Assembly: GCA_039028615.1 (NCBI GenBank)
Contig: JBCCHT010000027.1
Span: 128,001 to 192,000 of the forward strand
Origin: Myxococcota bacterium
GTDB lineage: Bacteria > Myxococcota_A > Polyangia > Nannocystales > Nannocystaceae
DNA: 64,000 bases
Direction of reading: 5' to 3'
Positions 1 through 64,000 of this stretch are shown here, piece by piece; positions within the stretch are counted from its first letter, which is position 1; each line of letters opens with the position of its first letter. The notes beneath the pieces are model-generated. The model searched no databases. It worked only from the letters and a program-made list of their open reading frames with translations, and was not told the origin of the DNA. The position numbers and the translations under genes are program-made.

Positions 1-891
1 GTGCAGGCGGTTCTCGGCCTCGTCGAACACGACCGAGCGCGGCCCGTCCATGACCTCGGCGGTGACCTCGTCACCCCGGTGGGCGGGCAGGCAGTGCATG
101 AAGATCGCGTCCTTCTTGCCCGTGGCCGCCATCAGCTCCTCGGTGATGGTGTAGCCGTCGAGGGTCTTCATCAGCGCCTTGGCTTCCTCTTCCTCGCCCA
201 TGCTGACCCAGGTGTCGGTGTAGAGGATGTCGGCGCCCTTGACCGCCTCGCGCACGTCGGTGATGACGGCGCAGCGGGTGCCGGCCGACGCCGCATCGGC
301 GCGCGCCCGGTCCAGCACGGTCTTGTTGGGGCGCAGCGACTCGGGGCACGAGACCACCACGTCCATGCCGGAGCGCGGCCCACAGAGCATCAGCGAGTGC
401 GCGACGTTGTTGCCGGCGCCGATGTAGACGATCTTCTTGCCCTGGGTCGTGCCGAGGTGCTCGCGAATGGTGAGCAGATCGGCCAGCGCCTGGCAGGGGT
501 GATACAGGTCGGTCAGCGCGTTCACGACGGGGATCGAGCCGTGCTCGGCCAGGCCGTCGACTTGGTCCTGACCGAAGGTGCGGATGACGATTGCGTGCAG
601 GAATCGCGAGAGCACCTTGGCGGTGTCGGCCACCGTCTCGCCGCGTCCCATCTGCATGCCCGTGCCGCCCGAGGTGCTCAGCACGACCGGCTGGGCACCG
701 AGCTGGTGCAGGCCGACCTCGAACGAGATGCGCGTGCGCGTGGACTGCTTGGCGAAGATCATCGCCACGGACTTGCCCGCGAGCGCCGTGCTGTACTCGG
801 CCGGTTTGGCCTTGACCGCAGCCGCGAGGTCGACGACTCGGCTGGTCTCGGCGGGGGAAAGATCCAACAGGCTACGCAGGTGTCTCGTCAT
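1..891 (-). CDS. argF: Ornithine carbamoyltransferase (3' end outside window)
   Basis: Manual translation from ATG at 891: MTRHLRSLLDLSPAE...IFAKQSTRTRISFEVG...HPCQ...FDEAENRLH. These are OTCase motifs. Absent from the ORF track because the stop lies outside the window. Confidence 0.93.
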   Translation of the reverse strand, partial: MTRHLRSLLDLSPAETSRVVDLAAAVKAKPAEYSTALAGKSVAMIFAKQSTRTRISFEVGLHQLGAQPVVLSTSGGTGMQMGRGETVADTAKVLSRFLHAIVIRTFGQDQVDGLAEHGSIPVVNALTDLYHPCQALADLLTIREHLGTTQGKKIVYIGAGNNVAHSLMLCGPRSGMDVVVSCPESLRPNKTVLDRARADAASAGTRCAVITDVREAVKGADILYTDTWVSMGEEEEAKALMKTLDGYTITEELMAATGKKDAIFMHCLPAHRGDEVTAEVMDGPRSVVFDEAENRLH

Positions 892-1025
892 CGCGGACAA
901 CGATATGCCGAATTGGCGGACGAGTGCCGTGCTGGAATTGTGTCGGTAAACACACGTCTGTTCGGCGCTCGTTTCGACGCCGAACCACGGTGAAAACGAG
1001 CCCGCGACAGCGCGGGCACCTGGGC

Positions 1026-1910
1026 CTACACCGGCGTCTCGACGCCCGTTTCCACCGGGGCCGGGGCAGGCACGGGCCCGGGGCGAGGCGCCTGCGGAAG
1101 CGGGGCCACCGGGTCGGATTTCGGCTCGACCGGTCGGTCGTCTCCGGGTGCCGTTTTGGAGCCCGGCAGCGGCGGTGCATCGGCGACCGGAGCCTCGTCC
1201 GTGGCCTCGGAAGGAGCCGCCGGAGCGTCGTTCGGCGGGCTCGAATCGGGCGACCCGGTCGTGGTCGTTTCCGCGGCCGGTTCGATCCCGGGCAGCGGCG
1301 CCGGGGCTGTCGTCGTCCCCTCGGTCGGCGCGGCATCCGGGGTCTCGGGGGCGGCCGGGAGTCGGTCGGAGAGCGGGACCGGTGGCGGGGCGGCGGGCGT
1401 CGTTCGGGGCTTGGGCGCAGCCTGCTTCACGGGCTCGGCCGGGGTCGACGGGCGAGCCGACTCGGGGGCCACGGGCTGCTCGGCGGTCACGTCCGGGGCC
1501 GGCGGCGTGGGCTCGGCCGGACGCCGGGGTGCGCTCTTCGCCGCGACCGCGGCATGGGCCACGATCCCCTCGTCGGTCGCGCGCACCGCCCCCGGGGACG
1601 GCTCGGACTCGGCCGCAGCCGGGGTCGGGTCCTGCGCCTTCGCGTCGGACTCGGTGACGTCGGGCGCCTTGCTGGCCGCGGTCGGAGCGGGCGGCTCCGC
1701 GTCGCTGCTCGCTCGCACCGCCATGATCCCGCCCGACACGAGCAGCGAGCTGGTGACGATCGCCGCCACCAACAACCCGGGGCCACGCGTGGGTTCTTCG
1801 GAGGAGACCTGGGGGCGCTCGGACGCGAGGTCCAGCTCGTAGCCCAGCTCGGGCGCCTCGGACTCGAGCCGTCGCTCGTGCTCATGAAGGGATTCGGGCA
1901 GATCGGTCAC
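1026..1910 (-). CDS. Pro/Ala-rich membrane-anchored hypothetical protein
   Basis: Part of ORF 1026..2300; one TM segment followed by a low-complexity tail; GTG start uncertain. Confidence 0.55.
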   Translation of the reverse strand: MTDLPESLHEHERRLESEAPELGYELDLASERPQVSSEEPTRGPGLLVAAIVTSSLLVSGGIMAVRASSDAEPPAPTAASKAPDVTESDAKAQDPTPAAAESEPSPGAVRATDEGIVAHAAVAAKSAPRRPAEPTPPAPDVTAEQPVAPESARPSTPAEPVKQAAPKPRTTPAAPPPVPLSDRLPAAPETPDAAPTEGTTTAPAPLPGIEPAAETTTTGSPDSSPPNDAPAAPSEATDEAPVADAPPLPGSKTAPGDDRPVEPKSDPVAPLPQAPRPGPVPAPAPVETGVETPV

Positions 1911-2139
1911 GGGCGTTGCGCTCCTCGAGGCGAGACCGACGAAACGCGCGACCGCGGCTGCAATGTTCCCGGGAGCAAAACCAAGGGCAGACGACGCACG
2001 AAGGCCGGTTTTTCTGGTGTAGCCAATCACTCGCCGATCCCAAAGAAACTGGGATCTCGCCGCTGAACATTCGCCTGCGACCGCTCGCACGATCGCCCGG
2101 TGGCGCACTCGGCTCGGGTGCTTCATTCCAGGAGTCGGC

Positions 2140-3282
2140 ATGCACCCCCGCGTTCGAATCGTATTGCTCGCCGCATTCGCTGCGCTGTCGGTCGCGGTCC
2201 TGCCCTCGGCCTGGCACGCCCGCGATGCCGACCGCCTGTGGTCCGACGACGCGCAGCTGCAGGGCGCCCTGGCCCGGGGCATCGACCACAGGCGCCACAC
2301 CGAGCTTTCCCCCCAGGACTTCCTGACCGGTCACGCCCGCTTCGATGGCGAGTGGCTCTTCGGCACGTACATGATGGCCGGGCTCGGCTACGCGCAGACC
2401 ATGCCGGCCACGTCGCCCGAGCGAACGGAGCAGCTGGCGGCGATCGAGGACTGCATCGAGCACGTACTCTCGCCCGCCGCTCGCGGCTTCGACCGTGCCG
2501 CCTGGGGTTCGGACCCCATCGACGATTTGGGTTCCGACCGGGGTCACGCCGCCTATCTCGGCTACCTGAATCTCCTGCTGTCGGTGCATCGCCACCTCGA
2601 CCCCGACTCGCGTTACGCCGAGCTCAACGACCGCATCTCCGCCCACCTCGAGCAGCGCCTGGCCCAAAGCCCCATCGGCTTGGTGCAGACCTATCCCGGG
2701 GAGACCTATCCCGTCGACAACACCGCCATCTTCGGCGCACTGGCGATGCACCAGCGCGTCAGCGGAATCGACCACGGCGCCGCGCTGCGAACCGCGGCGC
2801 AGACCTTCGCTCGAACCCGGGACGAGCGCGGCCTGCTGATCCAAAAGGTCGACTCCGACAGTGGACACACCGTCGATGGTCCCCGTGGCTCGGGCACCGC
2901 CCTGGCCACCTACTTCACCTCGTTTTGGAGCGAGGAGCACTCGCGCTCGCTCTACGACGCCATGCACGAGAACCTGCGCCGCGAAGTGCTCGGCTTCGGG
3001 GCCATCCGCGAGTACCCGCCCGGCGTCGACGGCCGCGGCGACATCGACTCCGGCGCGGTGGTGTTCGGCGTGAGCGTCTCCGCCTCCGGCTTCGCGCTGG
3101 CGGGCGCCCGCATCCACCATGACCAAGAGACCTTCACCGATCTACTCGCCACAGCCACCCTCTTCGGCGCCCCCGTCGACCGCGACGGCCGTCGCAACTT
3201 CGCGCTCGGCGGGCCCCTGGGCGACGCCTTGATGTTCGCCCTGCTCACCGCTCACCCCTCCTCGCACTGGAGCGCCCGATGA
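2140..3282 (+). CDS. Exported protein, possible linalool dehydratase/isomerase-like alpha-barrel
   Basis: Signal peptide; motifs GEWLFGTY, YPGETYPVDN, REYP..GDIDSG; family recalled from memory. Confidence 0.5.
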   Translation: MHPRVRIVLLAAFAALSVAVLPSAWHARDADRLWSDDAQLQGALARGIDHRRHTELSPQDFLTGHARFDGEWLFGTYMMAGLGYAQTMPATSPERTEQLAAIEDCIEHVLSPAARGFDRAAWGSDPIDDLGSDRGHAAYLGYLNLLLSVHRHLDPDSRYAELNDRISAHLEQRLAQSPIGLVQTYPGETYPVDNTAIFGALAMHQRVSGIDHGAALRTAAQTFARTRDERGLLIQKVDSDSGHTVDGPRGSGTALATYFTSFWSEEHSRSLYDAMHENLRREVLGFGAIREYPPGVDGRGDIDSGAVVFGVSVSASGFALAGARIHHDQETFTDLLATATLFGAPVDRDGRRNFALGGPLGDALMFALLTAHPSSHWSAR

Positions 3283-3521
3283 CCCTTCGTCGCACGATGG
3301 CCCTCGCCACCGCCGGGCTGCTCGTCGCCTTCGGCCTGCACCACTGGGCGGCGGGGGCCCTCATCGATCACGGCATCGCCGGGGCCCTGCTCGCCGGGGG
3401 CGGCGGGCTCGGCTCCATCCTGCTCGCGGCGAGCTTCATGCTCCTGCGGGTCGTGGGCACGCTCGTGCTGGCGCTGCTGCCCGCCGCGATCCTGGCGATC
3501 CGCACCCGACGTGGGTCCTGA
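3279..3521 (+). CDS. Small membrane protein
   Basis: ATGA overlap with the upstream gene; hydrophobic, 80 aa. Confidence 0.65.
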   Translation: MTLRRTMALATAGLLVAFGLHHWAAGALIDHGIAGALLAGGGGLGSILLAASFMLLRVVGTLVLALLPAAILAIRTRRGS

Positions 3522-3527
3522 GCGCGA

Positions 3528-5132
3528 TCAGGGCACCCACTCGTAGGCGCCGATGTCCGGCGCTCCGCTGCGAGGCTCCCCCCGCTGGTCGGTCTGCGGC
3601 GCCCCTTCGGCCACCCCTGCGTCGATCGCCGGGCTCCCCTCGAGTAGGGGCAGCACTGGGGTCGGGCCGCCGTGGTCGTCGAACTCACCGAGCATCGGGT
3701 CCTGCCGGATCACGCTCTCGGCCACGGATGCGTCCGAGTTTTCGTCGATGACCAGGTCGGGATCGAGGAACTGCATGTTGCCGCCGCCGTCCTGCAGCGG
3801 CCGGTTGGTGTGGAAGTTGGCCCAGCCGCCCTCGCGGTTCGAGGTGTTGTCGACGAACAGCGAGTTCCGCAGCGAGACGGTCGCCGTCTGCGACGCCTGG
3901 ATGCCGCCGCCGTGGAAGCGCGCGTAGTTGTCGGCGAAAGTGTTGTGCACCACGCTCACCGGCCCCTGCGCGGCCGTGAACGCCCCGCCCATGCCCATGT
4001 CGCCCCGCACCCGATTGTTGAACCAGGTGACGTTCTCGAGCACGAGCGAGCCGCCGCCCGTCCAGTACCACATGCCTCCGCCCTGCAGGTACGTCTCGTT
4101 GTCGAAGAAGGCGGTGTTGGTGACCGAGGCCCGGTTCTCCGCCGGGTTGGCCGGGACGGCGTGGGCACTGTCGTCCATCAAGAAGACCGCGCCCCCCTGC
4201 CCTTCTTCGTTGCTGGTGCTGACGTTGCCCTCGAATAGCGACTGGTCGATGGTGACCGCGGTGCCCGTCTGATGGTGGGTGACCAGGTAGATCGCGCCAC
4301 CACCGTTACGGGCGACGTTGCCCTCGAAGCGCGTGCCACAGATGTTGAGGTAGGCCGTCTGCTGGTTCTGCGAGACGGCATCCAGCGAGATGGCGCCGCC
4401 GTGCCCCTCGAGCGCCCCGCCCCCGCCGGGGCCGTTGGTCTCGTTGTTCACGAACACCGAGTCGACGATCGAGAAGCTCGTGCCCAAGCCACCGATGGCG
4501 CCGCCGTTGCTGCCGACGTTGCGCACGAAGGTCGAGCCCGAGATCGTGACGTCGGGCATGTTGAAGCCATACAGGGCGCCGCCCCGGATGTCCCCCGGGC
4601 CCGTGGCCTTGGTGAGGTTGTCCTCGAAGTCCACGTCGATGACCGTCAGCGAGCCCTGCCCGGGCTGACCGTCGGCGGTGAAGCCATTGGCCATGATCGC
4701 GGCGCCCGAGCGGCGGCTGAAGTGCTCGTCGTCGGAGACCTGGTTGTTGCCGTTGCGCAGCGTGACGTCCTGGATGGTCACGTCGACCGGTCCCGTGACG
4801 AACAGGTGCGTCCGACCGCCGCCGTCGATGATGTTGCCGTCACCATCGATCACCGCGGGCACGTCGACGGCAAACGGCGCGGTGGCTTCGATGTCCTCGG
4901 TGAGCAAGATGGAGCCGCCCGCCAGCAGTGCCTCACGCAACTCGTCTTCGTTGCTCACCAACGTGACGTCGTCACCGAGATCGACCTGCGGGGTGCTCTC
5001 GCAGCTCGCCGCCAGCGGATCGAGGTCGCCGGGATCGACCGTGGCCCCGTCGTCGCCGCCTTCGCTGCCGTTGCAGCCGATCGAAAGCGGCAGCACCACG
5101 ACCGCGATGCCCATCAAGCCTGCGCGTCTCAT
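3528..5132 (-). CDS. Beta-helix (GGAI/Pmp-type repeat) lipoprotein with choice-of-anchor Q-like C-terminus
   Basis: Repeated GGAI/FxxN; C-terminal DQRGEPRSGAPDIGAYE; lipobox-like SIGC. Confidence 0.8.
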   Translation of the reverse strand: MRRAGLMGIAVVVLPLSIGCNGSEGGDDGATVDPGDLDPLAASCESTPQVDLGDDVTLVSNEDELREALLAGGSILLTEDIEATAPFAVDVPAVIDGDGNIIDGGGRTHLFVTGPVDVTIQDVTLRNGNNQVSDDEHFSRRSGAAIMANGFTADGQPGQGSLTVIDVDFEDNLTKATGPGDIRGGALYGFNMPDVTISGSTFVRNVGSNGGAIGGLGTSFSIVDSVFVNNETNGPGGGGALEGHGGAISLDAVSQNQQTAYLNICGTRFEGNVARNGGGAIYLVTHHQTGTAVTIDQSLFEGNVSTSNEEGQGGAVFLMDDSAHAVPANPAENRASVTNTAFFDNETYLQGGGMWYWTGGGSLVLENVTWFNNRVRGDMGMGGAFTAAQGPVSVVHNTFADNYARFHGGGIQASQTATVSLRNSLFVDNTSNREGGWANFHTNRPLQDGGGNMQFLDPDLVIDENSDASVAESVIRQDPMLGEFDDHGGPTPVLPLLEGSPAIDAGVAEGAPQTDQRGEPRSGAPDIGAYEWVP

Positions 5133-5182
5133 CGGCCCCAGCCTACCAAGCGAGCCCGCCCCGTGCGCGTCGCGAGACGGGT

Positions 5183-5764
5183 ATGGTTCCGCCCGTGCCC
5201 CGGCCCTCCCCGCAATTGCTCCAACGGTGGATGTGGGTGTGGCTCGTCGCCGCCGGCTGCGGTGACGACTCCGCTCCCCCGTCATCGTCGGGCAGCGAGT
5301 CGTCGACCGGGATCGTAGGCGAGCCCACCACGACTACGAGCACGACCGGCGGCACTGGCTCCGCGGACTCGACCTCGGGCTCGGGCGCGACTTCGTCGTC
5401 GGGGTCTTCGAGCACCGGGCTGTCGGACTCGAGCTCGAGCTCGAGCGACTCGAGCGGATCCGAGTCCGGCTCCAGCAGCGACAGCGGCACCATGCCCGTC
5501 ATGCCCTGCCCCGACGGATGCGCGGTGGAGTTCGCCTGCGGCGACGAGTGGCGTTCCACCGAGGCCTGCGTCGCCGACTGCGAGGCCAACCTCATCGAGG
5601 CCGAGCGCTTCAACATCGCCTGTCGGGCCGCGTGGGAGGACCTCCACGCCTGCCTCGGCACCCTGAGCTGCGAACAGTTCGAGCAGTGGCTCAACCCGAC
5701 CGGCATCCCCTATCCCTGTCTGTCCGAAGACGAAGTGCTCACCTTCGAGTGCGCCGGGCAGTAA
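5183..5764 (+). CDS. Ser/Thr-rich linker, Cys-rich lipoprotein
   Basis: AAGC lipobox, Ser/Thr linker, Cys-rich C-terminal domain. Confidence 0.65.
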   Translation: MVPPVPRPSPQLLQRWMWVWLVAAGCGDDSAPPSSSGSESSTGIVGEPTTTTSTTGGTGSADSTSGSGATSSSGSSSTGLSDSSSSSSDSSGSESGSSSDSGTMPVMPCPDGCAVEFACGDEWRSTEACVADCEANLIEAERFNIACRAAWEDLHACLGTLSCEQFEQWLNPTGIPYPCLSEDEVLTFECAGQ

Positions 5765-5771
5765 CGCGACG

Positions 5772-6701
5772 ATGGACGAGAGCCTCGGACAACTCGCAGG
5801 GCTGGGCACCGCCGCCTGCTGGGCGATGACCTCGCTGTTCTTCGCCGATGCGAGCACGCGCGTGGGCTCGCTGGTGGTCAACTTCGTGCGGCTCGTGCTC
5901 GCCCTGGCCATGCTGAGCCTGGTCACCAGCATCACCCGCGGCATGCCCTGGCCCACCGACGCCACCGGACACGCGTGGCTGTGGCTCAGCGTCTCCGGGC
6001 TGTTCGGCTTCACCCTCGGTGACCTGTGTCTGCTGCGGGCCCTGGTGGTCATCGGGCCGCGACTCGGGTCGCTGCTCATGTCCTTCGCCCCTCCCTTCAC
6101 CGCGCTCATCGGCTGGGCGATCCTCGGGGAGACCCTGCGCCTCGATCAGCTCCTGGGCATGACGCTGACCGTCGGCGGCGTGGGCTGGGCGCTGGCCGAT
6201 CGGCGGCGCGACGACGATGGCGATGGCGAGAAGAAGGACGAGTCCGCCCAAGCGCCGCTGGACCGCGGAGCGATGGTGCGCGGCGTGTTGCTCGGCATCG
6301 GAGCCGGGCTCGGGCAAGCCGCGGGCTTGGTGCTGTCCAAGTACGGCATGGGTGACTACGACGCGATGGCGGCCACCCAGATCCGCGTGGTCGCGGGCGG
6401 CCTCGGCTTCGCCGCGATCTTCACCGCGACGCGGTGGTGGCCGCGGGTTCGCTCGGCCTTGAGCAACCGTCGGGCCATGCGATCCACGACCATCGGTGCC
6501 GTCTTCGGCCCCTTCCTGGGCGTGTGGCTGTCGCTATTCGCGGTGCAGCACACCAACGCGGGCGTCGCCGCGAGCCTCATGGCCACGTCGCCGATCATCA
6601 TCATTCCCATGGTGGTACTCGTGCGGCGCGAAAAAGTGGGCTGGGGCGGCATCCTGGGCACGGTGCTGGCGGTGGCCGGAGTGGTCCTACTCGTGCGCTG
6701 A
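5772..6701 (+). CDS. DMT/EamA family transporter
   Basis: About 10 TM helices in two EamA-like halves. Confidence 0.88.
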   Translation: MDESLGQLAGLGTAACWAMTSLFFADASTRVGSLVVNFVRLVLALAMLSLVTSITRGMPWPTDATGHAWLWLSVSGLFGFTLGDLCLLRALVVIGPRLGSLLMSFAPPFTALIGWAILGETLRLDQLLGMTLTVGGVGWALADRRRDDDGDGEKKDESAQAPLDRGAMVRGVLLGIGAGLGQAAGLVLSKYGMGDYDAMAATQIRVVAGGLGFAAIFTATRWWPRVRSALSNRRAMRSTTIGAVFGPFLGVWLSLFAVQHTNAGVAASLMATSPIIIIPMVVLVRREKVGWGGILGTVLAVAGVVLLVR

Positions 6702-6902
6702 ACGCCTCTCAGAGCACTTTCGCGTCGCTTGCGCGGCCTCGTTCGAGACGGACGCAAAAAAGTATCTCGGACCTAGATCGTCGGGTGGATCGGGCCGTTG
6801 AGTACCGCATCCAACGACGACCGAGCCCGGGTCTCCCGCCTGTCGAGGCGGCGCTCACCCGACCGGCTGGCGGTCGTCGAATGCACCGAAGAGACCACCG
6901 CC

Positions 6903-8798
6903 ATGCGTCACTCCACGATCATCGCCCTGCTCCCCACCGCTTTGTGCCTGAGCCTTTCGATCGGCTGCGACTCCCCCGTGAACGCGCCCGAGGCTGAGGC
7001 CGAGTCGAAGGTCACGCCCCCCACCGCCTCCACCCCCGAGTCGGGAGCTGCGTCCGCGGCCGATGGCACGGCCGCCGTGAAGCCGATGCCGACCACGGTG
7101 TCCACTCCCATGCAGGAGGTGGCCGAGGAGGAAGCCGACGATCGCGAAGCGCCGGCCGAGGACATGATCGCGGCGGCCGAGCCCGAGCCGAAGAAGGAAA
7201 TGGCCCCCGTGCCCCAGGCCGCAGCCAAGCCCGGCGGGCCACCCAAGAGCATGCCCAGCCGTTCGCGGGGCATGAAAAAGAAGCGCCCCTCCGTCGCCAA
7301 CAAGGGCTCCATGGGCCCGATGGGTGGCATGGGCGCCTGGGCTCCTCCTCCCCCGCCCGCCCCGGAGATCTCGGCCGAGGCCTACGACCACATCGCCGAG
7401 AACGAGTTCACCGCCGTCTCCGACGACCCGCGCTCCACCTTCTCCATCGACGTCGACACCGCGTCGTATAGCAACATGCGGCGCTTCCTCAACGACGGCA
7501 CCATGCCCCCCGCCGACGCGGTCCGCATCGAGGAGCTGGTCAACTACTTCAGCTACGACTACCGCAGCCCGGCCGGCGGTGACCCCTTCTCGCTCACGGC
7601 CGAGACCGGCGCCTGCCCCTGGAACGAGACCCACCGCCTCGTGCACGTGGGCATCCAGGGCAAGATCATCGACCAGAGCGACGTGCCCGCCCGCAACCTG
7701 GTGTTCCTGTTCGACGTGTCGGGCTCGATGAACAGCGCCGACAAGCTGCCCCTGCTCAAGCGCGCCTTCTCGCTGCTCGCCGACAACCTCCGCCCCCAGG
7801 ACAAGGTCTCCATCGCCGTCTACGCCGGGGCTTCCGGGGTCGTGCTCGAGCCCACCTCCGACAAGGCCGAGATCCTCTCCGCCCTGTCGCGGCTCGAAGC
7901 GGGCGGCTCGACCAACGGCGGCGCGGGCATCCACGCCGCGTACTCGCTGGCCAGCAAGGCCTTCATCCAGGACGGCATCAACCGCGTCATCCTGGCCACC
8001 GACGGCGACTTCAACGTCGGCACCACCTCCGAGGGCGAGCTGGTGCGGCTCATCGAGAAGAAACGCCAGTCCGGCGTGTTCCTGTCGGTGCTCGGCTTCG
8101 GTAGCGGCAACCTCAAGGACTCCACCATGGAGAAGCTGGCCGACAAGGGCAACGGCAACTACGCCTACATCGACTCCATCAACGAGGCCCGCAAGGTGCT
8201 CGTCGAAGAGGCCGGCGCCACCCTGGTCACCATCGCCAAGGACGTGAAGATCCAGGTCGAGTTCAATCCCGCCGAGGTCTCGAGCTACCGTCTCGTCGGC
8301 TACGAGAACCGCAAGCTCGCCCATGCCGACTTCAACGACGACACCAAGGACGCGGGTGAGATCGGGGCCGGCCACAGCGTGACCGCCATCTACGAGGTCG
8401 TGCCCGCCGGTCGCGGCGCCTCGCCCAAGGTCGACGAGCTCAAGTACCAGGACGAAGGCACACTCTCCACGGCCGCAGGCAGCGGCGAGCTGATGACGGT
8501 CAAGGTCCGCTACAAGAAGCCCTCGGGCAACAAGAGCAAGCTGCTGTCCTTCCCCGTCACCGACTCGGACACGCGCGTGGCCGACACCAGCCGTGACTTC
8601 CGGTTCTCGGCCGCCGTCGCCGGCTTCGGCATGCTGCTCCGCGACTCCGAGCACAAGGGCGACGCCACCTTCGACATGGTGCGCGAGCTGGCCAGCGACG
8701 CCCTGGGCACCGACCCCCACGGCCGCCGCGCCGAGTTCGTCGGACTCATCGACAAGGCCAAGTCACTGTCCTCGGGCGGCAAGGTCGCGAAACGCTAA
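6903..8798 (+). CDS. vWA domain lipoprotein (YfbK-like)
   Basis: STFSIDVDTASY, DVSGSM MIDAS, TDGDFNVG, DFNDDTKDAGEIG. Confidence 0.9.
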   Translation: MRHSTIIALLPTALCLSLSIGCDSPVNAPEAEAESKVTPPTASTPESGAASAADGTAAVKPMPTTVSTPMQEVAEEEADDREAPAEDMIAAAEPEPKKEMAPVPQAAAKPGGPPKSMPSRSRGMKKKRPSVANKGSMGPMGGMGAWAPPPPPAPEISAEAYDHIAENEFTAVSDDPRSTFSIDVDTASYSNMRRFLNDGTMPPADAVRIEELVNYFSYDYRSPAGGDPFSLTAETGACPWNETHRLVHVGIQGKIIDQSDVPARNLVFLFDVSGSMNSADKLPLLKRAFSLLADNLRPQDKVSIAVYAGASGVVLEPTSDKAEILSALSRLEAGGSTNGGAGIHAAYSLASKAFIQDGINRVILATDGDFNVGTTSEGELVRLIEKKRQSGVFLSVLGFGSGNLKDSTMEKLADKGNGNYAYIDSINEARKVLVEEAGATLVTIAKDVKIQVEFNPAEVSSYRLVGYENRKLAHADFNDDTKDAGEIGAGHSVTAIYEVVPAGRGASPKVDELKYQDEGTLSTAAGSGELMTVKVRYKKPSGNKSKLLSFPVTDSDTRVADTSRDFRFSAAVAGFGMLLRDSEHKGDATFDMVRELASDALGTDPHGRRAEFVGLIDKAKSLSSGGKVAKR

Positions 8799-8829
8799 CG
8801 TCCGCCCCTCCTCCAACCCCGTCCCCCTC

Positions 8830-8874
8830 GCACCCGCATGGCTCTGCCCCGAGCCTTGCGGGTGCTTTTCGTTT
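8830..8874 (+). terminator. Rho-independent terminator
   Basis: GCACCCGCAtGGCTC / GAGCCtTGCGGGTGC hairpin followed by TTTTCGTTT, downstream of the vWA gene. Confidence 0.8.
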
Positions 8875-8980
8875 CGAGACGCGGTCGTGAAATCGCTCGA
8901 TAGCGTCATTCGGTTCCACTATGGGTCGGTCGTCGTTTGCTCATGGATCGCAACCGACGGCGTCCCTACCATCCCGCGCC

Positions 8981-9610
8981 ATGGCGATCCGACTAGGCGA
9001 TACCGCTCCCGATTTCACGGCCGAGACCACCGAAGGCACGCTCAGCTTCCACGAATATCTCGGTGATTCGTGGGGCATCTTGTTTTCGCATCCCAAGGAC
9101 TTCACCCCCGTGTGCACCACCGAGCTGGGCCAGGTCGCCAAGCTCAAGGCCGAGTTCGAGAAGCGCAACGTCAAGGTCATGGGCCTGAGCGTCGACCCCG
9201 TGTCCGACCACAACAAGTGGGCCGCCGACATCGAGGAGACGCAGGGCACCGCCCTCAACTACCCGCTCATCGGTGACCCCGATCGTGCCGTCGCCACCGC
9301 CTACGACATGATCCACCCCAACGCCGACAACACGCTCACCGTGCGCTCGGTGTTCATCATCGGCCCCGACAAGAAGGTGAAGCTGACCATCACCTACCCG
9401 GCCAGCACCGGTCGCAACTTCGACGAGATCCTCCGGGTCGTCGACTCGCTGCAGCTCACCGCCAACCACAGCGTGGCGACCCCGGTGAACTGGAAGCACG
9501 GCGAGGACGTCATCATCGCGCCGAGCGTCTCCAACGAGCAGGCGGCCGAGCGCTTCCCCGGCTACCAAACGATCAAGCCGTACCTGCGCGTGACGAAGCA
9601 GCCGGAATAA
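8981..9610 (+). CDS. 1-Cys peroxiredoxin (Prx6 family)
   Basis: HPKDFTPVCTTE; YPASTGRNFDEILR. Confidence 0.95.
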   Translation: MAIRLGDTAPDFTAETTEGTLSFHEYLGDSWGILFSHPKDFTPVCTTELGQVAKLKAEFEKRNVKVMGLSVDPVSDHNKWAADIEETQGTALNYPLIGDPDRAVATAYDMIHPNADNTLTVRSVFIIGPDKKVKLTITYPASTGRNFDEILRVVDSLQLTANHSVATPVNWKHGEDVIIAPSVSNEQAAERFPGYQTIKPYLRVTKQPE

Positions 9611-9770
9611 CCACACCCGGGCCAATCGGGGTCGGGTCGCGCGACGACCCGGCCCGCGGCCTCCAACCCCCAGCCCATTCGCGACTAATCTCTCGTCGCC
9701 CGACCGCTTTTGTCGCAGTCGCTGGCAGCGACCCCACGATCGCGGTAGTACCATTGTCCAAGCGCTCGTC

Positions 9771-10007
9771 ATGAGGAGCACCGCGGAAGTCGTAAAAATT
9801 CGTGAAGCGTTCGCGTGGATCGAAAACCAACGTGATTCGACCGATGCGCCGATGATGGCGCTGCGTTCGGTAACCCGCGACGGCAAGCCGGTCCTGCTCG
9901 ACGCGGCCGAGACTCGCCTGCTCGCGCAGCGCCTCGACAAGCTCGCCGACGTGCTCGAGAGCCTCTCCGAAGAGCAAAAAGGTCGCGTCCCGCCCGGCGA
10001 GGGCTGA
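9771..10007 (+). CDS. Small hypothetical protein
   Basis: 78 aa ORF with plausible codon usage in an intergenic gap. Confidence 0.5.
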   Translation: MRSTAEVVKIREAFAWIENQRDSTDAPMMALRSVTRDGKPVLLDAAETRLLAQRLDKLADVLESLSEEQKGRVPPGEG

Positions 10008-10109
10008 GCGCTCACGGCCCCGGCGGCCAGCCGAGACAGCGGTCTTTGCGCCAGGGACGACGGCAAGCTCGTGACACCCGAGCGGGCCGCGGCTACAGTC
10101 CCCGACGCC

Positions 10110-11432
<1,323 letters not shown>

Positions 11433-11439
11433 CGAGACC

Positions 11440-11844
11440 GTGCTGCGCTGCGATGCCCAGTCCCCCACCGGACCCGGGCAGCGCACGCGCCCACGCAGCG
11501 ACGAGACCGACGACGGCACAGGGCCCGATGCCCTGTGCTGTTCCAATTGTGGCGCCGTCGTCACTCGCGAGCGCGCGCGCATCGAGATCGCGGGCGACCA
11601 CGCCCACACCTTCGTGAACCCGGCCGGGCTCGTTTTCGAGATCGGGTGTTTCCGATCGGCGCCAGGGTGCGAGGGGGTGGGAGCGAGAGAAGCGTTCTTC
11701 TCGTGGTTCCCGGGGTACGCGTGGCGGATCGAGCTGTGCCGAGGCTGCGGGAGCCACTTGGGGTGGAGCTACGGCGACCGCCCCGACTTCTACGGGCTCG
11801 TGCTCACCCGGCTCGTCGCCGGTGATGGCGACCACGGCGACTAA
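11440..11844 (+). CDS. Cereblon-like (CULT domain) protein
   Basis: CxxC, HTFVNPAG, FSWFPGYAW, CxxCxxHLGW: Zn site plus tri-Trp pocket. Confidence 0.88.
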   Translation: MLRCDAQSPTGPGQRTRPRSDETDDGTGPDALCCSNCGAVVTRERARIEIAGDHAHTFVNPAGLVFEIGCFRSAPGCEGVGAREAFFSWFPGYAWRIELCRGCGSHLGWSYGDRPDFYGLVLTRLVAGDGDHGD

Positions 11845-11940
11845 CGTTTCGGTCGGGATCCTCACGGCTTTCGGCGCGCCCGTAGGCTCGTCCCGGGTTC
11901 GGTCGGGAGTATCGTTGTGGGCCCGTTTACGGCCGAATCC

Positions 11941-13098
11941 ATGCGTGCATCCACCGCCCAGCCCGCCACGCGGCGACGTCTCGATCGCATCGTCGGCGTC
12001 TACGAAGGGGCCCGCCCCGGCAAGACGGTCATCGCGATCGGGGGCATGCACGGCAACGAACCGGCGGGCATCGAGGCCATTCGTTCCGTCTTGGGACAAC
12101 TGCGGGAACGCGGCACCGACGTGGCGGGCAAGCTGGTGGGCGTCGCCGGAAACCTGCAGGCCCTGCAAGCCGACCAGCGCTTTTTGACGCGCGACCTCAA
12201 CCGCGGCTGGACCGTCCGCGACTGCGAGCGCCTGGCCACACCGAGCGCCGCCGACACCCCCGAAGACCTCGAGCAACGCCAGCTGCTCGAAGTGTTCGGG
12301 CCGCTCGAGGCCGAGTCCGACGAGCCTCTGGTCTTCGTCGACCTGCACAGCACCTCGGGACCGGCCGCGCCCTTTTCGATCATCCCCGACGTCGAGCGCA
12401 ACCGTCGGCTCGCCTTGTCGCTGCCCATTCCCACCGTGCTCGGTCTCGAGGAGATCCTCGAAGGGGCGATGTTCGGCTACCTCTGCGACCGCGGCCACAT
12501 GGGCCTGGCCGTCGAGGGCGGACAGCACCGCGATCCCGAGACCGCCGCCCGACTCGAAGCCGTCGTGTGGTTGACCATGCTCGCCGCGGGCACCATCACC
12601 GCCCACGACGTGCCCGACCTACGGGGCCAACGAAAGTGTCTGCGGGATGCCACCGCCGGACTCCCCACCGCCGTCCGGGTGCGACACCGCCACGGCCTCG
12701 ACGACGAGCAGTCGTTCGAGATGGTGCCCGGCTTCGACAACTTCTCCCCCGTGCGTCGCGGCGAGCGACTCGCCCAAGACGAAGACGGACCCGTGCACGC
12801 CGACTTCGACGGGCTGGTCATGCTTCCCCGCTACCAGGGCCAGGGCAACGACGGGTTCTTCCTCGCCAGCCGAGTCACGCGACGCTGGCTGACGCTGTCG
12901 GCCGCGGCTCGCCGCGGGAAGATGGAGCGCTGGCTCGCGCTGTGGCCCGGCCTCGCGCGCGTGCCGTCCGAGCCCAACCGGCTCCGGTATCGAGGCACCG
13001 AGCCGCCGCCGCTCATGCTCCAGACCCTGCGCCTGCTCGGCTTCCACGGCATGAGGGCCAAGGCCGCCGGCCTCGAGTTCTTCCGCCGTCGTCCCTGA
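11941..13098 (+). CDS. Succinylglutamate desuccinylase/aspartoacylase (M14-like) family protein
   Basis: HGNE, DLNR, DLHS, EGGQH motifs. Confidence 0.85.
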   Translation: MRASTAQPATRRRLDRIVGVYEGARPGKTVIAIGGMHGNEPAGIEAIRSVLGQLRERGTDVAGKLVGVAGNLQALQADQRFLTRDLNRGWTVRDCERLATPSAADTPEDLEQRQLLEVFGPLEAESDEPLVFVDLHSTSGPAAPFSIIPDVERNRRLALSLPIPTVLGLEEILEGAMFGYLCDRGHMGLAVEGGQHRDPETAARLEAVVWLTMLAAGTITAHDVPDLRGQRKCLRDATAGLPTAVRVRHRHGLDDEQSFEMVPGFDNFSPVRRGERLAQDEDGPVHADFDGLVMLPRYQGQGNDGFFLASRVTRRWLTLSAAARRGKMERWLALWPGLARVPSEPNRLRYRGTEPPPLMLQTLRLLGFHGMRAKAAGLEFFRRRP

Positions 13099-13161
13099 AA
13101 TTCCCCGACGTCCTCCTGGACAACTCAATCCGGCCTGCTACGTTTGTCGGCTCGTGCGGTC

Positions 13162-13593
13162 ATGGCCGATCAACTTCCCATCGCCGACGGGGTGTGCATC
13201 CCCGCGTCGGACCTCGAGTGGTCGGCCGCGCGTGCGGGTGGCCCCGGTGGGCAGAACGTAAACAAGGTCGCCACCAAGGTCGATCTTCGCTTCGATCTGC
13301 CCGGCACCCGGGCGCTCAGCGAAGCGGTCAAGGCCCGCCTGCGCGGTCTCGTTGCCAATCGGCTCGATGCCACCGGTCGCGTGGTCATCACCAGCCAGGC
13401 CGGTCGCTCGCAGGCCGACAACCTCGAGGATGCGCGTCGCAAGCTCGCCGCGCTCATCGAGCGCGCGCTGCATCCACCCAAGCGTCGTCGGGCCACCAAG
13501 CCCACCGCCGGGTCCAAGCGGCGGCGGCTCGAAGCCAAGCGTCAGCGTAGCGACACCAAGAACGGGCGCGCCCGCGTCCGAAATCACGACTGA
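13162..13593 (+). CDS. arfB: Alternative ribosome rescue factor B
   Basis: GPGGQNVNKV; SQxxN; basic tail RRATKPT...RRRLEAKR. Confidence 0.93.
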   Translation: MADQLPIADGVCIPASDLEWSAARAGGPGGQNVNKVATKVDLRFDLPGTRALSEAVKARLRGLVANRLDATGRVVITSQAGRSQADNLEDARRKLAALIERALHPPKRRRATKPTAGSKRRRLEAKRQRSDTKNGRARVRNHD

Positions 13594-13654
13594 GGTCGGC
13601 GGGGGCTGGTGACCCCGAGGTCGCTCGGCGACCGTTGCTAGGCTGGACCCCGCG

Positions 13655-16585
13655 ATGGGGGACCCGACCCAGCGGCGCCATGCGACCCGACCGCTCGAGG
13701 ATCCCCGAGCGAACGCCAGCGCCTCCGGGTCCCGGGCGATTCCCAGCCGGGTCGGTCGCTTCGTCGTGCTCGAAGCCGCGGGCGAAGGCGGCATGGGGCA
13801 GGTCCTCGCCGCGTACGATCCCGTGCTCGATAGGCGGGTCGCTCTCAAGCGTGTGCTCGCGCGGCAGGCCACCGCCGTCGCCCGAGCGCGCCTGCACCGA
13901 GAGGCGCGCGCGATGGCCCAGCTGTCGCATCCCGGGGTCGTCGCGGTCCACGACGTACTCGAGGTCGATGGTGATCTGTACGTGGCGATGGACTACGTCG
14001 AAGGGCGAACCCTGCGGGCGTGGCTCGCTCAGCGCCCGCGCCCCTGGTCCGAGCTGTTGCCCCTACTCGTCGCCGCCGGTCGGGGCCTCGCCGCCGCCCA
14101 CGACCAAGGCTTGGTGCATCGCGACTTCAAGCCGGACAACGTGCTCGTCGACGAGCAGCAGCGGGTTCGGGTCACCGACTTCGGGCTCGCCACCACCGTC
14201 GCCGACGAGCACGACGAGACACCGCGCGGTCCATCACCCGCCGAGGCCCTGGGCTCGATCACGCGTACGGGCGCGCTGCTCGGCACGCCTCGCTACATGG
14301 CCCCCGAGCTTCTGCGGGGCGAGCCGGCCGATCCCCGCTCCGATCAATTCGCGTTCTGCGTGACGCTGTACGAAGCGCTGTATGCCTGCGATCCCTTCGA
14401 TGGCGAAGCAACGGCCAGCGACCGTCCCACGCCCGCCCCTCGGGCCGGGGCCGCTCCCGAGTGGCTGGCCTCGGCCGTCCTGCGGGGGCTCGCGCTGGAG
14501 CCTCGGGATCGCTGGCCATCGATGGCCGACCTGCTCGCCGAGCTCGAGCGACCCCGTACCCGAGGACGACGCTTCATCGCCGCCTCGGCGCTGGTCGGCG
14601 CCACGTTGACCGGATGGTGGGCCCTGAGCGACCGCGAGTCCTGCGAAGGCGCCGAGCAAGCCCTGTCCCAGCACTGGAACGATCAACGACGCGCCACCCT
14701 TCGCGACGCCATGCTCGACACCGAGTTGCCGCTGGCATCCGAGTCCTGGTCGAGGGTGGAACGAGAACTCGACGACTGGGCACAGCGATGGCGAGCGGGC
14801 TACACCGCGGCCTGCGAATCCCATCGGCGATCCGAACAATCAGATGGCCTCTTCGATCGCCGGGTCGCCTGCCTGCACCAGCAGCGCTGGGCCCTGGCCG
14901 CCGCCACCCGCGTGCTCGAGGCCCCGGATGCCCGCGTCGTGCAGCGAGCGGCCCGAGCCGGAGGCGAGCTTCCTCCGCCCGAAGCGTGCGCGCGCGTCGA
15001 AGTGCTGCTGTCGGGCGCGGCCGTGCCCGAAGATCCCGAAGTCGCCCGAGCGACCCACGCCCTGCGCGAGCGCTTCATCGAGGCCCGCACGCGGGCGGAC
15101 TTTCGCGGACACCACGACGAAGCGGTCGCCGCCTACGACGAGCTGATCGCCGCGCTCGATACAGAAGCCCTGCAGGCGACCTCGCTGCACGCCGAGCTGC
15201 TGCATGCCCGGGGCAACGCCCGCTCGGGCACCAACGCGGTCGAAGCCGCCAAGGCCGATCTACTGGCGGCCTACACCGCCGCCGAGCGGGTCGACGACGA
15301 GGTCCTCAAGGCCCGAGCCGCCTCCACTCTGGTCGACTTGGTGGCGCGCCGTGGCCTCGCCCTCCCCGACGTCGAAGCCTGGGCGCAGCTCGCCGAGGTC
15401 ATCGTGCAGCGAGCCGAGCCCGAGGGGCGGACCCACGGCACCGTGATGTCCGTCCTCGCCAAGCTGCGGCTGCACCAAGGTCGCTACGACGACGCCATCG
15501 CCCTGGCTCGTCGCGCCCACACCCTGCTCGCGGCCAGCTACGGTCGCGAGCACGCGCGCGTCGTGGTGCCGCTGACCACCGAAGCCACCGCGCAGGCGGG
15601 CCTCGGCGACCTCGATCGCGCCCTGGCCCTGCACCGACGCGCCGCAGAGCAGCTCGCGGTCGCCCTCGGCCCTTCTCACCCCGAAGTCGCTGCCGCCGAG
15701 TTCAACCTCGGTAGCTTGGAGCTCGAGACCGGCCACCCCGAAGCCGCCATCGCCCGCTTCGAGCGAGCCCTGAGTCGATGGCGTGAGGTCTTGGGCGAAG
15801 ACCACACTCGCGTCGCGGGGGCGCTGTTCGGGCTCGGCTCCGTCTACGACGCCCAAGGCCGGCTCGACGACGCCAAGCGCCACTACGAGCAGGCCAGGGC
15901 CATCTGGGAGGCTCAGCCCGCGATCGAAAAGGGCAACCTCTCCGTCGTCTACAACAACCTCGCATCGCTCGAGGCTCGGCACGGTCGCTTCGAGCAGGCC
16001 TTGCCGCTATTCGAACGTTCGGCTGCCCTCGAGCAGGAGTTCCGTGGGCGCGAGCATCCGGCCTACGCCGAAGCACTCGGCTCCTTGGCGGCCATCCACC
16101 TCGACCTCGGACACCTGCCGCAAGCGGAGGCCCATGCCCGCGAGGCGATCGCGTTGCTGCGCAAGACGGTGGGCTCCGATCACCCGCGGCTCGTGTCCAT
16201 GCTCGCCAACCTCGCTCAGGCCCAGTCTGCACGTGGGGCGCACGTCGAGGCCCAGGCCAACGTCGAAGAGGCCATGGCTCTGGCCGAAGACGAGCCACGA
16301 CACCTCGATCTGTGGGGGCGCCTCGCCTCTTTGCGGCTGGACCAAGGAGACCCAGCCGGGGCCCGCGAGGCCCTCACTCAGCTCCAACAGCGCCTGCGTA
16401 GCGCCGACGTCGAGCTGCCCGCGGCCGAGCAGGCTCGCGTGCTCTTCGTGCAGGCTCGGCTCGCCGAAGATCCCAAGGCCGGCCGCGCCCTGGCCCAGCA
16501 AGCCCTCGATCGGCTGAGCGCCGACGACTCGGCCCCCACCGCCGCCCAAGACGAAATCCGAGCCTGGATGGCGGAGACCTTCTGA
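13655..16585 (+). CDS. Ser/Thr protein kinase with TM and TPR repeats
   Basis: GEGGMG, VALK, HRDFKPDN, DFG, GTPRYMAPE; C-terminal TPRs. Confidence 0.93.
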   Translation: MGDPTQRRHATRPLEDPRANASASGSRAIPSRVGRFVVLEAAGEGGMGQVLAAYDPVLDRRVALKRVLARQATAVARARLHREARAMAQLSHPGVVAVHDVLEVDGDLYVAMDYVEGRTLRAWLAQRPRPWSELLPLLVAAGRGLAAAHDQGLVHRDFKPDNVLVDEQQRVRVTDFGLATTVADEHDETPRGPSPAEALGSITRTGALLGTPRYMAPELLRGEPADPRSDQFAFCVTLYEALYACDPFDGEATASDRPTPAPRAGAAPEWLASAVLRGLALEPRDRWPSMADLLAELERPRTRGRRFIAASALVGATLTGWWALSDRESCEGAEQALSQHWNDQRRATLRDAMLDTELPLASESWSRVERELDDWAQRWRAGYTAACESHRRSEQSDGLFDRRVACLHQQRWALAAATRVLEAPDARVVQRAARAGGELPPPEACARVEVLLSGAAVPEDPEVARATHALRERFIEARTRADFRGHHDEAVAAYDELIAALDTEALQATSLHAELLHARGNARSGTNAVEAAKADLLAAYTAAERVDDEVLKARAASTLVDLVARRGLALPDVEAWAQLAEVIVQRAEPEGRTHGTVMSVLAKLRLHQGRYDDAIALARRAHTLLAASYGREHARVVVPLTTEATAQAGLGDLDRALALHRRAAEQLAVALGPSHPEVAAAEFNLGSLELETGHPEAAIARFERALSRWREVLGEDHTRVAGALFGLGSVYDAQGRLDDAKRHYEQARAIWEAQPAIEKGNLSVVYNNLASLEARHGRFEQALPLFERSAALEQEFRGREHPAYAEALGSLAAIHLDLGHLPQAEAHAREAIALLRKTVGSDHPRLVSMLANLAQAQSARGAHVEAQANVEEAMALAEDEPRHLDLWGRLASLRLDQGDPAGAREALTQLQQRLRSADVELPAAEQARVLFVQARLAEDPKAGRALAQQALDRLSADDSAPTAAQDEIRAWMAETF

Positions 16586-16589
16586 TAGC

Positions 16590-17960
16590 GTGCCTTCGAC
16601 GATGGGCTCTCGATCCTCCGCTCCGCCGCCCGCCACCCGCCAGCTCGGTGAGCACGAACAGCTCCACCAGCGCTTGGGGCGAGGCCTCGTGCGGGTGCTC
16701 AGCGGGCCCGATCGCGGTGCCGAGGCCGAGTTCCGCGGTCGCCGGCTCACCGGAGGCCGAGCTTCCGTCAACGATCTGCGCCTTCGCGACGATGCGGTCA
16801 GCGGCGCGCACTTCGAGTTGGTACTGGGCGATCGCGGCGTCTGCCTGCGCGACCTCGGCAGCACCAACGGCACCTTCGTCGGCAACGCGCGACTCGGCGA
16901 GGCCTGGATCGAAGCCGGCGGCATCTTTCGTGTGGGCACCACCGAGATTCAGCTGGTCGCGGCCGAGCCCATCGACGTCGCGCTCTCCCCGGACGACCGC
17001 TTCGAAGACCTGCTCGGTCGCAGCCCGATCATGCGCGAGCTGTTCGCCCTGCTGTCGCGGATCGCCCCCACCCCCATGGACGTGTTGATCGGCGGCGAGA
17101 CCGGGACCGGCAAGGAGCTCGTCGCCCGTGCCCTGCATGCGCGCTCCGAACGAAGCGAAGGCCCGTGGGTCGTGCTCGACTGCGCCTCGCTGCCCCGCGA
17201 GCTGGCCGAAGCCGCAATCTTGGGGCATCGGCGCGGCAGCTTCACCGGAGCCATCGAGGACCGCGCCGGGTGCTTCGAGCGGGCCGACGGCGGCACCGTC
17301 TTTCTCGACGAAGTCGGCGAGCTGTCGCTCGAACTCCAGCCCAAGCTCCTGCGCGTGCTCGAGCAACGCCAGGTCCTCCGCATCGGGCACGACCAGCCCC
17401 GCTCGGTGGACGTGCGGGTCATCGCCGCCACCCACCGCGACCTACGGAAGATGGTCGCCGACGGGGAGTTCCGCGAAGACCTCTATTTCCGGCTCGCCGA
17501 CGTCACCGTGGAGCTGCCCCCGCTGCGCAACCGCGGGGACGATCCCGTGATGCTCGCCGAGCGCTTCATCGCCGAGCTCGCGGGTGACCGCGAGCTTCCG
17601 CTGTCGAGCGGGGCCAAGGCCGCCCTGCGCAGCGAAGCCTGGCCCGGCAACGTACGCGAGCTTCGCCGAGCCATCCGCCGTGCCGTGTTCCTCGCTCCCG
17701 GTCCGCAGATCGAGCGCAGCGACCTCTCGCCTGGCTTGCACGGCCCGCACGCCCAAGATCGAGGAGGCGCCGCCGACGAGCTGTTCGCCCTGCCCTTCCG
17801 CGAGGCCCGACAGGACTTCGAGCTGCGCTACTTCCGAGCGCTGCTCGCCCAGACCGACGGCAACCTCAGCGAAGCCGCCCGCCGCAGCGGATACTCGCGA
17901 CAAGGCCTGCGGGAGCTGTTGCGACGCCTGGGGCTGTACGAAGACCACGAAGACGCATGA
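16590..17960 (+). CDS. FHA-domain sigma54-dependent transcriptional activator
   Basis: FHA (SxxH, DLGSTNGT), GETGTGKE, GSFTGA, FLDE, WPGNVREL, Fis-type HTH. Confidence 0.93.
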   Translation: MPSTMGSRSSAPPPATRQLGEHEQLHQRLGRGLVRVLSGPDRGAEAEFRGRRLTGGRASVNDLRLRDDAVSGAHFELVLGDRGVCLRDLGSTNGTFVGNARLGEAWIEAGGIFRVGTTEIQLVAAEPIDVALSPDDRFEDLLGRSPIMRELFALLSRIAPTPMDVLIGGETGTGKELVARALHARSERSEGPWVVLDCASLPRELAEAAILGHRRGSFTGAIEDRAGCFERADGGTVFLDEVGELSLELQPKLLRVLEQRQVLRIGHDQPRSVDVRVIAATHRDLRKMVADGEFREDLYFRLADVTVELPPLRNRGDDPVMLAERFIAELAGDRELPLSSGAKAALRSEAWPGNVRELRRAIRRAVFLAPGPQIERSDLSPGLHGPHAQDRGGAADELFALPFREARQDFELRYFRALLAQTDGNLSEAARRSGYSRQGLRELLRRLGLYEDHEDA

Positions 17961-18011
17961 GCCGCGGCCCGGGCGAGTGAGCCCGAGCCGCGACCGGATA
18001 CCCGCCGCCGC

Positions 18012-19271
18012 TCAGCAGCTGACGTTGTCGAAGTACGAGCTCTGGTTGTCCGGGTTGGTGACCACGTTGCACAGCACGTTGTAGCTGGCGGGCCGAATGC
18101 GATGGAAGAAGTGGTTGCCGCCCAGCGCTCCGCGAATCACTCCGAGCACCGTGCGCTCGCCCGTCGCCGCGTTCCATTTGTACAGCGGGCCGCCGCTCTG
18201 CCCGCCGCTACCGTCATGACACGACAGCAACGCGTCCGTGAAGCACTGCTGGACCGGCGCGTTCTCGGTGAACGCATAGCCGCCGCACTTGTCCCCGTCC
18301 TCGGGCCACGCATCCGCACAGTCGTTGTTCGGGCCCGGATAGCCACGAACGTTGACGTTGTCCCCCACGATGTCCGTGCAGGACTCGGTGGCGAACGAAG
18401 CCGGCGTAGGATCCCACTGCACCGGGCCCGTCGCATCGGGGGCCAGATCGCCGATGACCAGCAGTGCATAGTCGAAGCGCGCCGTCGTGGGCCCCGAACC
18501 GCTCCCGCCGTCCCACGGCACCGGCTTGATGTAGCGGATGATCTGCCGCGCGCCGAAGGGCGTGTCGTCGGAGTCCAGGATCGTGTCGTCCCCCGAGAAG
18601 GTCTTGCCGCGCACCGCCGGCATCACCACCTGGGGCAAGTTCGTCGACCAGTTCCCGTTGCCGTCGGTGACACAGTGCGCCGCCGTCAGGAACACCCGCG
18701 GAGAGATCATCGACGCCGAGCAAATGCCCCCGGTGGACGTTGCCGTGTTCGCCAAGCGCACCGTCACTTCCTGCTCGGACGCGCTGGTCACGATCGTACG
18801 GTCATCGGGCGTGCCCACCGATTGGCGAAAGCCCTGCTCCTTTGCCTCGCGGTCCGTATCCACCCCCAAGTCGAAGCCCGGGCGCGGCTCGCCCTCGATG
18901 TGACTACGTCGGCTCTCGTAGTGAACCGTGGTCCCCACGCGTTGGCGGAAGGTCCGACCGTCACGGGTCAGCACGTCCATGCGATCGTCCTCGGGTTCGG
19001 CCTCGGCCGTGAGCCGGAGCCCTCGCGTCGCCTCATGCCGCCACGCCGCGCTCTCGTCGTCGATGCGACCGGTGTATTCGAAGCGCTCCGGCGACGGCGT
19101 GTACTCCAGCGACTCGGCAATCGCCGCCTCGCGATCCGACTCGACCTGGTTTGGATCCAGAGCGTGAACCTCCTCCGCAACGTCGGAATGATCGCAGCCG
19201 GTCATCGTCGTGCATGCGACGAGAGCGAGTGAAGTGAGCGAGAAAAAAAGGGGGGCTTGGGGGGTCTTCAT
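18012..19271 (-). CDS. Secreted trypsin-like (V8-type) serine protease
   Basis: LTAAHC, DYALL, GQSGGP triad motifs; N-terminal signal. Confidence 0.85.
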   Translation of the reverse strand: MKTPQAPLFFSLTSLALVACTTMTGCDHSDVAEEVHALDPNQVESDREAAIAESLEYTPSPERFEYTGRIDDESAAWRHEATRGLRLTAEAEPEDDRMDVLTRDGRTFRQRVGTTVHYESRRSHIEGEPRPGFDLGVDTDREAKEQGFRQSVGTPDDRTIVTSASEQEVTVRLANTATSTGGICSASMISPRVFLTAAHCVTDGNGNWSTNLPQVVMPAVRGKTFSGDDTILDSDDTPFGARQIIRYIKPVPWDGGSGSGPTTARFDYALLVIGDLAPDATGPVQWDPTPASFATESCTDIVGDNVNVRGYPGPNNDCADAWPEDGDKCGGYAFTENAPVQQCFTDALLSCHDGSGGQSGGPLYKWNAATGERTVLGVIRGALGGNHFFHRIRPASYNVLCNVVTNPDNQSSYFDNVSC

Positions 19272-19536
19272 CGATTCGGTGTCTTCCGTGGTCAGTGGCA
19301 GGACTGGTGTCGTCGTGCCTCGAAGCCCCCATTGAGCAAACCTCAGTCCGGCCTTCCGCACTCATGATTTCAAACACTTGGCCGCTGGGCTGCCGCTCCC
19401 CTGCCAAGGCGACACGGACCAGCCCTGGTCCGTCCACTGTCCACCATCCGGCCACATCGACCTGCGACTACTGCCACCGAGGGATGGTTCCGTCGGTTTT
19501 TTTCGCCCGTGCAGCCGCCCCTATATCGTCCGCGAC

Positions 19537-20385
19537 ATGAGACGTGGATCTTGCCTCCTTGTCCCCGTCGTTGGTGCAACGGCGATGTTGGCCTTCACCG
19601 GGACCGCCTTTGGCGCCGAAGACGACCCCGCCACCCCGACGGAACGAGTCGCGGAGCCCGAGACCACCGTGTCCACCCAAGAGGGCACCAAGGTCGCCGG
19701 CACTCAAGTCGAAGGCGAAGCCAGCGTCTCGACCGACGGCGGATTCGCAGCCTCGGGTTCCGGCTCCGGCATGCAGGGCACCTTCGGTGTCGGTGCCATT
19801 CGGACCCTCAGCGGTCTCACCGGCGTCAACTTCCGCTACTTCATGCTCGAGAAGCTCGCCGTCGGCGTCAACGTCGGCGTCGGCACCTTCACCTTCAGCG
19901 AGAACGACCCCGCCTCCACCGACATGTGCCCGGGCGCGGACTGTACGTTCGAGAACACCCGCACCGTCGCCACCCTCGGCATGGGCTTCGAAGGACTCTA
20001 CTTCCTTCACCAGGGCAACCCCGCCGGTCAGCTCCCCTTCCGAGCCGACTTCGCCATCGGCGGCCGCTTCACCTACTTCCAGGTCGTCAACTCCGCCGAC
20101 GTCCCCGACAACCTCGACGACAACACCGAGTTCGACATCGAAATCCCCGCCGTCGTCCAACTCCGCTTCGGCGACCACTTCGTCCTGTCCCCCGAGTTCG
20201 GCGTGAACTTCATCATCGTCCCCGGCAACCGTGAAGAGGGCGATGTGAACCCGGGTACCTTCAAGCCGGACACCACGCTGGCGCCGGGTGATCCGAACGG
20301 ACCGTTGTCTGGACCTGGGTTTGGGTTTCAGATCACGAACGGGGTCGGGATCTTTGGTGGTGCGAGCATGCACTACTACTTCTAG
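19537..20385 (+). CDS. Putative outer-membrane beta-barrel protein
   Basis: Signal peptide, amphipathic strands, C-terminal HYYF. Confidence 0.65.
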   Translation: MRRGSCLLVPVVGATAMLAFTGTAFGAEDDPATPTERVAEPETTVSTQEGTKVAGTQVEGEASVSTDGGFAASGSGSGMQGTFGVGAIRTLSGLTGVNFRYFMLEKLAVGVNVGVGTFTFSENDPASTDMCPGADCTFENTRTVATLGMGFEGLYFLHQGNPAGQLPFRADFAIGGRFTYFQVVNSADVPDNLDDNTEFDIEIPAVVQLRFGDHFVLSPEFGVNFIIVPGNREEGDVNPGTFKPDTTLAPGDPNGPLSGPGFGFQITNGVGIFGGASMHYYF

Positions 20386-20650
20386 CGGCGCGTAGCGCTG
20401 CTAGAACTCGAGATCGCTGGAACTCGGCCACGCTTGCGTGGCCGTTTCCACGAGGTCTCCAAGTATGCGCTCACGCGAGACCCAATCGCTCGCCGCGGCG
20501 CCCTCTTGCAGCTCAACAGAGTCGCGAGGCCGGGAGCAGTAGCGCCATCAAACGCCGGACCGGCCGTCCCCGCCCCCTCTACGTCCTCTGGCCAACCGAA
20601 CTCCAGCTGCGGTGACGGACGCGCTCGGCGTCCGTGAGCACTCCTTTACG

Positions 20651-21859
20651 TCAGCGCCCCTGCGATGCAACCGGAACACTCGCATCGATCGTCGGCACGA
20701 TCTGCGTCATCACAGCCTCCGTGGCTGAGCGGGCGGGCGGCTCGAGGTTCCACGCTTGTAGCATCATCACGACGTCGAGTTCGGGAAGTACGATGGGGAA
20801 CTGGCCACCATAGCCGTTGCCGGCGAATAGGTACGGTTCGTCGGGCCTGTGTCCATCGATCCACCACTGGTAGCCGTACCCCGGACTGGTCGCGACTTCA
20901 GGGTCGATCCTGGGCACGACCGGGGACGTCGACCGCTCGACCCAGTGTTTGGACACGAGCTGTCGACCCTCCCACTGACCTCCCTGCAACATGAGCTGGG
21001 CGATGCGGGCCATGTCGAGGGGGCGAAGATAGAGGCCACCTTCGGTGTCCACTTCGCCCTTCGGGGTCCGTTTCCAGTAGAACTCGGTGATCCCCAGCGG
21101 GGCGAAGAGGCGAGCTTGCGCGAACTCGTCGGCGGGTTGTCCTGTCGCCTCGCGGACGATCTTGCCCAACAGAACGCTGGCGCCGGAGTTGTAGTCGAAG
21201 CGTTCACCGGGCGCTTCACGCATCGGGCGATCGACGACGAAGGAGATCCAGTCGTCACTGAGCTCGAGCTGAGTGCACGTGTTGTCCGGATCGCTGTACG
21301 GTAGAGACTCGTTCCAGTCGATGCCCGAGCGCATCGTGAGCAGGTCCTCGAGGGTCATGGCCGCGCGACGTGGATCGGTGGCGTCGGGATCGTAGTCGCC
21401 GAACCACGACATGGCGGGGGTGCTGACACCATCGGGGATCGATCCGTCGTCGATCGCCATGCCCACGAGAATGGAAGTCACCGACTTGGTCACCGACTGT
21501 TGGGTGTGAAGATCGCCAGCGCGATAGTACGGGTGCCAGCCTGGATCTTCGTAGTCGTACTGATGGTCGGCAGTGGCTTCGCGGGGCCCCTGCGGCGCCC
21601 CGACATCGAGCCGCTCGTCAACGAGGAGTCGCCCGTGCCGCATCAGGATGAAGTGGTCGAATCGTCCGAACGCACCCGCGCGCGCATCGTCGAGAAACCG
21701 TGTGACGGCGTTCGGATCGATCCCGGCGTCTCGCAAGGCGGTGGCTCGGTCCGCGCGCCTGGTTTCGGCCGGAGGGTCCGGGTCGTTGGGCGGGCCCGAG
21801 TGCCGACAGCCGGCAGCCGAGAACGCGAGGATGAGGAGGAGGGGGGACGTGCGGATCAT
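20651..21859 (-). CDS. Serine hydrolase (beta-lactamase class C-like)
   Basis: SVTK, LLTMRSG, YNS, YGYQWW motifs; lipobox. Confidence 0.88.
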   Translation of the reverse strand: MIRTSPLLLILAFSAAGCRHSGPPNDPDPPAETRRADRATALRDAGIDPNAVTRFLDDARAGAFGRFDHFILMRHGRLLVDERLDVGAPQGPREATADHQYDYEDPGWHPYYRAGDLHTQQSVTKSVTSILVGMAIDDGSIPDGVSTPAMSWFGDYDPDATDPRRAAMTLEDLLTMRSGIDWNESLPYSDPDNTCTQLELSDDWISFVVDRPMREAPGERFDYNSGASVLLGKIVREATGQPADEFAQARLFAPLGITEFYWKRTPKGEVDTEGGLYLRPLDMARIAQLMLQGGQWEGRQLVSKHWVERSTSPVVPRIDPEVATSPGYGYQWWIDGHRPDEPYLFAGNGYGGQFPIVLPELDVVMMLQAWNLEPPARSATEAVMTQIVPTIDASVPVASQGR

Positions 21860-22288
21860 CGTGGCGTGCGCGAGCGTGGCGGTCGTCGGGCGGTCGGCGG
21901 TGGGCTGCAAAATGGGGCCGCTGAGCGCCAGGTCCTTCCCGCGGACAGGCCGGTGCAATCGCCGCTCGTGAGCGCCCCCGGCTCCTTATATACGCCGCGC
22001 GTTCCAGGTCATAGACGACCCGCTCCGTGCCCACGATGCAGCGGTGGCCCGCGAACTCTTGGATGACTCGGCCGCGTGCGCCTCGCATGGCGAGCGACGA
22101 GCAGCCCGGCGGAGATTTTCGACCCGACGCGAAAATATTTCGATCCGAGCGGGCGCGTCGACCGACTTTGCAGATGCCGAGCCTCGGGCTGCCGTTGGCG
22201 CTTCATCGAGGGGGTGCGGGTTGCGGCCGGACCGGTTCTCCAGGCGAGACGCTCCGCTCATCCGCACGCGAACAAACAAGAACGAACC

Positions 22289-22888
22289 ATGCACCACCGC
22301 AGCTACATCCTTCGTGACCCCGTCGACACCGACGAGGTGTTCCTCGAGCTTGGCAAGCTCGTTCACGAGGTGAACCGAGTGACGCGCAAGGGCTTCTCCT
22401 ATTCTCACCCAGAAACACGCGGACCGATGCAGCTGTGGTACTGGCCCGATCACTTCGAGCAGCAGAGCGTGATCTCGCTGGTCCTCGACTCGATGACCCA
22501 GACCACCTACCTGCAAGTCGATGCCGTGAGTGCTTCCGAGGGCGAGCAGATCGTGGCCGAGCTCGGCAAGGGGCTCGACTTCCTGTCCCCAGACGAGGTT
22601 CGAGAAGAGGTGAGCGGGAACAATCCCCCGACGGGAGCGGGGCTGTCTCGCTTGGGGATGGTGACGAACCCAGAGGACTACGACGCTCGGACTAAGGACA
22701 TACTCGCGTCAGCGCTCGAGCACGACGATCCACAGGTCCGCAACGGGGCCTGCGCGGCAATTTTTCTGCTCAAGTGGCCGCAGTTCGTGCCCGCACTCGA
22801 GGACGCGCTCGCCAAGGAAACGGTCGTCCAGATCCGTCGCGTTCTCGATGCAACATTGCAGCTGTGCAATGGAACGCTGCGAATCTAG
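22289..22888 (+). CDS. HEAT-repeat hypothetical protein
   Basis: C-terminal LEHDDPQVRNGA...LEDALAKE HEAT-like repeats. Confidence 0.6.
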   Translation: MHHRSYILRDPVDTDEVFLELGKLVHEVNRVTRKGFSYSHPETRGPMQLWYWPDHFEQQSVISLVLDSMTQTTYLQVDAVSASEGEQIVAELGKGLDFLSPDEVREEVSGNNPPTGAGLSRLGMVTNPEDYDARTKDILASALEHDDPQVRNGACAAIFLLKWPQFVPALEDALAKETVVQIRRVLDATLQLCNGTLRI

Positions 22889-23173
22889 CCCACGGGCGGA
22901 AAACCCGGGAAACTCGATCAACGCCGACGAGGTCGGCCGACTCCTCGATCTCGATGGCCACGGCGTAGTCTCCGGCGAGGAGCCAGCAGAACCCGTGCCG
23001 CAGGATATCTGGACCACAGGCAGTACGCCCCGTGAGACGACGCCTTCGCTGCGCCCGCCGGTCCTGAAACCGATGATGCGAGGGCGTGAACGGCCGCAGA
23101 TGCAATCGAATTGCGAAAAATGCAGCCGCGGGCTGGCGAACGCCCCCCGGCAAGCGCGATAGTTCGAGTGCCC

Positions 23174-26100
23174 ATGCGCCGGTTCATACATCTGCTGACC
23201 TGGTCGTTCTTTCTCTTGGTTGCCTGTGCGGCCACGAAACCCAATCGCAAGGGCCCGCAAGGTATCCAGGCGAAGGGGCCGATGTCCCCCGAGACCTTCG
23301 CGGGGCTGGCGTTGCGGAGCATCGGCCCGGCGTTCATGTCCGGTCGCATCGCGGACGTCGCCTTCGACCCGGACGACCCCAACGTCTGGTACGTGGGAGT
23401 CGGCTCGGGCGGAGTGTGGAAGACCGACAATGCGGGCACGACCTGGAGCCCGATCTTCGACGGCCAGGGGTCATACTCCATCGGCTGCATCACGATCGAT
23501 CCGTCGAACCCCCACGTGGTGTGGGTGGGCACGGGGGAGAACGTGGGCGGTCGACACGTTGCGTACGGTGACGGGGTGTACCGGTCCGGGGACGGCGGCA
23601 AGTCGTGGGACAACGTCGGCCTCGCTCGCAGCGAGCACATCTCCAAGATCATCGTGCACCCCGAGGACCCGAACACCGTGTGGGTCGCCGCGCAGGGGCC
23701 CCTGTGGTCGTCGGGCGGAGAGCGAGGCCTGTACAAGACGACCGATGGAGGAAAGATCTGGACGCAGGTGCTCAGCGCGGGACCATGGACCGGCGTGACG
23801 GACCTGGTCATCGACCCACGAGATCCGGACGTGCTGTATGCGGCAACGTGGCAACGTCACCGGACCGTTGCGGCCTACGTGGGCGGCGGACCCGAGTCCG
23901 GCATTCACAAGTCCGAAGACGGGGGCAAGACGTGGACTCGCCTGGTGCGAGGCCTGCCTGGCGACCCGAAGCGAAAGATCGAGCCGGATCCGGCGCGCAA
24001 GGACCAGCTGCGACCCCCCGCAAAGCCCATCGATGACGGCAACATGGGCAAGATCGGCCTGGCGATCTCACCGCAGAATCCCGACGTGCTCTACGCGGCG
24101 ATCGAGCTCGACCGGCGGACGGGGAGCGTGTTCAGGTCGACCGATCGGGGTGCATCCTGGGAGAAGCGCTCGGATACGGTCGCGGGCGGCACCGGGCCTC
24201 ACTACTACCAGGAGCTCTACGCGTCGCCCCACGCCGAGGGCCGCATCTACCTGGCCGATGTGCGCATGCGAGTCTCGGACGACGGCGGCAAGACGTTTCG
24301 CATCATGTCCGAGGAGTTCAAACACTCCGACAATCACGCGATGGTCTTCCGTGCCGACGATCCCGACTACATGATGGTCGGCACCGACGGTGGCCTGTAT
24401 GAGAGCTTCGACCTGGCCAAGAACTGGCGGTTCGTCGACAACCTCCCCATCACGCAGATTTACAAGGTGGCGCTCGACGATGCCGCGCCGTTTTACAACG
24501 TCTACGGCGGTACCCAGGACAACAACACGCAAGGTGGCCCCTCTCGTACGGACAGCGCCCACGGGATTCGCAACGCGGACTGGCGAGTGGTGCTGGGCGG
24601 CGATGGACACCAGCCCGCGACGGAGCCGGGCAACCCCGACATCATGTACGCCGAGTCGCAGCAGGGGCACCTGTACCGCGTGGACACGACGACGGGTGAG
24701 CGCGTATTCATCCAGCCCCAGGGCGCGCCGGGTGACCCCGCGGACCGCTTCAACTGGGACTCTCCCATTCTCGTCAGCCCCCACGAGTCCTCCCGCTTGT
24801 TCTTTGCATCCCAGCGCGTGTGGATGTCGGAGAACCGGGGCGACTCGTGGACGCCGGTCTCGGGCGACCTGACGAGGAACGAAGAGCGGCTGATGACGCC
24901 GCATATGGGCCGCAAGTGGAGCTACGACGCCCCCTGGGACCTGTATGCGATGTCCCAGTACAACACGATCACCTCGCTGGCCCAGTCTCCTCTCGAGTCC
25001 GGTCTGCTCTACGCGGGTACCGACGACGGTCTCATTCAAATCTCCGAAAACGGTGGAAAGAGCTGGCGAGAGATCGATGTCAGCTCGCTGCCGGGTGTCC
25101 CCGAGAGGGCCTTCGTCAACGACATCAAGGCCGATCTGTTCGACGCCGACACCGTGTACGTCGCGCTCGACAACCACAAAAGCGGTGACTTCAGGCCCTA
25201 TCTGGCGGTCAGTCGCGATCGCGGAAAGAGCTGGCGCTCGATCGTGGGTAACCTACCGGATCGCCACCTGGTGTGGCGAGTCGTGCAGGACCACGTCCGC
25301 AAGGACCTGTTGTTCGCGGGGACCGAGTTCGGGGTGTTCTTCACCGTGGATGGAGGCCGCACGTGGATCGAGCTCACGGGGGGGACGCCCACCATCTCGT
25401 TCCGGGATCTCGCCATTCAGCGGCGCGAGAGCGACTTGGTCGGCGCGACGTTCGGCCGTGGATTTTGGATCCTCGACGACTACTCCCCGCTTCGCCAGGT
25501 CGACGCCAAAGCACTGAGCAAGCCCGCGCTGCTGTTCTCTCCGCGGCGAGCGCTGTGGTACATCGAGCGGCAGAACATGGCTTCGCGGCGCGAGAAGAAG
25601 GCGTCGCAGGGTAACGGGTACTACGCGGCCGACAACCCGCCGTTCGGGGCCGCGCTCACGTACTACCTGGCGCAGGATCTGACGACCCGTAACCGCACTC
25701 GACGCACGAAGGAAATGGAACGTGCGGCGCAGGGCAAGGACACGCCGTTCGCGGGATGGGACGCGATCGATGGCGAGAAACGCGAGCGAGAGCCCGCCAT
25801 CATCCTGACCGTGCGTGACGCGAAGGGCGAGGTCGTGCGGCGCCTCTACGGTCCCACGACCGCTGGCATCCATCGCGTGACCTGGGATCTTCGTCTACCC
25901 GCCGAGGCCGCACTCGGGCTGAAGCCCTCCTACGCGTACGCGAAGCCGGAGAAGCCCGAGGGGTTCCTGGTCGGTCCAGGGCACTACACCGTGACCCTCT
26001 CGCAGCGACACGACGGCAAGACGGTGGAGCTCGCAGGCCCCGTCGACCTGGAGGTGGTGCCGATGCGCAAGGGCGGAGCGCTTCCGGGAGCCGATCCGAA

Positions 26101-26587
26101 GGTGGTCGCCGCGTTCTGGAAGCGCGTCGCGATGCTCTCGCGCAGCATGTCGGCAGCCTCCCAATCCATGAAGGACACCCACGAGCGCCTGCAGAAGCTC
26201 GAGCAGGCGCTCGATCGCTCGCTCGCCGAGTCGGGCCAGTTCGACGACGAACTCGACGCGCTGCGCACGACCCTCGAGGACCTTCGCGAGACCCTCTACG
26301 GCAGCCCGACGAAGGGAGAGCTACGCAAGCCGGAGCCTCCGACCGTCAGCAGCCGCCTGAGCTTCGCGGCGGAGGGCACCCGCGGCTCCACCTACGGACC
26401 GACCCCCGCCCACGAAGAAAACCTGCGGCTCGCCGAGCAGGGGTTCGAAGACGTACGCAAGCGGCTGAACCGGCTCACCCAGGAGCAGCTGCCTGCGTTC
26501 GAGAAGCGCCTGCAAGACGCCGGTGCCCCGTGGTCGAGCGGCCAGCCGATCCCCAGCCCCGGGCAGGTGCAGGGAACCCGTCGGTGA
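23174..26587 (+). CDS. BNR/Asp-box (VPS10/sortilin-like) beta-propeller glycosyl hydrolase
   Basis: Many SxDxGxTW Asp boxes; IGPAFMSGRIAD N-terminus; coiled-coil C-terminus. Confidence 0.88.
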   Translation: MRRFIHLLTWSFFLLVACAATKPNRKGPQGIQAKGPMSPETFAGLALRSIGPAFMSGRIADVAFDPDDPNVWYVGVGSGGVWKTDNAGTTWSPIFDGQGSYSIGCITIDPSNPHVVWVGTGENVGGRHVAYGDGVYRSGDGGKSWDNVGLARSEHISKIIVHPEDPNTVWVAAQGPLWSSGGERGLYKTTDGGKIWTQVLSAGPWTGVTDLVIDPRDPDVLYAATWQRHRTVAAYVGGGPESGIHKSEDGGKTWTRLVRGLPGDPKRKIEPDPARKDQLRPPAKPIDDGNMGKIGLAISPQNPDVLYAAIELDRRTGSVFRSTDRGASWEKRSDTVAGGTGPHYYQELYASPHAEGRIYLADVRMRVSDDGGKTFRIMSEEFKHSDNHAMVFRADDPDYMMVGTDGGLYESFDLAKNWRFVDNLPITQIYKVALDDAAPFYNVYGGTQDNNTQGGPSRTDSAHGIRNADWRVVLGGDGHQPATEPGNPDIMYAESQQGHLYRVDTTTGERVFIQPQGAPGDPADRFNWDSPILVSPHESSRLFFASQRVWMSENRGDSWTPVSGDLTRNEERLMTPHMGRKWSYDAPWDLYAMSQYNTITSLAQSPLESGLLYAGTDDGLIQISENGGKSWREIDVSSLPGVPERAFVNDIKADLFDADTVYVALDNHKSGDFRPYLAVSRDRGKSWRSIVGNLPDRHLVWRVVQDHVRKDLLFAGTEFGVFFTVDGGRTWIELTGGTPTISFRDLAIQRRESDLVGATFGRGFWILDDYSPLRQVDAKALSKPALLFSPRRALWYIERQNMASRREKKASQGNGYYAADNPPFGAALTYYLAQDLTTRNRTRRTKEMERAAQGKDTPFAGWDAIDGEKREREPAIILTVRDAKGEVVRRLYGPTTAGIHRVTWDLRLPAEAALGLKPSYAYAKPEKPEGFLVGPGHYTVTLSQRHDGKTVELAGPVDLEVVPMRKGGALPGADPKVVAAFWKRVAMLSRSMSAASQSMKDTHERLQKLEQALDRSLAESGQFDDELDALRTTLEDLRETLYGSPTKGELRKPEPPTVSSRLSFAAEGTRGSTYGPTPAHEENLRLAEQGFEDVRKRLNRLTQEQLPAFEKRLQDAGAPWSSGQPIPSPGQVQGTRR

Positions 26588-26773
26588 CGACGACTTGAGC
26601 CCGCGGGGCGGCCGGGGGCGGCTCACTGCCTGACGCGCCAGGCGGTGACGCCCCCCGGGCACGATCGCAGCGCCGACGGACTTGCCTCGCCGAGGATGTA
26701 GCGACGGACGTTCGACCGCAGGCGCGGGCATCGGGAGGGCAGCGACGGTGAGTCTCTCCGTGGCGGCCGCTCG

Positions 26774-27580
26774 TCAGCCCACGGGGGGAAAGCACGGGAA
26801 CTTGATCACCCCGTCGACCTCGCCCCAGTTGAGGCTGACGGGCAACGACCGCATTCCGAGCGGGGCCAGGATGCGATTGACGCTGTCGATGTCGGCGGGG
26901 GTGAGATAGCCGCCGCCCGGCGTCGCGTATTCGGAGCTCACCACCAAGCCTCCACCCGCGTCGGTGAACTCGAGCACGGTCTGCAGCTCGGCGTTGCTCG
27001 GCTGCTCGCCTCCGTCGAGGTAGGCCGACTCCTCGAAGTAGATGACCACGTCGTAGTCGTCGGCGAGGAGCGCGGGGGCGCCGACGTAGCGGGCCGGGAG
27101 GTGGATGGAGGCGGGGAACACGTGGTCGCCGAGCTCGATCTCGTCGGCCCAGCCGAAGGCGAGCAGCCGGGGCTCGGGCTCGTACCCACCCGCCAGCCAC
27201 GGAAGCAGGGGGCACTCGGTTACTTCTTGCAGAGGCAGCGAGCTGTCGGCGGCGGCGATGAAGCGGCCCCGGCCGAACGTGCCCATCGCATACACGACGC
27301 TTCCCTCGAGCTCCGCGGTGGCGAACACCTGCTCGCCCGTGACTTCGAGCTGCCCCGACTGCATGGAGTCGATTTGCACCGAGCAATCGACACACTCCCC
27401 CGGGCCCGCAGGGCCCACGTCGAGCACTGGCATGGAACCCGAACTCGAGGGGTCGTCCTCGCCGGTACTCTGCGACGGGGTCGCGGGGCCCGTGCTGGCG
27501 GCAGGGGGCAGCATGGGCTCGGAAGCGACCGTGCAGGCGACACTCGCGAGTAGCAGTGAACCGACGACGAGCCGCACCAT
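26774..27580 (-). CDS. Hypothetical lipoprotein
   Basis: Lipobox SVAC; 268 aa. Confidence 0.6.
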   Translation of the reverse strand: MVRLVVGSLLLASVACTVASEPMLPPAASTGPATPSQSTGEDDPSSSGSMPVLDVGPAGPGECVDCSVQIDSMQSGQLEVTGEQVFATAELEGSVVYAMGTFGRGRFIAAADSSLPLQEVTECPLLPWLAGGYEPEPRLLAFGWADEIELGDHVFPASIHLPARYVGAPALLADDYDVVIYFEESAYLDGGEQPSNAELQTVLEFTDAGGGLVVSSEYATPGGGYLTPADIDSVNRILAPLGMRSLPVSLNWGEVDGVIKFPCFPPVG

Positions 27581-27752
27581 CCCATTTCCTTGGTGTCGGG
27601 ACCGCTGCGGAAGGTTTCGCCGCCGATGCGACCAAGATGGTCACCCACTGCACCGAAAAATGGTTGATGATCGGAGTCGATCGAGTTGGCGGTCCGAACT
27701 ATGCGACGATGGCCATCGTACTGAAGTCACCACTTCACCCTCGTACGTCGAC

Positions 27753-30700
27753 ATGAACGACGACCTCAGCAACCAGAGCACGTTGGCGGGAGACCTCTCC
27801 ACCGAAGTCCCCGCCACGGAGCATTCCAAGGGGCACCGCGTCGAGGTCGAGAGCCCGGCGCAACTCGTCGGTCGACGCTACGGTCGCTACGTGGTGCTCA
27901 GCGTGCTCGGTCACGGTGGGATGGGCATCGTCCTCGAGGGCTATGACGAAGAGCTGGACCGTCGGGTCGCGCTCAAGCTCCTGCACGACCATCTGGGCAG
28001 GCGGCACCGGGACCGCCTGCGACGGGAAGCCCAGGCGATGGCGAAGCTCTCGCACCCCAACGTCGTGCAGGTCTACGAGGTCGGGGACGCCGACGGCCAG
28101 ACGTTCGTAGCAATGGAGCTGTTGCGGGGCCCGACGGTACGGTCGTGGATGGAACAGGAGCCACGGCCGGGCTGGCGAGCGAGTGTCGAAGTGTTCGTGC
28201 AGCTGGGAGCGGGCTTGGCCGCCGCGCACGAGCGAGACTTGGTGCATCGAGACTTCAAGCCGGACAACGCGATGCTCGACGAGGACGGGCGGGCTCGGGT
28301 GCTCGACTTCGGGCTGGTGCGGCAGTGGGGGGACGAGGATTTCGAGTCTTCGACCGCCGCGGACTCCAACGGCTCGGACTCGATGTCCGCTCGAGAAGGC
28401 TCGCTGACCAAGACGGGAGCGCTGCTGGGGACGCCCGCGTACATGTCCCCCGAGCAAATGAGCGGAGCCGCGGTCGATGCTCGAAGCGACCAGTTCAACT
28501 TCTGCGTGGCGCTATACGAGGCGGTGTACGGCGAGCGGCCCTACGAGGGGGACTCGGTGGCGCAATTGATCACGTCGATGGAGCGCGAGTCGTTGCGCGG
28601 GGCGCCCCCCAAGAGCAGCGTGCCCGCGCGGCTGCGCCGGGTGTTGAGCCGCGGGCTGGCCTACGATCCGGCGCAGCGCTGGCCATCGATGGAAGCCCTG
28701 CTCGCTGAGCTGCGGGTGCAGATTGCCCCACGAGGTCGGGCCCGTACCACGCTCGCGGTGGGAGTGCTGGCGCTCGGCCTGGGAGGAAGCTGGGCGTTTG
28801 CGGAATATGTGCAGGTCAAGGACCGGTGCACGGGCGCGGAGGCGAAGCTGGACGGGGTCTGGGACGATGAACGCCGGGCCACGGTGAAGACCGCGATCCT
28901 GAATACCGCGCTGCCCTATGCACCGGACACCGTGGAGCGAGTGGAGGCGCGGCTGGATGCCGTTGCCGCGGCGTGGGTGGACAAGCACACCGAGGTCTGC
29001 GAGGCGACCGCAGTGCGGCAGGAGCAATCGGCTCAGACGCTGGAGCTGCGGATGGGGTGCCTGCAACAGCAGGCCTCTGAAGTCCGCGCCGCGGTCGACG
29101 TGCTCGCCAATGCAGACGCCACCGTGGTGCCCAACGCGATCACCCTGGCGTCCGGGTTGCCCGATGCCAGCCGATGCGACGACGTCGAGGCGCTGCGGGC
29201 TACGGTTGCGCCGCCCGAGCCCGCGAAGCAGGCCGAGGTGGAGGCGCTGCGCGGGCGCCTACAAGAGCTACGCGCGGAGCAGGACGCGGGACGCTACGCG
29301 GTCGCATTGAAGCAGATCGAGCCGGTGGTGGCCGCAGCCACAGACCTGGACTATGCGCCGCTGGTGGCCGAGGTCATGCAGCGACGGGGATCGCTGCAGC
29401 GAAGCAACGGTCACCACGACGCCGCGGAGAAGGACCTGCGCAAGGCCTACGCACTCGCGATCGAGCATCAACACGACGCCGCCGCCCTCGACGCGGTCGC
29501 GGAGCTGACCTTCGTCGTCGGCAGTACGATGGCCCGGTTCTCCGAGGGCCGGGTTTGGGGCGAGACGGCGATGGCCCACGCCCGACGGAGTCGGGACGAC
29601 GAGGAGCTCGCATCCGCCTTCCACACGATGGGCGCCGTGCTCTACACCGAGGGCGACTATGAGGGCTCCATGCGCCACAACGAACGCGCAGTGGAACTCG
29701 TGGAGCGGGCACGGGGCCCCGAGCATTTCGAGGCCGCGCCCTTCGTCAGCAGCATCGGCAACGCGCTCACTGCGATCGGAAAGCACGAGGAAGCCACGCA
29801 GCAGTACGAGCGAGCGCTTCGCATTCTCGAGCAGGCACTGGGTCCAGATCATCCCACCGTCGCCGGAACTCTGAGCAACCTGGGGGTGGCGCTGCGCCGT
29901 CTCGGCGAACTCGACCGGGCCAAGGCGGTGACCGAACGCGCACTGAAAATCCGCGAGGATTCCCTCGGATCCGATCATGCTCTCACGGCCGGTACGTTGG
30001 CCAATTTGTGCGTGCTGCTCAATTTGCGGAATGACAACGAGCAAGCGCGGACCTGCCACGAGCGCGCGCTCCGGGCCACCGAGAACGCCCTGGGACCCAC
30101 GCACCCCGACGTCGCCCATTCCGCGACCAACCTGGCCATCACGCTGCAGCGGCTCGGTAAGGCCGAGCAAGCCGAGCCGCTGTTCGAGCGAGCATTGCGG
30201 GTCAAGGAGGAGGCACTGGGTCGCGAGCATCCCGATGTCGCCCTCGCCCTGGGCAACCTGGGCATGGTGCACTGGGGCCGCGGGGAGTATGCGAGTGCTC
30301 GGCCGCTATACGAACGAGCGCTGGCGATTCTCGAAGCAGAGCGGGGACCCGAACATCCGCAGGTTGCATCGACCGTGTCCACGCTCGGGGAGGTCTACCA
30401 ACGGCAAGGGGACGATGTGCGGGCACGGCAAATGCACGAGCGCGCGCTGGCGATCATGGAGAAGGCGCTCGGACCGGACGATCCGAAGCTGGCCAAATAC
30501 ATGCACAGCCTCGGGATGGTGCTGCTCGATCTGGGCGAGCGGGACGAGGCCAGGGCGTATTGGGAACGGGCGGTCGGGCTATCGCCGGAGCCGGAGAAAG
30601 ACCCCGTGGACCTGGCGTATCCGCTGGTGGAGCTGGCGAAGCTCGCGGTCGCCGACGGGCAGATGTCACAGGCGCGTGGGTACGCCGAGCGGGCAGTGGC

Positions 30701-30920
30701 GATTCGGGAGAAACACGAGGCGGACGCGATGCCGTTGGCGATCGCCCGGTTCACGCTGGCGCGAGCCCTGTGGGTAACCCCGGGGGAACGAGTGCGGGCG
30801 CGAGCGCTGGCGCGAGAGGCTCGGGAAGTGCTCGAGCCAAGCGAAGAGCATGACGAGCAGGTGCAGGAGATCGAGCGTTGGCTGCAGCGCCACGGCTCGC
30901 CGGCCAGAGCCCGAGGCTGA
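27753..30920 (+). CDS. Ser/Thr protein kinase with TM and TPR repeats
   Basis: GHGGMG, HRDFKPDN, DFG, GTPAYMSPE; kinesin-light-chain-like TPRs. Confidence 0.93.
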   Translation: MNDDLSNQSTLAGDLSTEVPATEHSKGHRVEVESPAQLVGRRYGRYVVLSVLGHGGMGIVLEGYDEELDRRVALKLLHDHLGRRHRDRLRREAQAMAKLSHPNVVQVYEVGDADGQTFVAMELLRGPTVRSWMEQEPRPGWRASVEVFVQLGAGLAAAHERDLVHRDFKPDNAMLDEDGRARVLDFGLVRQWGDEDFESSTAADSNGSDSMSAREGSLTKTGALLGTPAYMSPEQMSGAAVDARSDQFNFCVALYEAVYGERPYEGDSVAQLITSMERESLRGAPPKSSVPARLRRVLSRGLAYDPAQRWPSMEALLAELRVQIAPRGRARTTLAVGVLALGLGGSWAFAEYVQVKDRCTGAEAKLDGVWDDERRATVKTAILNTALPYAPDTVERVEARLDAVAAAWVDKHTEVCEATAVRQEQSAQTLELRMGCLQQQASEVRAAVDVLANADATVVPNAITLASGLPDASRCDDVEALRATVAPPEPAKQAEVEALRGRLQELRAEQDAGRYAVALKQIEPVVAAATDLDYAPLVAEVMQRRGSLQRSNGHHDAAEKDLRKAYALAIEHQHDAAALDAVAELTFVVGSTMARFSEGRVWGETAMAHARRSRDDEELASAFHTMGAVLYTEGDYEGSMRHNERAVELVERARGPEHFEAAPFVSSIGNALTAIGKHEEATQQYERALRILEQALGPDHPTVAGTLSNLGVALRRLGELDRAKAVTERALKIREDSLGSDHALTAGTLANLCVLLNLRNDNEQARTCHERALRATENALGPTHPDVAHSATNLAITLQRLGKAEQAEPLFERALRVKEEALGREHPDVALALGNLGMVHWGRGEYASARPLYERALAILEAERGPEHPQVASTVSTLGEVYQRQGDDVRARQMHERALAIMEKALGPDDPKLAKYMHSLGMVLLDLGERDEARAYWERAVGLSPEPEKDPVDLAYPLVELAKLAVADGQMSQARGYAERAVAIREKHEADAMPLAIARFTLARALWVTPGERVRARALAREAREVLEPSEEHDEQVQEIERWLQRHGSPARARG

Positions 30921-31050
30921 CACTCGAGGTCAACGGCACAGTCGCTCTCGAACGCTGCGGGGGCACGGCGGTGAACTTGGTCCGCCACACGAGCGCCTCG
31001 AAGCACGACCCAGTGCGACCGGAGCTCGAATTTATTTGTCACCGACTTGC

Positions 31051-31079
31051 TTGACGAGGCCCCGCTCGTGCCCTAAAGA
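31051..31079 (+). promoter_or_regulatory. Putative sigma70 promoter of tRNA locus 1
   Basis: TTGACG-N17-TAAAGA with AT-rich upstream sequence. Confidence 0.5.
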
Positions 31080-31087
31080 CAAAGAAC

Positions 31088-31251
31088 CGCGTCACTTCGA
31101 CGCGTGCATTCGTCATGAACCGCTCCGCGCAGACTCATCGCCACCATCATGTGGTGATCGTGCATTCGATGCACGATATCTGCCCGTGTTGAGCGGTTCC
31201 CGGCGTTTGTACCCAACTTGATGGACTTCGCCGGGCCTCTCGGCACGGGCG
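31088..31251 (+). promoter_or_regulatory. Structured leader with alternative helices (attenuator-like)
   Basis: 31117-25 pairs with 31191-99, versus 31181-93 with 31239-51 plus 31199-205 with 31229-35. Confidence 0.6.
31115..31192 (+). CDS. Putative His-rich leader peptide MNRSAQTHRHHHVVIVHSMHDICPC
   Basis: Manual translation: 6 His and 1 Asp in 25 aa, upstream of tRNA-Asp/His; shares its stop-context motif with 44469..44564. Confidence 0.6.
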   Translation: MNRSAQTHRHHHVVIVHSMHDICPC

Positions 31252-31313
31252 ACCCCTCACCCATTCGTTGGCCATGTCGACCGAGCCCCATTTGGCTCGA
31301 AGACGGGGCCCAC

Positions 31314-31385
31314 GGGGTCGTGGCGCAGTGGTAGCGCACCCGGTTGTCAGCCGGAAGGTCGCGGGTTCGAATCCCGTCGGCCCCG
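31314..31385 (+). tRNA. tRNA-Asp(GUC), atypical
   Basis: Cloverleaf GGGGTCG/CGGCCCC, loop TT-GTC-AG, TTCGAAT, G73; C27-A43 mismatch; followed by CCG. Confidence 0.88.
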
Positions 31386-31447
31386 CCGAGTCGTTGTCTG
31401 TCGACTCTCACCATCTTCTTACTCAACCACTCAACGACAAACACATC

Positions 31448-31519
31448 ATGAACAACATCGAGCAATCCAACGGCGAGGACGACTCGACCCATCATCCGAT
31501 GGCGGGTGTAGCTCAGTAG
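31448..31519 (+). other. Spacer mini-ORF MNNIEQSNGEDDSTHHPMAGVAQ running into tRNA-His
   Basis: Starts in the ACATCATGAACA motif shared with spacers of the minus-strand array. Confidence 0.35.
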
Positions 31520-31577
31520 GTAGAGTGCCGGAATGTGACTCCGGTGGGCGCCGGTTCGAGCCCGGCCACTCGCCCCA
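31501..31577 (+). tRNA. tRNA-His(GUG)
   Basis: Cloverleaf with G-1:C73, loop AT-GTG-AC, encoded CCA. Confidence 0.92.
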
Positions 31578-31618
31578 CAAATTCCTCCCCATGCGGTCTC
31601 ATCGGCTGGCCACCTCGG

Positions 31619-32251
31619 CTAGATCCGAGGACCGCGAGACTTCGACCGGTCGTAGATGACCTCGGTCACCGCGTAGGTCGGCGTGTACTCCAGCACGTTC
31701 ACCACCGGGTTCTTCGCGCCCGAGAGGCCGTACACGGTCCTCAATCCCCGCAGCAATACATCGAGGTACAGGCGTTCGTAGAGGTTCTCGGGGTAGGTGA
31801 TCCGTCCGAGATTCCCGTTTTGGTTGCGCTCCAAGTGCTCGCGCTCGGTGCCGCGACGGAGCGCCCTCCAACGCTTCGATGCACCCCTGGACAGCCTACC
31901 GGGCGAAAGCACGGCAAAGATGACCCGATACAGCGGTCCTGAGAGCGTCGCGCGTAGGTTGCGTTCGCCCCAGTCGAGATAGTCCTCATCGCTCCCGAAG
32001 AACGCCTCCCGCAGCGTGCCGTTCAGCGCGATCATATGAGCCTCCGGCACCCACCCCGAAGGCAGCGGCAACGGATCGAACATGGCCTGCACCGGCTCCG
32101 GCAGCCGACTCAGGTCGAAGCCTTCGGGCGGGTTCTCGAGCACCCCGCGAACAAACGAGCCTTTGACCACCGCCTCGGGGTAGGAATCGAGGCCGTCGGG
32201 CAGCGTGCTCAGCCACTCGTCCGTCCGCGGAAAACCCTCGAACTGCCCCAC
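31619..32251 (-). CDS. Myxobacterial hypothetical protein (possibly DUF2378-like)
   Basis: LPDGLDSYPEAVVKGS; family recalled from memory; start uncertain. Confidence 0.5.
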   Translation of the reverse strand: MGQFEGFPRTDEWLSTLPDGLDSYPEAVVKGSFVRGVLENPPEGFDLSRLPEPVQAMFDPLPLPSGWVPEAHMIALNGTLREAFFGSDEDYLDWGERNLRATLSGPLYRVIFAVLSPGRLSRGASKRWRALRRGTEREHLERNQNGNLGRITYPENLYERLYLDVLLRGLRTVYGLSGAKNPVVNVLEYTPTYAVTEVIYDRSKSRGPRI

Positions 32252-32429
32252 CCGATCACGATACCGCGACGGCGACTTTTCCCTGTGGCCCGGGCCGGGC
32301 CATGGACCGCGGGTTTTCCCCGCGTTCATCGGCGGTTCTACTACAGCACTCGCGCCCAGCCATGGTTGGCAGTGATCTCGGGTTCGCAGATCATGCGAGA
32401 CCAGTCCGCGAGCAACACGGCACTGCCGA

Positions 32430-33380
32430 TCAGTCGGCGCGAAGCGTGCACGTGTCGAACCCCGCGCTCAGGATCTCGGCGTCGAGATCGAGCCCCAGAA
32501 TCACGAGCCGGCTCGTCCGATCGGCATCGGCCCAGGGCAGCCCCAGCGTGACCTCGATCGCCTCGCCGACCCCCTGGAGGATCACGCGTTCATCGACGCC
32601 ATGCACGGCGAGAATCCCCTTGATTCTCGCGATCTTCGTCTGAATCGCGCCCAGCGTGGTCTCCACCCAGTGCCCGAAGCGGTCCTCGTCCAGCTCCCCG
32701 TCGTGGACCAGGGACACGGCCTTGATCCCACGGTGTTGGCCTCGGGCTTCTTTCGGCACGACTCGAAGCACCCCGGCCCGCGCCGCGAGCAGTTCCTCGA
32801 GTGAGCCTGCGTTCGGATCGTCCAAGCGTCCTCTCCGCGCTCGCGCGAACACGGCTCCGGGGGCATAGGGGGTCAGCTCCTCCGCCCGCGCGGTCACATC
32901 TGATTCCGTGCACTCGTCCACATGCGACATCACGACGACATCCGCGAACCCGAGCTGCTCGATCGTCAGGTCGTACCGTAGCGCGCGGTGGGCCCGCGCC
33001 ACGTCGATGACTGTGACCACCCCGTCGAGTCGAAGCCGGTCCCGCGCCGTGCCCCAGGTGAGCGCTCGGATGACACCAGCGGGCGAGGCCGCCCCCGAGG
33101 TCTCGACCACGATCCGTGACGGCCGGGGCGTGGCGTGAGCGAAGCCGGTCAACGCGGCATCGAGCGCGGCCTGGGTCGTGCAGCACACGCAGCCCCCGGT
33201 GATCTCGAGGATCTGCGATGCACGCGAGGCCAACAGGGCCCCATCGATCCCGACCTCGCCCTGCTCGTTGACGATCACCGCCGTATCGGAAGGCAGAGCC
33301 AATAGCCAACGGTCGAGCAGCGTGGACTTGCCCGCTCCAAGAAAGCCCGTGACGACGGTGACGGGGATCGGCGAGTCCAC
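32430..33380 (-). CDS. COG0523/CobW-family GTPase metallochaperone
   Basis: GFLGAGKST, NEQG, GCVCC, ETSG, RIKG C-terminal domain. Confidence 0.9.
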   Translation of the reverse strand: MDSPIPVTVVTGFLGAGKSTLLDRWLLALPSDTAVIVNEQGEVGIDGALLASRASQILEITGGCVCCTTQAALDAALTGFAHATPRPSRIVVETSGAASPAGVIRALTWGTARDRLRLDGVVTVIDVARAHRALRYDLTIEQLGFADVVVMSHVDECTESDVTARAEELTPYAPGAVFARARRGRLDDPNAGSLEELLAARAGVLRVVPKEARGQHRGIKAVSLVHDGELDEDRFGHWVETTLGAIQTKIARIKGILAVHGVDERVILQGVGEAIEVTLGLPWADADRTSRLVILGLDLDAEILSAGFDTCTLRAD

Positions 33381-33582
33381 CTGGCCAGTTTAGCAAGCCA
33401 CGGTCGATGCTCGTAGGCGAAGGGAGCGCTGCGTCGTCCCGACGTCTCTGGCCGCTGCGGAGCCCTCTCGGGCACACGCGCCGCGATGGCCGGGCTCGGG
33501 CGTTCCACGTTGTCTAGATCGGGCAACACTGTGACGCCATTGGCCACTGCCGCCGTCGGGGTTCTCGCCGCACGCTCGGAGC

Positions 33583-34545
33583 ATGCACTCGAGACCGAGA
33601 TTGTGCTCCCTCTTCGCGTCGTTTCTGGTGATGGCGACGGCGTGCGGCGAGTTCGGATCGATCGACAACCCCGACATGGACGAACTCGACGCGACCGCAC
33701 TCGCCCAGGTCCGGCTCGGGCACGCGCTATTCTTCGACCCCGGACTCTCTGGGACGGGGGACGTGTCGTGTGCGTCATGCCATGACCCGGCCGCCTTCGG
33801 TGTGGATGGGCTCGCGCGATCCGAGGGAACCGGAGGCGCGACCGTGAGCCGCAACGCACCGTCGACGTTCAACGCGGCGCTCAAGGACCTCCAGTTCTGG
33901 GACGGCCGCGCACAGAGCCTGGAAGAGCAAGTCGTGGGGCCCCTGTTCGCTCCGAACGAAATGGGCCAAACCGAGGAAGGACTGCTCGAGCACGTGCGTG
34001 AAACCTGGGCGGACGCGTTCGCGGCGGCGTTTCCCGCCGAAGATGGGCCCACGCTCGAGCAGGTCACCCGCGCCATCGCGGCCTACGAGCGGATGCTCCC
34101 GCGTCGGTCTGCGTTCGACCGCTTCGTCGACGGCGAGCGCGAGGCCCTGTCGGCGCAGGCGCGTCGCGGCTACAGAATCTTCCGCCGTAACTGCTCCAAC
34201 TGCCACGATGGCCCTGCGCTCGGACACGGACTGCAGAAGCTCGGGGACAAAGTACCCTGGCCCGACGACCGACGGACGGACCTCGGGAGGCTCGAGGTCA
34301 CGGGGAACCCCGACGACGCAATGGTGTTCGCCGTCCCCTCGCTCCGCAACGTGGCCGAGACCGGTCCGTGGTTTCACGATGGCAGCGTCGAGACGCTCGA
34401 AGAAGCGGTCCGGCTGATGGCGCGCCACCAGGTGGACCGACGCTTCACGGAGGCGCAGGAGGGCGCGGTCGTGGCCTTCCTTCGCTCGCTGACCGCCGAG
34501 GACGTGCAGCCCTGGGCGTTCGAGGACTGGGAGGGCGGACTATAG
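33583..34545 (+). CDS. Di-heme cytochrome c peroxidase (CCP/MauG family)
   Basis: CASCH and CSNCH; RNAPST, QFWDGRA, PSLRNVAETGPWFHDG. Confidence 0.92.
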   Translation: MHSRPRLCSLFASFLVMATACGEFGSIDNPDMDELDATALAQVRLGHALFFDPGLSGTGDVSCASCHDPAAFGVDGLARSEGTGGATVSRNAPSTFNAALKDLQFWDGRAQSLEEQVVGPLFAPNEMGQTEEGLLEHVRETWADAFAAAFPAEDGPTLEQVTRAIAAYERMLPRRSAFDRFVDGEREALSAQARRGYRIFRRNCSNCHDGPALGHGLQKLGDKVPWPDDRRTDLGRLEVTGNPDDAMVFAVPSLRNVAETGPWFHDGSVETLEEAVRLMARHQVDRRFTEAQEGAVVAFLRSLTAEDVQPWAFEDWEGGL

Positions 34546-35568
34546 GTCTCGACGAAACACGGCGGGCGTGGTGCCGAACCAGCGTCGAAACGCCCGATGA
34601 AACGAGGCCTGGTCCCGATAGCCGAGCAAGAACGCGACCTCCGCCTGCGACACCTTCGGATCGGAAAGCAGCGTGCGGGCGCGTTCCTGCCGGACCGCGG
34701 AGAGGAGCCCGCCGAACGTCTCACTCTCTTCTTTGAGGCGCCGGGCCAGCGACCGTGACCCGAGCCCGAGGTCGCGGGCGATTGCATCGGCGGTCGGCGT
34801 TCCATCCGACAGCCGCCGCTCGATCATCGCGCGGACCTTGTCCACCCAGCCGAGTTCGCTGACGTCCGGGGCAGCCTGCTCGAGGATGCCGCGAAAGTAG
34901 GCGGACAGCTCCAGGTCGTGGGAAGGCAGGGGCCGCACAGCGAGTGCGGCCGGAATGACGAGCGCCGCCTTGGCATGCCCCGCTTCGATGGGGGCCCCGG
35001 CGAACGCTTCCCACGAGCGTCGCTGTGCCTCTGGGATCTCCGCCCGGCGCGAGCGCAGCCGTTGAACCGGGACGTCCGGGCCGACCAGCGTCCGAATTAG
35101 CTGAACGGCAACGAGGAGCGTGTAGTCGGACAACAGCTGCGAGCCGGGCGTAGCCGGACCGAAACGCGTCTCCTCGATGAAGACGGCCTCGCCCTCGAGC
35201 CGAGCGTCGTATCGCGCGGTCCGATTGGTGAGTTCCTGGTAGCGACCATGCCGGGCCATCGCTTCGCCCAAGAACGCGGACGTTTTACACGCCAGCCCTA
35301 CGACGCCCAGGCTCGTGGCGGTGTGTCGCTGCACGGCATCGAGCACGAACTCCGGGAAGCCTGGCCGTGTGGCCATCCACGTCATGTGCTCATACGTCGA
35401 CGCGCCCGAGACCGTGGCGCCATCCCGCGCGATGAGTTCCGCCGTCCAACCGAGCCGGGCTTCGAGCTCCGACTCGGTTACCCCGGCCTCGAGCGACGCC
35501 TCGAAGGCGGGGCGCACGTTGCAGACGTCGATGTCCAGCTCGGCCAACGGGTGGTCAGAGTCGGGCAT
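34540..35568 (-). CDS. AraC family transcriptional regulator
   Basis: C-terminal RSLARRL...VAFLLGY..ASFHRAFRRWFG.TP. Confidence 0.9.
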   Translation of the reverse strand: MPDSDHPLAELDIDVCNVRPAFEASLEAGVTESELEARLGWTAELIARDGATVSGASTYEHMTWMATRPGFPEFVLDAVQRHTATSLGVVGLACKTSAFLGEAMARHGRYQELTNRTARYDARLEGEAVFIEETRFGPATPGSQLLSDYTLLVAVQLIRTLVGPDVPVQRLRSRRAEIPEAQRRSWEAFAGAPIEAGHAKAALVIPAALAVRPLPSHDLELSAYFRGILEQAAPDVSELGWVDKVRAMIERRLSDGTPTADAIARDLGLGSRSLARRLKEESETFGGLLSAVRQERARTLLSDPKVSQAEVAFLLGYRDQASFHRAFRRWFGTTPAVFRRDL

Positions 35569-35752
35569 GCGCGCGCCCGAGGTCAAGCCGCTGCGTCTGC
35601 GACGGCGGTTCCAGCACTGCGTGCGGCTCTCCTCGTTCCGAGCCCAGACGAGCTCGACCGATCGCACCGAGCGCCAAGGCTCGATCCTGCACACTGCCGA
35701 AGCATTGTCGCCGTGTGTCGGAAATTTGAGGGTGTTACGGTCGAACCTGCTC

Positions 35753-36577
35753 ATGAAGGCTTCGACCACCCGCCCATGTGTTCTCGTTTGGATGCTCTCG
35801 ATGGGCCTCGCGGGATGCGACGCGCCCCCCGAGCCCGACCACCAGCAGTTTCGAGTGGGGGAAGAGACGAACGAGGATGATGGAGGGGAAGACGGAGGCA
35901 ACGAAGGAGCCGTGAACAACGCTCCTCCATCGGGCTGGGGCACGTACGTCCCCTGTCCGAGCGGAGACCCACTCGCGACACCGATGTTCATCCCGATGAC
36001 GCCGATGCCTTCATTGAGCGGCAGCGTCCTGGACAGCGAAGGGGCACCAGACGCCTTCATTGCGGGCTGCATCCAGGAGTTCAATGGCGGCGCGTGCGGA
36101 GACTTCCGAAAGTCCACGCCCGACGAATGTATCGACGACACGATGCTGCGGGAGTTCGATGGCGGCAACGGAGCGTGCTCGCTGAACCTGTACGCCAAGT
36201 CGTACGACTGCGATGCGTTGTGCAAGGCCCTGGGTGCGCTCGGTGGTGAGTGCCGACAAGACCAGCCGGTCGTGTGCAAACCGGACGGGACAACCGTCGA
36301 CTCGGCCTATTGCGCTTGCAACGGTCTCATTGCCGGCAGCGGCACGGACGACGGCGGTACCGGGGGCGACGATGCTACGACCGGCATGGCGACCATGGGC
36401 GGCACGGGAACGGGCTCCATCGAGTGCGACTACGAGCCCGAAACGGGCACTTGGGGCGGCTTCACGTCCTCGGGCACCACGGGCGGCACCACGTCGACAG
36501 GCACGACAGGCGGCACTACGTCATCGGGCACCAGTTCATCGGGCACCACAGGCGGCACTTCTTCATCGGGTTCCTGA
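35753..36577 (+). CDS. Cys-rich lipoprotein with Gly/Thr/Ser tail
   Basis: LAGC lipobox; divergent from the AraC gene. Confidence 0.6.
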   Translation: MKASTTRPCVLVWMLSMGLAGCDAPPEPDHQQFRVGEETNEDDGGEDGGNEGAVNNAPPSGWGTYVPCPSGDPLATPMFIPMTPMPSLSGSVLDSEGAPDAFIAGCIQEFNGGACGDFRKSTPDECIDDTMLREFDGGNGACSLNLYAKSYDCDALCKALGALGGECRQDQPVVCKPDGTTVDSAYCACNGLIAGSGTDDGGTGGDDATTGMATMGGTGTGSIECDYEPETGTWGGFTSSGTTGGTTSTGTTGGTTSSGTSSSGTTGGTSSSGS

Positions 36578-36583
36578 GCCCCG

Positions 36584-37201
36584 CTACGTTTTCCTCGAAG
36601 CTCTACGATCGCCCACGAGTGGTGAGGACCGGTCGATTTTCACCACCCTCGATGCTCGGGTGCCGATCCGGATCTTCACTGCGTCGACCTGGGACCGGTC
36701 CGCGACGAGCCCGAGACTATGGAAGCCAATCGCCGTGAGCCCAATGCCGGCGACCTTGATTTGGACGCGCACCTGCACTGTCCGCCCTGTGAGCGTCGGT
36801 GGCTTGCGGCGCACCCGATCGGAGATTGAAGCGGTGGTCCACAAGACGACGACCAGTGACTCTCGGCGGAAATCGACCCCGACGCTCTCGAACCAGGACT
36901 GCCACGCGTCCTGGTCATTCACTTTGTACCGCTCGCTGATTTCGCCGATGCGCTCGTGAAATCGCTTCCAGCTGCGGGGGGTGGTGAACACCGCGGGGGA
37001 GATGAGCACGTCCGACGTCAGGCCCGACTCCGGGGGCTGCGGCGTCGATCGGAAGGCAGGGCCTCCGGGGGCGGTCGGGCCTTCACCGACTCGGCACGCG
37101 GACACGACGGCCGTGCTCGCGATCCCCAGCGCGAAATGTCGCCGGGGTAGAGCCTCACGAGGTTTGTTGGAGAACAGGCTCATGTCGGTATGCCAAGCCA
37201 T
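36584..37201 (-). CDS. Hypothetical Tat-type lipoprotein
   Basis: PRRHFALG...VSAC twin-arginine signal plus lipobox. Confidence 0.5.
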   Translation of the reverse strand: MAWHTDMSLFSNKPREALPRRHFALGIASTAVVSACRVGEGPTAPGGPAFRSTPQPPESGLTSDVLISPAVFTTPRSWKRFHERIGEISERYKVNDQDAWQSWFESVGVDFRRESLVVVLWTTASISDRVRRKPPTLTGRTVQVRVQIKVAGIGLTAIGFHSLGLVADRSQVDAVKIRIGTRASRVVKIDRSSPLVGDRRASRKT

Positions 37202-37253
37202 GCTGCAGAAGCGACGCTGTCTGGGGACGATGGGCGCGCGGCGTGACTGCGCT

Positions 37254-37556
37254 TCAGCTCAGGTGCCCCTCGATGGAGGCGAGCACCTGCTGTCGTTCAC
37301 TCTCGGAAAGCCGCTCGTTCCACCACTCCGCGAACGCCTTGGGCACCCCCTCGGGTAATCCCTCGTCGAGTAGCGTACGCGCGGGGACCTCGTAGCTCGC
37401 TCCGAAGTTTCCGAAGCTCGAGCGTGCGTTGAGCTGGATGACACCGACGCCGAACGACACCGTCCCGTCTGGCCGAATCCAGACCGTGAGATCTTCGAGG
37501 ACCTGTTCCGAGACCTGCACCTTCTTTTCGAACAGCCGGATCTGATCGGGGGGCAC
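37254..37556 (-). CDS. Hypothetical protein (100 aa)
   Basis: Globular-looking composition. Confidence 0.45.
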   Translation of the reverse strand: MPPDQIRLFEKKVQVSEQVLEDLTVWIRPDGTVSFGVGVIQLNARSSFGNFGASYEVPARTLLDEGLPEGVPKAFAEWWNERLSESERQQVLASIEGHLS

Positions 37557-37660
37557 ACCTTCAACCTAGCACGCCCGAAGACGCGGACCCTTGGAAACGA
37601 TGAACACAAAGAGCGTAGTATCCCGGCTCCGCCCCGCTCACCATTTCTCTAGGACAACAC

Positions 37661-38482
37661 GTGCGCCCACTCGAAGAACTGCCTCATCGCTTCTGGCCCA
37701 AAGACCGACTCCCCGAGGGCGTCAAACCGCGGAGCAAGTTCAGCAACCAGAAGATCGCCAAGCTCAAGAGCGCGTACGGTAAAGCGGTGAGCCCGGTGCT
37801 GCGGGCCGAGGGTTTTCGCTGTGTGGGCACCAAAGGCAGCCGCCAGCAGGACTGGCTATGGCAAGGCACTTGGCTGCTCGGTGGCAAGTACGGAGGCAAG
37901 GCGTGGATCTTGATGTGTGCGCATCCCCCGGGCTTCCCCGCGCGCAACGAGTACGAGGTGCGCGCGCCTTTCGAGGTGCCCCAGTGCCTGTTCAAGCGCA
38001 CCGTTCGCTTCTTCGACGGCCCGTCGGGCGACGAGTTCGATCTGGGCACTGCCGCGGAGACACCGGAGACGGTGGCGATCATGGCCGAGGCGGTTGCCGC
38101 CGATGGGTTGGCGTACCTGAGTCGCCTGGAGAATGCCCGGGAGCGCTTGCTGTCGGTCACGGCGGAGACCTACGACACCCTGATGCCCGAGACCCACACC
38201 GAGCTCGGCCTTTCGGTCACCGACAGCGCCTTCGAGGATTCCGAACGCGCGCGGCTCGAGCTTTGCCTGTTCCTGCTGAGGATCCATCGAGAGGCGGGCA
38301 CCGACGCCGTACGAGGGCTAGCCGACGCCGGACTGGCCGCGTTCGACCAACAACCCGAGCTGCGAGGCACCAAGCACTACCTCACGCGGATCCTGCTGGA
38401 GCGACTTCCCAGCGGCGGCCCGCTGCATGCCACCGACGAAGAAAAGCAAGCGGCCGAGGCAGCGTGGAGGGCCGACCAATAG
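37661..38482 (+). CDS. Hypothetical protein
   Basis: 273 aa ORF, AGGA upstream, typical codon usage. Confidence 0.6.
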   Translation: MRPLEELPHRFWPKDRLPEGVKPRSKFSNQKIAKLKSAYGKAVSPVLRAEGFRCVGTKGSRQQDWLWQGTWLLGGKYGGKAWILMCAHPPGFPARNEYEVRAPFEVPQCLFKRTVRFFDGPSGDEFDLGTAAETPETVAIMAEAVAADGLAYLSRLENARERLLSVTAETYDTLMPETHTELGLSVTDSAFEDSERARLELCLFLLRIHREAGTDAVRGLADAGLAAFDQQPELRGTKHYLTRILLERLPSGGPLHATDEEKQAAEAAWRADQ

Positions 38483-38713
38483 CCGAGAAAGGCCGGCCGC
38501 GGCCGCTCGCTCAGGCGCACCGTCACCCAACCGGCCTCGTCGGCATAGACGGCCCCAGCCAAGACCGCTCCGAGTCCGCCGCCGAGTTGCCCCACCGAGA
38601 GAGGTGCCTGCACACGACACGATGATCAGTGGTTTGCGGCCGAGACGTTCGCTGAGCCGACCCGCTCGAGGACCGAAGGACACGCTCGCGATCCCACCGA
38701 TCACGAACACCAT
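38483..38713 (-). pseudogene. MFS transporter relic
   Basis: FVIGGIASVSFGPRAGRLSERLGRKPLII (MFS motif A) followed, in another frame, by GQLGGGLGAVLAGAVY. Confidence 0.55.
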
Positions 38714-38735
38714 CGCTCGATTCCGGTTCAGGCCC

Positions 38736-39611
38736 TCACCGAAGTGACACGCCCAACGACACCGCGACGAAGTGCAGCCAGTTTCGGTTGAAGCCGTCGG
38801 AGAGCGGGTCGGGATCACTCGAGGTTCCGCGAGCTCCACCCGCGAGGTAGCGAACGTTGAGGAACGTATCGACGCCGCGCTTCCAGGCCAACCCAGCCCG
38901 AAGCGAAGTGTCGAGGATTGCTCCCTCGACGTCGGAGCGACCGCCATTCAGGTACCGAATCGGAGCGTAGAAGCCGGTCGCTTCGGCGCCCATCCAGAAG
39001 TTGCGATGGACGAACCCACGGCCACGAAAGGCCAGCAGGGGCACGGGCCCGACATCTCGGACGCTGCGAAACGCACTGCCGTCTTGCGCTGCGTACTCGA
39101 GGTTGGCGTTGCGGATCTGAAGCGCGACTCCAACCGCGACCTCCCGGTCATCCTCGAGAAAGTCGTACAGATAGGTCCCGCGCCAAAACGGAAAACCGTA
39201 GCGAAAGTCGAGCGCGGTACCGGCGGGGAACACCACGTCCTCGACCCGCAGGTCGCGGTCCGTCACCGCTCGGGTCTGGAGGTCGAGCGGCTGATAGAGC
39301 AGCGCAATCGTGTGTCGACGTTTGCGTCCGATGTCGAGATCCGCGGAGAAACGCGCGAAGGGGAACAGAGTGTCTTGCCCCAGATCGCGCCGGAGGTCGA
39401 CATAGGTGCCTTCGCGTCCCAGCTGTAGGCGATGAGACGCGACGGCCAAGAACCCGAGCTCTGCCTGCAGACGGACGGCGACGGGCCGTTCCGGATCGTT
39501 GATGACCGAGTCCTTCGCCTCAGGGCTACCTGCGTGGGCGTAGGTGGGACACAGCAGGGACCACGAGGTCACCGCGAGCAGGAGGACGAGGAATCGAATC
39601 GAGGAAGACAT
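38736..39611 (-). CDS. Putative outer-membrane beta-barrel protein
   Basis: Signal peptide AHA; amphipathic strands; C-terminal VSLGVSLR. Confidence 0.65.
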   Translation of the reverse strand: MSSSIRFLVLLLAVTSWSLLCPTYAHAGSPEAKDSVINDPERPVAVRLQAELGFLAVASHRLQLGREGTYVDLRRDLGQDTLFPFARFSADLDIGRKRRHTIALLYQPLDLQTRAVTDRDLRVEDVVFPAGTALDFRYGFPFWRGTYLYDFLEDDREVAVGVALQIRNANLEYAAQDGSAFRSVRDVGPVPLLAFRGRGFVHRNFWMGAEATGFYAPIRYLNGGRSDVEGAILDTSLRAGLAWKRGVDTFLNVRYLAGGARGTSSDPDPLSDGFNRNWLHFVAVSLGVSLR

Positions 39612-40137
39612 GATGGTGGGTCGACTGTGTGGGGGTCGATCACAACGTTGACCAAAACCCCCGAGGTGCAACGACCTGGCCTTCCATGCTCCTCGTACGC
39701 GACGCTACGGTCATTGCGCGCCCCCGACTTCGCGCAGGCAAGCCCAACACCGCGCCGTCTCGGCCCTGCGTGGAAACAGCGAGTCGGTGGTTGCCAGCGA
39801 ACGCGAAGCACCAGCCGTGTCGTCGTTCCCTTTATTGGGAAGTGACCCATCGCTCTCGCTCCGAATGACTGCGTCTCCGTGAAGCGAACGGAGCGCGAAT
39901 TGGACACCATACGCCGCTCAGCGGCCCGTAGCGGCCAGTTGTTTGACAGCGGAGAACCCTCCGTCAAACCAAGGGAGGACTCGAGATCCTCGGGTTCGTC
40001 CGGGACGCGGCTCGCACGGCGATGGGTTGCTGCGACGCCGAGTGGACTGGCGATCGCGGGACCTTCGACCCGTTTCGTGCGTGCGTCTCGTCGTCTGCCC
40101 AGGCATCGAGGCCCCAGGTCTCGAGAAGGATGCGTTC

Positions 40138-40314
40138 ATGCAAAAGGTAAAGTTCTACACGGGCCTTTCGGCCTTCGTCTCTCTCGTTTTCTCCGTGACG
40201 TTGTGGTTCTCGGGGCACAAGGACCAGGGGGTCTTCGTGGGCTTGTGGGTGCCCTCCATTCTCTCCCTGGGTGCCTTCATTCTCTCTGGATGGAATCACT
40301 ACGATGGAAAGTGA
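40138..40314 (+). CDS. Small two-TM membrane protein (58 aa)
   Basis: SD-like GAAGGA; GVFVGLWVPSIL. Confidence 0.65.
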   Translation: MQKVKFYTGLSAFVSLVFSVTLWFSGHKDQGVFVGLWVPSILSLGAFILSGWNHYDGK

Positions 40315-40414
40315 TCTCTTCATCTTTGGCGTGGGAGTCTCCGTACTCTCCCCCGTGCTCTTGTCCGTGGGCATGCTGTTGTGGGTCGGAGGGCGCCCCA
40401 CGAGACGCCGTTGA
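40304..40414 (+). CDS. Small single-TM protein (36 aa)
   Basis: Manual translation MESDLFIFGVGVSVLSPVLLSVGMLLWVGGRPTRRR; overlaps the upstream stop. Confidence 0.45.
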   Translation: MESDLFIFGVGVSVLSPVLLSVGMLLWVGGRPTRRR

Positions 40415-40535
40415 CCTTCGCGGCCGACGAGCAACGGGTGGGGCGTGGGCTCCGGTATGCCCGGCCCCATTCGGCCGTTCACGTCCAGAGAGTCGAAAAC
40501 CCCGCCCTCACCCGCTGCATCCCCTCCGCTTCGCC

Positions 40536-41510
40536 TCACGCCCCCGCTGCACACAGCGACGCGTAGCGCACCTCGTCGCCGCGCCGGGCGACCTGACCGG
40601 CCAGCTCGGGACTGGCGACCGTGGTCAGGACGATGCGAGCACGCCAACGACCGAGCTGGTCGTCGACCGCCCCCTGGCTGAGGACCAGTCCGGCGAGACG
40701 CCGCACGACCGCCTCCACGTCGGCGCGCTCGCGCGACGTCGCTTCGGCGAGCGCTGCCTCTAGGCCCTCGAGGCGGTCGTCGATCACCCGTAGCGGCCGA
40801 GCGACGGACGCACGCTCACCGAGCGCCCGTGCGACCTCGATCGCGAGCGAGCCGTAGCAGACCCGCACCAGGGGCTCCCACACGTGACGCCAGAAGGCCT
40901 GGTTGGGCGCCAGCTCGACCCCCACCACCCGACCACCGATGAGGATGATCGCGCCACGCTGATCGGGGACCAACTCGAACTCGGCGACGAACTCGTCGAG
41001 TTGCTTGGCGAAGTGACGGAGGAAGTACTCGAGGTGTCCACCGCCGCCCCCCGTGGACGCGCCCAGCCGGGTGTTGAAGCGCGTGATGTCGGGCCACAGC
41101 TTGTCGTAGCCCGTCTCGTTGCGCATCGCGAGCGCACGGCCACGCAGGGCAGCGGGGAGCACCACCATCGGATGCTTGTCTCGCCCGATGTAGCCCCCCT
41201 GCGACTGCTGAATGCAACGCGCAGTGTCGATCTTGACCGACTGCCCCGCCCGCATCAGCTTGCCGCTGCCGATCGCGTGATCCTGCGCCGCTTGCCGGAC
41301 CACCCACCCCGCGCCCGGAGGCACGATGGTGGGACGGTCGTCGTCGTTGCGCAGATCGACGGTACCGTAGTGACTCGTGCCGACCTCGACGTGGGGCGGG
41401 GCGAACGTCTCGTCGTCCTCGCCGAGCAGAGGGATCACCTCCATCACGCCGACGCTCTGACGTCGACCCGTTCGGGTTCCACGCAGGATGTCTTCAACGG
41501 TGAGTCTCAT
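40536..41510 (-). CDS. ARPP/DUF6569-like domain protein (324 aa)
   Basis: Starts MRLTVEDIL with an ATGA overlap to the upstream gene; QDHA, CIQQSQGG, FELVPDQRGAIILIGG; family recalled from memory. Confidence 0.55.
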   Translation of the reverse strand: MRLTVEDILRGTRTGRRQSVGVMEVIPLLGEDDETFAPPHVEVGTSHYGTVDLRNDDDRPTIVPPGAGWVVRQAAQDHAIGSGKLMRAGQSVKIDTARCIQQSQGGYIGRDKHPMVVLPAALRGRALAMRNETGYDKLWPDITRFNTRLGASTGGGGGHLEYFLRHFAKQLDEFVAEFELVPDQRGAIILIGGRVVGVELAPNQAFWRHVWEPLVRVCYGSLAIEVARALGERASVARPLRVIDDRLEGLEAALAEATSRERADVEAVVRRLAGLVLSQGAVDDQLGRWRARIVLTTVASPELAGQVARRGDEVRYASLCAAGA

Positions 41511-43123
41511 CTCAGCACCTCTCGATCTGCCCTCGGGGGCAGCGACGTCATGCGCAGTAGCGCATCGATCACACGCTTCGGCTCGTGGTCGAGCATGGCT
41601 CGCAGCAGCGAGATTCCGGACGCGTCCGGCTTGGTCATGGGTAGGGTGGGCACCAGTCCCGGCGCCAGCTCTCGCACCCCCGAGGTCTCTGCCGCGACCA
41701 CGGGATTGATATGGACGATCGGAGCCCGAATGCCGATCCGCTTCAGGTGCGCGCACACGTCCGCGAACCTCCCGGCGGGAGCGTTCTCGTAGCCGTCGGA
41801 GATCACGTAGATCACGTCGGGCCGCAGTCGGAGCATCTGCAGCAAAGCGCTGGCGAGGTTGGTCTCGCCCTGCGGACGAACGAGCCGGCCGAGGTCGGGA
41901 TTCGCCACACCGCCCACGTAGCGCACATGCCCGTGACCGGCCGTGTGCAGCAGCATGTCTCGAGTCGCCAGGGCGGTGGCCATGGGCCGCAGCTTCTGAG
42001 TCGTCGAGCCGAACATGGACGCCGAGCCGTCGACGATGACCCCCACCGACTCGTAGTGGAACGGGAACTGAAGCGCGGCCTTGCGAGCCTTGTCGTCCAG
42101 CGCTCGCTCGATCGGCGAGGTCATGCCCATTTCGAATGCGTAGATGTAGAGCTTCACTGCCTCCAGTCGTGTCGGGTCCATCTCGACGTCGACACCAGCG
42201 TCCTTGGCCTGACGCTGCACGGCCATGCGTTGGCCGGCCGACATGCTTCCCTTGCTCAGCTCGAGGAGCTGAGCCTTGCCCACCTTCGAGTGGTAGGTCG
42301 CGGCGATGCCTTGTAGCACCTCGAGCGGCAGCCCCTGGCCCGCGGCCAGGTCGGTCTTTGCGGCTTGCGCCTTGTAGAAGACCGGGATGGACCATGCCGT
42401 ACGCTCCGCGCCCAGGATGTAGGCCACGCACTCGCGCAGCCACGCGACGGGAGCCCTGGGCGCCCATCGGTCGACCTCCTCACGCAGGATCTTGTGTTCC
42501 TTGTCGCCGATGCGCGCCGGCTCCTTGCCGAGGATCGAGCGCAGGATGCCCGTCTTCCGCACGCCCCACGCGTGGGTCAGCGCCGTGCTGAGCTTGTCGC
42601 GGTACTTGACCGCCCACCAGTCCAGCGAGCGTGCCCGCAGGAGCGTCCGTAGTACGAGCTTCCGTGCCCGGTTGGTGTTGACCCGACCGGAGCCCAGCGA
42701 CTCGTCCTTACCGCGCAGCGAGACCAGCAGCCGCAGCATTCGCGTGGCCGGTAGCTCGTGCAGCAGGTCGTCGACCAGAGCGAGTTCCTGCCCGGCGCTC
42801 ACGATGGAGCCCGTGCCCATGCGCGGTCGCATGAGCAGGCTACGTACGCCGAGCTGACGCGTCCGGTCCGTCACTCCGGGCAGAGTGAGGAACGCGGCGT
42901 ACAGGCCACGATCCAGCGCGAGCATGTCCCCGTGGGACCTCTGCTCCGCCGCCCGGACCTCGCCCTCGTCGTTGTAGTGCGTCGCCCGGCCCAGCCCGGT
43001 TGCCGCGTGGTCGAGGAACGAGCGTACGACGTCGCGCACTCGCTCATCGGCCACCCCAACGGGCGTCGCCCACGTGGGCGTCACGGCCTTGCGACTCAGC
43101 TCCGTGGTCTGCATCGTATCCAT
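41507..43123 (-). CDS. Ro60/TROVE-like helical protein with C-terminal vWA domain (538 aa)
   Basis: Basic helical N-terminal region; MIDAS DGSAS...T...ISDGYEN; GGAG SD; Ro60-like size and architecture. The vWA is solid; TROVE is inferred. Confidence 0.6.
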   Translation of the reverse strand: MDTMQTTELSRKAVTPTWATPVGVADERVRDVVRSFLDHAATGLGRATHYNDEGEVRAAEQRSHGDMLALDRGLYAAFLTLPGVTDRTRQLGVRSLLMRPRMGTGSIVSAGQELALVDDLLHELPATRMLRLLVSLRGKDESLGSGRVNTNRARKLVLRTLLRARSLDWWAVKYRDKLSTALTHAWGVRKTGILRSILGKEPARIGDKEHKILREEVDRWAPRAPVAWLRECVAYILGAERTAWSIPVFYKAQAAKTDLAAGQGLPLEVLQGIAATYHSKVGKAQLLELSKGSMSAGQRMAVQRQAKDAGVDVEMDPTRLEAVKLYIYAFEMGMTSPIERALDDKARKAALQFPFHYESVGVIVDGSASMFGSTTQKLRPMATALATRDMLLHTAGHGHVRYVGGVANPDLGRLVRPQGETNLASALLQMLRLRPDVIYVISDGYENAPAGRFADVCAHLKRIGIRAPIVHINPVVAAETSGVRELAPGLVPTLPMTKPDASGISLLRAMLDHEPKRVIDALLRMTSLPPRADREVLR

Positions 43124-43146
43124 CGTCTCGGTCTCCGTCGTCAGGG

Positions 43147-43301
43147 GATCGTTCGCAAAAAGCAGCCCGGGCCAAGGTCGGGGCCAACTATGGGTTCCAG
43201 AACAGGAATCGAACCTGCCCTCTTCGTTTCCAACGAAGTGCGCTCCAAATGCGCCATCTGTAATGGCTCCAGAGTCCCCGAGCTACTCTTTGCGATCGAT
43301 C
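43147..43301 (-). ncRNA. tRNA-like cloverleaf (anticodon GGA, 43191-43263) enclosed in a 25-bp helix; candidate Y-RNA-like RNA
   Basis: Arms 43277-43301 and 43147-43171 pair with 3 G-U and 1 mismatch, and the G-U pairs work only on the minus strand. Inner D, anticodon and T arms plus CCA. Confidence 0.7.
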
Positions 43302-43311
43302 GTAGTTGTCG

Positions 43312-43341
43312 TGGAGACCCGAATTCAGCCTCGGGTCTCCA
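43312..43341. other. Perfect 11-bp spacer hairpin
   Basis: TGGAGACCCGA-N8-TCGGGTCTCCA. Confidence 0.7.
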
Positions 43342-43359
43342 GCAATTTTCATCGTTCTA

Positions 43360-43436
43360 TGGTGGGCGCGGCAGGATTTGCACCTGCGACCTCTCGGTTA
43401 TCAGCCGAGTGCTCCAACTCCCTGAGCTACGCGCCC
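43360..43436 (-). tRNA. tRNA-Ile(GAU), atypical T loop
   Basis: GGGCGCG/CGCGCCC, loop CT-GAT-AA, T loop TGCAAAT, A73, CCA. Confidence 0.88.
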
Positions 43437-43486
43437 AGGGTAATCATCGCGGGCTCGTCGAGCGAGCCCATACCGTACATGTCCAT
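43427..43486 (-). other. Spacer mini-ORF MDMYGMGSLDEPAMITLGA ending inside tRNA-Ile
   Basis: GAGG SD plus ACATCATGGACA start motif. Confidence 0.35.
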
Positions 43487-43505
43487 GATGTCCTCAATCT
43501 GTCTT

Positions 43506-43580
43506 TGGTACCGGGTGAGGGAGTCGAACCCCCAACCATCAGTGTGTAAAACTGCTGCTCTACCGTTGAGCCAACCCGGC
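43506..43580 (-). tRNA. tRNA-Val(UAC)
   Basis: GCCGGGT/ACCCGGT, loop TT-TAC-AC, A73, CCA; G27-A43 mismatch. Confidence 0.88.
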
Positions 43581-43632
43581 GTGGGTCCAGCGGGTCGCAA
43601 TCCGGCGACCCTGCGTGGGACTCACGACGGTA

Positions 43633-43707
43633 TGGAGGGCGGTGCGGGATTCGAACCCGCGATCTCCTGGGTTGCAGCCAGGCGCCTTGCCACTCGACCA
43701 ACCGCCC
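43633..43707 (-). tRNA. tRNA-Cys(GCA)
   Basis: GGGCGGT/ACCGCCC, loop CT-GCA-AC, U73, CCA. Confidence 0.92.
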
Positions 43708-43713
43708 TTGCGG

Positions 43714-43781
43714 CAGGTCGCCGGGGGATCGAACCCCGTCTCGTGGAGTTGGAGTCCACGGTCTCCTCCAGGAAGCGACCC
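43714..43781 (-). tRNA. tRNA-Trp(CCA)-like with reduced D arm (68 nt)
   Basis: GGGTCGC/GCGACCT, 6-bp anticodon stem, loop CT-CCA-AC, intact T arm, G73. Confidence 0.7.
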
Positions 43782-43862
43782 ATACGAACCGAAGTACGTA
43801 CAACATCGCCAGGAGCGACCGAGGATGTGAAGTGGTTGGATCATCGTCCTCGTCCTTTTCGG

Positions 43863-43935
43863 TGGACCGGGTGGGAGTCGAACCCACGACCTTCTGCGTG
43901 CAAGGCAGTTGCTCTCCCAGCTGAGCTACCGGCCC
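43863..43935 (-). tRNA. tRNA-Ala(UGC)
   Basis: G3:U70 identity pair, loop CT-TGC-AC, A73; A27-A43 mismatch. Confidence 0.92.
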
Positions 43936-43967
43936 ATGGGGGTCGCATGCCCTCCTGACCGGAGGGC

Positions 43968-44003
43968 CTACCTCGCGGCAGCGTCCTTTCGTGAAATGTT
44001 CAT
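43968..44003 (-). other. Spacer mini-ORF MNISRKDAAAR upstream of tRNA-Ala
   Basis: ACATCATGAACA start motif; followed by a GCCCTCC/GGAGGGC hairpin. Confidence 0.35.
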
Positions 44004-44065
44004 GATGTCACCCGTAAAAATTGGACAGTGGGTCAAGTTTGAAGAGATGAATTGGATCCCCTTGT

Positions 44066-44137
44066 CGGGGATCGTTGGTTTCGAGCCAACGAATGGAGGC
44101 GTTTTCAGTGCCCTCTGTAGTCTCTTCGTAGTTCCCG
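44066..44137 (-). pseudogene. Degenerate tRNA-Phe(GAA)-like element
   Basis: Loop CT-GAA-AA and T arm GTTGG-CTCGAAA-CCAAC retained; acceptor mismatches, no D stem. Confidence 0.55.
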
Positions 44138-44145
44138 TCGTCCGG

Positions 44146-44275
44146 TGGCGAGGGCTGGAGTCGAACCAGCAAACTTCCGTTTTCGAGACAGACGCCTTTA
44201 CCTGAAACCCCTCAGTAGCCCCCGGATCGCATCCGGGCCAGGTGTCGAGGGGTTGAACCATTTGGCTACCTCGCC
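44146..44275 (-). ncRNA. tRNA-like RNA (anticodon CGA) with a 57-nt hairpin inserted in the D loop
   Basis: Perfect GGCGAGG/CCTCGCC acceptor, GCC/GGC D stem, intact T arm; removing 44201-44257 leaves a 73-nt cloverleaf. Confidence 0.8.
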
Positions 44276-44400
44276 GTATGTGATGTGCAGTTGATCGGGT
44301 CGTGAGAAGTGAAGTTCGTGAAGCCAACGATGGCCACACGGGCGTACGAAGCCCTCTCGGCGTAGGGCCGAGTCAGCGTGGCTCCGCGTGGAGCCAAAGC

Positions 44401-44597
44401 GTCGCGGGGGCTATGCCCTCGAGCGTCCCGATGCTCGTCGTATGAATGGATTCACACCGGGAGAACGCTCAACACGCGACAATCTCGCCCGCAAGGCGGA
44501 CGAGCGACCACAAGGCGGCGGCCTGGGCCGACGCTGGGGTCGAGATGTTCGTGAAACGTTCCATGGCGTGAACTCGTCGATCGCCCTTTGCAGGGCG
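44401..44597 (-). promoter_or_regulatory. Structured leader with alternative helices, same architecture as 31088-31251
   Basis: Start-region GAACGTTT pairs with GAGCGTTC, versus TTGAGCG/CGCTCGA, TCCCGGTG/CATCGGGA and GTCGCG/CGCGAC. Confidence 0.6.
44469..44564 (-). CDS. Putative leader peptide MERFTNISTPASAQAAALWSLVRLAGEIVAC
   Basis: Manual translation; ends I-x-x-C-TGA like leader 1; contains every amino acid represented in the downstream array. Confidence 0.55.
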   Translation of the reverse strand: MERFTNISTPASAQAAALWSLVRLAGEIVAC

Positions 44598-44604
44598 TTT
44601 GAGA

Positions 44605-44632
44605 GATGTACACGAGATTTTTGAGTCGTCAA
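44605..44632 (-). promoter_or_regulatory. Putative sigma70 promoter of the tRNA array
   Basis: TTGACG-N16-TACATC with an upstream A9 tract (44646-54). Confidence 0.5.
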
Positions 44633-44755
44633 AGACATTTGTGCATTTTTTTTTCGCCGCGCACGAGGTGCGACTATCCAAAACTCGAAGAGGCCACTCG
44701 AAATCGTGAGTTCCGCCTGAGCTTCGCCGCCCTACGATGGAGAGGTGGTGATGCC

Positions 44756-45568
44756 ATGGGCGACGATGCAACCAACCGCTGGCTCTTTGCCGGCGATTCA
44801 ACGCAGGCGCAATACTCCATGCGCCTTCGCCTTCAGGCGTTCCTGAGAGAACACCTGTCCCGGCACGGCTACGAGCGAGCGCCGGGCGATCGAGTGGCCG
44901 ATCGCAGCTTCGTGCTGGGACCTCCCGCGCGCTGGATTTGGATCGGCGACAGCTTCGACTCGCTCGATGGCGAGTACTGTCGGAACAGCCCGTCCGCATT
45001 GACCCATCAGCTCGACCTTCGACGCGCACTCGAGGCGCTCGGCCCCGATGCGGTGCATCCGGGGACGACCCCTCGCGCGAGCGGACCGGGAGAGCTCGCG
45101 CCCTTGCTCTCGCACCTGGGCCCGGTGGCCAAGGTGGAGATCTCGGACAGCTCGATCGTTCACATCGAGTTGTTCGAGCGCGGCCGCGAGATCGATCGCT
45201 TCGCCAACGGCGTGAACCCCTTCTACTGCTTCCCGGACGCGAAAAGGGCGGCGCCCTGGCGTGGGCATCCCGAGCGTTGGGAGCCTCTGCTCCGCCCCGG
45301 GCGAACCGTCGACGAACTTCGGGCCGCATGGACGCAGGCCATCGGACGCTGGCCGGAGGGCAGGTCGGCGAGTTGCGACACCATCACGGCAGCCTGCATC
45401 GAGCTGCTGGGGTTCAGCGAGCTCGTCGATCGGGGCTATACCTGGAATCCCGAGGGCCTCGACTACCGATACACGGCGTACCTGGATCCGGCGACACGTC
45501 ATGCATGCTTCGAGCTGCACTTCCGTTGGCCGGGCAGCCCCGGCCGCGGCCGCTGGGACCGCGAGTGA
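44756..45568 (+). CDS. Hypothetical protein
   Basis: GAGGTG SD; 270 aa. Confidence 0.55.
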   Translation: MGDDATNRWLFAGDSTQAQYSMRLRLQAFLREHLSRHGYERAPGDRVADRSFVLGPPARWIWIGDSFDSLDGEYCRNSPSALTHQLDLRRALEALGPDAVHPGTTPRASGPGELAPLLSHLGPVAKVEISDSSIVHIELFERGREIDRFANGVNPFYCFPDAKRAAPWRGHPERWEPLLRPGRTVDELRAAWTQAIGRWPEGRSASCDTITAACIELLGFSELVDRGYTWNPEGLDYRYTAYLDPATRHACFELHFRWPGSPGRGRWDRE

Positions 45569-45660
45569 CGGTGGGAACGCAGCGGCGGGACTCGGGCACA
45601 CCTGCGGCGGATCAGCGGTGCTGGCTTACGCCGGTCATCGGTGGTGTAGTCCTGGTCGCG

Positions 45661-46281
45661 GTGAGACACGAACGCCTCGACCCGACCGATGACACCTCCG
45701 CCACCGAGGTGTCCGACGTGCTCGCTCGCGCGTTCCAGAACGACGAGTTCTTCGTGCGTGCGTACGGGAACCCAAGCAACCGTACGCGAGCGCTTCGCGT
45801 GCTCTTCCGCGGGCTCGTCAGGCTGCACCTACCGCTGAACGCCTGCTTCGCAGCGTACGACGGAGATCAGATCGTGGGCGCCAGCTTCTGGGCACCGTGC
45901 TCGTTTCACGCGGGATTCCTCGACAGCATCCGAGCGGGCATGGGCGGGCTGTTCCGGTATCCGATCTCACTGCTCCGCCTCATGCGCTGCGACGACCTTT
46001 ACATCGGCGAGATGCAGCGCCGCGCGACGCCTGAGGCCCACTACCTCAACAGCATCGGCGTGCTCCCTGAACACCAGGGACGCGGCATCGGCAGTGCAAT
46101 GCTGCGACACCAGCTCGAGGCCCTCGTCGATCCCACGGGCCTCGATGCGTGGCTGTGGACCAACAACGACCTCAACGAGCGACTCTATGGTCGCTTCGGC
46201 TTCGAGGTCGTGCACCGGGAGTCAATCCCCCCTCCTCGACCATTCACGGCCCGGCTGATGCACCGCGCTTTGGCGCGTTGA
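45661..46281 (+). CDS. GNAT family N-acetyltransferase
   Basis: YLNSIGVLPEHQGRGIGSAML; NERLYGRFGF. Confidence 0.88.
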   Translation: MRHERLDPTDDTSATEVSDVLARAFQNDEFFVRAYGNPSNRTRALRVLFRGLVRLHLPLNACFAAYDGDQIVGASFWAPCSFHAGFLDSIRAGMGGLFRYPISLLRLMRCDDLYIGEMQRRATPEAHYLNSIGVLPEHQGRGIGSAMLRHQLEALVDPTGLDAWLWTNNDLNERLYGRFGFEVVHRESIPPPRPFTARLMHRALAR

Positions 46282-46309
46282 TCCCGAGGACCGACGGCGG
46301 ATCTCGCCC

Positions 46310-49300
46310 TCAGTCTAGGCGAGCAGGATCGGGCAGGAACTTCACCCCCATCATCACCTGGTCGCTCCGAGGGTCGGCCAAGAGCCCCGCCCACTCCGCG
46401 AAGTACTGTCGCACGGGGCTTTGCAGAGTCAGCGCCTGTTCGATGAAGGTGGCCACGGTTTGGAGCGCGCCCTCATCGTCGAGGTTGCGCCCCGCGGCGA
46501 TCAAGGCCTCCGAGGCTTCACGCACCCGGTCACCGCTGGCCGTCAGCGGCTCGATCCAGGGCCGAGTCTTGCCCTCGGGATTCGCGGACAGCGACGGTGT
46601 CCCCACGGTGAGCAGCTCCTGCCAGGTGTTCGCGCCCTCGGTCACGAATACCGAAGAATGGCGCTGGAACTGGGTCATCGCGTTGGTTCGACCGATGTGC
46701 ACGAGCTCGACGGCCACATTCTCATCGGCGGCCGCATCGTCGTTGCGTGCGATGACCGTTCCGTCGGTGGTCTCGGCCGCGACGGTGTCATGGACTCCGC
46801 GCATCTCGTCGCCGAGCAACGCGACGACGAGTGGTTGGGCGAGCTGAAGCCGTCCGGCCACGCGCACCATCACTCGCAGGAGCCCGGCGTAGTCGATCTG
46901 GGAGACGGATCCCCCGAAATACGCGGAGACGAGCGCAATTTCGGTATTCCGAGCCCGAGTGAGCACTGATCGCGGCACCGGATCCTGGGCAGCGATGGCC
47001 GCAGCGTCCTGATCCTCGGGGGGCAACGCCAGGCGGTAGACGGCCGTGCCGCCCGCGTCGCGTACTCTATCTTCCACGTCTACCGGATCGATGACGGTGT
47101 CTTGCCGAACCTGCATGACGTGCCCCGAGCGCCACAAGAAGGGCTGGAAGATCATGGCGGCGGGATGTTGCTCCGCGGTCATTCTTCGCAACACGGGCAA
47201 CCAGTGACGGTCGAAGAAGGCCTCGGCGAAGTCCTCTCGAGCCATCTCTTCGTGGTCGGCAGCGATCAAGTCCATGGCACCGAACGCAGTCAATGTGCGG
47301 TCGACCGGAGGCTGGATGGCCAGCAGTTGGTCGTATTGAGCCAGGACCGCGCTGACATCTTGCCGCAGGACCCTGTCCCGCCAGGCTTCCTGGTTGTTCT
47401 GCAGTCGCGGATGATTGCCCGACCACTTGTGCCGTGCGCCCCATTCCGCAGCGGCGCCGCCGAATCCGGCCGGTCTTGGTTCCTCGAAGGGCTGCGGTTG
47501 TGCCCCGGGCCAGCAGTGCTGAGTCCAGAACTCCTGGATGTTCTCACCGAAGACCCGCTGTTCGGCCCCCGAGAGCCCGAGGTCGAGCTCACCCACCGGT
47601 CGACAGCGAACCTGTAGCTGGTGACGCCCGGCGGCGCCCGCTGGATACTGACCGTTCCATTCGTCGTGGTAGAGCGCGTACGAACGCACCGGGTCGTTCA
47701 GGTCTTCCTGCACCCCGAACTTCCGCGCGTAGATCCGAGTCTTCCGTTTGTTGTAGGTCAGGACGACCTCACCACCGAACCCGATCCTCGCCAATCCGTC
47801 GAGCAGCTTGATCACTGCGGCTTGGTGACCGCTGCCGGGACCACCGAGATCGACGACGCTGATGCGATCGTACTCGTCCAGGGGCTGCGTCACGCGGAAT
47901 TCCACGACATCTGCGGCGTCTTCGAAGTCGACGATGTCGACCAACAGCTCGTGCCGCTGCTCGCCGGTCGTGGCCTGTCCCTCGATCCAGTAGCTGATCC
48001 CTTCGTCGTCCTCGATCGCGTCGGCCGGCAGATTGATCGGGAGATCGACGGGAGCTTCACCCTCTACGTGATTCTGAAGCGGTGTCTCATTCCCGTTCAC
48101 GTCGAAGGTCTCTGGAAACACCCGCACGGCCCCGGGACCATCGGTGCGAAGGCGAAGCGAGCACGGGGCATCGGGGGGATCCTTGACCAGCTGGACTCGC
48201 GCTCGATCCCACCACCAGGTGTCTTCGTTTTGCTGGTACAGCCGGCGCCCCGGGTCGCGTTTTTCGTCCTCGGGCAGCTGCTGCGCGGGATCGGAGGGGC
48301 CGGGCGTGCCCCCGTACACACACAGGGTGACGTCGGCCACCGTGAGCCGGAGTTCGTCCGCTTCATCGAGGTGTCCTACGAGACCCACGAAGAAACTGTT
48401 GTCGCGCGGCGCATCGCTGACGACCTTCCCTTCGAGCCAATAGCTCGGCACGACCTCATCGGGGCCCAGGTCGACGAGGAGCTCGGAGCCCAGGGGCTCT
48501 CCCCCCTTCTTCTCCTCGAAGATTTCGATGCCGTCTCCCACGGTGGTCAACCGGAGCTGCCCCGGCAACTCCGCGGGCAGGCAACGAGGCGTGACCTGCA
48601 GGCGAGCACGGGTCTTGTCGTCGTTTTGCCGAAGCACCACGCCGCCGGCCCCATGCATGACCTCGGGCGACAACGTCAGGCCCGCGGCCGTCTTCGCGAC
48701 CAGCTCCACCTTGGCCACCGTGAGGCTGCCGACCGCGTCCCCGGACACGCGATGAGTCGCCGATTCGAGCGTCCACTGCAGCTTCACTCCCTCGAGCTCG
48801 CTGGCGTCGACCGCTTCGATCTCGAGGTCGAGTCCCCCCGCCGGTACGGACTCCATGGTCACCGCGCCACCGTTCAAGGTCAGCGCTGCACCGGAGCGAA
48901 CCAGTCGAATTCGATCGGTGCCCTGGGTCACTCGCAGCGTGCCCGTGCATCCCTCGGGCGAGGTCGGCTCCGCACCGAGAGTCAGTTTCACCCGAGGGCC
49001 CCCGACGACCGCAACCGGCTCGGCGAGCTGCATCCGGGCCGCGACGACCGGCGCCAGCGCGAAACGGACGAAGGTGATCTCCCCCGTCTGGACGGTTGCC
49101 GGGCTCCGAGCGGCGTGCGGGAGCTCGAACGCGTTCCGGCGCGGCTGCGGGACCGACACCACTTCGACCTCGTAGACTCCGTCGTCCAGCGGATCGACGC
49201 TCACCAGGCCTACGGCATCCGTGCGCTTTGTTTGTCCCGCAACTCGGACCTCGACGTCGCCGACCCCCGTGCCATCGCCCGTGACCTCGACCCAGATCGC

Positions 49301-49396
49301 GCCCCGGTGAGAGGGGCAACCTTGGACCGTGCCTCCGACCCCCGCCTCGGATCGGTGTTGGTGACTGACCTCGACTCCACAGCTCCGACACAGCAT
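46310..49396 (-). CDS. Large effector-like protein: beta-sandwich stalk plus C-terminal GT-B-like domain
   Basis: N-terminal GGTVQGCP and carboxypeptidase-regulatory-like strand; C-terminal DLGGPGSGHQ and VFVTEGANTWQELLTVGTPSL. Confidence 0.55.
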   Translation of the reverse strand: MLCRSCGVEVSHQHRSEAGVGGTVQGCPSHRGAIWVEVTGDGTGVGDVEVRVAGQTKRTDAVGLVSVDPLDDGVYEVEVVSVPQPRRNAFELPHAARSPATVQTGEITFVRFALAPVVAARMQLAEPVAVVGGPRVKLTLGAEPTSPEGCTGTLRVTQGTDRIRLVRSGAALTLNGGAVTMESVPAGGLDLEIEAVDASELEGVKLQWTLESATHRVSGDAVGSLTVAKVELVAKTAAGLTLSPEVMHGAGGVVLRQNDDKTRARLQVTPRCLPAELPGQLRLTTVGDGIEIFEEKKGGEPLGSELLVDLGPDEVVPSYWLEGKVVSDAPRDNSFFVGLVGHLDEADELRLTVADVTLCVYGGTPGPSDPAQQLPEDEKRDPGRRLYQQNEDTWWWDRARVQLVKDPPDAPCSLRLRTDGPGAVRVFPETFDVNGNETPLQNHVEGEAPVDLPINLPADAIEDDEGISYWIEGQATTGEQRHELLVDIVDFEDAADVVEFRVTQPLDEYDRISVVDLGGPGSGHQAAVIKLLDGLARIGFGGEVVLTYNKRKTRIYARKFGVQEDLNDPVRSYALYHDEWNGQYPAGAAGRHQLQVRCRPVGELDLGLSGAEQRVFGENIQEFWTQHCWPGAQPQPFEEPRPAGFGGAAAEWGARHKWSGNHPRLQNNQEAWRDRVLRQDVSAVLAQYDQLLAIQPPVDRTLTAFGAMDLIAADHEEMAREDFAEAFFDRHWLPVLRRMTAEQHPAAMIFQPFLWRSGHVMQVRQDTVIDPVDVEDRVRDAGGTAVYRLALPPEDQDAAAIAAQDPVPRSVLTRARNTEIALVSAYFGGSVSQIDYAGLLRVMVRVAGRLQLAQPLVVALLGDEMRGVHDTVAAETTDGTVIARNDDAAADENVAVELVHIGRTNAMTQFQRHSSVFVTEGANTWQELLTVGTPSLSANPEGKTRPWIEPLTASGDRVREASEALIAAGRNLDDEGALQTVATFIEQALTLQSPVRQYFAEWAGLLADPRSDQVMMGVKFLPDPARLD

Positions 49397-49413
49397 GCTT
49401 GGCTCAACTCCGA

Positions 49414-49791
49414 TCACGCGCCGACCACAAACTCCACCACCGCTCGGCCTGCCGTACGCACCCGCAGCCGCTCCGCGAGCAGCTGCACCTTGAGGGTGCC
49501 GGGCAGTCGACGGTGCTCGAGCACCGAGCACGCCCACGCCCGCTCGGGGCTCCGTTCGAATCGGTCTCCGAACTCGAGCAAGAGCTCGGCCAAAGTCACG
49601 AGGCTCTCCTCTCCTTGGATGCCGTGGTCGACCCCCGCTTCGATGGCCTCGACCACATGCCGTCGAAGTCCATGCTCGCCGTCCCCCGCCGAACGACGCG
49701 GGTAACGCTCAGCCAAGTGCGTCTCGACGCGGTCGACATATCCCTCGAACTCGCCGAGAGCCAGCAGTTGTGCGCGACGAATCGTCAGCAT
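49414..49791 (-). CDS. Small helical protein (possible effector adaptor)
   Basis: MLTIRRAQL...; GAGGTG SD; directly upstream of the large effector-like gene. Confidence 0.55.
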   Translation of the reverse strand: MLTIRRAQLLALGEFEGYVDRVETHLAERYPRRSAGDGEHGLRRHVVEAIEAGVDHGIQGEESLVTLAELLLEFGDRFERSPERAWACSVLEHRRLPGTLKVQLLAERLRVRTAGRAVVEFVVGA

Positions 49792-50364
49792 CGGAACACC
49801 TCGCCCCCGACAGTCCGGCGAGCGCCGATTTCAATTGCGTCGAAAATGACCGAGCTGACGCTTTGTTCGAGAAGCGTCGAATTCGAGCACGTGTGGTCGC
49901 TCCTGACGGCGATCGAGAACGGGCGCACTACGGCGGAGCGCGTGCGGAGGGCGATGCCGGACCAAGAGGTCACCATCGCGCGCAATCCGCACGCCCCCTC
50001 ACTTCGGTGGTGGCGGAGCGGGATGGCATACCCAGCCCTTGGGAGCGCTCTCGTTCGGCGCCTCGTTGGCACCAACCACGAGCCGCATGATGCTGCATGA
50101 CGCGAGCAGCAGGACAGAGCAGGCAACGATGCGGACGCGGGCTCCTGCGACCCACAGCCTGGGAGGACTGGTCATGTGCGCCGATCTGTCGGTGGTCATG
50201 GCGTGGGCTCCCGGTAGAGACCGAGTCATGACGGTCAGTGACCGCCCAGGCGCAAACCGTCAGAGGATTCGGTTCCCAACACCGGCGTCGTACGCACCTT
50301 CCGACCCCGCAGCTCCACGAACCGGAGGCCTCCTCTTCTCCGATCGAGCGCGTACGGGTCCCGA

Positions 50365-51066
50365 TTGCGTTCACATCCGGGGTCGCTCGCACGTCAGTAC
50401 CAGGACGTGAAGCTCCCCGTACTGATCCATCGGGCCGTGGCGAGCGAGAGCCGAGCGTGGCGCGAGCTACAGGCGTCGCGGGTGGTGCGAACCCACCATC
50501 GACTGACGACGGCGACCTCTACCGAGTCGAAGCTGGATCGTGAGAAGCGAACCCTGACCGTCGACTTCCGAGACGGAGCCGGCCGGAGAAGGACCAACCT
50601 GTTCGAGATCCTGGTGAACGCGTACCTGGTGGTCAATGGCCTCCGCCCCGCGTTTCTCATTCAGTGGATCGACTACCAAGACTCCGACCGCGCGGAGGTA
50701 CGGCGTCGAATCTTCGAGGTCCTCGACGGTTTTCCAGACAACACGTTCGTGTTCAAGGACATCGACCAGGGCACCTTGGTCCTGGATGGCCGAGCGATCG
50801 AGACACTGTCCAAGCTGGTCTCGGTCTACGAAAAGACGAGCGACGACAAGGTCCTCGGCACGATCCTGGGGTATCCGTGCGCAGGCGAGCTCAATGACAC
50901 GACGGGCACGAGGCTGTTCCGGCACATCGTGACCAATGACGGGGGCGATGTGATGTCGAACATCTGCTCGAGTCGAGACTCGGCCGGCCGCTTCGACGAG
51001 TTCGCGAATACCGTGGTTCGATTCGCGCGCGACACACTGGGTGTCACGGTCCGTCTACAAGCCTGA
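50365..51066 (+). CDS. Hypothetical protein (start uncertain)
   Basis: GLRPAFL, LGTILGYPC; globular composition in the 3' two thirds. Confidence 0.5.
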   Translation: MRSHPGSLARQYQDVKLPVLIHRAVASESRAWRELQASRVVRTHHRLTTATSTESKLDREKRTLTVDFRDGAGRRRTNLFEILVNAYLVVNGLRPAFLIQWIDYQDSDRAEVRRRIFEVLDGFPDNTFVFKDIDQGTLVLDGRAIETLSKLVSVYEKTSDDKVLGTILGYPCAGELNDTTGTRLFRHIVTNDGGDVMSNICSSRDSAGRFDEFANTVVRFARDTLGVTVRLQA

Positions 51067-51816
51067 GCCCGGGTCGCCCCCAAACTCGCGGCGGCCGACC
51101 ACAATTGGCACGCGGCGCCCCTCGACGTGCAGCAGCGGATGGTCGCTCTTCGGCGTCCGCAGCTGTAGCTCACCGTCGAGGACCTTCAGCGCACCCCGCT
51201 CCACGTACGCACGCAGCTCGAAGTCTCGATCTCCTTCAGCGGGACGCCAACCGCCGCCATCCAGGTCCTGGTACTCCAAGGCACCACGCGCCCAAGGAGC
51301 GAAGCGATCGCGGGGCGGGGGCCGACGAGGCGCAAAGTAACCGATGGGATACGCGGTACAGCCGTTGTCCATCCGTAGCTCGCGTACGACGGCGACGACC
51401 CCCGGCAGCGCCATCAGGCGTGGCACGACGAACGGGACCTCGGGGCCAGGATGCACGTCCAAGCGCCCGGCCCGATGGGCGTGGCCATGGTGATGCACCG
51501 CTCCCAGCACCCCCATGAAGTGCGGACAGCGACCGGGCTCCTTGGGTGCCACGAAATCGGGGTGCCACCACGGGCCGAAGAAGTCCGCGGCATCGAAGCG
51601 CTGTAGCGCAGGCTTGTCGCACAACGGGCAGCGGGACAGCGCGACGGTGGGTAGCGCTTCGGCGTAGCGCAGTTCGAGCGCGACCAGCTCGCGAAACGAC
51701 CGAACACAGTGATGCTCGAAGGAGCCGTCCGTGGGCGTGGCGGCATTCATCCACCGCGAGTACGCCTGCGCCGATGCGGTGTACTCCGCGACCCACTGCT
51801 CGCGGTCGAGCTTCAT
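51055..51816 (-). CDS. Hypothetical CxxC protein (possible immunity)
   Basis: MKLDREQW start overlaps the upstream stop (ATGA); RCPLC, PEVPFVVPRL. Confidence 0.6.
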   Translation of the reverse strand: MKLDREQWVAEYTASAQAYSRWMNAATPTDGSFEHHCVRSFRELVALELRYAEALPTVALSRCPLCDKPALQRFDAADFFGPWWHPDFVAPKEPGRCPHFMGVLGAVHHHGHAHRAGRLDVHPGPEVPFVVPRLMALPGVVAVVRELRMDNGCTAYPIGYFAPRRPPPRDRFAPWARGALEYQDLDGGGWRPAEGDRDFELRAYVERGALKVLDGELQLRTPKSDHPLLHVEGRRVPIVVGRREFGGDPGSGL

Positions 51817-53033
51817 CGTCGTGCCCCCAAGCCAGGATACAGCGCGTCCCAGTCGATGCCGCGCGCGAGGTAGAGCTCGCGCCACTCGTTCACCGTGTCG
51901 ACGATCGTCCACTGCCCGGCCTGCCATACGCAGATCGGCAGCAGCACGTCGGGAACGATGGCCTCGCGCACCTCGGCCAGCCCCGCATCCAAGGCAGGAT
52001 GCGTGAAGACGTTCGCCCCCAGCCGAGCGTTGAGCGAACCCGTGAGGCCACCGTGCCGGAGCGGCTTCCAACGTTCGGCTTCGCCACGCCCCTTCGCTAT
52101 GTAGTGACCGAGCAGCGTGTAGCTGTCGTGGATGTACTCGTCCGCCAGACCGCGCAGCATGAACCCCGAGGACTCCGGCTCCACTCGGATTCCGTCGCGC
52201 AGCAGAGCTTGCACATAGCGCTGGTAGGTCCACCCGCGACCGCCCAGCCACGAGTTCAAGCGCGGGTCGTCTGGCGGAGCGCACAAGAAGCCCTCGCTCG
52301 GTCCCGCGGGAGCTCTGGGCGCGAACAGGAAGGGTGGCAAGGCATGGGCGCCGCGGGTCGGGAAGGCCTGGCAAGCGCCGAGCACCAGCGTCGGCAATCC
52401 GTCGGTGCGACCGAGCGCTTGCAGGAACGCGTACCCATCACGCAGCGTTCGCGGAGCCCAAGGGGCCACGAAGCCGCCGGGCGAATCGAAGGTCACGCGG
52501 CGGATCGTGGACCCGAGAAAATTGGCCCCGCGAAGATCGGCCTGCGTGAAGCCGACGCTATCCAGCTGCGACTCGCGGAAGTCGGCGTCGACCACCGAGC
52601 TGTCGTGGAACGATGCGTTGCTCAGCCGAGCCCCTCGAAAATCGGCACCGTGGGCTCGGAGCGACATGAAGTCGCTTCGGGTGCCGAACTCGACGCCGCG
52701 AAACGATGTCTGGGCGGCGACGGCTTCCTGCCACGAGGTCTCGCTGAGGTCGGCGCGGTCGAACGACGCGAACGATACGTCGCAGCGAAAGAAACTCGTT
52801 CCAGCGAGCCGCGCATCGGTGCCGTCGACGCCTCGAAGGTCGACCAGCGGCCCGCCTTCCTCGCCGGAGACCAGGCCGGCAGCGAACGGAAAGTCCCGCT
52901 GGAGCGCGACCAGCTCGTGGACCTCGGCATCCGCCCGGCTGACGCCGAGGTCTCGCAGGCGCTCCCAATGTCGCGTCCCGGCCTCGGTGCGCCACCGCTC
53001 GCGGAGCTGCTCGACTGTAGGTTCAGTGGTCAT
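51813..53033 (-). CDS. Pentapeptide-repeat protein with C-terminal domain (possible immunity)
   Basis: ADLSE/ADFRG/ADLRG repeats; overlaps the toxin stop. Confidence 0.75.
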   Translation of the reverse strand: MTTEPTVEQLRERWRTEAGTRHWERLRDLGVSRADAEVHELVALQRDFPFAAGLVSGEEGGPLVDLRGVDGTDARLAGTSFFRCDVSFASFDRADLSETSWQEAVAAQTSFRGVEFGTRSDFMSLRAHGADFRGARLSNASFHDSSVVDADFRESQLDSVGFTQADLRGANFLGSTIRRVTFDSPGGFVAPWAPRTLRDGYAFLQALGRTDGLPTLVLGACQAFPTRGAHALPPFLFAPRAPAGPSEGFLCAPPDDPRLNSWLGGRGWTYQRYVQALLRDGIRVEPESSGFMLRGLADEYIHDSYTLLGHYIAKGRGEAERWKPLRHGGLTGSLNARLGANVFTHPALDAGLAEVREAIVPDVLLPICVWQAGQWTIVDTVNEWRELYLARGIDWDALYPGLGARR

Positions 53034-55092
53034 ACGGATAGATCTGGATCCGTCGTCCACGACGACCGATGCGGAACACGGCCACGATCTGCTCGGGAAA
53101 CACCCGAGCCAGGATCGCGAACTCCGTCTCCCCGGTGGTGTCGATCCCAGCGAAGGGCCGCGAGGGGTCGGCCGAGGGCACGCGCCCTTCGAGCTCGCGG
53201 GCGACATCCCAGCCGTCGACGTTTCGGAGTTCGAAGACGAAGCCGCCCTCGTCGGCCAACCCTGCGGCCAGTCGGAAATCGCGGGTGGTCCCGCGAAACG
53301 CCGAGTCCGTGGCGCCACCCACCCGACCAGCGCCGAGCTGGTGCGCGAGCAGATCCATGTTGGACCCCCGCTCGGGCAAGCCGTTTTCGATCCAAGCTCG
53401 TATGGTCGCCTCGTCGACATCGGTCCCGTGAAAGACGTTGGAGCCGAGACGCGTGGGTGCGATCTCGGTCCCGTCGGGCAGCGTGGCCATGCGAACTTCG
53501 GGCGCGGCTCCGGCGGGCGGGCGGGTATGCACGGTGGTCCTGCGGCCTCCGTCGTCGGTGTGGCCCTCGCTGCCCGGCACTCGGTCGAGCTCGACCTCGG
53601 CGTCCTCGTCCGCGAGCTCCGAGCGACGTGTCTCGATGTCGCGCGCATCACCTTCGTTCGGCACATGGTTGGGCGGTCCGTCCAAGTCCCTCAGGTCTCG
53701 CCGAGAGCCCCGAAAGCTGAAGATCGCGAGCCCCCCGGCGGCCGCCTGATTCGCGAAGAGGCGAATCATCCGAAGCATACGGTCCTGGGGCGTGGCTCGA
53801 GGGTCTTCGAGAATCCGCTGATACTCCTCGTAGGTCTCGTACGCCAGCAGCAGGCCCTCGGAGACCGAGGTCGCACTCTCGGCCATCACCACGTACCGCA
53901 AGCGCGCGACGTCGGGCGTCCGCCCCGGAGCACTCACCATGGCGCGTCGCATCCATCGCGCTCCCGCCAGACCGAGTAGGTTGCCCAACACGCCCACGAG
54001 ATCGATCGAGTCGGTGGTGCTCCAGTTCCGCCCCTCCGTGACCCACCGCTGGTCGATGCTGATCACGCCCGCAAGCGAGCTGCTGCTCGTGGACACTACG
54101 AGCGCGCGTGCTGCCCACACCGCACGCCCGGCCAGGCCGAGCCCGAGCGAGACGGGCAAGAGCACCAGGCTCGCCCACGACAACCACCGGATCAGCGTGT
54201 CGGCATCGGTCTCGCCGTCGGTTCGGAAGCGGGTCTGGATCAACGGGGTCAGCTCCGTATCCGGGACTTCGACCGAGATGAAGCCTTCGGCGTAGCGATT
54301 CCCCCGGTTCCAGCTCTGGATCGCTTCTCGAATGGCCGTGTGGTCGTCGTTGGCCTCCCCGTCGTGGAAGGAGTTGCCGACATTGCCGTCCCGCGACGAG
54401 TAGTCCACGAGGCGCCAGCGACGTCGATTCCCCCGCCTCCCCATCGGCGAAAGAAACACGTGGAGGGCCTTTTCCTGCTGGGTCTCGGTGTTGAGATACC
54501 GCGCCTGGATCGGGATCCGTTCGAAATCATCCGTCGGCTCGAACAGCTCCTCCATCCGCTCTTCCTGGCGCCGGAGCCAACGCATCGTCCGCTCGTGTGC
54601 TTCTCTAACGGTGCGGCCTACCCCTCCCTCTTCAGCGATCTTCTCGAGCAGACCGATGTGGTTCCTGAGAGATTGCAGCTCGTCGGCGGGCTCCACCAAC
54701 CCCTGCTCACGCATACGCCGGCCCATGGCATGCAGCGCGGGAACCAGCCCTACGGTCTGGAACGTGGTCGCCCAGTGGGCGCCGGGAGGCTCATTGTCCG
54801 TACGAGTGATCTTGCATGTGATCCGATGCCGGATGCTCGGCGGCGTCTCATCGGAGTCGGGGTCCTCGGCGTCCTCCCACGTGATCTCGAGACGGTTCCC
54901 CGCATACTCTCGCCGCCGCAGCGTGCTTTCCGAGAACGGAGTGATGATGAACCACTCGCGTCGGTATCCATCGGGCGAGTTCCGCGGAATCACCTGGGGC
55001 GGGTTCGTCAACGAATAGACGACCTTGGCCCCCGGGGTGACGAGCTCCTGGTTCGGCCGACGCAATAGCCGGGGTTCCCACGGAAAGGTCAT
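53023..55092 (-). CDS. Polymorphic toxin-like protein with TM hairpin and C-terminal ADP-ribosyltransferase-like domain
   Basis: Hydrophobic middle; tip VFHGTD...SAFRGTT...GGFVFEL...GETEFAI. Confidence 0.55.
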   Translation of the reverse strand: MTFPWEPRLLRRPNQELVTPGAKVVYSLTNPPQVIPRNSPDGYRREWFIITPFSESTLRRREYAGNRLEITWEDAEDPDSDETPPSIRHRITCKITRTDNEPPGAHWATTFQTVGLVPALHAMGRRMREQGLVEPADELQSLRNHIGLLEKIAEEGGVGRTVREAHERTMRWLRRQEERMEELFEPTDDFERIPIQARYLNTETQQEKALHVFLSPMGRRGNRRRWRLVDYSSRDGNVGNSFHDGEANDDHTAIREAIQSWNRGNRYAEGFISVEVPDTELTPLIQTRFRTDGETDADTLIRWLSWASLVLLPVSLGLGLAGRAVWAARALVVSTSSSSLAGVISIDQRWVTEGRNWSTTDSIDLVGVLGNLLGLAGARWMRRAMVSAPGRTPDVARLRYVVMAESATSVSEGLLLAYETYEEYQRILEDPRATPQDRMLRMIRLFANQAAAGGLAIFSFRGSRRDLRDLDGPPNHVPNEGDARDIETRRSELADEDAEVELDRVPGSEGHTDDGGRRTTVHTRPPAGAAPEVRMATLPDGTEIAPTRLGSNVFHGTDVDEATIRAWIENGLPERGSNMDLLAHQLGAGRVGGATDSAFRGTTRDFRLAAGLADEGGFVFELRNVDGWDVARELEGRVPSADPSRPFAGIDTTGETEFAILARVFPEQIVAVFRIGRRGRRIQIYPYDH

Positions 55093-56483
55093 GCCGCCCC
55101 TCCGCCCCGCTCGAGCCCCGCCTCGGCCAGCAGATGGCGAACGAGCCCGAGTTCTTCATCGTCGGCCACGGTGAGCCGAATGTCCTCCACCAGCCCCTCC
55201 CCGGAAAAGTCGTTGTAGTCGCGATCGTACGCTCCCTGCACCGCCTGCACGAGCTCGGGGCGCATGGAGAGCAGGTCGATGATGCTGCCCCGCTGCTCCT
55301 GCCCGAAGTCGTAGCGCAGCTGAGCCGCGACCCCTTTGATGAAGATGTCGTCGCGATCGGGGTAGCGCACCAAGTACCAGCCGGGTGGAGGGTCCATCAC
55401 GTAGCCGACCCCGCGGGGCCCCAGCATGCCGCGCTGGGTGGACCCGTTCTCGAAATCGATCTCGAAGGCGGTGCCCCCGATGGGCAGCCCATCTTCCGTG
55501 ATGAGCGAGACGTACAGCGGCTTCGCTGGTTGTACGGGCCACACATGCTCACGACCGGTAGACAGCCCGTGGAGCGCGAGGTCCCGCGGGATCCACAACA
55601 CGCCCGGATCGGCGCGGTCGGTCAGGGCCGGCGCCCCATCGTCATCGAGGTCGACGCATCCGACCTCTTCCCGTAGCCGCTCCTGCACGATGTCCTCGTC
55701 GGTCGTCCCCCAGTTGAACTCCGCCAGGCGCTCCGCGGTGAGCCCGTGGGACTCCGCGATACCGTCGAGCGTCTCCCCCGTGCGGACGCGATGCGGAACG
55801 ACCGAGATCAATGCCGGAGCGTCGCCGCCGGGCTTCTCGTCGTCGAGTGCTTCGTCGGGCGGCGGCCCGGAGGTCCGAACCAGCGCCGACGCCATGGTCA
55901 CGCCCTCGTGTGCGCCCCTGACCGCACACGAGCCGCCCCGGATGCCATCGATGCGCACCTTGCCGTCCGCATCCGTCTGTACGCTCTGCACCCGTCCGTC
56001 CGAGAGCGTCAGCTCGAGGGAGACTCCGGCCACGCCCACGCCCGTTCGTCGGTGCACCACCTGCAACGCAAAGAATGTGGTCTGCTGCTCCGCGGGCTCC
56101 TCCACGGGCTCGGTCTGCGCGACCTTCAGCGTGGGCGGCCTCGACTGGTCCTCGAAGACGAGGAAGGGCGGCATGTGGTCGGAAAACGCATCCTGCCCGA
56201 GATAGCGACGCCACTGCCCTGGGGTCGCCCATGGCGATCGAAGGTGGCATGCGCTGGTCGGCGGGTGGCCGTCGTTGAGCACGAACTGCTCGAGCCGCTC
56301 GCGGAACCGCCAATCTCGCTGGTAGGCGAGTTCGACCTGCCACGCCGCTTGCAGCCCCGAAAGCCGCTTCCATGCCTCGGGAAGGGCCTGTCCCGACGAG
56401 CGCCCCTGGAGGTCGGCGTTCCTGACGATGACGAAATCGGAAGGGCTGGAGCGGAAGCGCAGAGTCTCCAGGCGAAGCGACAT
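55089..56483 (-). CDS. LysM-domain protein with carboxypeptidase-regulatory-like domains
   Basis: HRVRTGETLDGIAESHGL..LAEFNW; QTDADGKVRIDGI; ATGA overlap with the toxin gene. Confidence 0.75.
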   Translation of the reverse strand: MSLRLETLRFRSSPSDFVIVRNADLQGRSSGQALPEAWKRLSGLQAAWQVELAYQRDWRFRERLEQFVLNDGHPPTSACHLRSPWATPGQWRRYLGQDAFSDHMPPFLVFEDQSRPPTLKVAQTEPVEEPAEQQTTFFALQVVHRRTGVGVAGVSLELTLSDGRVQSVQTDADGKVRIDGIRGGSCAVRGAHEGVTMASALVRTSGPPPDEALDDEKPGGDAPALISVVPHRVRTGETLDGIAESHGLTAERLAEFNWGTTDEDIVQERLREEVGCVDLDDDGAPALTDRADPGVLWIPRDLALHGLSTGREHVWPVQPAKPLYVSLITEDGLPIGGTAFEIDFENGSTQRGMLGPRGVGYVMDPPPGWYLVRYPDRDDIFIKGVAAQLRYDFGQEQRGSIIDLLSMRPELVQAVQGAYDRDYNDFSGEGLVEDIRLTVADDEELGLVRHLLAEAGLERGGGAA

Positions 56484-56591
56484 CGGCGTTGATCCAATAC
56501 CATACCGATCGATGCAAAGCCGTCGAGGCGAACCGGACCCCCCCACGACGCTCGTTTGACATCCGGCCTCCCGCCGGTCAGGTTTTCGGCC

Positions 56592-57002
56592 GTGTCCGAG
56601 AAATCCATCCTGGCCGAGCTGGAGGCCCGCGCACAGACAGACCCGCACGCGTGCTACCAGCTGGCAGAGGCCCTGCTCACCGGTGACCACTGGGGCGTGA
56701 CGATCACCAAAGACGAGCCGCGCGCAGCCCACTGGTACGGCAAAGCAGCTGAAGCGGGGCACCGAGACGCCCTGTACGAGCTCGGCTTCATGCACCTGCT
56801 GGGCGAGGGCATTCCCCACAACCCGGCCCGTGGCGTCGAGCTGATGATCGCCGCCGCCGAGCACGACTACGATGTACCCATGCGTGTGCTGGCCGACAGC
56901 TTCCGCACGGGCCAGTTCGGGGTGACCCCCGACGAAGCGCTGGCCAAGAAGTGGGCGGACCGGCTGGAGGCCCACCGCCGCGCGAACCCATCCGGCGACT
57001 GA
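56592..57002 (+). CDS. Sel1-repeat protein
   Basis: AAHWYGKAAEAGHRDALYELG..GEG. Confidence 0.85.
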   Translation: MSEKSILAELEARAQTDPHACYQLAEALLTGDHWGVTITKDEPRAAHWYGKAAEAGHRDALYELGFMHLLGEGIPHNPARGVELMIAAAEHDYDVPMRVLADSFRTGQFGVTPDEALAKKWADRLEAHRRANPSGD

Positions 57003-57105
57003 CGGTACGAGCGCGGCCGAGCCGTTGCGGCCTCGTCCGGGACTCCAAATGCTCTATGGGGTGACGAGGCCAGAAGGGGTTGCGGGCCCAAGCGACGCGA
57101 TGGCG

Positions 57106-57744
57106 CTACGCCTCTTCGTCGACCTCTTCGATGGTCATCCGATATTCGATCATCATTTGCCCCCCGTCGTAGCTGGGGAACCGGTAGTCGTACATGGCCT
57201 GACGAGCGCAGGCGACCACGCTCGGATGATCGAGCCCGGGCGAGGGCTGCACCGAGACGGCCGCGACCCGCCCGTTGGGGCTGAGCTCGAAGTCGAAGTC
57301 GAGATCGCCACCACCGCTGAGTCGAGACCCGTCTTCGTAGCAGGCGGCCAGATCGACACATGCGAAGATCTGCCCCTGCACTCCCATGAGGTGTTGGTGC
57401 AGGTCGACGTCTTGGAGGCGCTGGTTGCCCCGGTTCATGTTGGAGGCTCGGTTGCGGCCGGCGTTGAACTCGGGGATGGTGCTGTCGACCAGGGTCTCGA
57501 CGGCGGGGACCTCGTGCGGGAGATAGGGACAGCCCTCGGGCAGCTCGGTGTAGCTCGCGGCCGCCTCGCTGTGCTGGCGAATGGTGGAGGACTCGAACAG
57601 CTCGTTACAGTCCTCGGCCGGATTGCAGCCGGGATCGACCCAGGCGGACGACGGCTCTACCGTCGCCTCTTGCTGCCGATTGCAGCCGATCAGCGTACCG
57701 CCCACGGTCGCGACGACCATCAACATCGTTGTCACGCGCGTCAT
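57106..57744 (-). CDS. Lipoprotein with AgmX/PglI/TonB-C-like domain
   Basis: LIGC lipobox; FELSPNGRV...VVAC...RFP. Confidence 0.6.
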   Translation of the reverse strand: MTRVTTMLMVVATVGGTLIGCNRQQEATVEPSSAWVDPGCNPAEDCNELFESSTIRQHSEAAASYTELPEGCPYLPHEVPAVETLVDSTIPEFNAGRNRASNMNRGNQRLQDVDLHQHLMGVQGQIFACVDLAACYEDGSRLSGGGDLDFDFELSPNGRVAAVSVQPSPGLDHPSVVACARQAMYDYRFPSYDGGQMMIEYRMTIEEVDEEA

Positions 57745-57893
57745 CGAAGCCAAAACCACCACAACCATGGCGCGAGTCGAGGGCCCGGTCGAGCTTTTGA
57801 CACAGCAAGCGATCATTCTCGTAGGAGGCTGTGGGATGCCTCCTCCTCACGATCTGAACTCTTCGTAGGAACGCTGACGACCTCGGCGCGGCC

Positions 57894-58271
57894 TCAGCGG
57901 AACAACCATTCCCGGGCCGCGTCTTCGCTCGTGAAGATCTTGGTCTCCACGGGCGGGCGGTTGAGCTTGACGAAGAGATTGCCCGCGATCGCCGTCACCG
58001 TGCTGCCCTGCAGGAGCGCCACTCGGGTGGACAGATGCGCCGCGTCTTCTCCAGCGTACAGCGCCCTCGCCTCCGCGCTGATCGACGCGGGCTCGCGAAT
58101 GTCGACCATGAGCGGATAGCGTCCGCCCTGATTGACGGTGGCAATATTCTCCAGGCTCACGCGTGCCGCGGCGGCATCGACGGTCGCGTAGCGCTTGATC
58201 TTCTGGACGGTCAGTCCGCCTTCTCGCCACGTCTCGAAGCACTCGGATTCCACCCGCTCCCCCGAACTCAT
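57894..58271 (-). CDS. STAS/SpoIIAA-like small protein
   Basis: PLMVDIR...EAR...KIFTSEDAAREWL. Confidence 0.7.
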   Translation of the reverse strand: MSSGERVESECFETWREGGLTVQKIKRYATVDAAAARVSLENIATVNQGGRYPLMVDIREPASISAEARALYAGEDAAHLSTRVALLQGSTVTAIAGNLFVKLNRPPVETKIFTSEDAAREWLFR

Positions 58272-58385
58272 GGCCCATAGGATACCAATCACGATGGTGT
58301 TGGGATCATCGGGTGCCGCTCGTCGCGAAGGAGGCCCAGTGCGATATCGACCCCAAAGCTCTACTTGTCGGAGTCGATGCCACAC

Positions 58386-59117
58386 TCATCGAACGAGTGT
58401 ATCGATCTGCGTTTGACTCAACACCGTCGGCAATTGGGGCGGGCTCGGCACTTCGCCGTGTTCGTGCTCGACGACGATCGACGCGAGCCATCCCGTCGGC
58501 GCGGGCAGGTCCCACAAACAAAGCCTGCGCCTTTCGGGCAACCCGGGTCGCAATACGATCCCATCGAGTGGGGCTTCGACCCCAATCGGGACGTCAATCG
58601 TCGCCAGACTTCGAGACAGCCCCGTGCCCAACGCTTTGATGACCGCTTCCTTGCGCACCCACAATCGATAGAAGGCATACGCCTGCTCAGCGGCCGAAAG
58701 TCGAGAGAACTCGATTTGTTCCGCACTCGAGGTCACGGTGCGGATCAACCCGGGAGTGACTCGAGCCGGACGTACGACGTCGATATCGACGCCCAAGCGA
58801 CGCCGAGCACCGATCGCGAGCAGTCCCCACCCGCCCGCGTGACTGAGGTTGAACTCCACGGGATCGTCGCTCAGCCGAGGCTTGCCCTGAGGTCCCGTGT
58901 GCCATTGCAGCGAAGCGGGAGGTCGTCCGAGGTGCTGCCCCAACACACACCGTAAGACCGCGTGCGCGACGATGTATTGGACTCGCAGGTACGGGAACAC
59001 GAAGCGATCCGCCCGCGCCCGCTCTTCGGGGTCGAGGCATCGCGAGAGCCGAGCGATCACCTCCGGGCTCGCCCACTGCCGGAACAGCCACAGCTGCGGA
59101 CCCGTCATGACCCCCAT
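58386..59117 (-). CDS. Sfp-type 4'-phosphopantetheinyl transferase
   Basis: GKP, FNLSHAG, GVDID, WVRKEAVIKALGTGL. Confidence 0.93.
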   Translation of the reverse strand: MGVMTGPQLWLFRQWASPEVIARLSRCLDPEERARADRFVFPYLRVQYIVAHAVLRCVLGQHLGRPPASLQWHTGPQGKPRLSDDPVEFNLSHAGGWGLLAIGARRRLGVDIDVVRPARVTPGLIRTVTSSAEQIEFSRLSAAEQAYAFYRLWVRKEAVIKALGTGLSRSLATIDVPIGVEAPLDGIVLRPGLPERRRLCLWDLPAPTGWLASIVVEHEHGEVPSPPQLPTVLSQTQIDTLVR

Positions 59118-59123
59118 GGGGTA

Positions 59124-60284
59124 TCACGAGGTCCGGCGAAACCCCATCAGCAGCAGCGTCAGGGCCATCCAGGCGAGAGGCCGAGGCGCGCCGTCGATCT
59201 GGCAGCCGACGGCCGCGGCCGGCTCCGACGGCGAACCGGTCGGCACGGTGCTCGGTTCGTCTTCGTCGTCATCTTCCCGGGACTCGGTGCACCCACGGCC
59301 GCCTCGCTCCACCGTCACGTCGGGCGCAGGGTTCGACCCGACGCCACACAGATCCGACGAGACCCGGTGCCCTCCCTCGGGCGACGCACAGCCGGCCAGG
59401 AACACGACCGGCTCCGGCGAGTAGGCGACGAAGCTACGGCCCTGGGGATCTCGCGCCTCCGCCCGCAAGAACACCGCCTGGTATTCCAGCGACGACGGGG
59501 GCACGAACACCACCTCGAACTCGGATTGGTCGACCCCCTCGGCGAAGACCTCCCACGCGTCGTCTCCCCTCGCGTCGAGCTCGGCCGCCGTCACCCACGA
59601 CAGCGACCACGCGGTACCGGCCATGCCCGCCATACACCCGCTGACCGTGATGCCTTCGTCGAGCCCCGCCACCACCTCCGTCAGCGGCCAGGAGATGGAC
59701 ACCGCCGGGCCGGCCGAGGCGTCGTCGCCATCGATGACACGGACGACACCATCCCGCGAAGTCCACGAGTTCTCGGCGGGCTCGTAGGTATGGCCCCAGA
59801 CGACATAGCTTCCCGCCGAGACCTCCCGCGTGTCCCAGACCTCTCCCGCTGCGGTGGCTTCACACGAGATCGGCATGCGAGCGTCGACGGGCGTGATGGC
59901 GTGCGCACAGCCGGCCCACGCCTCGCTGTGCTCGAGGATCTCGGACGACGGCGGGCGCTCCAGCGTGGGGTCGGCCTCGGTCGCCGCCTCGACATCGGCG
60001 GCTGCGACCCACGACGGCAGCTCCTCCAGGGGCCCCGGCGATCGGCACAAGGCAAAGAACTGAAACGTCCGGCTGTCGGCGGGCTCGTCGGGGCCGGGGG
60101 CTCCGCTCTCGAAGGGAATGCCGACGTCGAAGCTCCATTCGGGGTCGCGCGACCGGTCGATCGTCTCGATGCAGCTCGCCCCGAGAAACGACGGAGGGAC
60201 CCTCGCTCGCCCCGTATTGGCGGCGAGGGCCGGCCGCGGCGCCAGGACCACAGACGCCGCGACCAGGCCCCACCACGGGGACAT
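59124..60284 (-). CDS. Exported protein with MYXO-CTERM-like sorting signal
   Basis: Signal peptide ALA; C-terminal GCQI-TM-RR. Confidence 0.65.
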   Translation of the reverse strand: MSPWWGLVAASVVLAPRPALAANTGRARVPPSFLGASCIETIDRSRDPEWSFDVGIPFESGAPGPDEPADSRTFQFFALCRSPGPLEELPSWVAAADVEAATEADPTLERPPSSEILEHSEAWAGCAHAITPVDARMPISCEATAAGEVWDTREVSAGSYVVWGHTYEPAENSWTSRDGVVRVIDGDDASAGPAVSISWPLTEVVAGLDEGITVSGCMAGMAGTAWSLSWVTAAELDARGDDAWEVFAEGVDQSEFEVVFVPPSSLEYQAVFLRAEARDPQGRSFVAYSPEPVVFLAGCASPEGGHRVSSDLCGVGSNPAPDVTVERGGRGCTESREDDDEDEPSTVPTGSPSEPAAAVGCQIDGAPRPLAWMALTLLLMGFRRTS

Positions 60285-60294
60285 CGAGCCCGCA

Positions 60295-61731
60295 TTAGAA
60301 GATGATTCCACAGTTCCGATTGCTCAGTTGATCGATGGGATACGCGAGCACGAAATTGAAACACATCTCGTCATTCGTGCCTTCGCCGAACAGCACCGTC
60401 TCTTCGCCGGGGTTGTCGAAGACACATGTGCTCCTCAGCGTATCTCCCGGGTTCACCGTGATCGGAGCATCGTGCAGGTACATGCCCTGGCTCTCGTAGT
60501 CGAACACGGGGATGTCGGTCACCACTTCGGTGCCGGCGGCAAAGCGCTCGAGCACGGTCCGAAAACCACGCCCCAGCTTGTGCATGTGGGGGCTGCTCGC
60601 GATCAGGTGCATCGGGCCCGGCCACGAGAGGGTGGAGAGGAACCCGCAGGTACCCTTTTCCTCGTGCCCGACCGCTCCGGGCGGAATGGCGAGGCTGGTC
60701 GTGCCCAGGGTGAGGACGCCGGCCGTCTTCGGTCGTGGGTTGGGCGTACTGCAGAAGGCAACGCCGCTGGAGTCGAAGGCATCGGAGTAGTTCGCCGAGT
60801 TGTTGTAGTGAATCTGCAGCAGGTACCAATCGTTCGGCGTGCCCAGCTCCAGGCCCACGTCGGGCGGCAGGATCACGTTCTCGCCCCCCGGGGCCCAGCC
60901 CGCCACGAACTCGGTGGAGATCTGCAGGCCGACGTCGCAGGGGATGACCGAGCCGTCTTGATAATTGCCCGAGTCGGCCCGGTAGAGGATCCAGTGGTGC
61001 ACCACGCGTTGGTCGTCGATGATCGGCGCCCAGGCGGTGGCTTGCTCGCCCGCGGCGAAGGGCGAGCGGAACACGAAGCACTGGTACAGGTTGTCCGCCC
61101 CCTGCTGCGGCACGGCGTAGGGCTGCTGCAACGAGCCATGCGCGTGTGCGGTCATCTGCTGGGTGACCTCGCAGGGGAGGTGCTCGGGGCCCACGTCGAC
61201 ATCGCTGCCGTCGGGGGGAGGCTCGTCCCCGCAGCGTTGTTCCGAGCGCTCGGCCCCTTGGTCGATCCACTCGAGGATCACCGCGGCATCCTCGTCGGTG
61301 ATGTCACCGTCGGGCGGCATCATGCCGACCTCGGCCGTCATGCGCTCGGCCATCAGCTCGTAGACGGGGCGCGTCGGGTCGCTGCCCGCCGGGACCTTGA
61401 GCTCGTCGTAGCGCGTGAGCGGCATCGGGGCGCCGAAGGCCGGCGCGGCGCCATGACACTCGCCGCAGCCGCGCGCCAGCGCATCGCGAACGTCACACGG
61501 CAAGCCGTGGTCGGCCGTGTCCCCGGCCGAATCGGCGCCTCCGGGCTCGTCGGGATCCGGCTCGTCCTCGTCGCCATCGTCCCCCACGGAGCCGCCTTCG
61601 TCTCCGCCCGCGCCCCCGCCCCACGGTCCGCAGCCTCCGAAGGCGGTGCAGCGAGGATCGTCGGGCTCGGCCGCGAGGCAGCCGCCCATCAATCCCGCAA
61701 ACGTCAGTATCAGCAGTCCCCTCAGCCGCAT
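60295..61731 (-). CDS. Type II copper monooxygenase (PHM/DBH-like) lipoprotein with N-terminal cytochrome c domain
   Basis: CGECH; VVHHWILY, PHMH, DEMC. Confidence 0.85.
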   Translation of the reverse strand: MRLRGLLILTFAGLMGGCLAAEPDDPRCTAFGGCGPWGGGAGGDEGGSVGDDGDEDEPDPDEPGGADSAGDTADHGLPCDVRDALARGCGECHGAAPAFGAPMPLTRYDELKVPAGSDPTRPVYELMAERMTAEVGMMPPDGDITDEDAAVILEWIDQGAERSEQRCGDEPPPDGSDVDVGPEHLPCEVTQQMTAHAHGSLQQPYAVPQQGADNLYQCFVFRSPFAAGEQATAWAPIIDDQRVVHHWILYRADSGNYQDGSVIPCDVGLQISTEFVAGWAPGGENVILPPDVGLELGTPNDWYLLQIHYNNSANYSDAFDSSGVAFCSTPNPRPKTAGVLTLGTTSLAIPPGAVGHEEKGTCGFLSTLSWPGPMHLIASSPHMHKLGRGFRTVLERFAAGTEVVTDIPVFDYESQGMYLHDAPITVNPGDTLRSTCVFDNPGEETVLFGEGTNDEMCFNFVLAYPIDQLSNRNCGIIF

Positions 61732-61871
61732 GCCGAAGGACACTGCAATCGACGTGCCTGGGCCACAGCGGCCGGTTCACCGCGAGTTCGGCCGCACAGG
61801 CCGAATGCGGCGAGCAAGTTGCCCAGGTGCTCCCCCGGGCAATTGGGCAACTTGCCCGCGCAACGCAGCGC

Positions 61872-62672
61872 TCAGCGTCCGTTGAAACGGGGGGCCCGCT
61901 TACCCAAGATCGCGTCCACGGCCTCTTTGTGGTCCTCGGTGTTCTGCACCATGCCCTGGAAGCTCGCGGCCAGCTCGAGCGCCGTGTCGATGTCGAGATC
62001 CCAGCTGCGATAGGCGGCGCGCTTGGTCAGCTGCACCGCCAGCGGAGCATTGGCCGCGATCATCCGGGCGCGGGACTTGGCCTCGTCGAGCACGGCCTCG
62101 CGCTCGACCGCCGCGTGCACCAGCCCCATGGACAGCGCCTCGTCGGCCAGCACGATACGACCGGTCAGCACCATCTCGAGCGCGCGGGAGAACCCGATGG
62201 TGCGCGCCAGGAAGTAGGCCCCGCCGTCACCCGGCACCAAGCCGACCTTGACGAAGGTCGAGCCGAGCTTGGCCTCCTTGGCGGCCACCCGAACGTCGCA
62301 CATGCAGGCCAGGTCGAGCCCGGCTCCGATCGCGGCGCCATTGATCGCGGCGACGATCGGCTTGTCGCAGGCGGCCAGCCGCCGCGGCACCCGCTGGATC
62401 CCCTCGATGTACTGCCGACGCAGCGCGACCGGGCCGCCTTCGAACATGCCGCTGCCGTCGCGCATGCGCTTGAGGTCGCCGCCCGCGTGAAACGAGCGCC
62501 CCGCTCCAGTGAGCACGATGCATCGCACCTCGGCGTCGGCCTCCGCCGCATCGAACGCGCGCACCAGGCTCTCGACCATCGCCTCGCTATAGGCGTTGCG
62601 TGCGTCGGGCCGGTCCAGAGTGATGATGGCGAGCTGGTCGTCGCGTTCGTAGCGGAGGTCCTGGAACTCCAT
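61872..62672 (-). CDS. Enoyl-CoA hydratase/isomerase family protein
   Basis: FHAGGDL, AAINGAAIGAG, CDVRVA, GLVPGDGG. Confidence 0.92.
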   Translation of the reverse strand: MEFQDLRYERDDQLAIITLDRPDARNAYSEAMVESLVRAFDAAEADAEVRCIVLTGAGRSFHAGGDLKRMRDGSGMFEGGPVALRRQYIEGIQRVPRRLAACDKPIVAAINGAAIGAGLDLACMCDVRVAAKEAKLGSTFVKVGLVPGDGGAYFLARTIGFSRALEMVLTGRIVLADEALSMGLVHAAVEREAVLDEAKSRARMIAANAPLAVQLTKRAAYRSWDLDIDTALELAASFQGMVQNTEDHKEAVDAILGKRAPRFNGR

Positions 62673-62749
62673 GGCGCGTGCAATACCACGGGTTCGCCCG
62701 TCGGGGCATCGCGGTGGCCAAGCCCACCTGCCCGTGGTCCAATGCCGAC

Positions 62750-64000
<1,251 letters not shown>

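What the first reader, a model, noticed from the sequence alone, without database searches (positions are those of the whole stretch)
31115..31577. His-rich leader peptide directly upstream of tRNA-Asp and tRNA-His
Seen: uORF MNRSAQTHRHHHVVIVHSMHDICPC (6 His, 1 Asp) precedes exactly tRNA-Asp and tRNA-His, with no his biosynthetic gene downstream. Known: His-codon runs in leader peptides (hisL) sense charged tRNA-His. Inference: this attenuator controls the tRNA gene itself, a direct feedback on tRNA availability. Alternatives: a metal-binding His/Cys peptide (a CobW gene lies ~1 kb away), or codons imposed by RNA hairpins.
Basis: partly seen in the sequence, partly recalled or inferred. Interest (0 to 1): 0.85.

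Follow-up and report, generated by a model that had tools for sequence, protein, structure and literature searches.

The report
Codon-programmed leader gates spare tRNA genes
A short leader reading frame rich in histidine and aspartate codons heads a spare tRNA-Asp/tRNA-His operon, and related leaders in the same bacterial family always carry the codons read by the tRNAs behind them, which points to a feedback switch that makes extra tRNA when that tRNA runs short.

Summary
A 25-codon ORF (31115-31192; 6 His, 1 Asp) lies between a promoter-like site and tRNA-Asp and tRNA-His.

It belongs to a family of leaders. Each has a conserved start region (A), a variable codon core and a conserved end (B) that holds the TGA stop. 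In this genome and in relatives of the same Myxococcota family these leaders head accessory tRNA operons.

- The core codons track the tRNAs downstream. The score was 5.06 against 2.37±0.45 in 14 motif-defined loci. It was 7.76 against 4.62±0.50 in 22 further loci found with a covariance model. In both tests 0 of 200,000 permutations reached the observed score.
- The frame is always open despite nine different lengths.
- Cognate NNY codons are 69% T-ending, against 14% in long ORFs of the genome.
- B pairs either with A or with a downstream segment C, and both helices show some covariation.

Best reading: a translated sensor of cognate aminoacyl-tRNA supply gates a spare tRNA operon.

Not shown: expression, the direction of control, and the effector step. 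None of 15 leaders has a canonical terminator. Seven literature searches found no precedent.

The parts
31029..31079 (+). Promoter-like region: AT-rich stretch (31029-31039), -35 TTGACG (31051-31056), 17-nt spacer, -10-like TAAAGA (31074-31079)
   Evidence: Read. It is conserved in the G002 homologue, and the -35 is kept in the contig of run X2 (loose end). Paralogous leaders have the same layout of T-rich stretch, TTGAC and TAAA-like hexamer. The tool's strict sigma-70 scan did not call it. The start site is inferred, not mapped.
31088..31104 (+). 5' hairpin P0: 6-bp stem (31088-31093 with 31099-31104) and 5-nt loop
   Evidence: Present in the MFE fold. In the X2 relative the only changes are at 31096-31098, in the loop. 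Other family members have a hairpin of different sequence at the same place (read by eye, not counted).
31115..31192 (+). Leader ORF of 25 codons. His at codons 8, 10, 11, 12, 17 and 20; Asp at codon 21; 4 of the 6 His codons are CAT
   Evidence: Homologues: G002 has 28 codons with 6 His and 3 Asp. The X2 contig has three changes in the ORF, all at first codon positions, one of them His to Asp.
31117..31128 (+). Segment A, codons 1-5 of the ORF, which pairs with segment B
   Evidence: The A:B helix is paired in 15 of 15 loci. On the 17-locus alignment 93.5% of 170 cells pair, against 14.7-50% when the partner is slid, and 5 cells at 2 pairs show compensatory change.
31180..31205 (+). Segment B, the last ORF codons, the TGA stop (31190-31192) and 13 nt beyond. 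31188-31199 pairs with A; alternatively 31180-31194 and 31199-31205 pair with C
   Evidence: It is 100% identical to G002 over 41 nt, including every third codon position, and unchanged in X2.
31229..31252 (+). Segment C, complementary to B: 31229-31235 pairs with 31199-31205, and 31238-31252 pairs with 31180-31194
   Evidence: RNAduplex gives -23.9 kcal/mol. An invariant block in G002, unchanged in X2 over 31220-31249. The G002 MFE fold uses B:C. The bases flanking CGTG and CACG covary across the family.
31253..31313 (+). Linker to the first tRNA. It is poorly conserved apart from a 6-bp hairpin (31282-31287 with 31294-31299)
   Evidence: At least 10 substitutions and 1 deletion in the X2 contig over 31250-31313; those at 31290-31291 fall in the hairpin loop. 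It does not align with G002, which carries an extra tRNA-Asp here. No hairpin followed by a U tract.
31314..31387 (+). Accessory tRNA-Asp(GTC), 74 nt, anticodon loop TTGTCAG
   Evidence: The genome has a second, different tRNA-Asp(GTC) on contig C85.
31502..31577 (+). Accessory tRNA-His(GTG), 76 nt, with encoded G-1 and CCA
   Evidence: G-1 and CCA read. A second, different tRNA-His(GTG) lies on contig C22.
44469..44564 (-). Paralogous leader ORF of 31 codons with the same A and B segments. It is rich in Ser (all TCG), Ala, Val and Ile and has one Trp and one Cys
   Evidence: model R1, 88.2 bits. 14 of 24 core residues are cognate to the array behind it.
43191..44216 (-). Seven-tRNA array behind the paralogous leader: Ser(CGA), Ala, Trp, Cys, Val, Ile, Ser(GGA)
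   Evidence: Five score 49-68 bits with Rfam's tRNA model. The Ser(CGA) scores 27.2 bits and the Trp only 27.8 bits, with the tRNA-Sec model; both are below threshold.

Best explanation
The ORF at 31115-31192 is a translated leader that senses how well His and Asp codons are being decoded, and so gates an accessory tRNA-Asp/tRNA-His operon. It is one member of a modular family of leaders.

Proposed anatomy (inferred from sequence): a strong promoter, a 5' hairpin, a conserved start segment A, a variable core filled with codons cognate to the tRNAs downstream, a conserved end segment B that contains the TGA stop, and then a segment C that can pair with B.

Proposed working (inferred by analogy with trp- and his-type attenuators):
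- If cognate aminoacyl-tRNAs are plentiful, the ribosome runs to the stop inside B. B is then masked, or is afterwards locked by A. C folds locally, in most members as a short hairpin C':C. The operon stays low.
- If a cognate tRNA is scarce, the ribosome stalls in the core and hinders A. B stays free and invades C. The resulting RNA form lets the tRNA genes be transcribed or matured.

The result would be product feedback on the supply of particular tRNAs.

Shown here: the anatomy, the codon-to-tRNA correspondence, the constraint on the reading frame, and two alternative helices. Inferred: translation, the direction of control and the effector step. My best guess for the effector is premature termination without a classical U tract, or blocked maturation.
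For: (1) Codon tracking in this genome. Leaders with the same A and B segments precede Thr/Phe/Asn/Lys/Lys (15 of 30 residues cognate, p = 1e-8) and Met/Phe (8 of 24, p = 1e-7). Divergent leaders precede Cys/Gln, Ser x4 + Tyr, and Arg/Leu (p = 2-3e-4).

(2) Permutation tests.
- 14 loci defined only by the B motif plus tRNAs downstream: score 5.055 against 2.366±0.451, with 0 of 200,000 permutations as high. Six non-nested types: 1 of 720.
- Covariance model R1 found 43 hits in 28 of 73 family genomes and 8 of 17 genera. Of 26 hits outside the training set, 24 have tRNAs downstream and 21 have an ATG-to-B-stop ORF.
- The 22 testable hits score 7.76 against 4.62±0.50, 0 of 200,000. Without Thr the score is 6.54 against 3.03±0.50, 0 of 200,000.

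(3) All 14 amino acids tabulated are more frequent in leader cores when their tRNA is in the array, at least 1.9-fold (3 of them rest on a single locus, 2 on two loci). His is 13.7% against 1.6%, Asp 9.2% against 1.3%, Lys 7.5% against 0.6% (39 loci).

(4) Evidence for a reading frame.
- 15 of 15 motif-defined loci are open from the conserved ATG to the TGA in B, at nine different lengths from 24 to 48 codons.
- Cognate NNY codons are 38 T-ending to 17 C-ending. Non-cognate leader codons are 12 to 21. The CDS proxy is 14.3% T-ending.
- A relative changes His to Asp, staying within the cognate set, while breaking a hairpin pair.

(5) Evidence for a switch. A:B pairs in 93.5% of cells, against 15-50% when slid, with compensatory AT/GC and AT/CG changes. 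B:C duplexes of -13 to -26 kcal/mol occur in 15 of 15 loci, with covarying flanks. B and C are unchanged in relatives while the loop and linker vary.

(6) Negative control. About 20 single housekeeping tRNA-Asp or tRNA-His loci of other genomes, and this genome's housekeeping clusters, have no such ORF.

(7) Every leader-controlled anticodon (21 classes, 25 of 86 tRNA genes) also has a copy without a leader.

(8) One divergent Pro/Leu leader is followed by a canonical hairpin plus U tract.
Against: - No hairpin with a U tract (at least 5 T in 8) lies between ORF and tRNA in the 15 main-type leaders (one leader, L091, has one 120 nt past its stop). The only other hits are a 4-bp mini-hairpin inside B and ORF-internal hairpins in one subtype. 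The attenuator output is therefore unidentified.
- C minus G skew of the linkers ranges from -0.02 to +0.14, which gives no consistent support for a Rho-binding (rut) site.
- No Shine-Dalgarno pairing precedes this ORF (+0.4 kcal/mol). The leaders' median is -3.1, about the same as the genome's own genes at -3.15 and random sites at -2.5, so this neither supports nor excludes translation.
- This leader's own enrichment is modest (p = 8e-4, uncorrected). The paralogue in the window is weaker still (p = 0.02).
- A subgroup with long leaders before Thr/Asp, or before single Thr or Asp tRNAs, shows little enrichment: 1/34, 2/48, 3/33, 2/23.
- Loci are related by descent, so permutation p-values overstate independence.
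- In the structure counts the measure 'pairs with a change on both sides' does not exceed the shuffles (221/500 and 465/500). The B:C duplex energies had no shuffled control.
- No RNA run holds the locus, so there is no evidence of transcription, translation or regulation.
Confidence: 0.7

Rival explanations
1. The sensor is real, but its effect is not to make more tRNA on stalling. The switch might control processing or decay of the precursor, or it might lower tRNA output when decoding is poor.
For: No canonical terminator in the main-type leaders (only L091 has a hairpin with a U tract, 120 nt past its stop). The C':C hairpin lacks a U tail. The linkers are long and poorly conserved.
Against: Feedback logic favours induction on shortage. 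One divergent member has a classical terminator directly after the ORF. The order of A, B and C matches the 1-2-3 logic of known attenuators; that comparison rests on my own knowledge.
Confidence: 0.17
2. This is an untranslated structured leader RNA, acting as a processing, stability or protein-binding element. The open frame and its codon content would then be by-products of RNA structure and composition.
For: The leader folds far better than shuffles: z = -5.6, and z = -3.9 in G002. The His codons overlap a hairpin. 41 nt are identical to G002 even at third codon positions. No Shine-Dalgarno site.
Against: It does not explain why core composition follows the downstream tRNAs. It does not explain why nine length classes are all in frame, or why cognate codons prefer T endings. 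The X2 relative breaks the His hairpin without compensation.
Confidence: 0.07
3. T-box-like direct sensing: the codon-like triplets of the leader pair with tRNA anticodons without any ribosome.
For: The triplets match the anticodons downstream, and the leader is structured.
Against: No Rfam T-box or other family matches any leader. There are many triplets for up to seven amino acids, all in one frame with a conserved start and stop. That is unlike a single specifier in a defined loop; this comparison rests on my own knowledge.
Confidence: 0.03
4. A small His/Cys metal-binding peptide linked to the nearby CobW gene, or simply a chance ORF.
For: His-rich, with Cys-Pro-Cys at the end; CobW lies 1.2 kb away.
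Against: The only DNA shared between the window and the G002 contig is the leader-tRNA unit, apart from kinase-domain paralogy, so CobW is not linked to it there. The terminal Cys codon is part of segment B in leaders of quite different composition. Chance is excluded by the permutation tests.
Confidence: 0.03

Closest known systems
Leader-peptide (ribosome-mediated) transcription attenuators of amino-acid operons: hisL, trpL, pheL, thrL, ilvL, leuL
   Same: A short ORF enriched in codons for the controlled product, with alternative helices that overlap the ORF end and its stop codon. Several amino acids are sensed at once, as in the thr and ilv leaders (recalled from my own knowledge).
   Different: The controlled genes are tRNA genes, not biosynthetic genes, so the product being sensed is the tRNA itself. 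The codon core is exchangeable between conserved A and B modules. The main type has no hairpin plus U-tract terminator. No Rfam leader family matches.
pheM leader of pheST (aminoacyl-tRNA synthetase operon) and T-box riboswitches
   Same: Control of a translation-apparatus gene according to the state of the cognate tRNA (recalled from my own knowledge).
   Different: Those elements regulate synthetases or amino-acid genes. T-boxes bind tRNA directly without a ribosome. No T-box match was found here.
Inducible tRNA L-array (trn operon) of Anabaena sp. PCC 7120 (PMC8421152; abstract and searched passages read)
   Same: The tRNA gene set is split into a housekeeping subset and a conditionally expressed supernumerary subset that responds to impaired translation.
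   Different: That array has 23 tRNAs and is controlled through direct repeats in its promoter, taken to be a repressor site. The words leader, attenuat- and uORF do not occur in the paper. Here the arrays hold 1-16 tRNAs, each behind a codon-specific leader.
mgtL/mgtP-type proline-codon leaders of Salmonella mgtA/mgtCBR (recalled from my own knowledge)
   Same: A codon-sensing short ORF that selects between alternative stem-loops, with an output that need not be an intrinsic terminator.
   Different: The target genes and codons differ, and there is no sequence relation.

Membership tests
Leader-peptide transcription attenuators | Short ORF with start and stop directly upstream of the regulated genes, in the same transcription unit | tested here: met
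   ORF 31115-31192 lies between the promoter-like site and the tRNAs. 15 of 15 motif-defined and 21 of 26 model-found loci have an ATG-to-B-stop ORF, and 2 more start with GTG, or appear to. The transcription unit is inferred, not shown.
Leader-peptide transcription attenuators | Regulatory codons cognate to the controlled product | tested here: met
   Permutation tests gave 0 of 200,000 in two sets. See also the per-amino-acid table.
Leader-peptide transcription attenuators | Mutually exclusive RNA helices that involve the ORF end | tested here: met
   A:B and B:C share segment B. Covariation support is moderate.
Leader-peptide transcription attenuators | Intrinsic terminator (GC hairpin plus U tract) before the structural genes | tested here: not met
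   No terminator in the C':C region of any of the 15 main-type leaders (one hairpin with a U tract, in L091, 120 nt past the stop). Present in one divergent Pro/Leu leader of G023.
Leader-peptide transcription attenuators | Read-through rises when charged cognate tRNA falls | not testable with these tools
   No RNA run holds the locus.
Rfam leader families (His_leader and others) | Match to the family covariance model | tested here: not met
   Only tRNA models match. Nothing matches the leaders at E up to 10 for the window or up to 1 for 9 other loci.
T-box riboswitch | Match to the T-box model, with Stem I specifier and T-box sequence | tested here: not met
   No T-box hit. Specifier geometry was not examined further.
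tRNA array units / L-arrays | At least 20 tRNA genes at 2 or more per kb (definition in the abstract of PMC4758250, seen in the search listing) | tested here: not met
   Arrays behind the leaders hold 1-16 tRNAs; this one holds 2.
tRNA array units / L-arrays | Supernumerary tRNAs that duplicate a housekeeping set | tested here: met
   All 21 leader-controlled anticodon classes also have a copy without a leader.

The most novel reading that the evidence does not exclude
These Myxococcota keep a second, divergent tRNA set: 25 of 86 tRNA genes in this genome, in 7 operons. Each operon sits behind a leader whose codons are programmed to the tRNAs it gates. This would be an on-demand back-up that detects depletion of particular tRNAs, for instance by anticodon nucleases of competitors or phages, or by sudden codon demand. 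It would then replace them with isoacceptors whose anticodon loops differ at positions 32, 37 and 38 and might escape the attack. It would be the first case of tRNA genes under ribosome-mediated product feedback, and a natural, modular, multi-codon sensor.
Probability: 0.25. Interest if true: 0.95.

Novelty: new variant of a known kind. Interest (0 to 1): 0.9.

Why it matters
As far as I know, bacterial tRNA genes are thought to be controlled globally, by growth rate and the stringent response, and not tRNA by tRNA. A leader that reads the supply of the very tRNAs it controls would be direct product feedback on single tRNA species.

It would also explain how supernumerary tRNA sets are kept silent yet useful. 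The family is modular: fixed A and B modules with an exchangeable codon core. That makes the idea directly testable and gives a natural template for engineered codon- or tRNA-specific sensors.

It also bears on annotation, because these 24-48-codon ORFs and their RNA switch belong to no library searched here. Seven full-text searches found no report of leader-peptide control of tRNA genes. Subscription journals are not covered by that library.

Tried and rejected
- Two pattern scans of metagenome contigs found nothing.
- The genome-contig scan found only the G002 contig and two chance hits, in Bartonella and Chitinophaga.
- BLAST of the leader alone over 73 family genomes found only G002. The other hits were short chance matches in coding DNA or in an unrelated promoter.
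- The 14-letter B motif over 401 genomes of the class gave 68 hits, against about 55 for the reversed control. The 19 loci fetched from outside the family had no tRNA downstream. Motif hits L077, L078 and L082-L085 were noise too.
- The Rho rut idea gets no consistent support from C-over-G skew.
- Shine-Dalgarno strength is uninformative in this genome.
- The mini-ORF in the Asp-His spacer (ATG at 31448, with Asp-Asp and His-His) loses its ATG, one Asp and one His in the X2 relative. I take it for chance.
- In phage and plasmid collections only the tRNA parts match. A Paenarthrobacter plasmid hit is an ordinary 35-tRNA array.
- RNA evidence is lacking.
- Supplements of PMC8421152 were not opened.

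Full report
**Observation.** The window is contig C27:128001-192000 of a 12.27-Mb genome in 94 contigs. A related contig is titled a Myxococcota MAG.
- The ORF 31115-31192 has 25 codons with 6 His and 1 Asp.
- It is followed by tRNA-Asp(GTC) at 31314-31387 and tRNA-His(GTG) at 31502-31577.
- Upstream lie an AT-rich stretch, TTGACG, a 17-nt spacer and TAAAGA. The tool's strict promoter scan called nothing.
- The next coding-like ORFs are on the other strand: an unnamed 236-aa ORF, then CobW.
- The stretch 31085-31313 folds at -104.4 kcal/mol against -78.4±4.6 for shuffles, z = -5.6.

**Homologues of this leader.**
- Among 73 genomes of the family, only G002 (same genus) has it by BLAST.
- Two scans of metagenome contigs found nothing, and the genome-contig scan found only G002.
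- The flanks are not syntenic. Between the window and the 40-kb G002 contig only the unit from promoter to tRNA-His is shared.
- G002's ORF has 28 codons with 6 His and 3 Asp. The net indel is 9 nt, and an extra tRNA-Asp is inserted.
- A contig of DNA run X2 covers 31066-31579 with 38 differences and 6 gaps.
- In that contig's ORF three first-position changes occur, at 31127, 31145 and 31157.
- By my reading of the codons, 31145 C>G turns a His codon into an Asp codon. It also breaks the pair 31145:31153 of the His-codon hairpin, with no compensating change.
- Segments B and C carry no listed change, while the linker 31250-31313 carries at least 11. The table omits 3 further rows.

**A family in the same genome.**
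- ARAGORN finds 86 tRNA genes, among them a second tRNA-His and a second tRNA-Asp elsewhere.
- Reading the second tRNA array of the window (43191-44216, minus strand) showed a 31-codon ORF at 44469-44564. It has the same beginning and the same ending as the first leader.
- Two more leaders with these ends lie on contigs C23 and C43.
- Their residues are those of the tRNAs behind them: Thr/Phe/Asn/Lys/Lys with 15 of 30 cognate (p = 1e-8), and Met/Phe with 8 of 24 (p = 1e-7).
- Leaders with other ends precede Arg/Leu (18 of 36), Cys/Gln (8 of 32) and four Ser plus Tyr (12 of 36), at p = 2-3e-4.
- These p-values are binomial against six-frame background. Each is the best ORF per cluster over 60 clusters and is uncorrected.
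- Housekeeping clusters such as Thr-Tyr-Gly-Thr, Gln-Glu, Pro-Arg and Glu-Lys have no such ORF.

**Other genomes.**
- The 14-letter B motif is mostly noise across 401 genomes of the class: 68 hits against about 55 for the reversed control. None of the 19 loci fetched from outside the family has a tRNA downstream.
- Inside the family the motif sits before tRNA arrays in four genera.
- For 14 loci defined this way, the summed fraction of core residues cognate to the array is 5.055. The core is residue 6 to the third from last.
- Shuffling the tRNA sets among loci gives 2.366±0.451, and 0 of 200,000 shuffles reach the observed value.
- For six types with non-nested tRNA sets, 1 of 720 permutations reaches it. 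The C23 locus was not among the sources of that test.
- A generic scan of loci fetched for their tRNAs found three more members, in G005, G016 and G023.
- The same scan found no enriched ORF before about 20 single tRNA-Asp or tRNA-His genes of other genomes.

**Independent set.**
- Covariance model R1 was built from 17 leaders, with only the A:B helix as structure.
- It hits 43 places in 28 of 73 family genomes and 8 of 17 genera.
- Of the 26 hits outside the training set, 24 have tRNAs downstream. One of the other two lies 120 nt from a contig end, and the other is a partial hit.
- 21 of the 26 have an ATG-to-B-stop ORF and 2 stop elsewhere.
- 3 lack the ATG. One of these was read and starts with GTG.
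- The 22 usable loci score 7.76 against 4.62±0.50, 0 of 200,000. With Thr left out they score 6.54 against 3.03±0.50, 0 of 200,000. Four hits were dropped: L110, L111, L121 and L135.
- Over all 39 loci, all 14 amino acids tabulated are more frequent in cores when their tRNA is in the array, at least 1.9-fold; 3 of them (Gly, Ser, Trp) rest on a single locus and 2 (Ala, Cys) on two.

| Amino acid | Core frequency, tRNA present | Core frequency, tRNA absent |
|---|---|---|
| His | 13.7% | 1.6% |
| Asp | 9.2% | 1.3% |
| Lys | 7.5% | 0.6% |
| Met | 13.2% | 2.9% |
| Asn | 10.0% | 1.9% |

- The loci are kin, so these tests overstate independence.

**Is it read as codons?**
- The conserved ATG in A and the TGA in B are in frame and free of stops in 15 of 15 motif-defined loci. 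The lengths are 24, 25, 28, 30, 31, 32, 33, 41 and 48 codons.
- Under a non-coding model each new length would be in frame one time in three. That is my own inference, not a tool result.
- Cognate NNY codons are T-ending in 38 of 55 cases. Non-cognate leader codons are T-ending in 12 of 33. In 858 long ORFs of the genome the share is 14.3%.
- T-ending codons are the ones read by G:U wobble. This fits a sensor tuned to tRNA shortage, but part of the bias is general leader composition.
- Shine-Dalgarno pairing is absent before this ORF (+0.4 kcal/mol). Leaders at a median of -3.1 do not differ from the genome's own genes at -3.15, with random sites at -2.5.

**RNA switch.**
- Segment A (ATG+2 to +13) pairs with segment B (the stop and the next 7 nt) in 15 of 15 loci. 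Compensatory AT/GC and AT/CG changes occur.
- On the 17-locus alignment 93.5% of 170 cells pair, against 14.7-50% when the partner is slid. 3 of 500 shuffles reach the percentage paired and 4 of 500 the covariation score.
- However, 221 of 500 shuffles reach the count of pairs with a change on both sides.
- B also pairs with a downstream segment C, usually 45-60 nt after the stop. Duplex energies are -13.2 to -26.3 kcal/mol in 15 of 15 loci, but I ran no shuffled control.
- The bases before CGTG in B covary with those after CACG in C.
- On the MAFFT columns 67.9% of cells pair, against 24.5-57.1% when slid. There are 9 compensatory cells, reached by 5 of 500 shuffles; 465 of 500 reach the pair-count measure.
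- In most members C is also the 3' arm of a short local hairpin C':C, with the CACG flank outside it. That flank could serve as a toehold for B; this is my inference.

**Effector unresolved.**
- Between ORF and tRNA, only one of the 15 leaders (L091) has a hairpin followed by at least 5 T in 8, 120 nt after its stop. The other hits are a 4-bp hairpin inside B and ORF-internal hairpins in one subtype.
- C-over-G skew is inconsistent.
- A divergent Pro/Leu leader in G023 does have a canonical terminator about 30 nt after its stop.
- The model of stall, then free B, then B:C in place of C':C, then the tRNAs made, therefore rests on analogy.

**The tRNAs.**
- 25 of the 86 tRNA genes lie behind 7 leaders.
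- All 21 of their anticodon classes also have a copy without a leader. The copies often differ at loop positions 32, 37 and 38.
- The accessory tRNAs of 9 other loci score 43-72 bits with Rfam's tRNA model (two class-II ones, on L096, score 41-43 bits with the tRNA-Sec model only, below threshold). In the window's second array, two tRNAs fall below threshold.

**Comparison with what is known.**
- No Rfam family matches any leader.
- Seven full-text searches found no leader-peptide control of tRNA genes.
- The nearest concept is the Anabaena trn L-array. It is silent, is induced by translational stress and is controlled by promoter repeats.
- For that paper (PMC8421152) I read the abstract and the searched passages. 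The terms leader, attenuat- and uORF occur 0 times in it.

**Rivals.**
- An untranslated structured RNA does not explain the codon tracking, the frame or the T-ending bias.
- A T-box-like mechanism lacks any model match and does not fit many in-frame triplets.
- A metal-binding peptide is contradicted by the lack of CobW linkage and by the family's variable composition.
- Chance is excluded by the permutation tests.

Noticed in passing
window 44141-44280 (-): The first 'tRNA-Ser(CGA)' of the second array is odd. A perfect 7-bp acceptor stem encloses a D-like arm, an extra hairpin of about 49 nt placed before the anticodon arm, and then the anticodon and T arms. ARAGORN called only the 73-nt 3' part, and Rfam's tRNA model gives 27.2 bits, below its threshold of 29. 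The fold's z-score is only -1.5.
   Followed up: partly
window 43712-43781 (-): A 70-nt 'tRNA-Trp(CCA)' lies 4 nt from tRNA-Cys. Rfam's tRNA model does not list it, and the tRNA-Sec model gives only 27.8 bits, below threshold.
   Followed up: no
window 41507-43123 (-): A 538-aa ORF with high GC3 and no Pfam match starts 68 nt after the last tRNA of the array, in the same orientation. It might be co-transcribed with the array.
   Followed up: no
window 31448-31519 (+); 43968-44003 (-); ATG at 43484-43486 (-): Mini-ORFs in tRNA spacers share the context CATC-ATG-RAC. They hold doublets or triplets of codons for nearby tRNAs: Asp-Asp and His-His before tRNA-His, and three Ala before tRNA-Ala. The first of them is not conserved in the X2 relative: the ATG is lost and one Asp and one His are changed.
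   Followed up: partly
own genome, contig C3:258280-258723 (locus L096): Five class-II tRNAs (four Ser isoacceptors and Tyr) are packed with gaps of -1 to 6 nt. They lie behind a strong promoter-like site and a 37-codon leader with 9 Ser and 3 Tyr.
   Followed up: partly
L003 1332-1407 (G002): The G002 homologue carries an extra, different tRNA-Asp(GTC) between the leader and the conserved tRNA-Asp. Its anticodon loop has G at position 37.
   Followed up: no
L129 (G051:C45): A Met-rich leader with 7 Met precedes ten tRNA(CAT) genes and one tRNA-Ile. Whether these are elongator Met, initiator or lysidine-type Ile tRNAs was not examined.
   Followed up: no
L097 (plasmid NZ_CP053545.1, 97524-105802): A classical array of 35 tRNA genes in 6 kb sits on a Paenarthrobacter plasmid, next to a Fic-family gene. 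It was found through its tRNA-Asp and tRNA-His.
   Followed up: no
window 27105-30920 (+): A 1271-aa Ser/Thr protein kinase with long TPR arrays ends 130 nt before the leader's promoter-like site. Paralogous kinase domains explain the other DNA matches to the G002 contig.
   Followed up: no

Follow-up and report, generated by a model that had tools for sequence, protein, structure and literature searches.

A putative accessory tRNA operon under leader-peptide control with an integrated Ro60-like ribonucleoprotein cassette in a Myxococcota bacterium

A 64,000-nucleotide stretch of a Myxococcota genome (the window) carries what we take, with a probability of roughly 0.6, to be an operon of accessory tRNAs that a leader peptide controls and into which a Ro60-like ribonucleoprotein cassette has been integrated, working as proposed below. 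The locus joins two separable devices, a leader-headed tRNA array and a Ro-like ribonucleoprotein cassette, and its combination of leader, tRNAs, handle-bearing tRNA mimics, Ro-like ring and ARPP was not found described in the literature. All its elements lie on the minus strand in the order promoter, leader, array, Ro-like gene and ARPP gene (Table 1). A preliminary description of this DNA had given the same order, and open reading frame (ORF), ARAGORN and Infernal calls together with inspection bear it out, as the ORF calls do for the ATGA overlap that points to translational coupling of the two protein genes. The stretch is spanned by a single contig of one sequencing run with 0 differences, a run that may itself be the source of the assembly.

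Table 1. Features of the leader, tRNA array and Ro-like cassette and of a sister unit, in window coordinates.
Feature	Position	Strand	Basis
Sigma-70-like promoter TTGACG-16-TACATC	44605..44632	-	inferred
Leader ORF, 31 codons (MERFT...IVAC)	44469..44564	-	ORF call and leader family
Long hairpin, leader stop codon within 5' strand	44400..44479	-	RNA folding
Handle RNA, layout III (CGA)	44143..44275; ARAGORN 44216-44144	-	handle model 10.9 bits
Handle RNA, layout I, 'pseudo-Phe' (GAA)	44022..44142 (about)	-	handle model 19.3 bits
tRNA-Ala(TGC)	43861..43935	-	ARAGORN; Infernal 66.7 bits
Degenerate tRNA-Trp(CCA)-like gene	43712..43781	-	ARAGORN
tRNA-Cys(GCA), U73	43633..43707	-	ARAGORN; Infernal 66.2 bits
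tRNA-Val(TAC), A73	43506..43580	-	ARAGORN; Infernal 64 bits
tRNA-Ile(GAT), atypical T loop	43360..43436	-	ARAGORN; Infernal 68 bits
Handle RNA, layout II (GGA)	43146..43305; ARAGORN 43263-43191	-	handle model 23.8 bits
Gene of 538-aa protein, divergent predicted Ro60/TROVE fold	41507..43123	-	ORF; structure model
Gene of 324-aa ARPP-1 protein	40536..41510	-	ORF; PF20208 match
Sister unit: His/Asp-rich leader, tRNA-Asp (31314-31387), tRNA-His (31502-31577)	31115..31577	+	leader family

The leader is rich in Ala, Val, Ile and Trp codons, like the tRNAs downstream, and belongs to a family ending in TGT TGA GCG with 15 members in 9 of 73 related genomes, every one located ahead of tRNAs. When these 73 family genomes were searched with the leader motif, 15 of 25 matches had an in-frame leader together with tRNAs on the same strand, and the remaining ten had neither; same-strand tRNAs accompanied none of the 29 matches examined outside the family. 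An element of the form TTGACN-16/17-TA.. precedes the ATG by 34–49 nt in 13 of the 15 leaders, and the window promoter is absent from the list of a strict consensus promoter scanner. Codon–tRNA agreement is 128/383, whereas 100,000 permutations gave a mean of 63.4 (sd 10.2) and never more than 115; this comparison overstates independence since the leaders are mutually related, and two leaders match poorly (1/35 and 5/42). Seven further tRNA loci of the source genome also have matched leaders, and among the resulting eight leaders, four of which were picked by eye, the true leader–tRNA pairing is the best of 40,320. The translation-sensing leader proposed in the preliminary description is thus supported and, being codon-matched to its tRNAs, is more specific than first thought: judged by its codons, it probably turns the operon on when ribosomes run short of the downstream tRNAs.

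Known leader-peptide attenuators include trpL, hisL, thrL and ilvL, the Rho-type mgtL and tnaC, and the polycysteine leaders of mycobacteria. They share with the present case a short translated leader rich in the relevant amino acids; the alternative RNA folds near the stop codon to which such leaders are coupled may also form here. Here, in contrast, the controlled genes are tRNAs and a ribonucleoprotein instead of biosynthetic or transport proteins, the tRNA leader has no U-tract terminator, and 18 amino acids are shared out among the paralogous leaders of eight loci on one chromosome. The supernumerary tRNAs of the cyanobacterial L-array and the Anabaena trn operon have been proposed to remain silent until translation is stressed (PMC8421152), whereas each array described here is short, groups its tRNAs by amino acid and is preceded by a matched leader.

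The stop region has a long-range pairing value of at least 0.6 in 15/15 leaders compared with 9/39 other motif matches; unusual stability of the hairpin (z <= -2) is confined to four of the 15. Masking the 5' strand of the window hairpin lets the 3' strand fold as a short alternative hairpin; by visual count, about 7 of the 15 folds of the freed state contain such a hairpin, while the long hairpin lies over the stop codon in all 15. A ribosome reaching the leader stop would melt the 5' strand of the hairpin, the RNA would refold, and transcription would stop or the RNA would be cut. If charged Ala, Val, Ile or Trp (or other cognate) tRNAs were short, the ribosome would lag, the long hairpin would form and the array would be read through, and processing of this transcript would free spare tRNAs and handle RNAs. 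Between positions 40000 and 44800 an intrinsic terminator (hairpin plus U tract) was found at one site on the plus strand and none after the leader on the minus strand, which makes the output of the switch a guess; since the folds of the leader regions contain no U-tract terminator either, that guess would be Rho-dependent termination.

ARAGORN calls the Ala, Trp-like, Cys, Val and Ile elements of the array in the order previously given. Four of them, Ala, Cys, Val and Ile, look like normal spare tRNAs. The tRNA-Ala carries G3-U70, presumably satisfying the identity rule for alanine tRNAs, and on these sequence features it is likely a functional spare tRNA, as tRNA-Cys is likely to be functional. 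The Trp element is degenerate, with a shrunken D arm and a U discriminator, and scores only 27.8 bits in Infernal, against tRNA-Sec; a relative of about 90% identity has this region replaced.

The CGA, GAA and GGA 'tRNAs' are tRNA mimics into which a covarying handle is grafted in three layouts, and they probably serve no decoding role; Infernal tRNA scores are 49.1 bits for the GGA and 27.2 bits for the CGA element. By position frequencies the handle reads RRRACU-N-GUYR-N-UWCAG. It pairs in 78.8% of cells compared with 55.9% after shuffling (89.9% in the inner helix), its covariation is 0.66 against at most 0.28 when slid, and a handle model trained without the window GGA copy gives the GGA handle the top score in 12.3 Mb. 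The layout-I handle, sixth in rank in the genome, encloses a GAA anticodon arm, a T arm and a loop-closed acceptor, forming a circularly permuted tRNA mimic that ARAGORN does not call. Layout II encloses D, GGA-anticodon and T arms in tRNA order between a 5' strand starting at 43278 and a 3' strand at 43187-43161, with a U run past the helix; that this element is tRNA-like and enclosed by a long helix, as the preliminary description held, is confirmed by a z-score of -6.6, none of 200 shuffles being as stable. Layout III is a tRNA that is not permuted and whose 3' end is free; it has a 7-bp acceptor, a CGA loop, a short variable loop and a T arm, its handle lies in the D loop (about 44256-44200) with its strands in reverse order, and an upstream duplex reaches -26 kcal/mol. 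All three mimics keep an anticodon loop and only layout I has a closed acceptor. Among homologous loci, a handle is found on the strand of the Ro-like gene at 62/74 and on the opposite strand at 0/74, so the predicted linkage of tRNA mimics to this gene holds across homologues.

These RNAs resemble YrlA as tRNA mimics with a protein-binding stem, in layout I also by the loop-closed acceptor (circular permutation) and, if the protein is accepted as Ro-like, by their placement within 4 kb of the Ro gene on the same strand. In YrlA, however, the anticodon loop is missing and the Ro module sits on the anticodon stem (PMC4201824; bioRxiv 10.1101/312249), whereas the window mimics keep the anticodon arm and place the handle on the D arm in layout I, on the acceptor in layout II and within the D loop in layout III. 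An identification as YrlA was rejected: the covariance model RF02553 matches neither the window elements nor the 12 homologous loci scanned, the Ro-binding motif GNCGAAN0-1G, which lies close to the 5' end of YrlA, is missing and the anticodon loop is kept. The canonical YrlA copy of the genome is matched by RF02553 at 61.3 bits, below the cut-off of 69.

Based on its structure model (pLDDT 89.4), the 538-aa protein appears to be a distant Ro60-like ring protein, with a helical-repeat ring capped by a vWA domain. The top 11 Foldseek matches listed are all Ro60/TROVE proteins (best E 4e-7, TM 0.49), and the next unrelated matches listed align over the vWA domain only. Aligned with VIA, the predicted model superimposes over residues 31-529 on the phage Ro60 9l5y (Z 16.2, rmsd 5.0, 404 aligned) and also on 1yvp (Z 15.2, rmsd 5.5, 405 aligned), in agreement with the Ro60-like fold suggested earlier. 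At the sequence level, the protein has no TROVE (PF05731) or NCBIfam Rsr match, a profile search with its family returned no Ro match, comparison with the genome's own TROVE protein gave a probability of 3% over the vWA part only, and identity to Ro60/Rsr is 12-16%. D365, S367, T421 and D443 are invariant and S369 is at least 90% conserved among 110 sequences, and by the established MIDAS pattern we take these five to be the MIDAS residues; a basic patch (R152, R154, K155, K173, R175, K177) is also conserved. Known Ro60/Rsr and Y RNA systems include those of Xenopus (1yvp), Deinococcus radiodurans (Rsr-Yrn1-PNPase), Salmonella (rsr-yrlA-yrlB-rtcB) and Thermus phage phiLo (Ro60 structures 9l5y and 9kop) (PMC4201824, PMC12135203). 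The present system is like them in the helical ring and vWA fold over about 400 residues, in several small RNAs that end in a bulged helix, some with tRNA-like domains, whose genes lie immediately upstream in the same orientation, and in its occurrence in bacteria and large phages. It differs in the handle RRRACU...UWCAG, which replaces the GNCGAA motif bound by known bacterial Ro proteins (PMC4201824), in a dedicated, translationally coupled ARPP partner, and in an operon without RtcR control or RtcB. The Ro-like ring would hold the RNA by its handle, much as Ro60 grips the stem of a Y RNA, and would display a tRNA elbow or anticodon arm.

The 324-aa protein is an ARPP-1 (PF20208, E 2e-27, 96.8 bits against a cut-off of 27), as its earlier ARPP-like assignment implied. 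Q76, H78 and C99 are invariant in 72 sequences; an invariant Cys and Gln mark ARPP-1 in the accessible text of PMC9503650, which proposes that ARPP acts on ribose moieties. The neighbourhoods in that text are ARG-centred or involve HIRAN, WYL or deacetylase genes, with no Ro60-like gene or small RNAs; here, by contrast, ARPP-1 follows the Ro-like gene in 78 of 90 homologous loci, near which no other gene recurs across lineages. Complex prediction for the two proteins scored 0.65, compared with 0.00 for the best control, the mark for this score being reached by 116/157 solved and 2/215 mismatched pairs; the runs share at least 89% of contacts, with a partner pLDDT of at least 86. ARPP-1 is thus predicted to dock on the vWA domain and is likely the enzyme partner of the Ro-like protein, in which case it would sit as an effector on the vWA/MIDAS face, where PNPase sits in known Ro particles.

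The whole layout recurs at two unrelated loci, L074 (same leader family) and L033 (Leu/Ser/Tyr leader), and in the relative of about 90% identity, which comes from another study. Most homologues of the Ro-like gene have no leader, and a matched leader is found at only two of the five homologous loci with at least three plain tRNAs in the upstream chain. Leaders and tRNAs also occur without the Ro gene, as in the orthologous array of G002, which includes a similar Val tRNA gene, and in many cases the Ro-like gene, handle RNAs and ARPP are preceded by a promoter of their own and by no leader (promoter directly ahead of the first feature at 15/60 homologous loci). L074 has a second promoter-like site directly before its last three handle RNAs and Ro gene, which means that Ro may escape control by the leader at that locus; at L146, a close homologue, no handle was found and the gene sits behind another gene. 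Hence, a single fixed system, as the preliminary description had it, is not supported. It could also be that both devices are real but independent, a mobile Ro-handle-ARPP cassette having landed at a tRNA locus where the leader governs the tRNAs only and the Ro-like gene has its own promoter or none, and the patchiness of the cassette (ARPP matches in 4/401 class genomes and 0/5 other same-genus genomes) would agree with this. We regard such independence as unlikely, given that in the window the leader is separated from the first tRNA of the array by two handle RNAs, which therefore depend on the leader's promoter, that neither inspection by eye nor the scanner finds a promoter-like site before the GGA element, that the layout recurs as described, and that the GC content of the cassette genes equals that of the genome.

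Nearly all handles fall in the last 1.5 kb before the Ro-like gene, on its strand, U runs often end them and their anticodons drift freely (14/37 start with A), as might be expected of cis-acting processing signals, terminators or autoregulatory sites whose tRNA parts are decaying tRNA genes. This reading is made quite improbable by their arrangement in tandem sets of two to four copies with different inserts, as in Y RNAs near Rsr (PMC4201824), by the T arms and permuted acceptor hairpins kept in 27 layout-I and 49 layout-II copies out of 161, which decay alone would not build, and by the predicted Ro60 fold of the encoded protein. Canonical Rsr is tied to RtcB operons, according to the accessible part of PMC7824862 and as in the genome's own RtcR-TROVE-YrlA-RtcB-RtcA locus (C16), yet the RNA-repair function first suggested, in which ring and mimics would serve a ligase or end-healing enzyme and ARPP's proposed ribose chemistry would be the healing activity, is very improbable: the operon has no ligase, rtcR, rtcB and rtcA are not linked to the Ro-like gene in the window, RtcB lies within 8 kb at 4/90 loci and no RtcB cluster member was found in the flanks, often short, of the other 86, and the genome repairs RNA through its separate RtcR locus.

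Within the preferred reading of a leader-controlled tRNA operon with a Ro-like cassette, a wider view can be offered only tentatively. The eight leader-gated units may form a distributed tRNA thermostat, each reading its own tRNA supply, and at the window unit a loss of tRNAs, such as phage or toxin tRNases might cause, may also free an undescribed decoy ribonucleoprotein, whose Ro-like ring would hold interchangeable tRNA decoys by the shared handle and bring the cysteine enzyme ARPP, docked at the MIDAS, to anything that binds or damages the decoys. If true, this would provide the first physical partner for ARPP and a ligand for the Ro60 MIDAS site. The role of that site has been called unclear (PMC12135203), and the predicted partner on the MIDAS face makes the question testable; likewise, ARPP gains a constant partner and an RNA context through which its substrate can be addressed experimentally. 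How bacteria turn on supernumerary tRNA genes becomes testable as well: tRNA genes of a cellular chromosome here appear to be controlled, separately for each amino acid, by a sensor like that of the trp operon. The findings also indicate that Pfam, NCBIfam and Rfam overlook a clade of Ro60 proteins and a class of Y-like RNAs, and they serve as a warning that tRNA scanners miscall the handle RNAs of bacteria and large phages as tRNAs for Ser or with odd anticodons.

In the window (C27:128001-192000), a promoter-like site, a 31-codon leader ORF, tRNA-like elements with CGA and GAA anticodons, Ala, Trp-like, Cys, Val and Ile tRNA genes, a tRNA-like GGA element and genes for a 538-aa protein and its 324-aa partner lie on the minus strand of a 12.3 Mb genome of 68% GC, in the order that the preliminary description gave; genome size, GC content and the few named homologues point to a myxobacterium. 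The normal-looking Ala, Cys, Val and Ile tRNAs score 64–68 bits and have retained the identity bases expected of them (G3-U70, U73, A73); each has a second, different gene copy elsewhere in the genome and they are therefore supernumerary. The Trp element is a degenerate tRNA gene. A relative of about 90% identity (from another study) has different sequence in its place; apart from this, the contig of that relative covers the leader, the array and the start of the 538-aa gene. Assignment of the CGA and GGA elements as tRNA-Ser was rejected, as their variable loops are short and normal long-arm Ser tRNAs are encoded on contigs C83, C11 and C17. The spacers between the tRNA genes are structured; two of them have the word GACATCATG(A/G)ACAT in common and may be degenerate copies of the handle module described below (0.3 bits at 43494).

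For the 538-aa protein, Pfam returned a weak vWA match and nothing more, NCBIfam no match, and a profile search of PDB sequences no Ro match. The top 11 Foldseek rows listed for its structure model (pLDDT 89.4) are all Ro60 entries (best E 4.3e-7, TM 0.49), which bears out the earlier designation as Ro60-like. A second, independent aligner placed phage Ro60 first (Z 16.2, rmsd 5.0, 404 aligned), gave Z 15.2 for Xenopus Ro60 (rmsd 5.5, 405 aligned) and Z 12.5 for Deinococcus Rsr (rmsd 5.5, 399 aligned), and ranked vWA-only rows below these entries. Language-model features position the protein beside a TROVE-named cluster (0.98), and when its profile was compared with that of the TROVE protein encoded by the same genome, the probability was only 3%. 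Judged from the model, the protein is Ro60-like by fold but outside the profile-defined family. Among 8000 candidates scored, 386 were relatives, and 110 sequences were aligned; the few named homologues come from Haliangium and Minicystis, and others were found in metagenomes and large phages. A scan of genome contigs with the single protein returned one locus, and annotated phages yielded one unannotated record. In the AT-rich, virus-like loci L114-L121 the Ro-like gene has up to seven handle copies and is flanked by RNA polymerase subunit genes and a DUF2201 vWA/gyrase B cluster.

The second protein of the gene pair is ARPP-1, in which Q76, H78 and C99 are invariant (72 aligned sequences of 75 collected). 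In 78 of 90 distinct homologous loci an ARPP gene comes after the Ro-like gene, and the 12 rows without a match all have less than 600 nt of downstream sequence; no further gene recurs across lineages in these neighbourhoods. Complex prediction supports binding of the two proteins to each other: the pair scored 0.65 vs 0.00 for the best control; 116 of 157 solved pairs attain this mark and 2 of 215 mismatched ones do, figures that are only roughly valid for the alignments used here. At least 89% of contacts agree between runs, partner pLDDT is at least 86, and the predicted interface is the vWA face of the Ro-like protein, including residues 367-369, 418-421 and 445-452. A structural search with the ARPP model (pLDDT 95.8) gave no clear match (Z at most 4.5, and no Foldseek row with E <= 0.001). 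The source genome also encodes a distant Ro-like/ARPP-2 pair, ARPP-2 having, by eye, a helix-turn-helix-like C-terminal tail and the pair a short, minimal handle-like element upstream; similar upstream elements occur in several relatives (L147, L151-L155).

Upstream of homologous Ro-like genes ARAGORN calls tRNAs with erratic anticodons, and these elements share a non-tRNA motif, RRRACU-N9-11-WYAG, which forms one strand of two stacked helices with an internal loop between them (the handle). A weight matrix trained on 154 homologous sites reached at least 15 bits on the gene's strand in 62 of 74 loci with at least 600 nt upstream and on the opposite strand in none; the first count is partly circular, whereas the opposite-strand control and the held-out window are free of circularity. 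Across the source genome, the best matrix score belongs to the GGA element and the sixth best to the GAA element. Pairing was assessed in 37 of 44 minimal copies, picked because a partner strand had been found, and there 78.8% of handle cells are paired vs 55.9% when shuffled (slid controls, at most 48.9%), with 168 vs 70 two-sided changes. The mean pairing energy is -20.1 kcal/mol for cognate strands vs -14.0 for foreign windows, the cognate strand being better than every foreign window in only 32 of 122 cases. Of 161 copies, 74 lack any tRNA part; the handle surrounds D, anticodon and T arms, in this order, in 49 (layout II), surrounds a permuted tRNA with closed acceptor in 27 (layout I) and sits in the D loop of an unpermuted tRNA in three, with about four more by eye (layout III, assigned from the fold and a rule-based count), and the layout is unclear in eight. 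The window carries layouts III, I and II together (CGA, GAA and GGA elements), a combination that by strict rule occurs in none of the homologous loci. Because the first anticodon base is A in 14 of 37 readable anticodons, decoding by handle RNAs is unlikely. A covariance model built from the 37 minimal handles gave weak scores to those elements of the window that have long inserts (E 0.17 at rank 1 and E 1.2 at rank 4) and found nothing in 14 loci, mostly from the distant clade and canonical TROVE; the weight matrix misses that clade's UUCCG variant, which was spotted by eye only. Above threshold, Rfam returned only tRNA matches for the handle elements. A YrlA model matched the copy beside the genome's canonical RtcR-TROVE-RtcB-RtcA locus and none of the window's handle elements. 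According to two studies, YrlA has no anticodon loop and carries the Ro motif GNCGAA [PMC4201824; 10.1101/312249], in contrast to the handle motif found here.

Coordinates of features in the window, the source genome and homologous loci (C, contig; L, homologous locus; G, genome)
Feature	Sequence	Coordinates	Strand	Remark
Ro-like gene	window	43123-41507	-	538 aa
ARPP-1 gene	window	41510-40536	-	324 aa, ATGA overlap
Structured inter-tRNA spacers	window	44015-43936, 43860-43782, 43505-43437, 43358-43306	-	
Two tiny hydrophobic ORFs	window	40138-40415	+	58 aa and about 30 aa, converging on ARPP gene end
His/Asp-rich leader before tRNA-Asp and tRNA-His	window	31115-31577	+	same leader family
Ser/Tyr leader unit	source genome C3	258032-258723		without TGT TGA GCG ending
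Cys/Gln leader unit	source genome C9	257489-257854		without TGT TGA GCG ending
Arg/Leu leader unit	source genome C43	37444-37915		without TGT TGA GCG ending
Pro leader unit	source genome C1	247395-247775		without TGT TGA GCG ending
RtcR-TROVE-YrlA-like / RtcB-RtcA locus	L157 (source genome C16)	5680-11816		canonical
Further TROVE match	source genome C44	100757		
Ro-like/ARPP-2 pair	L156 (source genome C25)	5544-8330		distant paralogue; 508 aa and 372 aa (ARPP-2, E 8e-90)
Close Ro-ARPP homologue	L146 (G349)	8791-5712		N-terminal extension, overlaps gene upstream; no handle RNA found
tRNA-Thr with AGT anticodon (A34)	L184 (G002 C4)	6155-6085 region		inside leader-headed array

Comparison of the regions upstream of all 49 listed tRNA loci of the source genome revealed eight headed by a short ORF rich in the amino acids of its own downstream tRNAs: the array described above, the tabulated Asp/His, Ser/Tyr, Cys/Gln, Arg/Leu and Pro units, and Thr/Phe/Asn/Lys and Met/Phe units, with no Gly or Glu unit seen. 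The ending TGT TGA GCG is common to four of the eight. A 14-nt pattern around it has 25 matches in 73 family genomes, 15 of them (in nine genomes) combining an in-frame leader with tRNAs on the same strand, the other ten having neither; 29 matches fetched from a 401-genome phylum sample had same-strand tRNAs in no case. When the first five residues and the closing Cys are disregarded, 128 of 383 leader codons stand for amino acids of the downstream tRNAs, vs 63.4 +/- 10.2 with permuted tRNA sets (maximum 115 of 100,000), the leaders being related to each other and two matching poorly. For the genome's own eight, four of which were chosen by eye, the true pairing outranks all others among 40,320 (80/219), and the window leader matches at 12 of 25 codons, Ser not counted. 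Upstream, 13 of the 15 leaders have a promoter-like TTGACN-16/17-TA element. In all 15, vs 9 of 39 other motif matches, a long hairpin holds the stop codon in its 5' strand; hairpin stability is unusual in only four, and with the 5' strand masked a short alternative hairpin becomes free to form in about seven, by eye. No U-tract terminator was found. The C-rich stretch ahead of the first tRNA in the window is no general feature of leader arrays, so a Rho site there is a candidate only. Sensing of the mimics' anticodons by the leader was rejected, since leaders that lack tRNAs for Phe or Ser likewise contain the Phe of 'MERFT' and TCG codons.

The preliminary description had joined array and genes in one operon, which holds in part. 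The leader and Ro-ARPP devices can be separated: in a relative (G002), the orthologous Thr/Val/Ile array ends without a Ro gene, a promoter directly precedes the first feature in 15 of 60 homologous loci, and of 401 class genomes 4 were found to have an ARPP gene, of five congeners none. They also join repeatedly: in L074 a leader of the same family occurs with 12 tRNAs, handle RNAs and Ro-ARPP, and the last handles are preceded by a second promoter-like site; L033 has a Leu/Ser/Tyr-rich leader, nine such tRNAs, handles and Ro-ARPP; in L228 a 34-tRNA array ends in two handle RNAs and Ro-ARPP; and in the window two handle RNAs immediately follow the leader. The best reading, with a probability of roughly 0.6, is that slow decoding of the leader would allow the stop-codon hairpin to form, permitting read-through into the array and thereby production of spare tRNAs and of a particle of Ro-like protein, handle RNA and ARPP; the switch direction, the part played by Rho, the binding of RNA and the ARPP chemistry are what we infer. 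An independent Ro-handle-ARPP cassette that merely adjoins a leader-tRNA device, as the separate occurrences might suggest and the repeated joining would not, seems rather unlikely, and handles acting in cis only are improbable. RNA repair as the task of the operon is slightly less probable still, RtcB lying near the Ro-like gene in 4 of 90 homologous loci.

The locus is real and represents a variation on two device types already known. The analysis adds a cellular, chromosome-wide leader family with controls, an ARPP-1 clade with the handle in several layouts, and the repeated joining of the two. Full-text literature searches returned no paper tying ARPP to Ro60/TROVE, although supplements on ARPP neighbourhoods or the definition of ARPP-2 may already note the gene pair, no paper describing the handle and, among the matches listed, none with tRNA genes under leader peptides. 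One paper reportedly defined ARPP-2. The source genome contains five RtcB-like loci. The His/Asp leader unit of the window has an orthologue in G002 (L177/L193), and the AGT anticodon of the tabulated tRNA-Thr is unusual in bacteria, an Ile(AAT) call lying near L186.

Follow-up and report, generated by a model that had tools for sequence, protein, structure and literature searches.

The question raised by this locus is whether a tRNA cloverleaf that is enclosed in a long helix of its own flanks, and followed on the same strand by a gene for a Ro-like protein, is a tRNA at all, and what kind of RNA it may otherwise be. ARAGORN calls a tRNA-Ser(gga) of 73 nt at 43191-43263 on the minus strand of the window (the whole 64,000-nucleotide stretch of DNA analysed here), this call being the last in a row of seven tRNA-type genes that extends over ~1 kb (43191-44216). 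The cloverleaf and its flanks make up element 1, and a probable second element is found upstream of the five ordinary tRNAs of the row (Table 1). Among these, tRNA-Ile, Val, Cys and Ala pass the Rfam tRNA model at 64-68 bits, and the Trp call has only a sub-threshold tRNA-Sec match at 27.8 bits. The gap from element 1 to the ATG of the Ro-like gene (43123) is 24 nt, and the ATG of the next gene, coding for an ARPP-1 domain protein, overlaps the Ro-like stop codon (ATGA), the two genes being, by their sequence arrangement, translationally coupled. The surrounding ~36.5-57.8 kb of the window have a lower G+C content and hold mostly ORFs without a Pfam match, and the flanks of the window carry ordinary chromosomal genes of myxobacterial type. 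Scanning for promoters and terminators, with a consensus that may not suit this organism, returned no promoter-like site in the region and, in a simple scan, no minus-strand terminator and no terminator-like site between the element and the gene. One metatranscriptome run contained 5% of the words sampled; its contigs matched the locus in the tRNA-Ile and tRNA-Ala regions alone, beyond which they passed into unlike sequence.

Table 1. Features of the locus, with their positions in the window and the basis of each assignment (R1 and R2, covariance models; A4 and A6, alignments of relatives).
Feature	Position	Strand	Basis
Gene for a predicted Ro60-like protein, 538 aa; helical ring + vWA, MIDAS D365-x-S367-x-S369	41507..43123	-	AF2 model, fold match
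Gene for an ARPP-1 domain protein, 324 aa	40536..41510	-	Pfam PF20208, E 1.1e-26; reading frame
Five ordinary tRNA genes (Ile, Val, Cys, Trp, Ala), between elements 1 and 2	43360..43935	-	ARAGORN
Element 2, probable second, reduced Y-like element	44024..44139	-	motif scan, sequence, fold; boundaries by eye
Element 1, whole Y-like RNA: outer helix, ACU internal loop, inner helix, tRNA-like core	43147..43301	-	fold z, R1/R2 scores
Outer helix, 5' strand (GAUCG-A-UCGCAAAGAGUAGCUCGGG); last 7 bp are the family-wide core	43277..43301	-	sequence; pairing in relatives
Outer helix, 3' strand (CCCGGGCUGCUUUUUGCGA-A-CGAUC), U5 run included	43147..43171	-	sequence
Internal loop, 5' side; near-invariant ACU at 43275-43273	43271..43276	-	ACU counts in relatives
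Internal loop, 3' side (GACCUUGG; A/C/U-rich among relatives)	43172..43179	-	alignments A4, A6
Inner helix, 5' strand GGAGCCA	43264..43270	-	sequence; pairing in A4, A6
Inner helix, 3' strand UGGCCCC; 6/7 positions paired with GGAGCCA	43180..43186	-	sequence; pairing in A4, A6
tRNA-like core: UUACAG, D arm, anticodon arm (loop UUGGAAA), 3-nt variable loop, T arm, C73-CCA	43191..43263	-	ARAGORN, Rfam tRNA, arm covariation

The cloverleaf of element 1 passes the Rfam tRNA model (RF00005) with 49.1 bits, the gathering score being 29, one non-standard acceptor pair being flagged in the match. Read from the sequence, the acceptor is UUACAGA/UCUGGAA with A3.G70 mismatched, the variable loop is AGG (3 nt), and C73 is followed by an encoded CCA. 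The description given in the first-pass annotation (cloverleaf at 43263-43191, anticodon GGA, 3-nt variable loop, A-G mismatch, C73 and CCA) is borne out in every detail by the sequence, and so is the flanking helix GGAGCCA/TGGCCCC. The outer helix, which had been put at 25 bp, is indeed formed between 43301-43277 and 43171-43147, but by count it comprises 24 bp, namely 19 bp and 5 bp on the two sides of an A.A mismatch. As had also been stated, its three G.U pairs work on the minus strand only, their plus-strand equivalents being C.A mismatches. For the 171-nt region, the predicted folding energy of the minus strand is -76.0 kcal/mol (z -6.09, with 0/200 shuffles as good) and that of the plus strand -61.9 kcal/mol (z -2.77). 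The Shine-Dalgarno sequence of the Ro-like gene lies outside the RNA structure. With the covariance models described below, element 1 scores 82.3 bits (R1) and 82.7 bits (R2), which is the top match across the 12.3-Mb genome. Element 1 is a conserved, structured RNA rather than a chance fold, and it would correspond to a stable non-coding RNA of ~155 nt, a putative discrete species.

That the adjacent gene is Ro-like, as the first-pass annotation had it, holds by fold alone. Pfam TROVE (PF05731) and vWA_Ro60 (PF25045) do not match the 538-aa protein even at E<=10, its sole Pfam match being VWA_CoxE (E 0.038), and Ro60 was not found among PDB sequences using phmmer or a 29-sequence profile. Pfam TROVE families are matched by two further ORFs of this genome, and hhalign against these two canonical TROVE ORFs yields a probability <3%, with a weak alignment of the vWA region. 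We have built an AlphaFold2 model of the protein from 29 homologues (pLDDT 88.2, pTM 0.85), for which the top 13 Foldseek matches are all Ro60/TROVE entries (best E 1.8e-7). Using VIA-align, residues 31-514 of the model are superposed on 2i91_B with Z 19.3 and rmsd 4.3 over 405 residues, and the Thermus phage and Deinococcus Ro proteins are matched with Z 15.1 and 11.7, respectively; matches to the vWA domain alone have Z <=12. Across 29 sequences, no variation occurs at the MIDAS residues D365, S367 and S369. The gene product is predicted from this model to be a full-length Ro60-like protein combining a TROVE ring with a vWA domain. Considering the full-length fold and the invariant MIDAS together with the absence of a database match, the protein is therefore Ro-like by fold and architecture and falls outside TROVE as the databases define it. 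In fact, it resembles Ro60/Rsr (PDB 1yvp, 2i91, 2nvo, 9l5y) in size, in the two-domain fold, in the MIDAS DxSxS and in having its gene beside a structured non-coding RNA; it differs in being only 11-16% identical to the solved Ro60 chains and in having neither a Pfam TROVE/vWA_Ro60 match nor a profile link to canonical TROVE proteins. At least 386 homologues are detected at E<=0.001, nearly all of them unnamed.

A further difference resides in the partner gene, which is ARPP-1 in this Ro-like clade and rtcB/rtcA or PNPase in the case of Ro60/Rsr. The ARPP-1 assignment in the window (PF20208) is supported by 94.3 bits against a cut-off of 27, with C99, C218 and several Gln residues invariant across 15 sequences, and the gene is found downstream of the Ro-like gene in 7/7 other loci scanned. 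In the accessible text of Iyer et al. 2022 (PMC9503650), ARPP is predicted to be an enzyme, has conserved Cys and Gln residues and is seen together with ADP-ribosylglycohydrolase systems, HIRAN, WYL or a deacetylase; no mention of a Ro or tRNA context was found in that part of the paper.

In order to place element 1 among relatives, one genome per species was scanned, from which we have obtained 38 loci with the Ro-like gene, distributed over Myxococcota, Planctomycetota, Bacteroidota, Gemmatimonadota and other groups; 35 of them include upstream sequence, and 14/38 hold 13-37 tRNA genes as called by ARAGORN. The gene is commonly preceded by a tRNA-type call whose anticodon differs from locus to locus, and alignment of these last-upstream elements together with their flanks evidences conservation outside the tRNA body. 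A test based on flank-duplex energies was dropped: the last-upstream tRNAs have a median of -29.9 compared with -25.0 for 309 other tRNAs, such energies discriminate too weakly in GC-rich arrays, and covariance models were thus used instead. The first model, R1, derives from 19 training sequences, and searches with it covered the window and the full set of 38 loci. Full-length matches scoring 62-124 bits are found upstream of the gene in 25/35 loci, nine of these matches being outside the training set (two of the nine, L019 and L008, were missed by ARAGORN), as well as second copies in four loci (L024, L010, L033 and L002); ordinary tRNAs reach up to ~55-64 bits with the covariance models. Altogether, a covariance match or the stem-module motif described below is present in 31/35 bacterial loci, L007, L025, L031 and L034 having neither. 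The second model, R2, was run on 25 IMG/VR loci encoding the protein, which were in no training set, and finds matches upstream of the gene of >=77 bits in 19/25 and of >=63 bits in 21/25 loci; of the remaining loci, one has no match, two are matched only downstream of the gene and one scores 58.7 bits. Among 151 sampled genomes of the window's class, a full-length orthologue of the protein is found in two only (G000 and G085), and R2 scores of >=80 bits occur in 2/2 orthologue-bearing genomes versus 0/149 of those without an orthologue, the match in G085 being 86 nt upstream of the gene. There is also a grey zone, as 12 orthologue-free genomes give R2 scores of 64-70 bits, and low-scoring members are therefore uncertain.

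We have analysed base pairing in two alignments, A4 with 28 bacterial members and A6 with 27 IMG/VR matches (55 relatives together), bearing in mind that alignments derived from a covariance model lean towards the model's own structure. In A4, 88.7% of the cells are paired, a share that falls to 66.8% when columns are shuffled and to 38-46% when the partners are slid, and in A6 94.0% are paired versus 68.6% in shuffles. The outer helix is conserved among homologues, a point that the first-pass annotation had wished to see examined: its 7-bp core is paired to 92.9% (A4) and 92.5% (A6), with compensatory changes at 7/7 pairs in both the bacterial and the IMG/VR set. The inner helix is paired to 96.4% (A4) and 89.5% (A6) and covaries as well, and so do the D, anticodon and T arms, which are paired to 100% in A4 and to 99-100% over the two alignments. 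The D/T elbow signature is also kept (G18G19, GGUUCRAnYCC). A distinct picture results for the acceptor, whose four distal pairs are paired to only 44.4% in A4, the length of this arm being variable and just 3-4 proximal base pairs remaining upon inspection of the relatives; the distal acceptor region is rather a conserved internal loop, with UU(A/U)CAG on the 5' side and an A/C-rich 3' side (GAAACA, ACCCA). Following the outer helix, ACU is found in 41/55 and ACG in 9/55 relatives. Past the closing helix or its core, a U-rich tract occurs in 33/55 relatives (U fraction 0.45 compared with 0.235 in the loci), which suggests that these putative RNAs have a defined 3' end.

From these data a stem module can be delimited, consisting of the 7-bp helix core, the ACU internal loop, the inner helix and the UUACAG / A,C-rich internal loop. 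Within the 700 nt that precede the gene, its motif, G[GA](A)ACU-N5-14-U[UA]CAG, has a density of 3.0 per kb, a figure inflated ~1.3-fold by overlapping alternatives, versus 0.063 per kb elsewhere in the loci. Most loci have the module in 1-4 tandem copies with variable interiors, the elements measuring 68-140 nt and always being on the strand of the Ro-like gene, and in many loci a distance of 19-110 nt separates the last module from the start codon. A heuristic two-helix search succeeds for 42/56 motif instances and is of descriptive use, given that a shuffled control succeeds in 32% of trials. Some tandem elements have no T arm; for example, in planctomycetes the second copy keeps the outer helix, the ACU loop, the inner helix and UUCAG around two hairpins only. 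Element 2 of the window appears to be of this kind, with the stem module GACGGG-AACU-...GAAGAGA-CUACAG ... UCUCUUC-AAACUUGA-CCC around three hairpins, no T loop and a fold z of -2.26; it is matched by neither R1 nor R2. As the stem is kept while the interiors vary, the stem is the part of the element under the strongest common constraint. Indeed, in Y RNAs in general the stem binds Ro and the rest varies, and in the present family, too, the ends pair into a long stem with conserved loops that carries a variable second module.

To our knowledge, few types of Y RNA have been studied so far (Yrn1, YrlA and YrlB). According to the accessible parts of Chen et al. 2014 (PMC4201824), the Ro stem of YrlA stands at the anticodon-stem position and the acceptor is closed by a loop; the contrast drawn in the first-pass annotation, that here the stem extends the acceptor end, is therefore correct, and the anticodon arm of the window family is moreover complete. 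The Rfam searches that it had suggested are consistent with this, as the tRNA model matches and the YrlA model (RF02553) has no match at E<=10 over 42900-44500. As a control, the same YrlA model gives 61.3 bits (E 2.6e-12), which is less than the gathering score of 69, at L050, beside a canonical TROVE gene of the same genome. Likenesses to YrlA are nevertheless found, as far as the published descriptions at hand go, in the location of the non-coding RNA gene beside a Ro-type gene, in the paired ends that form a long stem and in the frequent tandem arrangement of two unlike RNAs (YrlA with YrlB). GNCGAAN0-1G, the motif of YrlA for binding Ro, does not occur in the stem of element 1; it is present in 5/55 relatives, four times near residue 60, which is placed in the anticodon-arm region, and once near the 5' end. 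With this motif missing from the stem, the docking mode is not transferable from known Y RNAs.

The suggestion that the topology is new stands with respect to YrlA and does not stand with respect to Deinococcus radiodurans Yrn1. The Yrn1 model, as given in the accessible parts of Chen et al. 2014 (PMC4201824), has an anticodon-like 5-bp stem-loop between D-like and T elements, which puts its Ro stem at the acceptor position; the connectivity is the same as in the window family, by comparison with this published model alone, and the acceptor-stem topology thus has a precedent. According to the same source, Yrn1 has an 'anticodon' loop of 6 nt and a metazoan-type Ro-binding helix and lacks both a variable arm and a full D arm, whereas in the window family the cloverleaf core is complete and the stem module is of another kind. 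In the literature searched, of partial coverage and with a prior mention of divergent Ro-like clades being possible, we have found no account of this RNA or of the Ro-like/ARPP-1 pairing.

Taken together, element 1 probably represents an undescribed Y-RNA-like family and the putative partner of the divergent Ro60-like ring protein encoded just downstream. A ligand of the adjacent protein was among the readings proposed at first, and it is the one that the comparative sequence data favour; the expression of element 1 as a discrete RNA, its binding by the protein and its function are what we infer from them. By analogy with the bulged stem by which Ro60 holds Y RNAs, the stem module would be the docking site for the Ro-like protein. 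The head, a tRNA look-alike with its D/T elbow, 5-bp anticodon stem and 7-nt loop, would in turn show the shape of a tRNA to a tRNA-directed factor, candidates being the co-translated ARPP-1 enzyme, host tRNA enzymes and tRNA nucleases. If the head does present such a shape, the particle would act on, or compete with, tRNAs from the surrounding arrays.

The setting of the family is of relevance here. Long tRNA arrays are described as patchy, mobile and induced by translational stress (PMC8421152, accessible text), and a tRNA array unit is delimited by >=20 tRNA genes at >=2 per kb (Tran et al. 2015, PMC4758250, accessible text). With its seven tRNA-type calls the row in the window is below this size, and several related loci are within it, for example L002 with 37 in 9.6 kb. 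Like such arrays, many related loci lie in rows of 13-37 tRNA genes and have a patchy spread, as by transfer. The arrays are linked in these sources to RNA-repair genes, namely rtcB; unlike what we observe, neither a tRNA-like RNA nor a gene of Ro-like, vWA or TROVE type was found mentioned in the accessible text of either. As for the IMG/VR records, four of the five checked have direct terminal repeats, a CheckV completeness of 100% and sizes of 192-436 kb, the fifth being linear (CheckV 97%). Terminase (PF03237) is represented in the five by a single sub-threshold match, so that it is from the labels of IMG/VR and CheckV that they are taken as viral, and by these labels giant phages carry the Ro-like/RNA module. 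The locus thus defines a Ro-like clade missed by the domain databases, with an RNA family of its own and ARPP-1 as a fixed neighbour, frequent in long tRNA arrays and in IMG/VR-labelled complete giant-phage genomes. This gives a handle on two questions, namely how bacterial Ro particles make use of tRNA-like domains and which machinery travels with transferred tRNA arrays.

Among the alternatives to a Y-RNA-like partner, we regard as unlikely that element 1 is primarily a decoy or sponge, i.e. an end-protected tRNA body that offers its anticodon stem-loop to anticodon nucleases of toxins or phage defence and so spares the array tRNAs, which could work with or without the Ro-like protein. The anticodon arm is in fact canonical, with 5 bp paired to 99-100%, a 7-nt loop in 51/55 relatives, U33 in 42/51 and R37 in 49/51 of these loops, and positions 34-36 left free. 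Also, the variation among ten nearly identical copies from planctomycetes is mainly in the anticodon loop, where 5 triplets are seen, and the element is found in tRNA arrays and in the IMG/VR records of 192-436 kb with terminal repeats. A loop under no constraint would however show an equally variable anticodon, and no conserved nuclease gene occurs among the neighbourhood genes scanned. Moreover, tandem copies without a T arm or with tiny interiors keep the stem module, and selection is therefore centred on the stem. For YrlA, a possible role as competitive inhibitor of an anticodon nuclease has been raised by Hughes 2020, in the portion of that work available. A bolder proposal, to which we would likewise assign a low chance, is a mobile 'tRNA-guard' particle of giant phages and genomic islands: the Ro-like ring and its tRNA-shaped Y RNAs would bait or sense anticodon nucleases by means of diversifying loops, the coupled ARPP-1 would remove a ribose-linked lesion (e.g. 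ADP-ribose or phosphate) from damaged tRNAs, and together they would protect the spare tRNA arrays.

Quite improbable in our view is a purely cis-acting role, by which the element would form part of the 5' UTR in the mRNA of the Ro-like and ARPP-1 genes and the operon would be autoregulated through its binding by the protein or by a tRNA-binding factor. Such a leader is expected on the strand of the gene and close to its start, which is what the constant orientation and the short distance of the last module evidence in many loci, the window included, and the simple scans detected neither a promoter-like site nor a terminator-like site between element and gene. On the other hand, up to four tandem copies occur, some of them ~1.8-2.4 kb upstream or beyond tRNA genes, element 2 of the window being such a case; the U-rich tract that follows the closing helix suggests a discrete 3' end; and the ribosome-binding site in the window is left outside the structure. 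Neither the decoy nor the leader function is exclusive, and both are compatible with the element being a Y-RNA partner of the Ro-like protein.

There remains the resemblance to a tRNA. Bacterial SerRS needs a long variable arm. Two properties usual for tRNAs are not found in the family: a conserved 7-bp acceptor with free ends and CCA, since the ends run instead into conserved helices, and a conserved anticodon that matches the identity of the body. Indeed, a single body type is combined with 30 anticodon triplets over the 51 seven-nucleotide loops, among them UCA and UUA, which would read stop codons, and Ser and Leu anticodons occur on bodies with short variable loops; 'CCA' anywhere in the 3' acceptor/bulge segment is present in 15/55 relatives. 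Judging from their sequences, the members of the family are not decoding tRNAs, and the earlier view that element 1 is unlikely to be a normal tRNA-Ser is upheld by the lack of conservation of the distal acceptor, CCA and anticodon in its relatives. It is thus very unlikely that we are dealing with an unusual tRNA precursor, the 'caged' tRNA of the first-pass annotation, whose leader and trailer would stay paired up to the point at which RNase P and 3' processing free a tRNA that ends in CCA and is used in translation: the window copy does have a 7-position acceptor with one mismatch, C73, an encoded CCA, a score above the Rfam tRNA threshold and a place at the end of a tRNA gene row, but it combines the anticodon GGA with a 3-nt variable loop in place of the long arm, and among the relatives the distal acceptor is mostly unpaired and variable in length, CCA is infrequent, the anticodon is unconstrained and conservation is higher in the flanks than in the acceptor stem, contrary to what leaders and trailers show. 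As a separate observation, many RNAs of the family are labelled as tRNAs by ARAGORN, a mis-annotation that includes Ser, Leu, SeC and Pyl calls.

Besides the Ro60-like protein gene of the window, the same genome carries two TROVE genes at other sites, both recognized by Pfam and each with its own RNA alongside. One of these RNAs matches the YrlA model at 61.3 bits, under the gathering score of 69, and the other matches the tRNA model, its anticodon loop being enlarged by a 62-nt insertion. Counting the window locus, there thus appear to be three Ro-type genes in the genome, all with a tRNA-like RNA beside them. A fourth relative of the window protein (L048) is partial, its match spanning the end of the ring and the vWA portion; it has no nearby match to R2, the second covariance model of the element-1 RNA family. 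Partial relatives of this kind are present in 8 more genomes of the class.

Within the window, five ordinary tRNA genes separate the tRNA-shaped element 1 from what is probably a second Y-like element in reduced form, which has the same stem module and contains three hairpins, the T loop being absent. The adjacent tRNA-Ser(cga) call has a defective D arm, misses the Rfam tRNA threshold (27.2 versus 29 bits) and has ACU...UUUCAG 5' of its supposed acceptor; it may be a degenerate relative within the element-1 RNA family.

Features of the window and of related loci
Feature	Position	Strand	Remarks
Probable reduced Y-like element	window 44024-44139	-	GGGAACU ... CUACAG ... AAACUUGA CCC
tRNA-Ser(cga) call, 73 nt	window 44144-44216	-	ARAGORN
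1075-aa ORF	window 46310-49537	-	no Pfam match; in low-G+C stretch
RNA beside TROVE gene	L050:529-660	-	window's genome
RNA beside TROVE gene	L049:530-662	+	window's genome
Partial relative of window protein (L048)	G000:C25:142766-143581		33% identity over residues 255-496
R2 match, no full-length orthologue	G070:C16:137723-137846
R2 match, no full-length orthologue	G097:C27:30756-30879
777-aa HIT, PLD-like nuclease and SF2 helicase (ResIII) fusion	L015:7001-9334	+	Stieleria, downstream of module

The G+C content is 0.63-0.67 across about 36500-57800 of the window, versus 0.68-0.71 in the flanks, and almost all ORFs of this stretch are without Pfam matches; it may represent a genomic island bearing the tRNA row and the Ro-like/ARPP-1 module.

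R2 also gives full-length matches of 64-70 bits in 12 genomes in which the window protein has no full-length orthologue. These matches could be ordinary tRNAs whose flanks pair, or else relatives, orphan or divergent, of the element-1 RNA.

The Ro-like/ARPP-type module is also present, together with its RNAs, in IMG/VR records of 36-436 kb (L051-L075); of 5 records checked, 4 carry terminal repeats and are rated 100% complete by CheckV. ARAGORN names some of their RNAs tRNA-SeC or tRNA-Pyl, or calls them tRNAs whose anticodon loop is odd, and such calls are a likely cause of 'suppressor tRNA' mis-annotation in phages. In Stieleria (L015) the 777-aa fusion gene follows the module; past ARPP-1 the gene content varies by locus and includes ApbE, an EcoRI methylase, a calcineurin-like phosphoesterase and AAA_28/cytidylyltransferase.

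Follow-up and report, generated by a model that had tools for sequence, protein, structure and literature searches.

The stretch of DNA analysed here, referred to as the window, is 64,000 nt long, comes from a member of the Nannocystaceae (assembly GCA_039028615.1, contig JBCCHT010000027.1, positions 128,001–192,000, forward strand), and contains two tRNA arrays, each preceded by a leader with a small open reading frame (uORF). The first leader, copy A, occupies 31051–31251 on the plus strand. It starts with a promoter-like region (31051–31079) formed by TTGACG (31051–31056), a 17-nt spacer and TAAAGA (31074–31079), with A/T-rich sequence upstream. Then comes a 5' hairpin of 6 bp, CGCGTC-ACTTC-GACGCG (31088–31104), found in the MFE structure. 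The stem of this hairpin is also listed on the opposite strand by the promoter/terminator scan.

The leader ORF of copy A, MNRSAQTHRHHHVVIVHSMHDICPC followed by TGA (31115–31192), has 25 sense codons. Among the 24 codons after the start there are six His codons and one Asp codon, and the genes downstream encode tRNA-Asp and tRNA-His. Region 1, GAACCGCTCCGCG (31117–31129), is the 5' strand of a helix denoted here P1. Region 2, CGTGTTGAGCGGTTC (31185–31199), comprises the last codons, the stop and the post-stop bases, and its partner is either region 1 or region 3; an internal 9-bp hairpin (31157–31177) lies within the uORF just 5' of it. Regions 2 and 3 form a long hairpin (31183–31249, MFE −66.7) with the inner stem CCCGGCG/CGCCGGG (31199–31235) and a closing arm extending to 31249. 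There is no T tract 3' of the long hairpin, and the terminator scan gives no site on the plus strand of this copy. Array A (31314–31577, plus strand) consists of tRNA-Asp(GTC) at 31314–31387 and tRNA-His(GTG) at 31502–31577, which are 72% and 74% identical, respectively, to the best non-array tRNA for the same amino acid. A spacer ORF, MNNIEQSNGEDDSTHHPM... (31448–31519, plus strand), runs into the tRNA-His gene and, close to its end, has two codons each for Asp and His.

Copy B is read from the minus strand (44632–44401). Its promoter-like region (44604–44632) has TTGACG at 44632–44627, a 17-nt spacer and ACATCT at 44609–44604, with an A-run upstream, and the 5' hairpin is CGCCCT-GCAA-AGGGCG (44582–44597). 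The leader ORF, MERFTNISTPASAQAAALWSLVRLAGEIVAC followed by TGA (44469–44564), has 31 sense codons; 16 of the 30 residues after the start are Ser, Ala, Trp, Cys, Val or Ile, that is, the amino acids of the seven tRNAs encoded downstream. Region 1 is GGAACGTTTCACG (44550–44562), again the 5' strand of P1, and region 2 is CGTGTTGAGCGTTC (44463–44476). The internal 9-bp hairpin, CTCGTCCGC-CTT-GCGGGCGAG (44484–44504), has z = −2.1. The long hairpin formed by regions 2 and 3 (44401–44480) includes GAGCG/CGCTC, the inner stem CCCGGTG/CATCGGG (44461–44427) and an outer closing segment at 44406–44401.

Array B (43191–44275, minus strand) comprises seven genes predicted by ARAGORN: Ser(CGA)-like, Ala(TGC), Trp(CCA), Cys(GCA), Val(TAC), Ile(GAT) and Ser(GGA). 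The Rfam tRNA model matches five of the seven, missing Ser(CGA) and Trp, the latter a gene of 70 nt; for the Ser(CGA)-like tRNA, the extended gene was folded. Three spacer ORFs are seen on the same strand. MNISRKDAAAR* (44003–43968) contains three Ala codons and is directly followed by the hairpin GCCCTCC-GGTCA-GGAGGGC (43967–43949) and then by tRNA-Ala. The ORF MIQPLHILGRSWRCCTYFGSY... (43782–43844), with one Trp and two Cys codons, precedes tRNA-Trp and tRNA-Cys, and the end of MDMYGMGSLDEPAMITLGA* (43427–43486) lies inside the tRNA-Ile gene.

The two copies share the TTGAC box, the 5' hairpin, a uORF of 25 or 31 codons, Cys-TGA within CGTGTTGAGCG, and two competing partners for this stop region, and the sequence features listed for them in the initial annotation were all found in place. 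At the gathering score, Rfam finds only tRNAs in the window. In a permissive cmscan search of both leaders (E up to 10), no T-box and no leader family, such as His_leader, Thr_leader, Leu_leader or Trp_leader, was found; the three sub-threshold matches were to two microRNA precursor families and one family of Hfq-regulated sRNAs. Analysis of the flanking ORFs with Pfam and NCBIfam provides no functional clue: they belong to kinases with TPR repeats, an AraC regulator, CobW, cytochrome c peroxidase, a GNAT-domain acetyltransferase, an ECF sigma factor, a histidine kinase, a TetR regulator and a hydrolase, while some have no match.

In the host genome (12.27 Mb), the 11-mer shared by the stop regions occurs at 16 sites, four of them directly 5' of tRNA arrays. 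Four leaders head four arrays of 2, 7, 5 and 2 tRNAs, and 16 of the 86 tRNA genes of the genome sit in these arrays. The covariance model R1, built without any tRNA sequence, was applied to 73 Nannocystaceae genomes and yielded 45 matches in 28 of them. For 38 matches from 25 genomes, an in-frame uORF and same-strand tRNA genes within at most 450 nt were found, so the homologues upstream of tRNA genes anticipated by the initial annotation do exist. The remainder are six weak matches (23.9–28.2 bits; L032, L035, L049–L052) lacking both the uORF and tRNAs, and L029, cut by a contig end. In the family leaders the first tRNA begins 36 to 400 nt past the R1 match. Since the leaders share descent, all statistics on the 38 treat related sequences, and the effective sample is smaller than 38.

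A search at the order level covered the 73 genomes already included and added no further matches. A class-level search with a richer model, R2, gave seven matches outside the family and one weak match inside it; as none of them combines a uORF with tRNAs, they were counted as false. A global pattern scan produced 38 matches, of which 10 were linked to tRNA arrays and the other 28 had no tRNA downstream. Nine of the tRNA-linked matches come from entries titled Nannocystis, Nannocystaceae, Nannocystales, Myxococcota, Myxococcales or Paraliomyxa, and the tenth is titled "uncultured proteobacterium". Viral contigs scanned with the start-plus-stop pattern yielded no matches. In the searches made, the elements are chromosomal and confined to one myxobacterial family. 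A full-text literature search, with subscription journals largely outside its coverage, returned no publication in which leader peptides control tRNA genes or in which arrays of this kind are described for the Nannocystaceae.

The translation signals of the uORF are conserved. The start codon is ATG in 36 leaders and GTG in two, the uORF length is 24–55 codons, an in-frame TGA closes the uORF in all 38, and G or A occupies positions −11 to −9 in 32–34 leaders, forming a purine-rich stretch. These sequence features support the earlier suggestion that the uORFs are translated. The ending Ile-x-x-Cys, also proposed initially, is not conserved; only its last residue is, a final Cys preceding the stop in 33 of the 38 leaders. 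As for the TTGACG promoter box, it is present in both copies, and TTGAC is found 45–133 nt 5' of the start codon in each of the 38 leaders, while a strict sigma-70 consensus scan calls no promoter at copy A or copy B. Recoding of UGA as selenocysteine, with the hairpin as the signal, was considered and rejected: the in-frame extension after TGA lacks conservation, its length varying between 5 and 217 codons.

The amino acid content of the leaders follows the set of tRNAs encoded downstream, and does so in the uORF frame only. This match between leader codons and tRNAs, absent from the initial annotation, is the strongest support for the regulatory interpretation given below. In the uORF frame, 375 of 1201 residues are cognate to the downstream tRNAs; for the remaining frames, the counts are 82 and 110, each out of 1163. 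The excess over the pooled composition of the 38 leaders is 156.9 with the permutation standard deviation of 15.2, and none of 5000 permutations reaches it; in the other frames the respective z-scores are −2.0 and −1.5. The signal persists when the helix-constrained codons are set aside (z = 10.2), and also in 24 representatives obtained by dereplication of 36 leaders (excess 102, standard deviation 12.7, 0 of 20000 permutations).

Each of the nine amino acids whose tRNAs occur in at least six arrays (T, V, I, M, F, K, N, D, H) is more common in a leader when its own tRNA is downstream; for instance, His accounts for 12.4% of the leader with tRNA-His downstream and 1.4% without it. Examples are the His-rich leader of the Asp/His array in the window, a Met/Phe leader preceding Met/Phe tRNAs and a Thr/Val/Ile leader preceding Thr/Val/Ile tRNAs, and in the sampled arrays up to eight different amino acids are mirrored by one leader. 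At the codon level, of the 16 Thr codons in leaders followed by tRNA-Thr(UGU), 8 are ACA, compared to 2 of 58 elsewhere (Fisher test 3e-5, the lineages not being independent), while the choice between AAA and AAG for Lys shows no clear trend with the Lys anticodons present. Thr is frequent throughout the leaders, making up 10% even of those that no Thr tRNA follows. The enrichment is weak in a sub-group of long leaders preceding Asp or Thr/Asp arrays (cognate residues: L019, 5/47; L020, 3/39; L025, 1/40; L037, 2/54). The order of amino acids in the leader and of tRNAs in the array correlates with the mean Spearman rho of 0.28, positive in 11 of 17 cases, which is not convincing.

The position of the element 5' of translation-related genes could also be expected of a T-box-type RNA that binds tRNA directly, or else the likeness of two intergenic regions could be due to chance. 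We find both scarcely credible: neither copy matches a T-box or a leader family in the permissive Rfam search described above, the codon signal is confined to the frame of the ORF, a restriction that a specifier-type contact does not need, and chance is excluded by the family of 38 leaders and the global scan.

The stop region had been predicted to pair alternatively with the uORF start or with a downstream arm, and the comparative analysis bears this out. In P1, the helix joining regions 1 and 2, that is, the start and the stop of the uORF, 92.3% of the alignment cells are paired, against 28–56% when the partner is slid. Eight of its 13 pairs vary on both sides, which is reached in none of 500 shuffles; the alignment was fitted to the covariance model, and RNAalifold by itself recovers 10 of the P1 pairs. 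In L023 and L026, the change of GAGCG to GAGGG in region 2 is matched by the change of codon 3 from CGC to CCC, replacing Arg by Pro.

These compensatory changes, altering the peptide as they do, argue against the view that the small ORFs code for peptides with a function of their own, for instance as precursors that receive amino acids from the neighbouring tRNAs, the folds being incidental. Such a role would be in line with the C-terminal Cys kept in 33 of 38 cases and with the conserved N-terminus M-[KNE]-R-[STF]-T. But the conserved ends of the peptide coincide with the paired RNA strands, nucleotide conservation extends beyond the stop, the peptide core is not conserved and varies with the array, and no modifying-enzyme families are seen by Pfam and NCBIfam among the neighbours. 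We consider the peptide explanation very improbable; the conserved final Cys and TGA are parts of the RNA motif.

The downstream arm of the alternative fold is conserved as well. The hairpin formed by regions 2 and 3 appears in the MFE structure of 30 of 38 downstream segments, and in fixed windows of 95 nt the region has the mean z-score of −2.74 compared to −0.03 in control windows. Its outer stem is 83.5% paired, against 27–55% in slid alignments, as counted on 21 sequences picked from those that show the hairpin in the MFE structure. The covariation in the outer stem is modest: three pairs (reached in 176 of 500 shuffles), or nine cells against the shuffle mean of 4.8 (1 of 500). The hairpin inside the uORF is also a family-wide feature, with the mean z-score of −2.24 and 25 of 38 leaders below −1.5. 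The mean calculated energies (n = 30) are −70.7 kcal/mol for the 2:3 state and −61.7 kcal/mol for the P1 state; as modelled, they are compatible with a kinetic switch in which P1 is the weaker state.

The initial annotation had proposed ribosome-position-dependent attenuation of the tRNA genes, and the comparative tests speak in its favour. We suggest, with a probability of roughly 0.7, that the leader is a ribosome-mediated attenuator heading operons of accessory tRNA genes, slow decoding of the cognate codons being the ON signal. With an ample supply of the matching aminoacyl-tRNAs, the ribosome would reach TGA and depart, and region 2 would fold with region 3; the resulting hairpin would halt transcription, or block the output in some other way, 5' of the tRNA genes. 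If the ribosome stalls in the middle of the uORF, region 1 would be free behind it and could capture region 2 once the latter is made, whereas upon a stall late in the uORF the ribosome itself would mask region 2. In either case the 2:3 hairpin would not form in time and RNA polymerase would continue into the tRNA genes. Production of the array tRNAs would then probably be limited to times when the matching codons are decoded too slowly, and the outcome would be a negative feedback supplying the tRNAs whose codons are slowly read. From the logic of the arrangement we infer both the dependence of the fold choice on the ribosome and the polarity, in which a stall switches the array on.

With the opposite polarity, fast translation of the leader would turn the array on, for example, with the hairpin being melted or the RNA shielded from Rho, and stalling would turn it off; accessory tRNAs would then be produced only in the presence of an ample supply of their partners. 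Indeed, region 2 is covered once a ribosome sits on the stop codon, and the hairpin would then be melted. However, this would create a positive loop of no obvious benefit and would leave P1, with its covariation, without a role, whereas the location of the cognate codons between regions 1 and 2 suits the capture of region 2 upon a stall. Hence we regard the reversed scheme as improbable.

The manner in which the 2:3 hairpin acts is a separate question. As had been noted initially for the two copies, no U-tract terminator follows: a T tract after the hairpin is absent in every copy read, and for this reason the hairpin does not qualify as a classical intrinsic terminator. The region shows no enrichment of hairpin-plus-T sites (5 found, 9.3 expected), thus the lack of the T tract is weakly informative either way. 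The leader might sense the decoding speed while the hairpin acts post-transcriptionally on processing or stability, for example, as a double-strand RNase site or an exonuclease block, or gates the loading of Rho, for which the mgtA/mgtL leader of Salmonella is a precedent. Apart from the missing T tract, such an output would agree with the C-rich, weakly structured stretches 3' of the copy A hairpin, the widely varying gap between the hairpin and the first tRNA, and the fact that tRNA precursors need processing anyway. At the same time, there is no conserved motif 3' of the region 3 arm and the sequence favours none of these outputs, while an either/or fold around the stop codon is a hallmark of transcription attenuators. 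We therefore see a different output as unlikely, albeit as the most serious of the rival explanations.

A difficulty for the attenuator itself is that it cannot separate amino acid starvation from a shortage of tRNA, and extra tRNA would not relieve starvation. In the host genome, the array tRNAs duplicate housekeeping specificities in diverged form, each being 59–81% identical to the best non-array tRNA for the same amino acid. The largest array has seven genes in the host genome and 11 in the relatives, within the 1.6–1.7 kb read downstream. Spacer ORFs are enriched in codons specifying the same amino acid as the tRNA that follows, with the excess of 27.3 (standard deviation 6.5, 1 of 10000 permutations, 36 representatives), and in their last 10 codons the excess is 17.6 (standard deviation 3.8, 0 of 10000). 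The motif ..S[TA]HHP[MY] precedes tRNA-His at four loci (L007, L039, L042, L045), and the spacer ORF preceding tRNA-Ile in L040 ends with ..DEEPIIMCKH. The occurrence of spacer ORFs with codons for the next tRNA before a GC hairpin suggests a second, per-tRNA layer of the same logic.

Taken together, mini-leaders of individual cassettes and composite leaders of whole arrays may form a codon-addressed network of tRNA supply, a homeostat for single tRNA species and not for amino acids. We propose this extension tentatively, the odds being somewhat against it. If it is true, exactly those back-up tRNAs would be transcribed whose own codons are slowly read. Such a network could buffer the loss of tRNAs, for example, to tRNA-cleaving toxins exchanged among myxobacteria, or meet surges of demand for rare A/T-ending codons in a genome with 68% G+C.

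If the attenuator interpretation is right, an entire family of bacteria controls sets of tRNA genes by gauging, codon by codon, the performance of those very tRNAs, and leader-peptide attenuation is widened from the supply of amino acids to the supply of tRNAs. The existence of an on-demand second set of tRNAs in bacteria would become testable, and about 40 natural leaders with different "programmed" specificities would be available for relating codon content to the specificity of the sensor. At about 200 nt the parts are compact, and tunable reporters of how fast chosen codons are decoded could be made from them.

Bacterial tRNA genes are usually treated as housekeeping genes controlled by the growth rate. 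Leader-peptide attenuators of enterobacteria control trp, his, thr, ilv, leu and pheA, and pheM precedes pheST, encoding phenylalanyl-tRNA synthetase; leaders responding to several amino acids are also known, Thr and Ile for thr, and Ile, Val and Leu for ilv. The leaders described here resemble them in having a short ORF, cognate regulatory codons and mutually exclusive pairings, with a presumed dependence on the ribosome. Unlike in the enterobacterial systems, the cargo is tRNA genes in place of biosynthetic enzymes or a synthetase, the pairing regions number three instead of four, the stop codon lies inside the switch strand, and there is neither a U tract nor a match to an Rfam leader family. 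T-boxes sense the state of a specific tRNA by direct binding, with no translation involved, and use antitermination to control genes for the translation machinery; the leaders considered here differ from them in the absence of a T-box match and in the frame-specific signal.

The principle of leader-peptide attenuation is stated in the abstract of PMC1183508. According to the abstract of PMC10274678, stalling on the uORF of whiB7/wblC in mycobacteria and other Actinobacteria is believed to cause antitermination, the uORF's coding sequence sets which amino acid shortages are sensed, and a knock-down of a tRNA or a tRNA synthetase activates the system. That system controls a transcription factor of a stress regulon and its uORF is enriched in a single amino acid, Ala, whereas in our case tRNAs would be what is supplied, and the composition of the leader reflects that of the array. 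A tRNA array unit is defined, in the abstract of PMC4758250, as at least 20 tRNA genes at a density of at least two per kb; the arrays of the host genome are likewise clusters of extra genes, of a smaller size than this definition sets. In the trn operon of Anabaena sp. PCC 7120, the supernumerary array tRNAs are inducible when translation is impaired, according to PMC8421152, and the text of that paper contains neither "leader" nor "attenuat". Arrays of the Anabaena type, as presented there, have up to 43 genes and are horizontally spread, unlike those of the Nannocystaceae; the idea of housekeeping and on-demand tRNAs is common to both.

The window contains two leader elements, copy A on the plus strand and copy B on the minus strand, each upstream of a tRNA array. 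Copy A begins with a promoter-like TTGACG box (31051–31056), followed after a 17-nt spacer by TAAAGA. Next come a 6-bp 5' hairpin (31088–31104), the uORF MNRSAQTHRHHHVVIVHSMHDICPC with the stop codon TGA (31115–31192), a 9-bp hairpin within this uORF (31157–31177), and the stop-region motif CGTGTTGAGCGGTTC, which includes the final Cys codon and the TGA (31185–31199). In copy B the order is identical: the TTGACG box (44632–44627), the 5' hairpin (44597–44582), the uORF MERFTNISTPASAQAAALWSLVRLAGEIVAC (44564–44469), its internal hairpin (44504–44484) and the stop-region motif CGTGTTGAGCGTTC (44476–44463). All parts listed in the initial annotation are thus found as claimed, and the hairpin inside the uORF recurs across the leader family described below (mean z = −2.24, with 25 of 38 leaders below −1.5). 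ARAGORN predicts tRNA-Asp and tRNA-His 3' of copy A and seven tRNAs (Ser-CGA, Ala, Trp, Cys, Val, Ile, Ser-GGA) 3' of copy B; Rfam agrees on seven of these nine.

The source genome (12.27 Mb, 68% G+C, 94 contigs) has 16 occurrences of the 11-mer CGTGTTGAGCG. Four of them lie directly 5' of tRNA arrays: the two window copies, one site on contig C23 and one on C43. These arrays account for 16 of the 86 tRNA genes predicted in the genome. The third leader of this genome, MKRTTTKTHTTTNPVAMGSFTASNSRKFGSC, precedes Thr, Phe, Asn, Lys and Lys, and the fourth, MERFTTTTPMNTERMFGMGFMFGTC, precedes Met and Phe. Ser/Thr protein kinases with long TPR_12/TPR_10 regions adjoin two of the four arrays: one is directly 5' of leader A (27105–30920, +), and one lies on each side of the C23 array (3339–6428, +, and 7466–10105, −, of L105, the stretch with this array). 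This adjacency may reflect the mere abundance of such kinases in myxobacteria.

A covariance model built from seven leaders, with tRNA sequence excluded, yielded 45 matches at E ≤ 0.01 in 28 of 73 genomes of the same family. Further homologues upstream of tRNAs, sought as a check on the original proposal, do exist: 38 matches have an in-frame uORF (36 ATG, 2 GTG) and same-strand tRNAs within 450 nt, and are distributed over 25 genomes and 8 of 17 genera. One other match is interrupted by a contig end, and six are weak, with neither uORF nor tRNAs. In a sample of 151 genomes of the class, the seven matches outside the family all lacked both. Among prokaryotes, taken as one genome per species, the start-plus-stop pattern matched 38 times, 11 times with an in-frame stop at the motif. 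Ten of these 11 lead into tRNA arrays and belong to records named Nannocystis, Nannocystaceae, Nannocystales, Myxococcota, Myxococcales, Paraliomyxa miuraensis or 'uncultured proteobacterium'; the remaining 28 of the 38 have no tRNA downstream. Viral contigs gave no match to the pattern. Within the genomes searched, the element thus appears confined to the Nannocystaceae.

The decisive observation is the correspondence between the amino acids of a leader and the tRNAs of its own array. For example, MIRSTTVTTTTTITTTVVVRGIIVC precedes tRNAs for Thr, Val, Ile and Met; MMKRSTIYAISMTVASTMSRMSARMPMSGMRRPC, nine Met and one Ile; MIRFTNMMYMYTPGARFMCVMAPC, Met/Phe ×6; MNRSTTDSHHHMRDHVVFVHSMHDICPC, Asp, Asp and His; and MKRSTKYDHASTVTVVVDIVTHVGDKIHTC, Thr, Val, Asp, Ile and His. 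Over the 38 leaders, 375 of 1201 in-frame residues are cognate, that is, match the downstream tRNA set, an excess of 156.9 above the pooled leader composition (sd 15.2) that was reached in none of 5000 permutations reassigning arrays among leaders. The two other frames, with 82/1163 and 110/1163 cognate residues, show no excess (z = −2.0 and −1.5). With the helix-constrained first five and last three codons left out, z is still 10.2. In an earlier run on 24 dereplicated representatives of 36 leaders, the excess was 102 (sd 12.7; 0/20000), and all nine amino acids present in at least six arrays were commoner in leaders with their own tRNA downstream. With tRNA-Thr(UGU) downstream, 8 of the 16 Thr codons are ACA, versus 2 of 58 elsewhere (Fisher 3e-5); this codon-level match is only suggestive, as few lineages are involved. 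The exceptions are four long leaders that head Asp or Thr/Asp arrays and have only 1–5 cognate codons each; further, Thr is frequent throughout the leaders, also where no tRNA-Thr follows.

The start and the stop region of the uORF had been proposed to pair, and covariation bears this out. The helix P1 joins region 1 (the start-codon G and codons 2–5) with region 2 (the last codons, the TGA and post-stop bases; CGTG..TTGAGCGNTTC) by 9 + 4 bp. In the 38 sequences, 92.3% of its cells are paired, versus 28–56% with a slid partner. In this alignment, which was fitted to the covariance model, both sides have changed at 8 of 13 pairs, and none of 500 shuffles reached the observed values; RNAalifold unaided predicts ten of the same pairs. 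At two loci, region 2 GAGCG has become GAGGG together with a compensatory CGC to CCC change, which replaces Arg by Pro in the peptide.

The competing pairing with a downstream arm enclosing a CCCGG hairpin is likewise kept in the family. Here region 2 pairs with region 3 (..GCTC..CACG), forming a 45–95-nt hairpin around a CCCGG-type inner stem, which is present in the minimum free energy fold of 30 of 38 downstream segments. Unselected 95-nt windows starting from region 2 have mean z = −2.74 (21/38 below −2), versus −0.03 (1/38) in control windows. The outer stem is 83.5% paired, versus 27–55% when slid, with modest covariation in 21 selected sequences. On average, folding is more favourable in the 2:3 state than in the P1 state (−70.7 versus −61.7 kcal/mol, n = 30). 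Neither the folded segments nor terminator consensus scans revealed a T tract 3' of the long hairpin at the leaders, in agreement with the original remark that no U-tract terminator follows. In the source organism, consensus scans carry little information, because hairpin-plus-T sites in 26001–46000 are not enriched (5 versus 9.3 expected from shuffles) and sigma-70 consensus promoters there are at chance level (1 versus 1.3).

Comparative analysis demonstrates, at the sequence level, a putatively translated leader with tRNA-matched codons and two mutually exclusive pairings of its stop region; the earlier suggestion of ribosome-position-dependent attenuation of tRNA genes is supported and sharpened. 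When cognate aminoacyl-tRNA is ample, the ribosome would arrive at the TGA and depart, region 2 would fold onto region 3, and output would stop, whether through termination by the hairpin itself, through Rho or through an effect on processing. Behind a ribosome stalled at cognate codons, region 1 would stay unoccupied and could capture region 2 while the latter emerges; as P1 is the weaker state, this capture would be a kinetic trap. In a late stall, the ribosome itself would cover region 2. With either type of stall, the 2:3 hairpin would come too late, and transcription would continue into the tRNA genes. P1 would also form without any translation, making 'ON' the default. The polarity of the switch (stall to ON) is our inference. 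We have high confidence that the element is a translated, codon-matched sensor, and moderate confidence in the exact switch.

The spacers between array tRNAs suggest, in an exploratory reading, a second layer of control. Among spacers of at least 45 nt, 38 carry an ORF with an ATG start and at least eight codons. In 36 representatives, the amino acid of the tRNA that follows is over-represented in these ORFs (excess 27.3, sd 6.5, 1/10000) and likewise in their last ten codons (excess 17.6, sd 3.8, 0/10000). In the window, MNISRKDAAAR*, followed by a GC hairpin, precedes tRNA-Ala, ..SWRCC.. precedes tRNA-Trp and tRNA-Cys, ..DEPAMIT.. precedes tRNA-Ile, and ..DDSTHHPM precedes tRNA-His. The His motif S[TA]HHP[MY] is also seen at three further loci (L039, L042, L045) from two other genomes, and [HY]DE[LR]M recurs 5' of tRNA-Met.

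The motif CAT(T)CGTTGGC is repeated, both in the stretch from leader hairpin to tRNAs and in the gaps from one tRNA to another (31262–31272, +; 44095–44085 and 44332–44323, −; and the leader–tRNA spacer on C43). The leader's 5' hairpin in other genera frequently reads CTCC-CTTGGCA-GGAG, with a similar TTGGC in the loop (loci L021, L022, L034, L036, L041, L043, L044; a variant in L046). CAT(T)CGTTGGC may serve as a site of processing or protein binding. A 538-aa ORF (41507–43123, −), for which neither Pfam nor NCBIfam gives a match, begins 68 nt 3' of the last array B tRNA on the same strand and could be co-transcribed with the array.

Judged by sequence, the array tRNAs are second copies, with 59–81% identity to their best match for the same amino acid outside the arrays. 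The 3'-CCA is encoded by ten of the 16 (C23, C27, C43) and by fewer of their best non-array counterparts, four distinct genes. Several have unusual anticodon-loop flanks (for example Phe ..TTGAAGG.. and Asp ..TTGTCAG..). In the fold of the Ser(CGA)-like gene, first in array B (44275–44141, −), the acceptor stem has 7 bp and the anticodon and T arms are normal, but an extra hairpin of 48 nt separates the D arm from the anticodon arm, and a long variable arm is missing; the ARAGORN call covers only a 73-nt core. Neither this gene nor tRNA-Trp of the same array, only 70 nt long (43712–43781, −), has an Rfam match at the gathering score. The 73-nt tRNA-Ser(GGA) (43191–43263, −) also lacks a long variable arm and is the lowest-scoring Rfam match (49 bits). 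Bacterial serine tRNAs normally have such an arm. A tight cluster of four Ser and one Tyr tRNAs elsewhere in the genome (contig C3, 258280–258723, +) is of class II, with long variable arms, and no leader of the present family lies 5' of it.

Full-text searches of a library with few subscription journals turned up no description of tRNA genes under leader-peptide control, which is not proof of absence. Both window leaders, when scanned, matched no Rfam leader or T-box model. The element is predicted to be ribosome-mediated attenuation applied to tRNA genes. Its mode of working would be that of classical leader-peptide attenuators, but one of their defining features, the U-tract terminator, is missing. 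Anabaena offers a precedent for an inducible second tRNA set, controlled there by promoter repeats, in a paper that mentions neither a leader nor attenuation (PMC8421152). The whiB7 uORF, whose coding sequence is described as determining which shortages are sensed (PMC10274678), would work similarly to the tRNA-array leaders.
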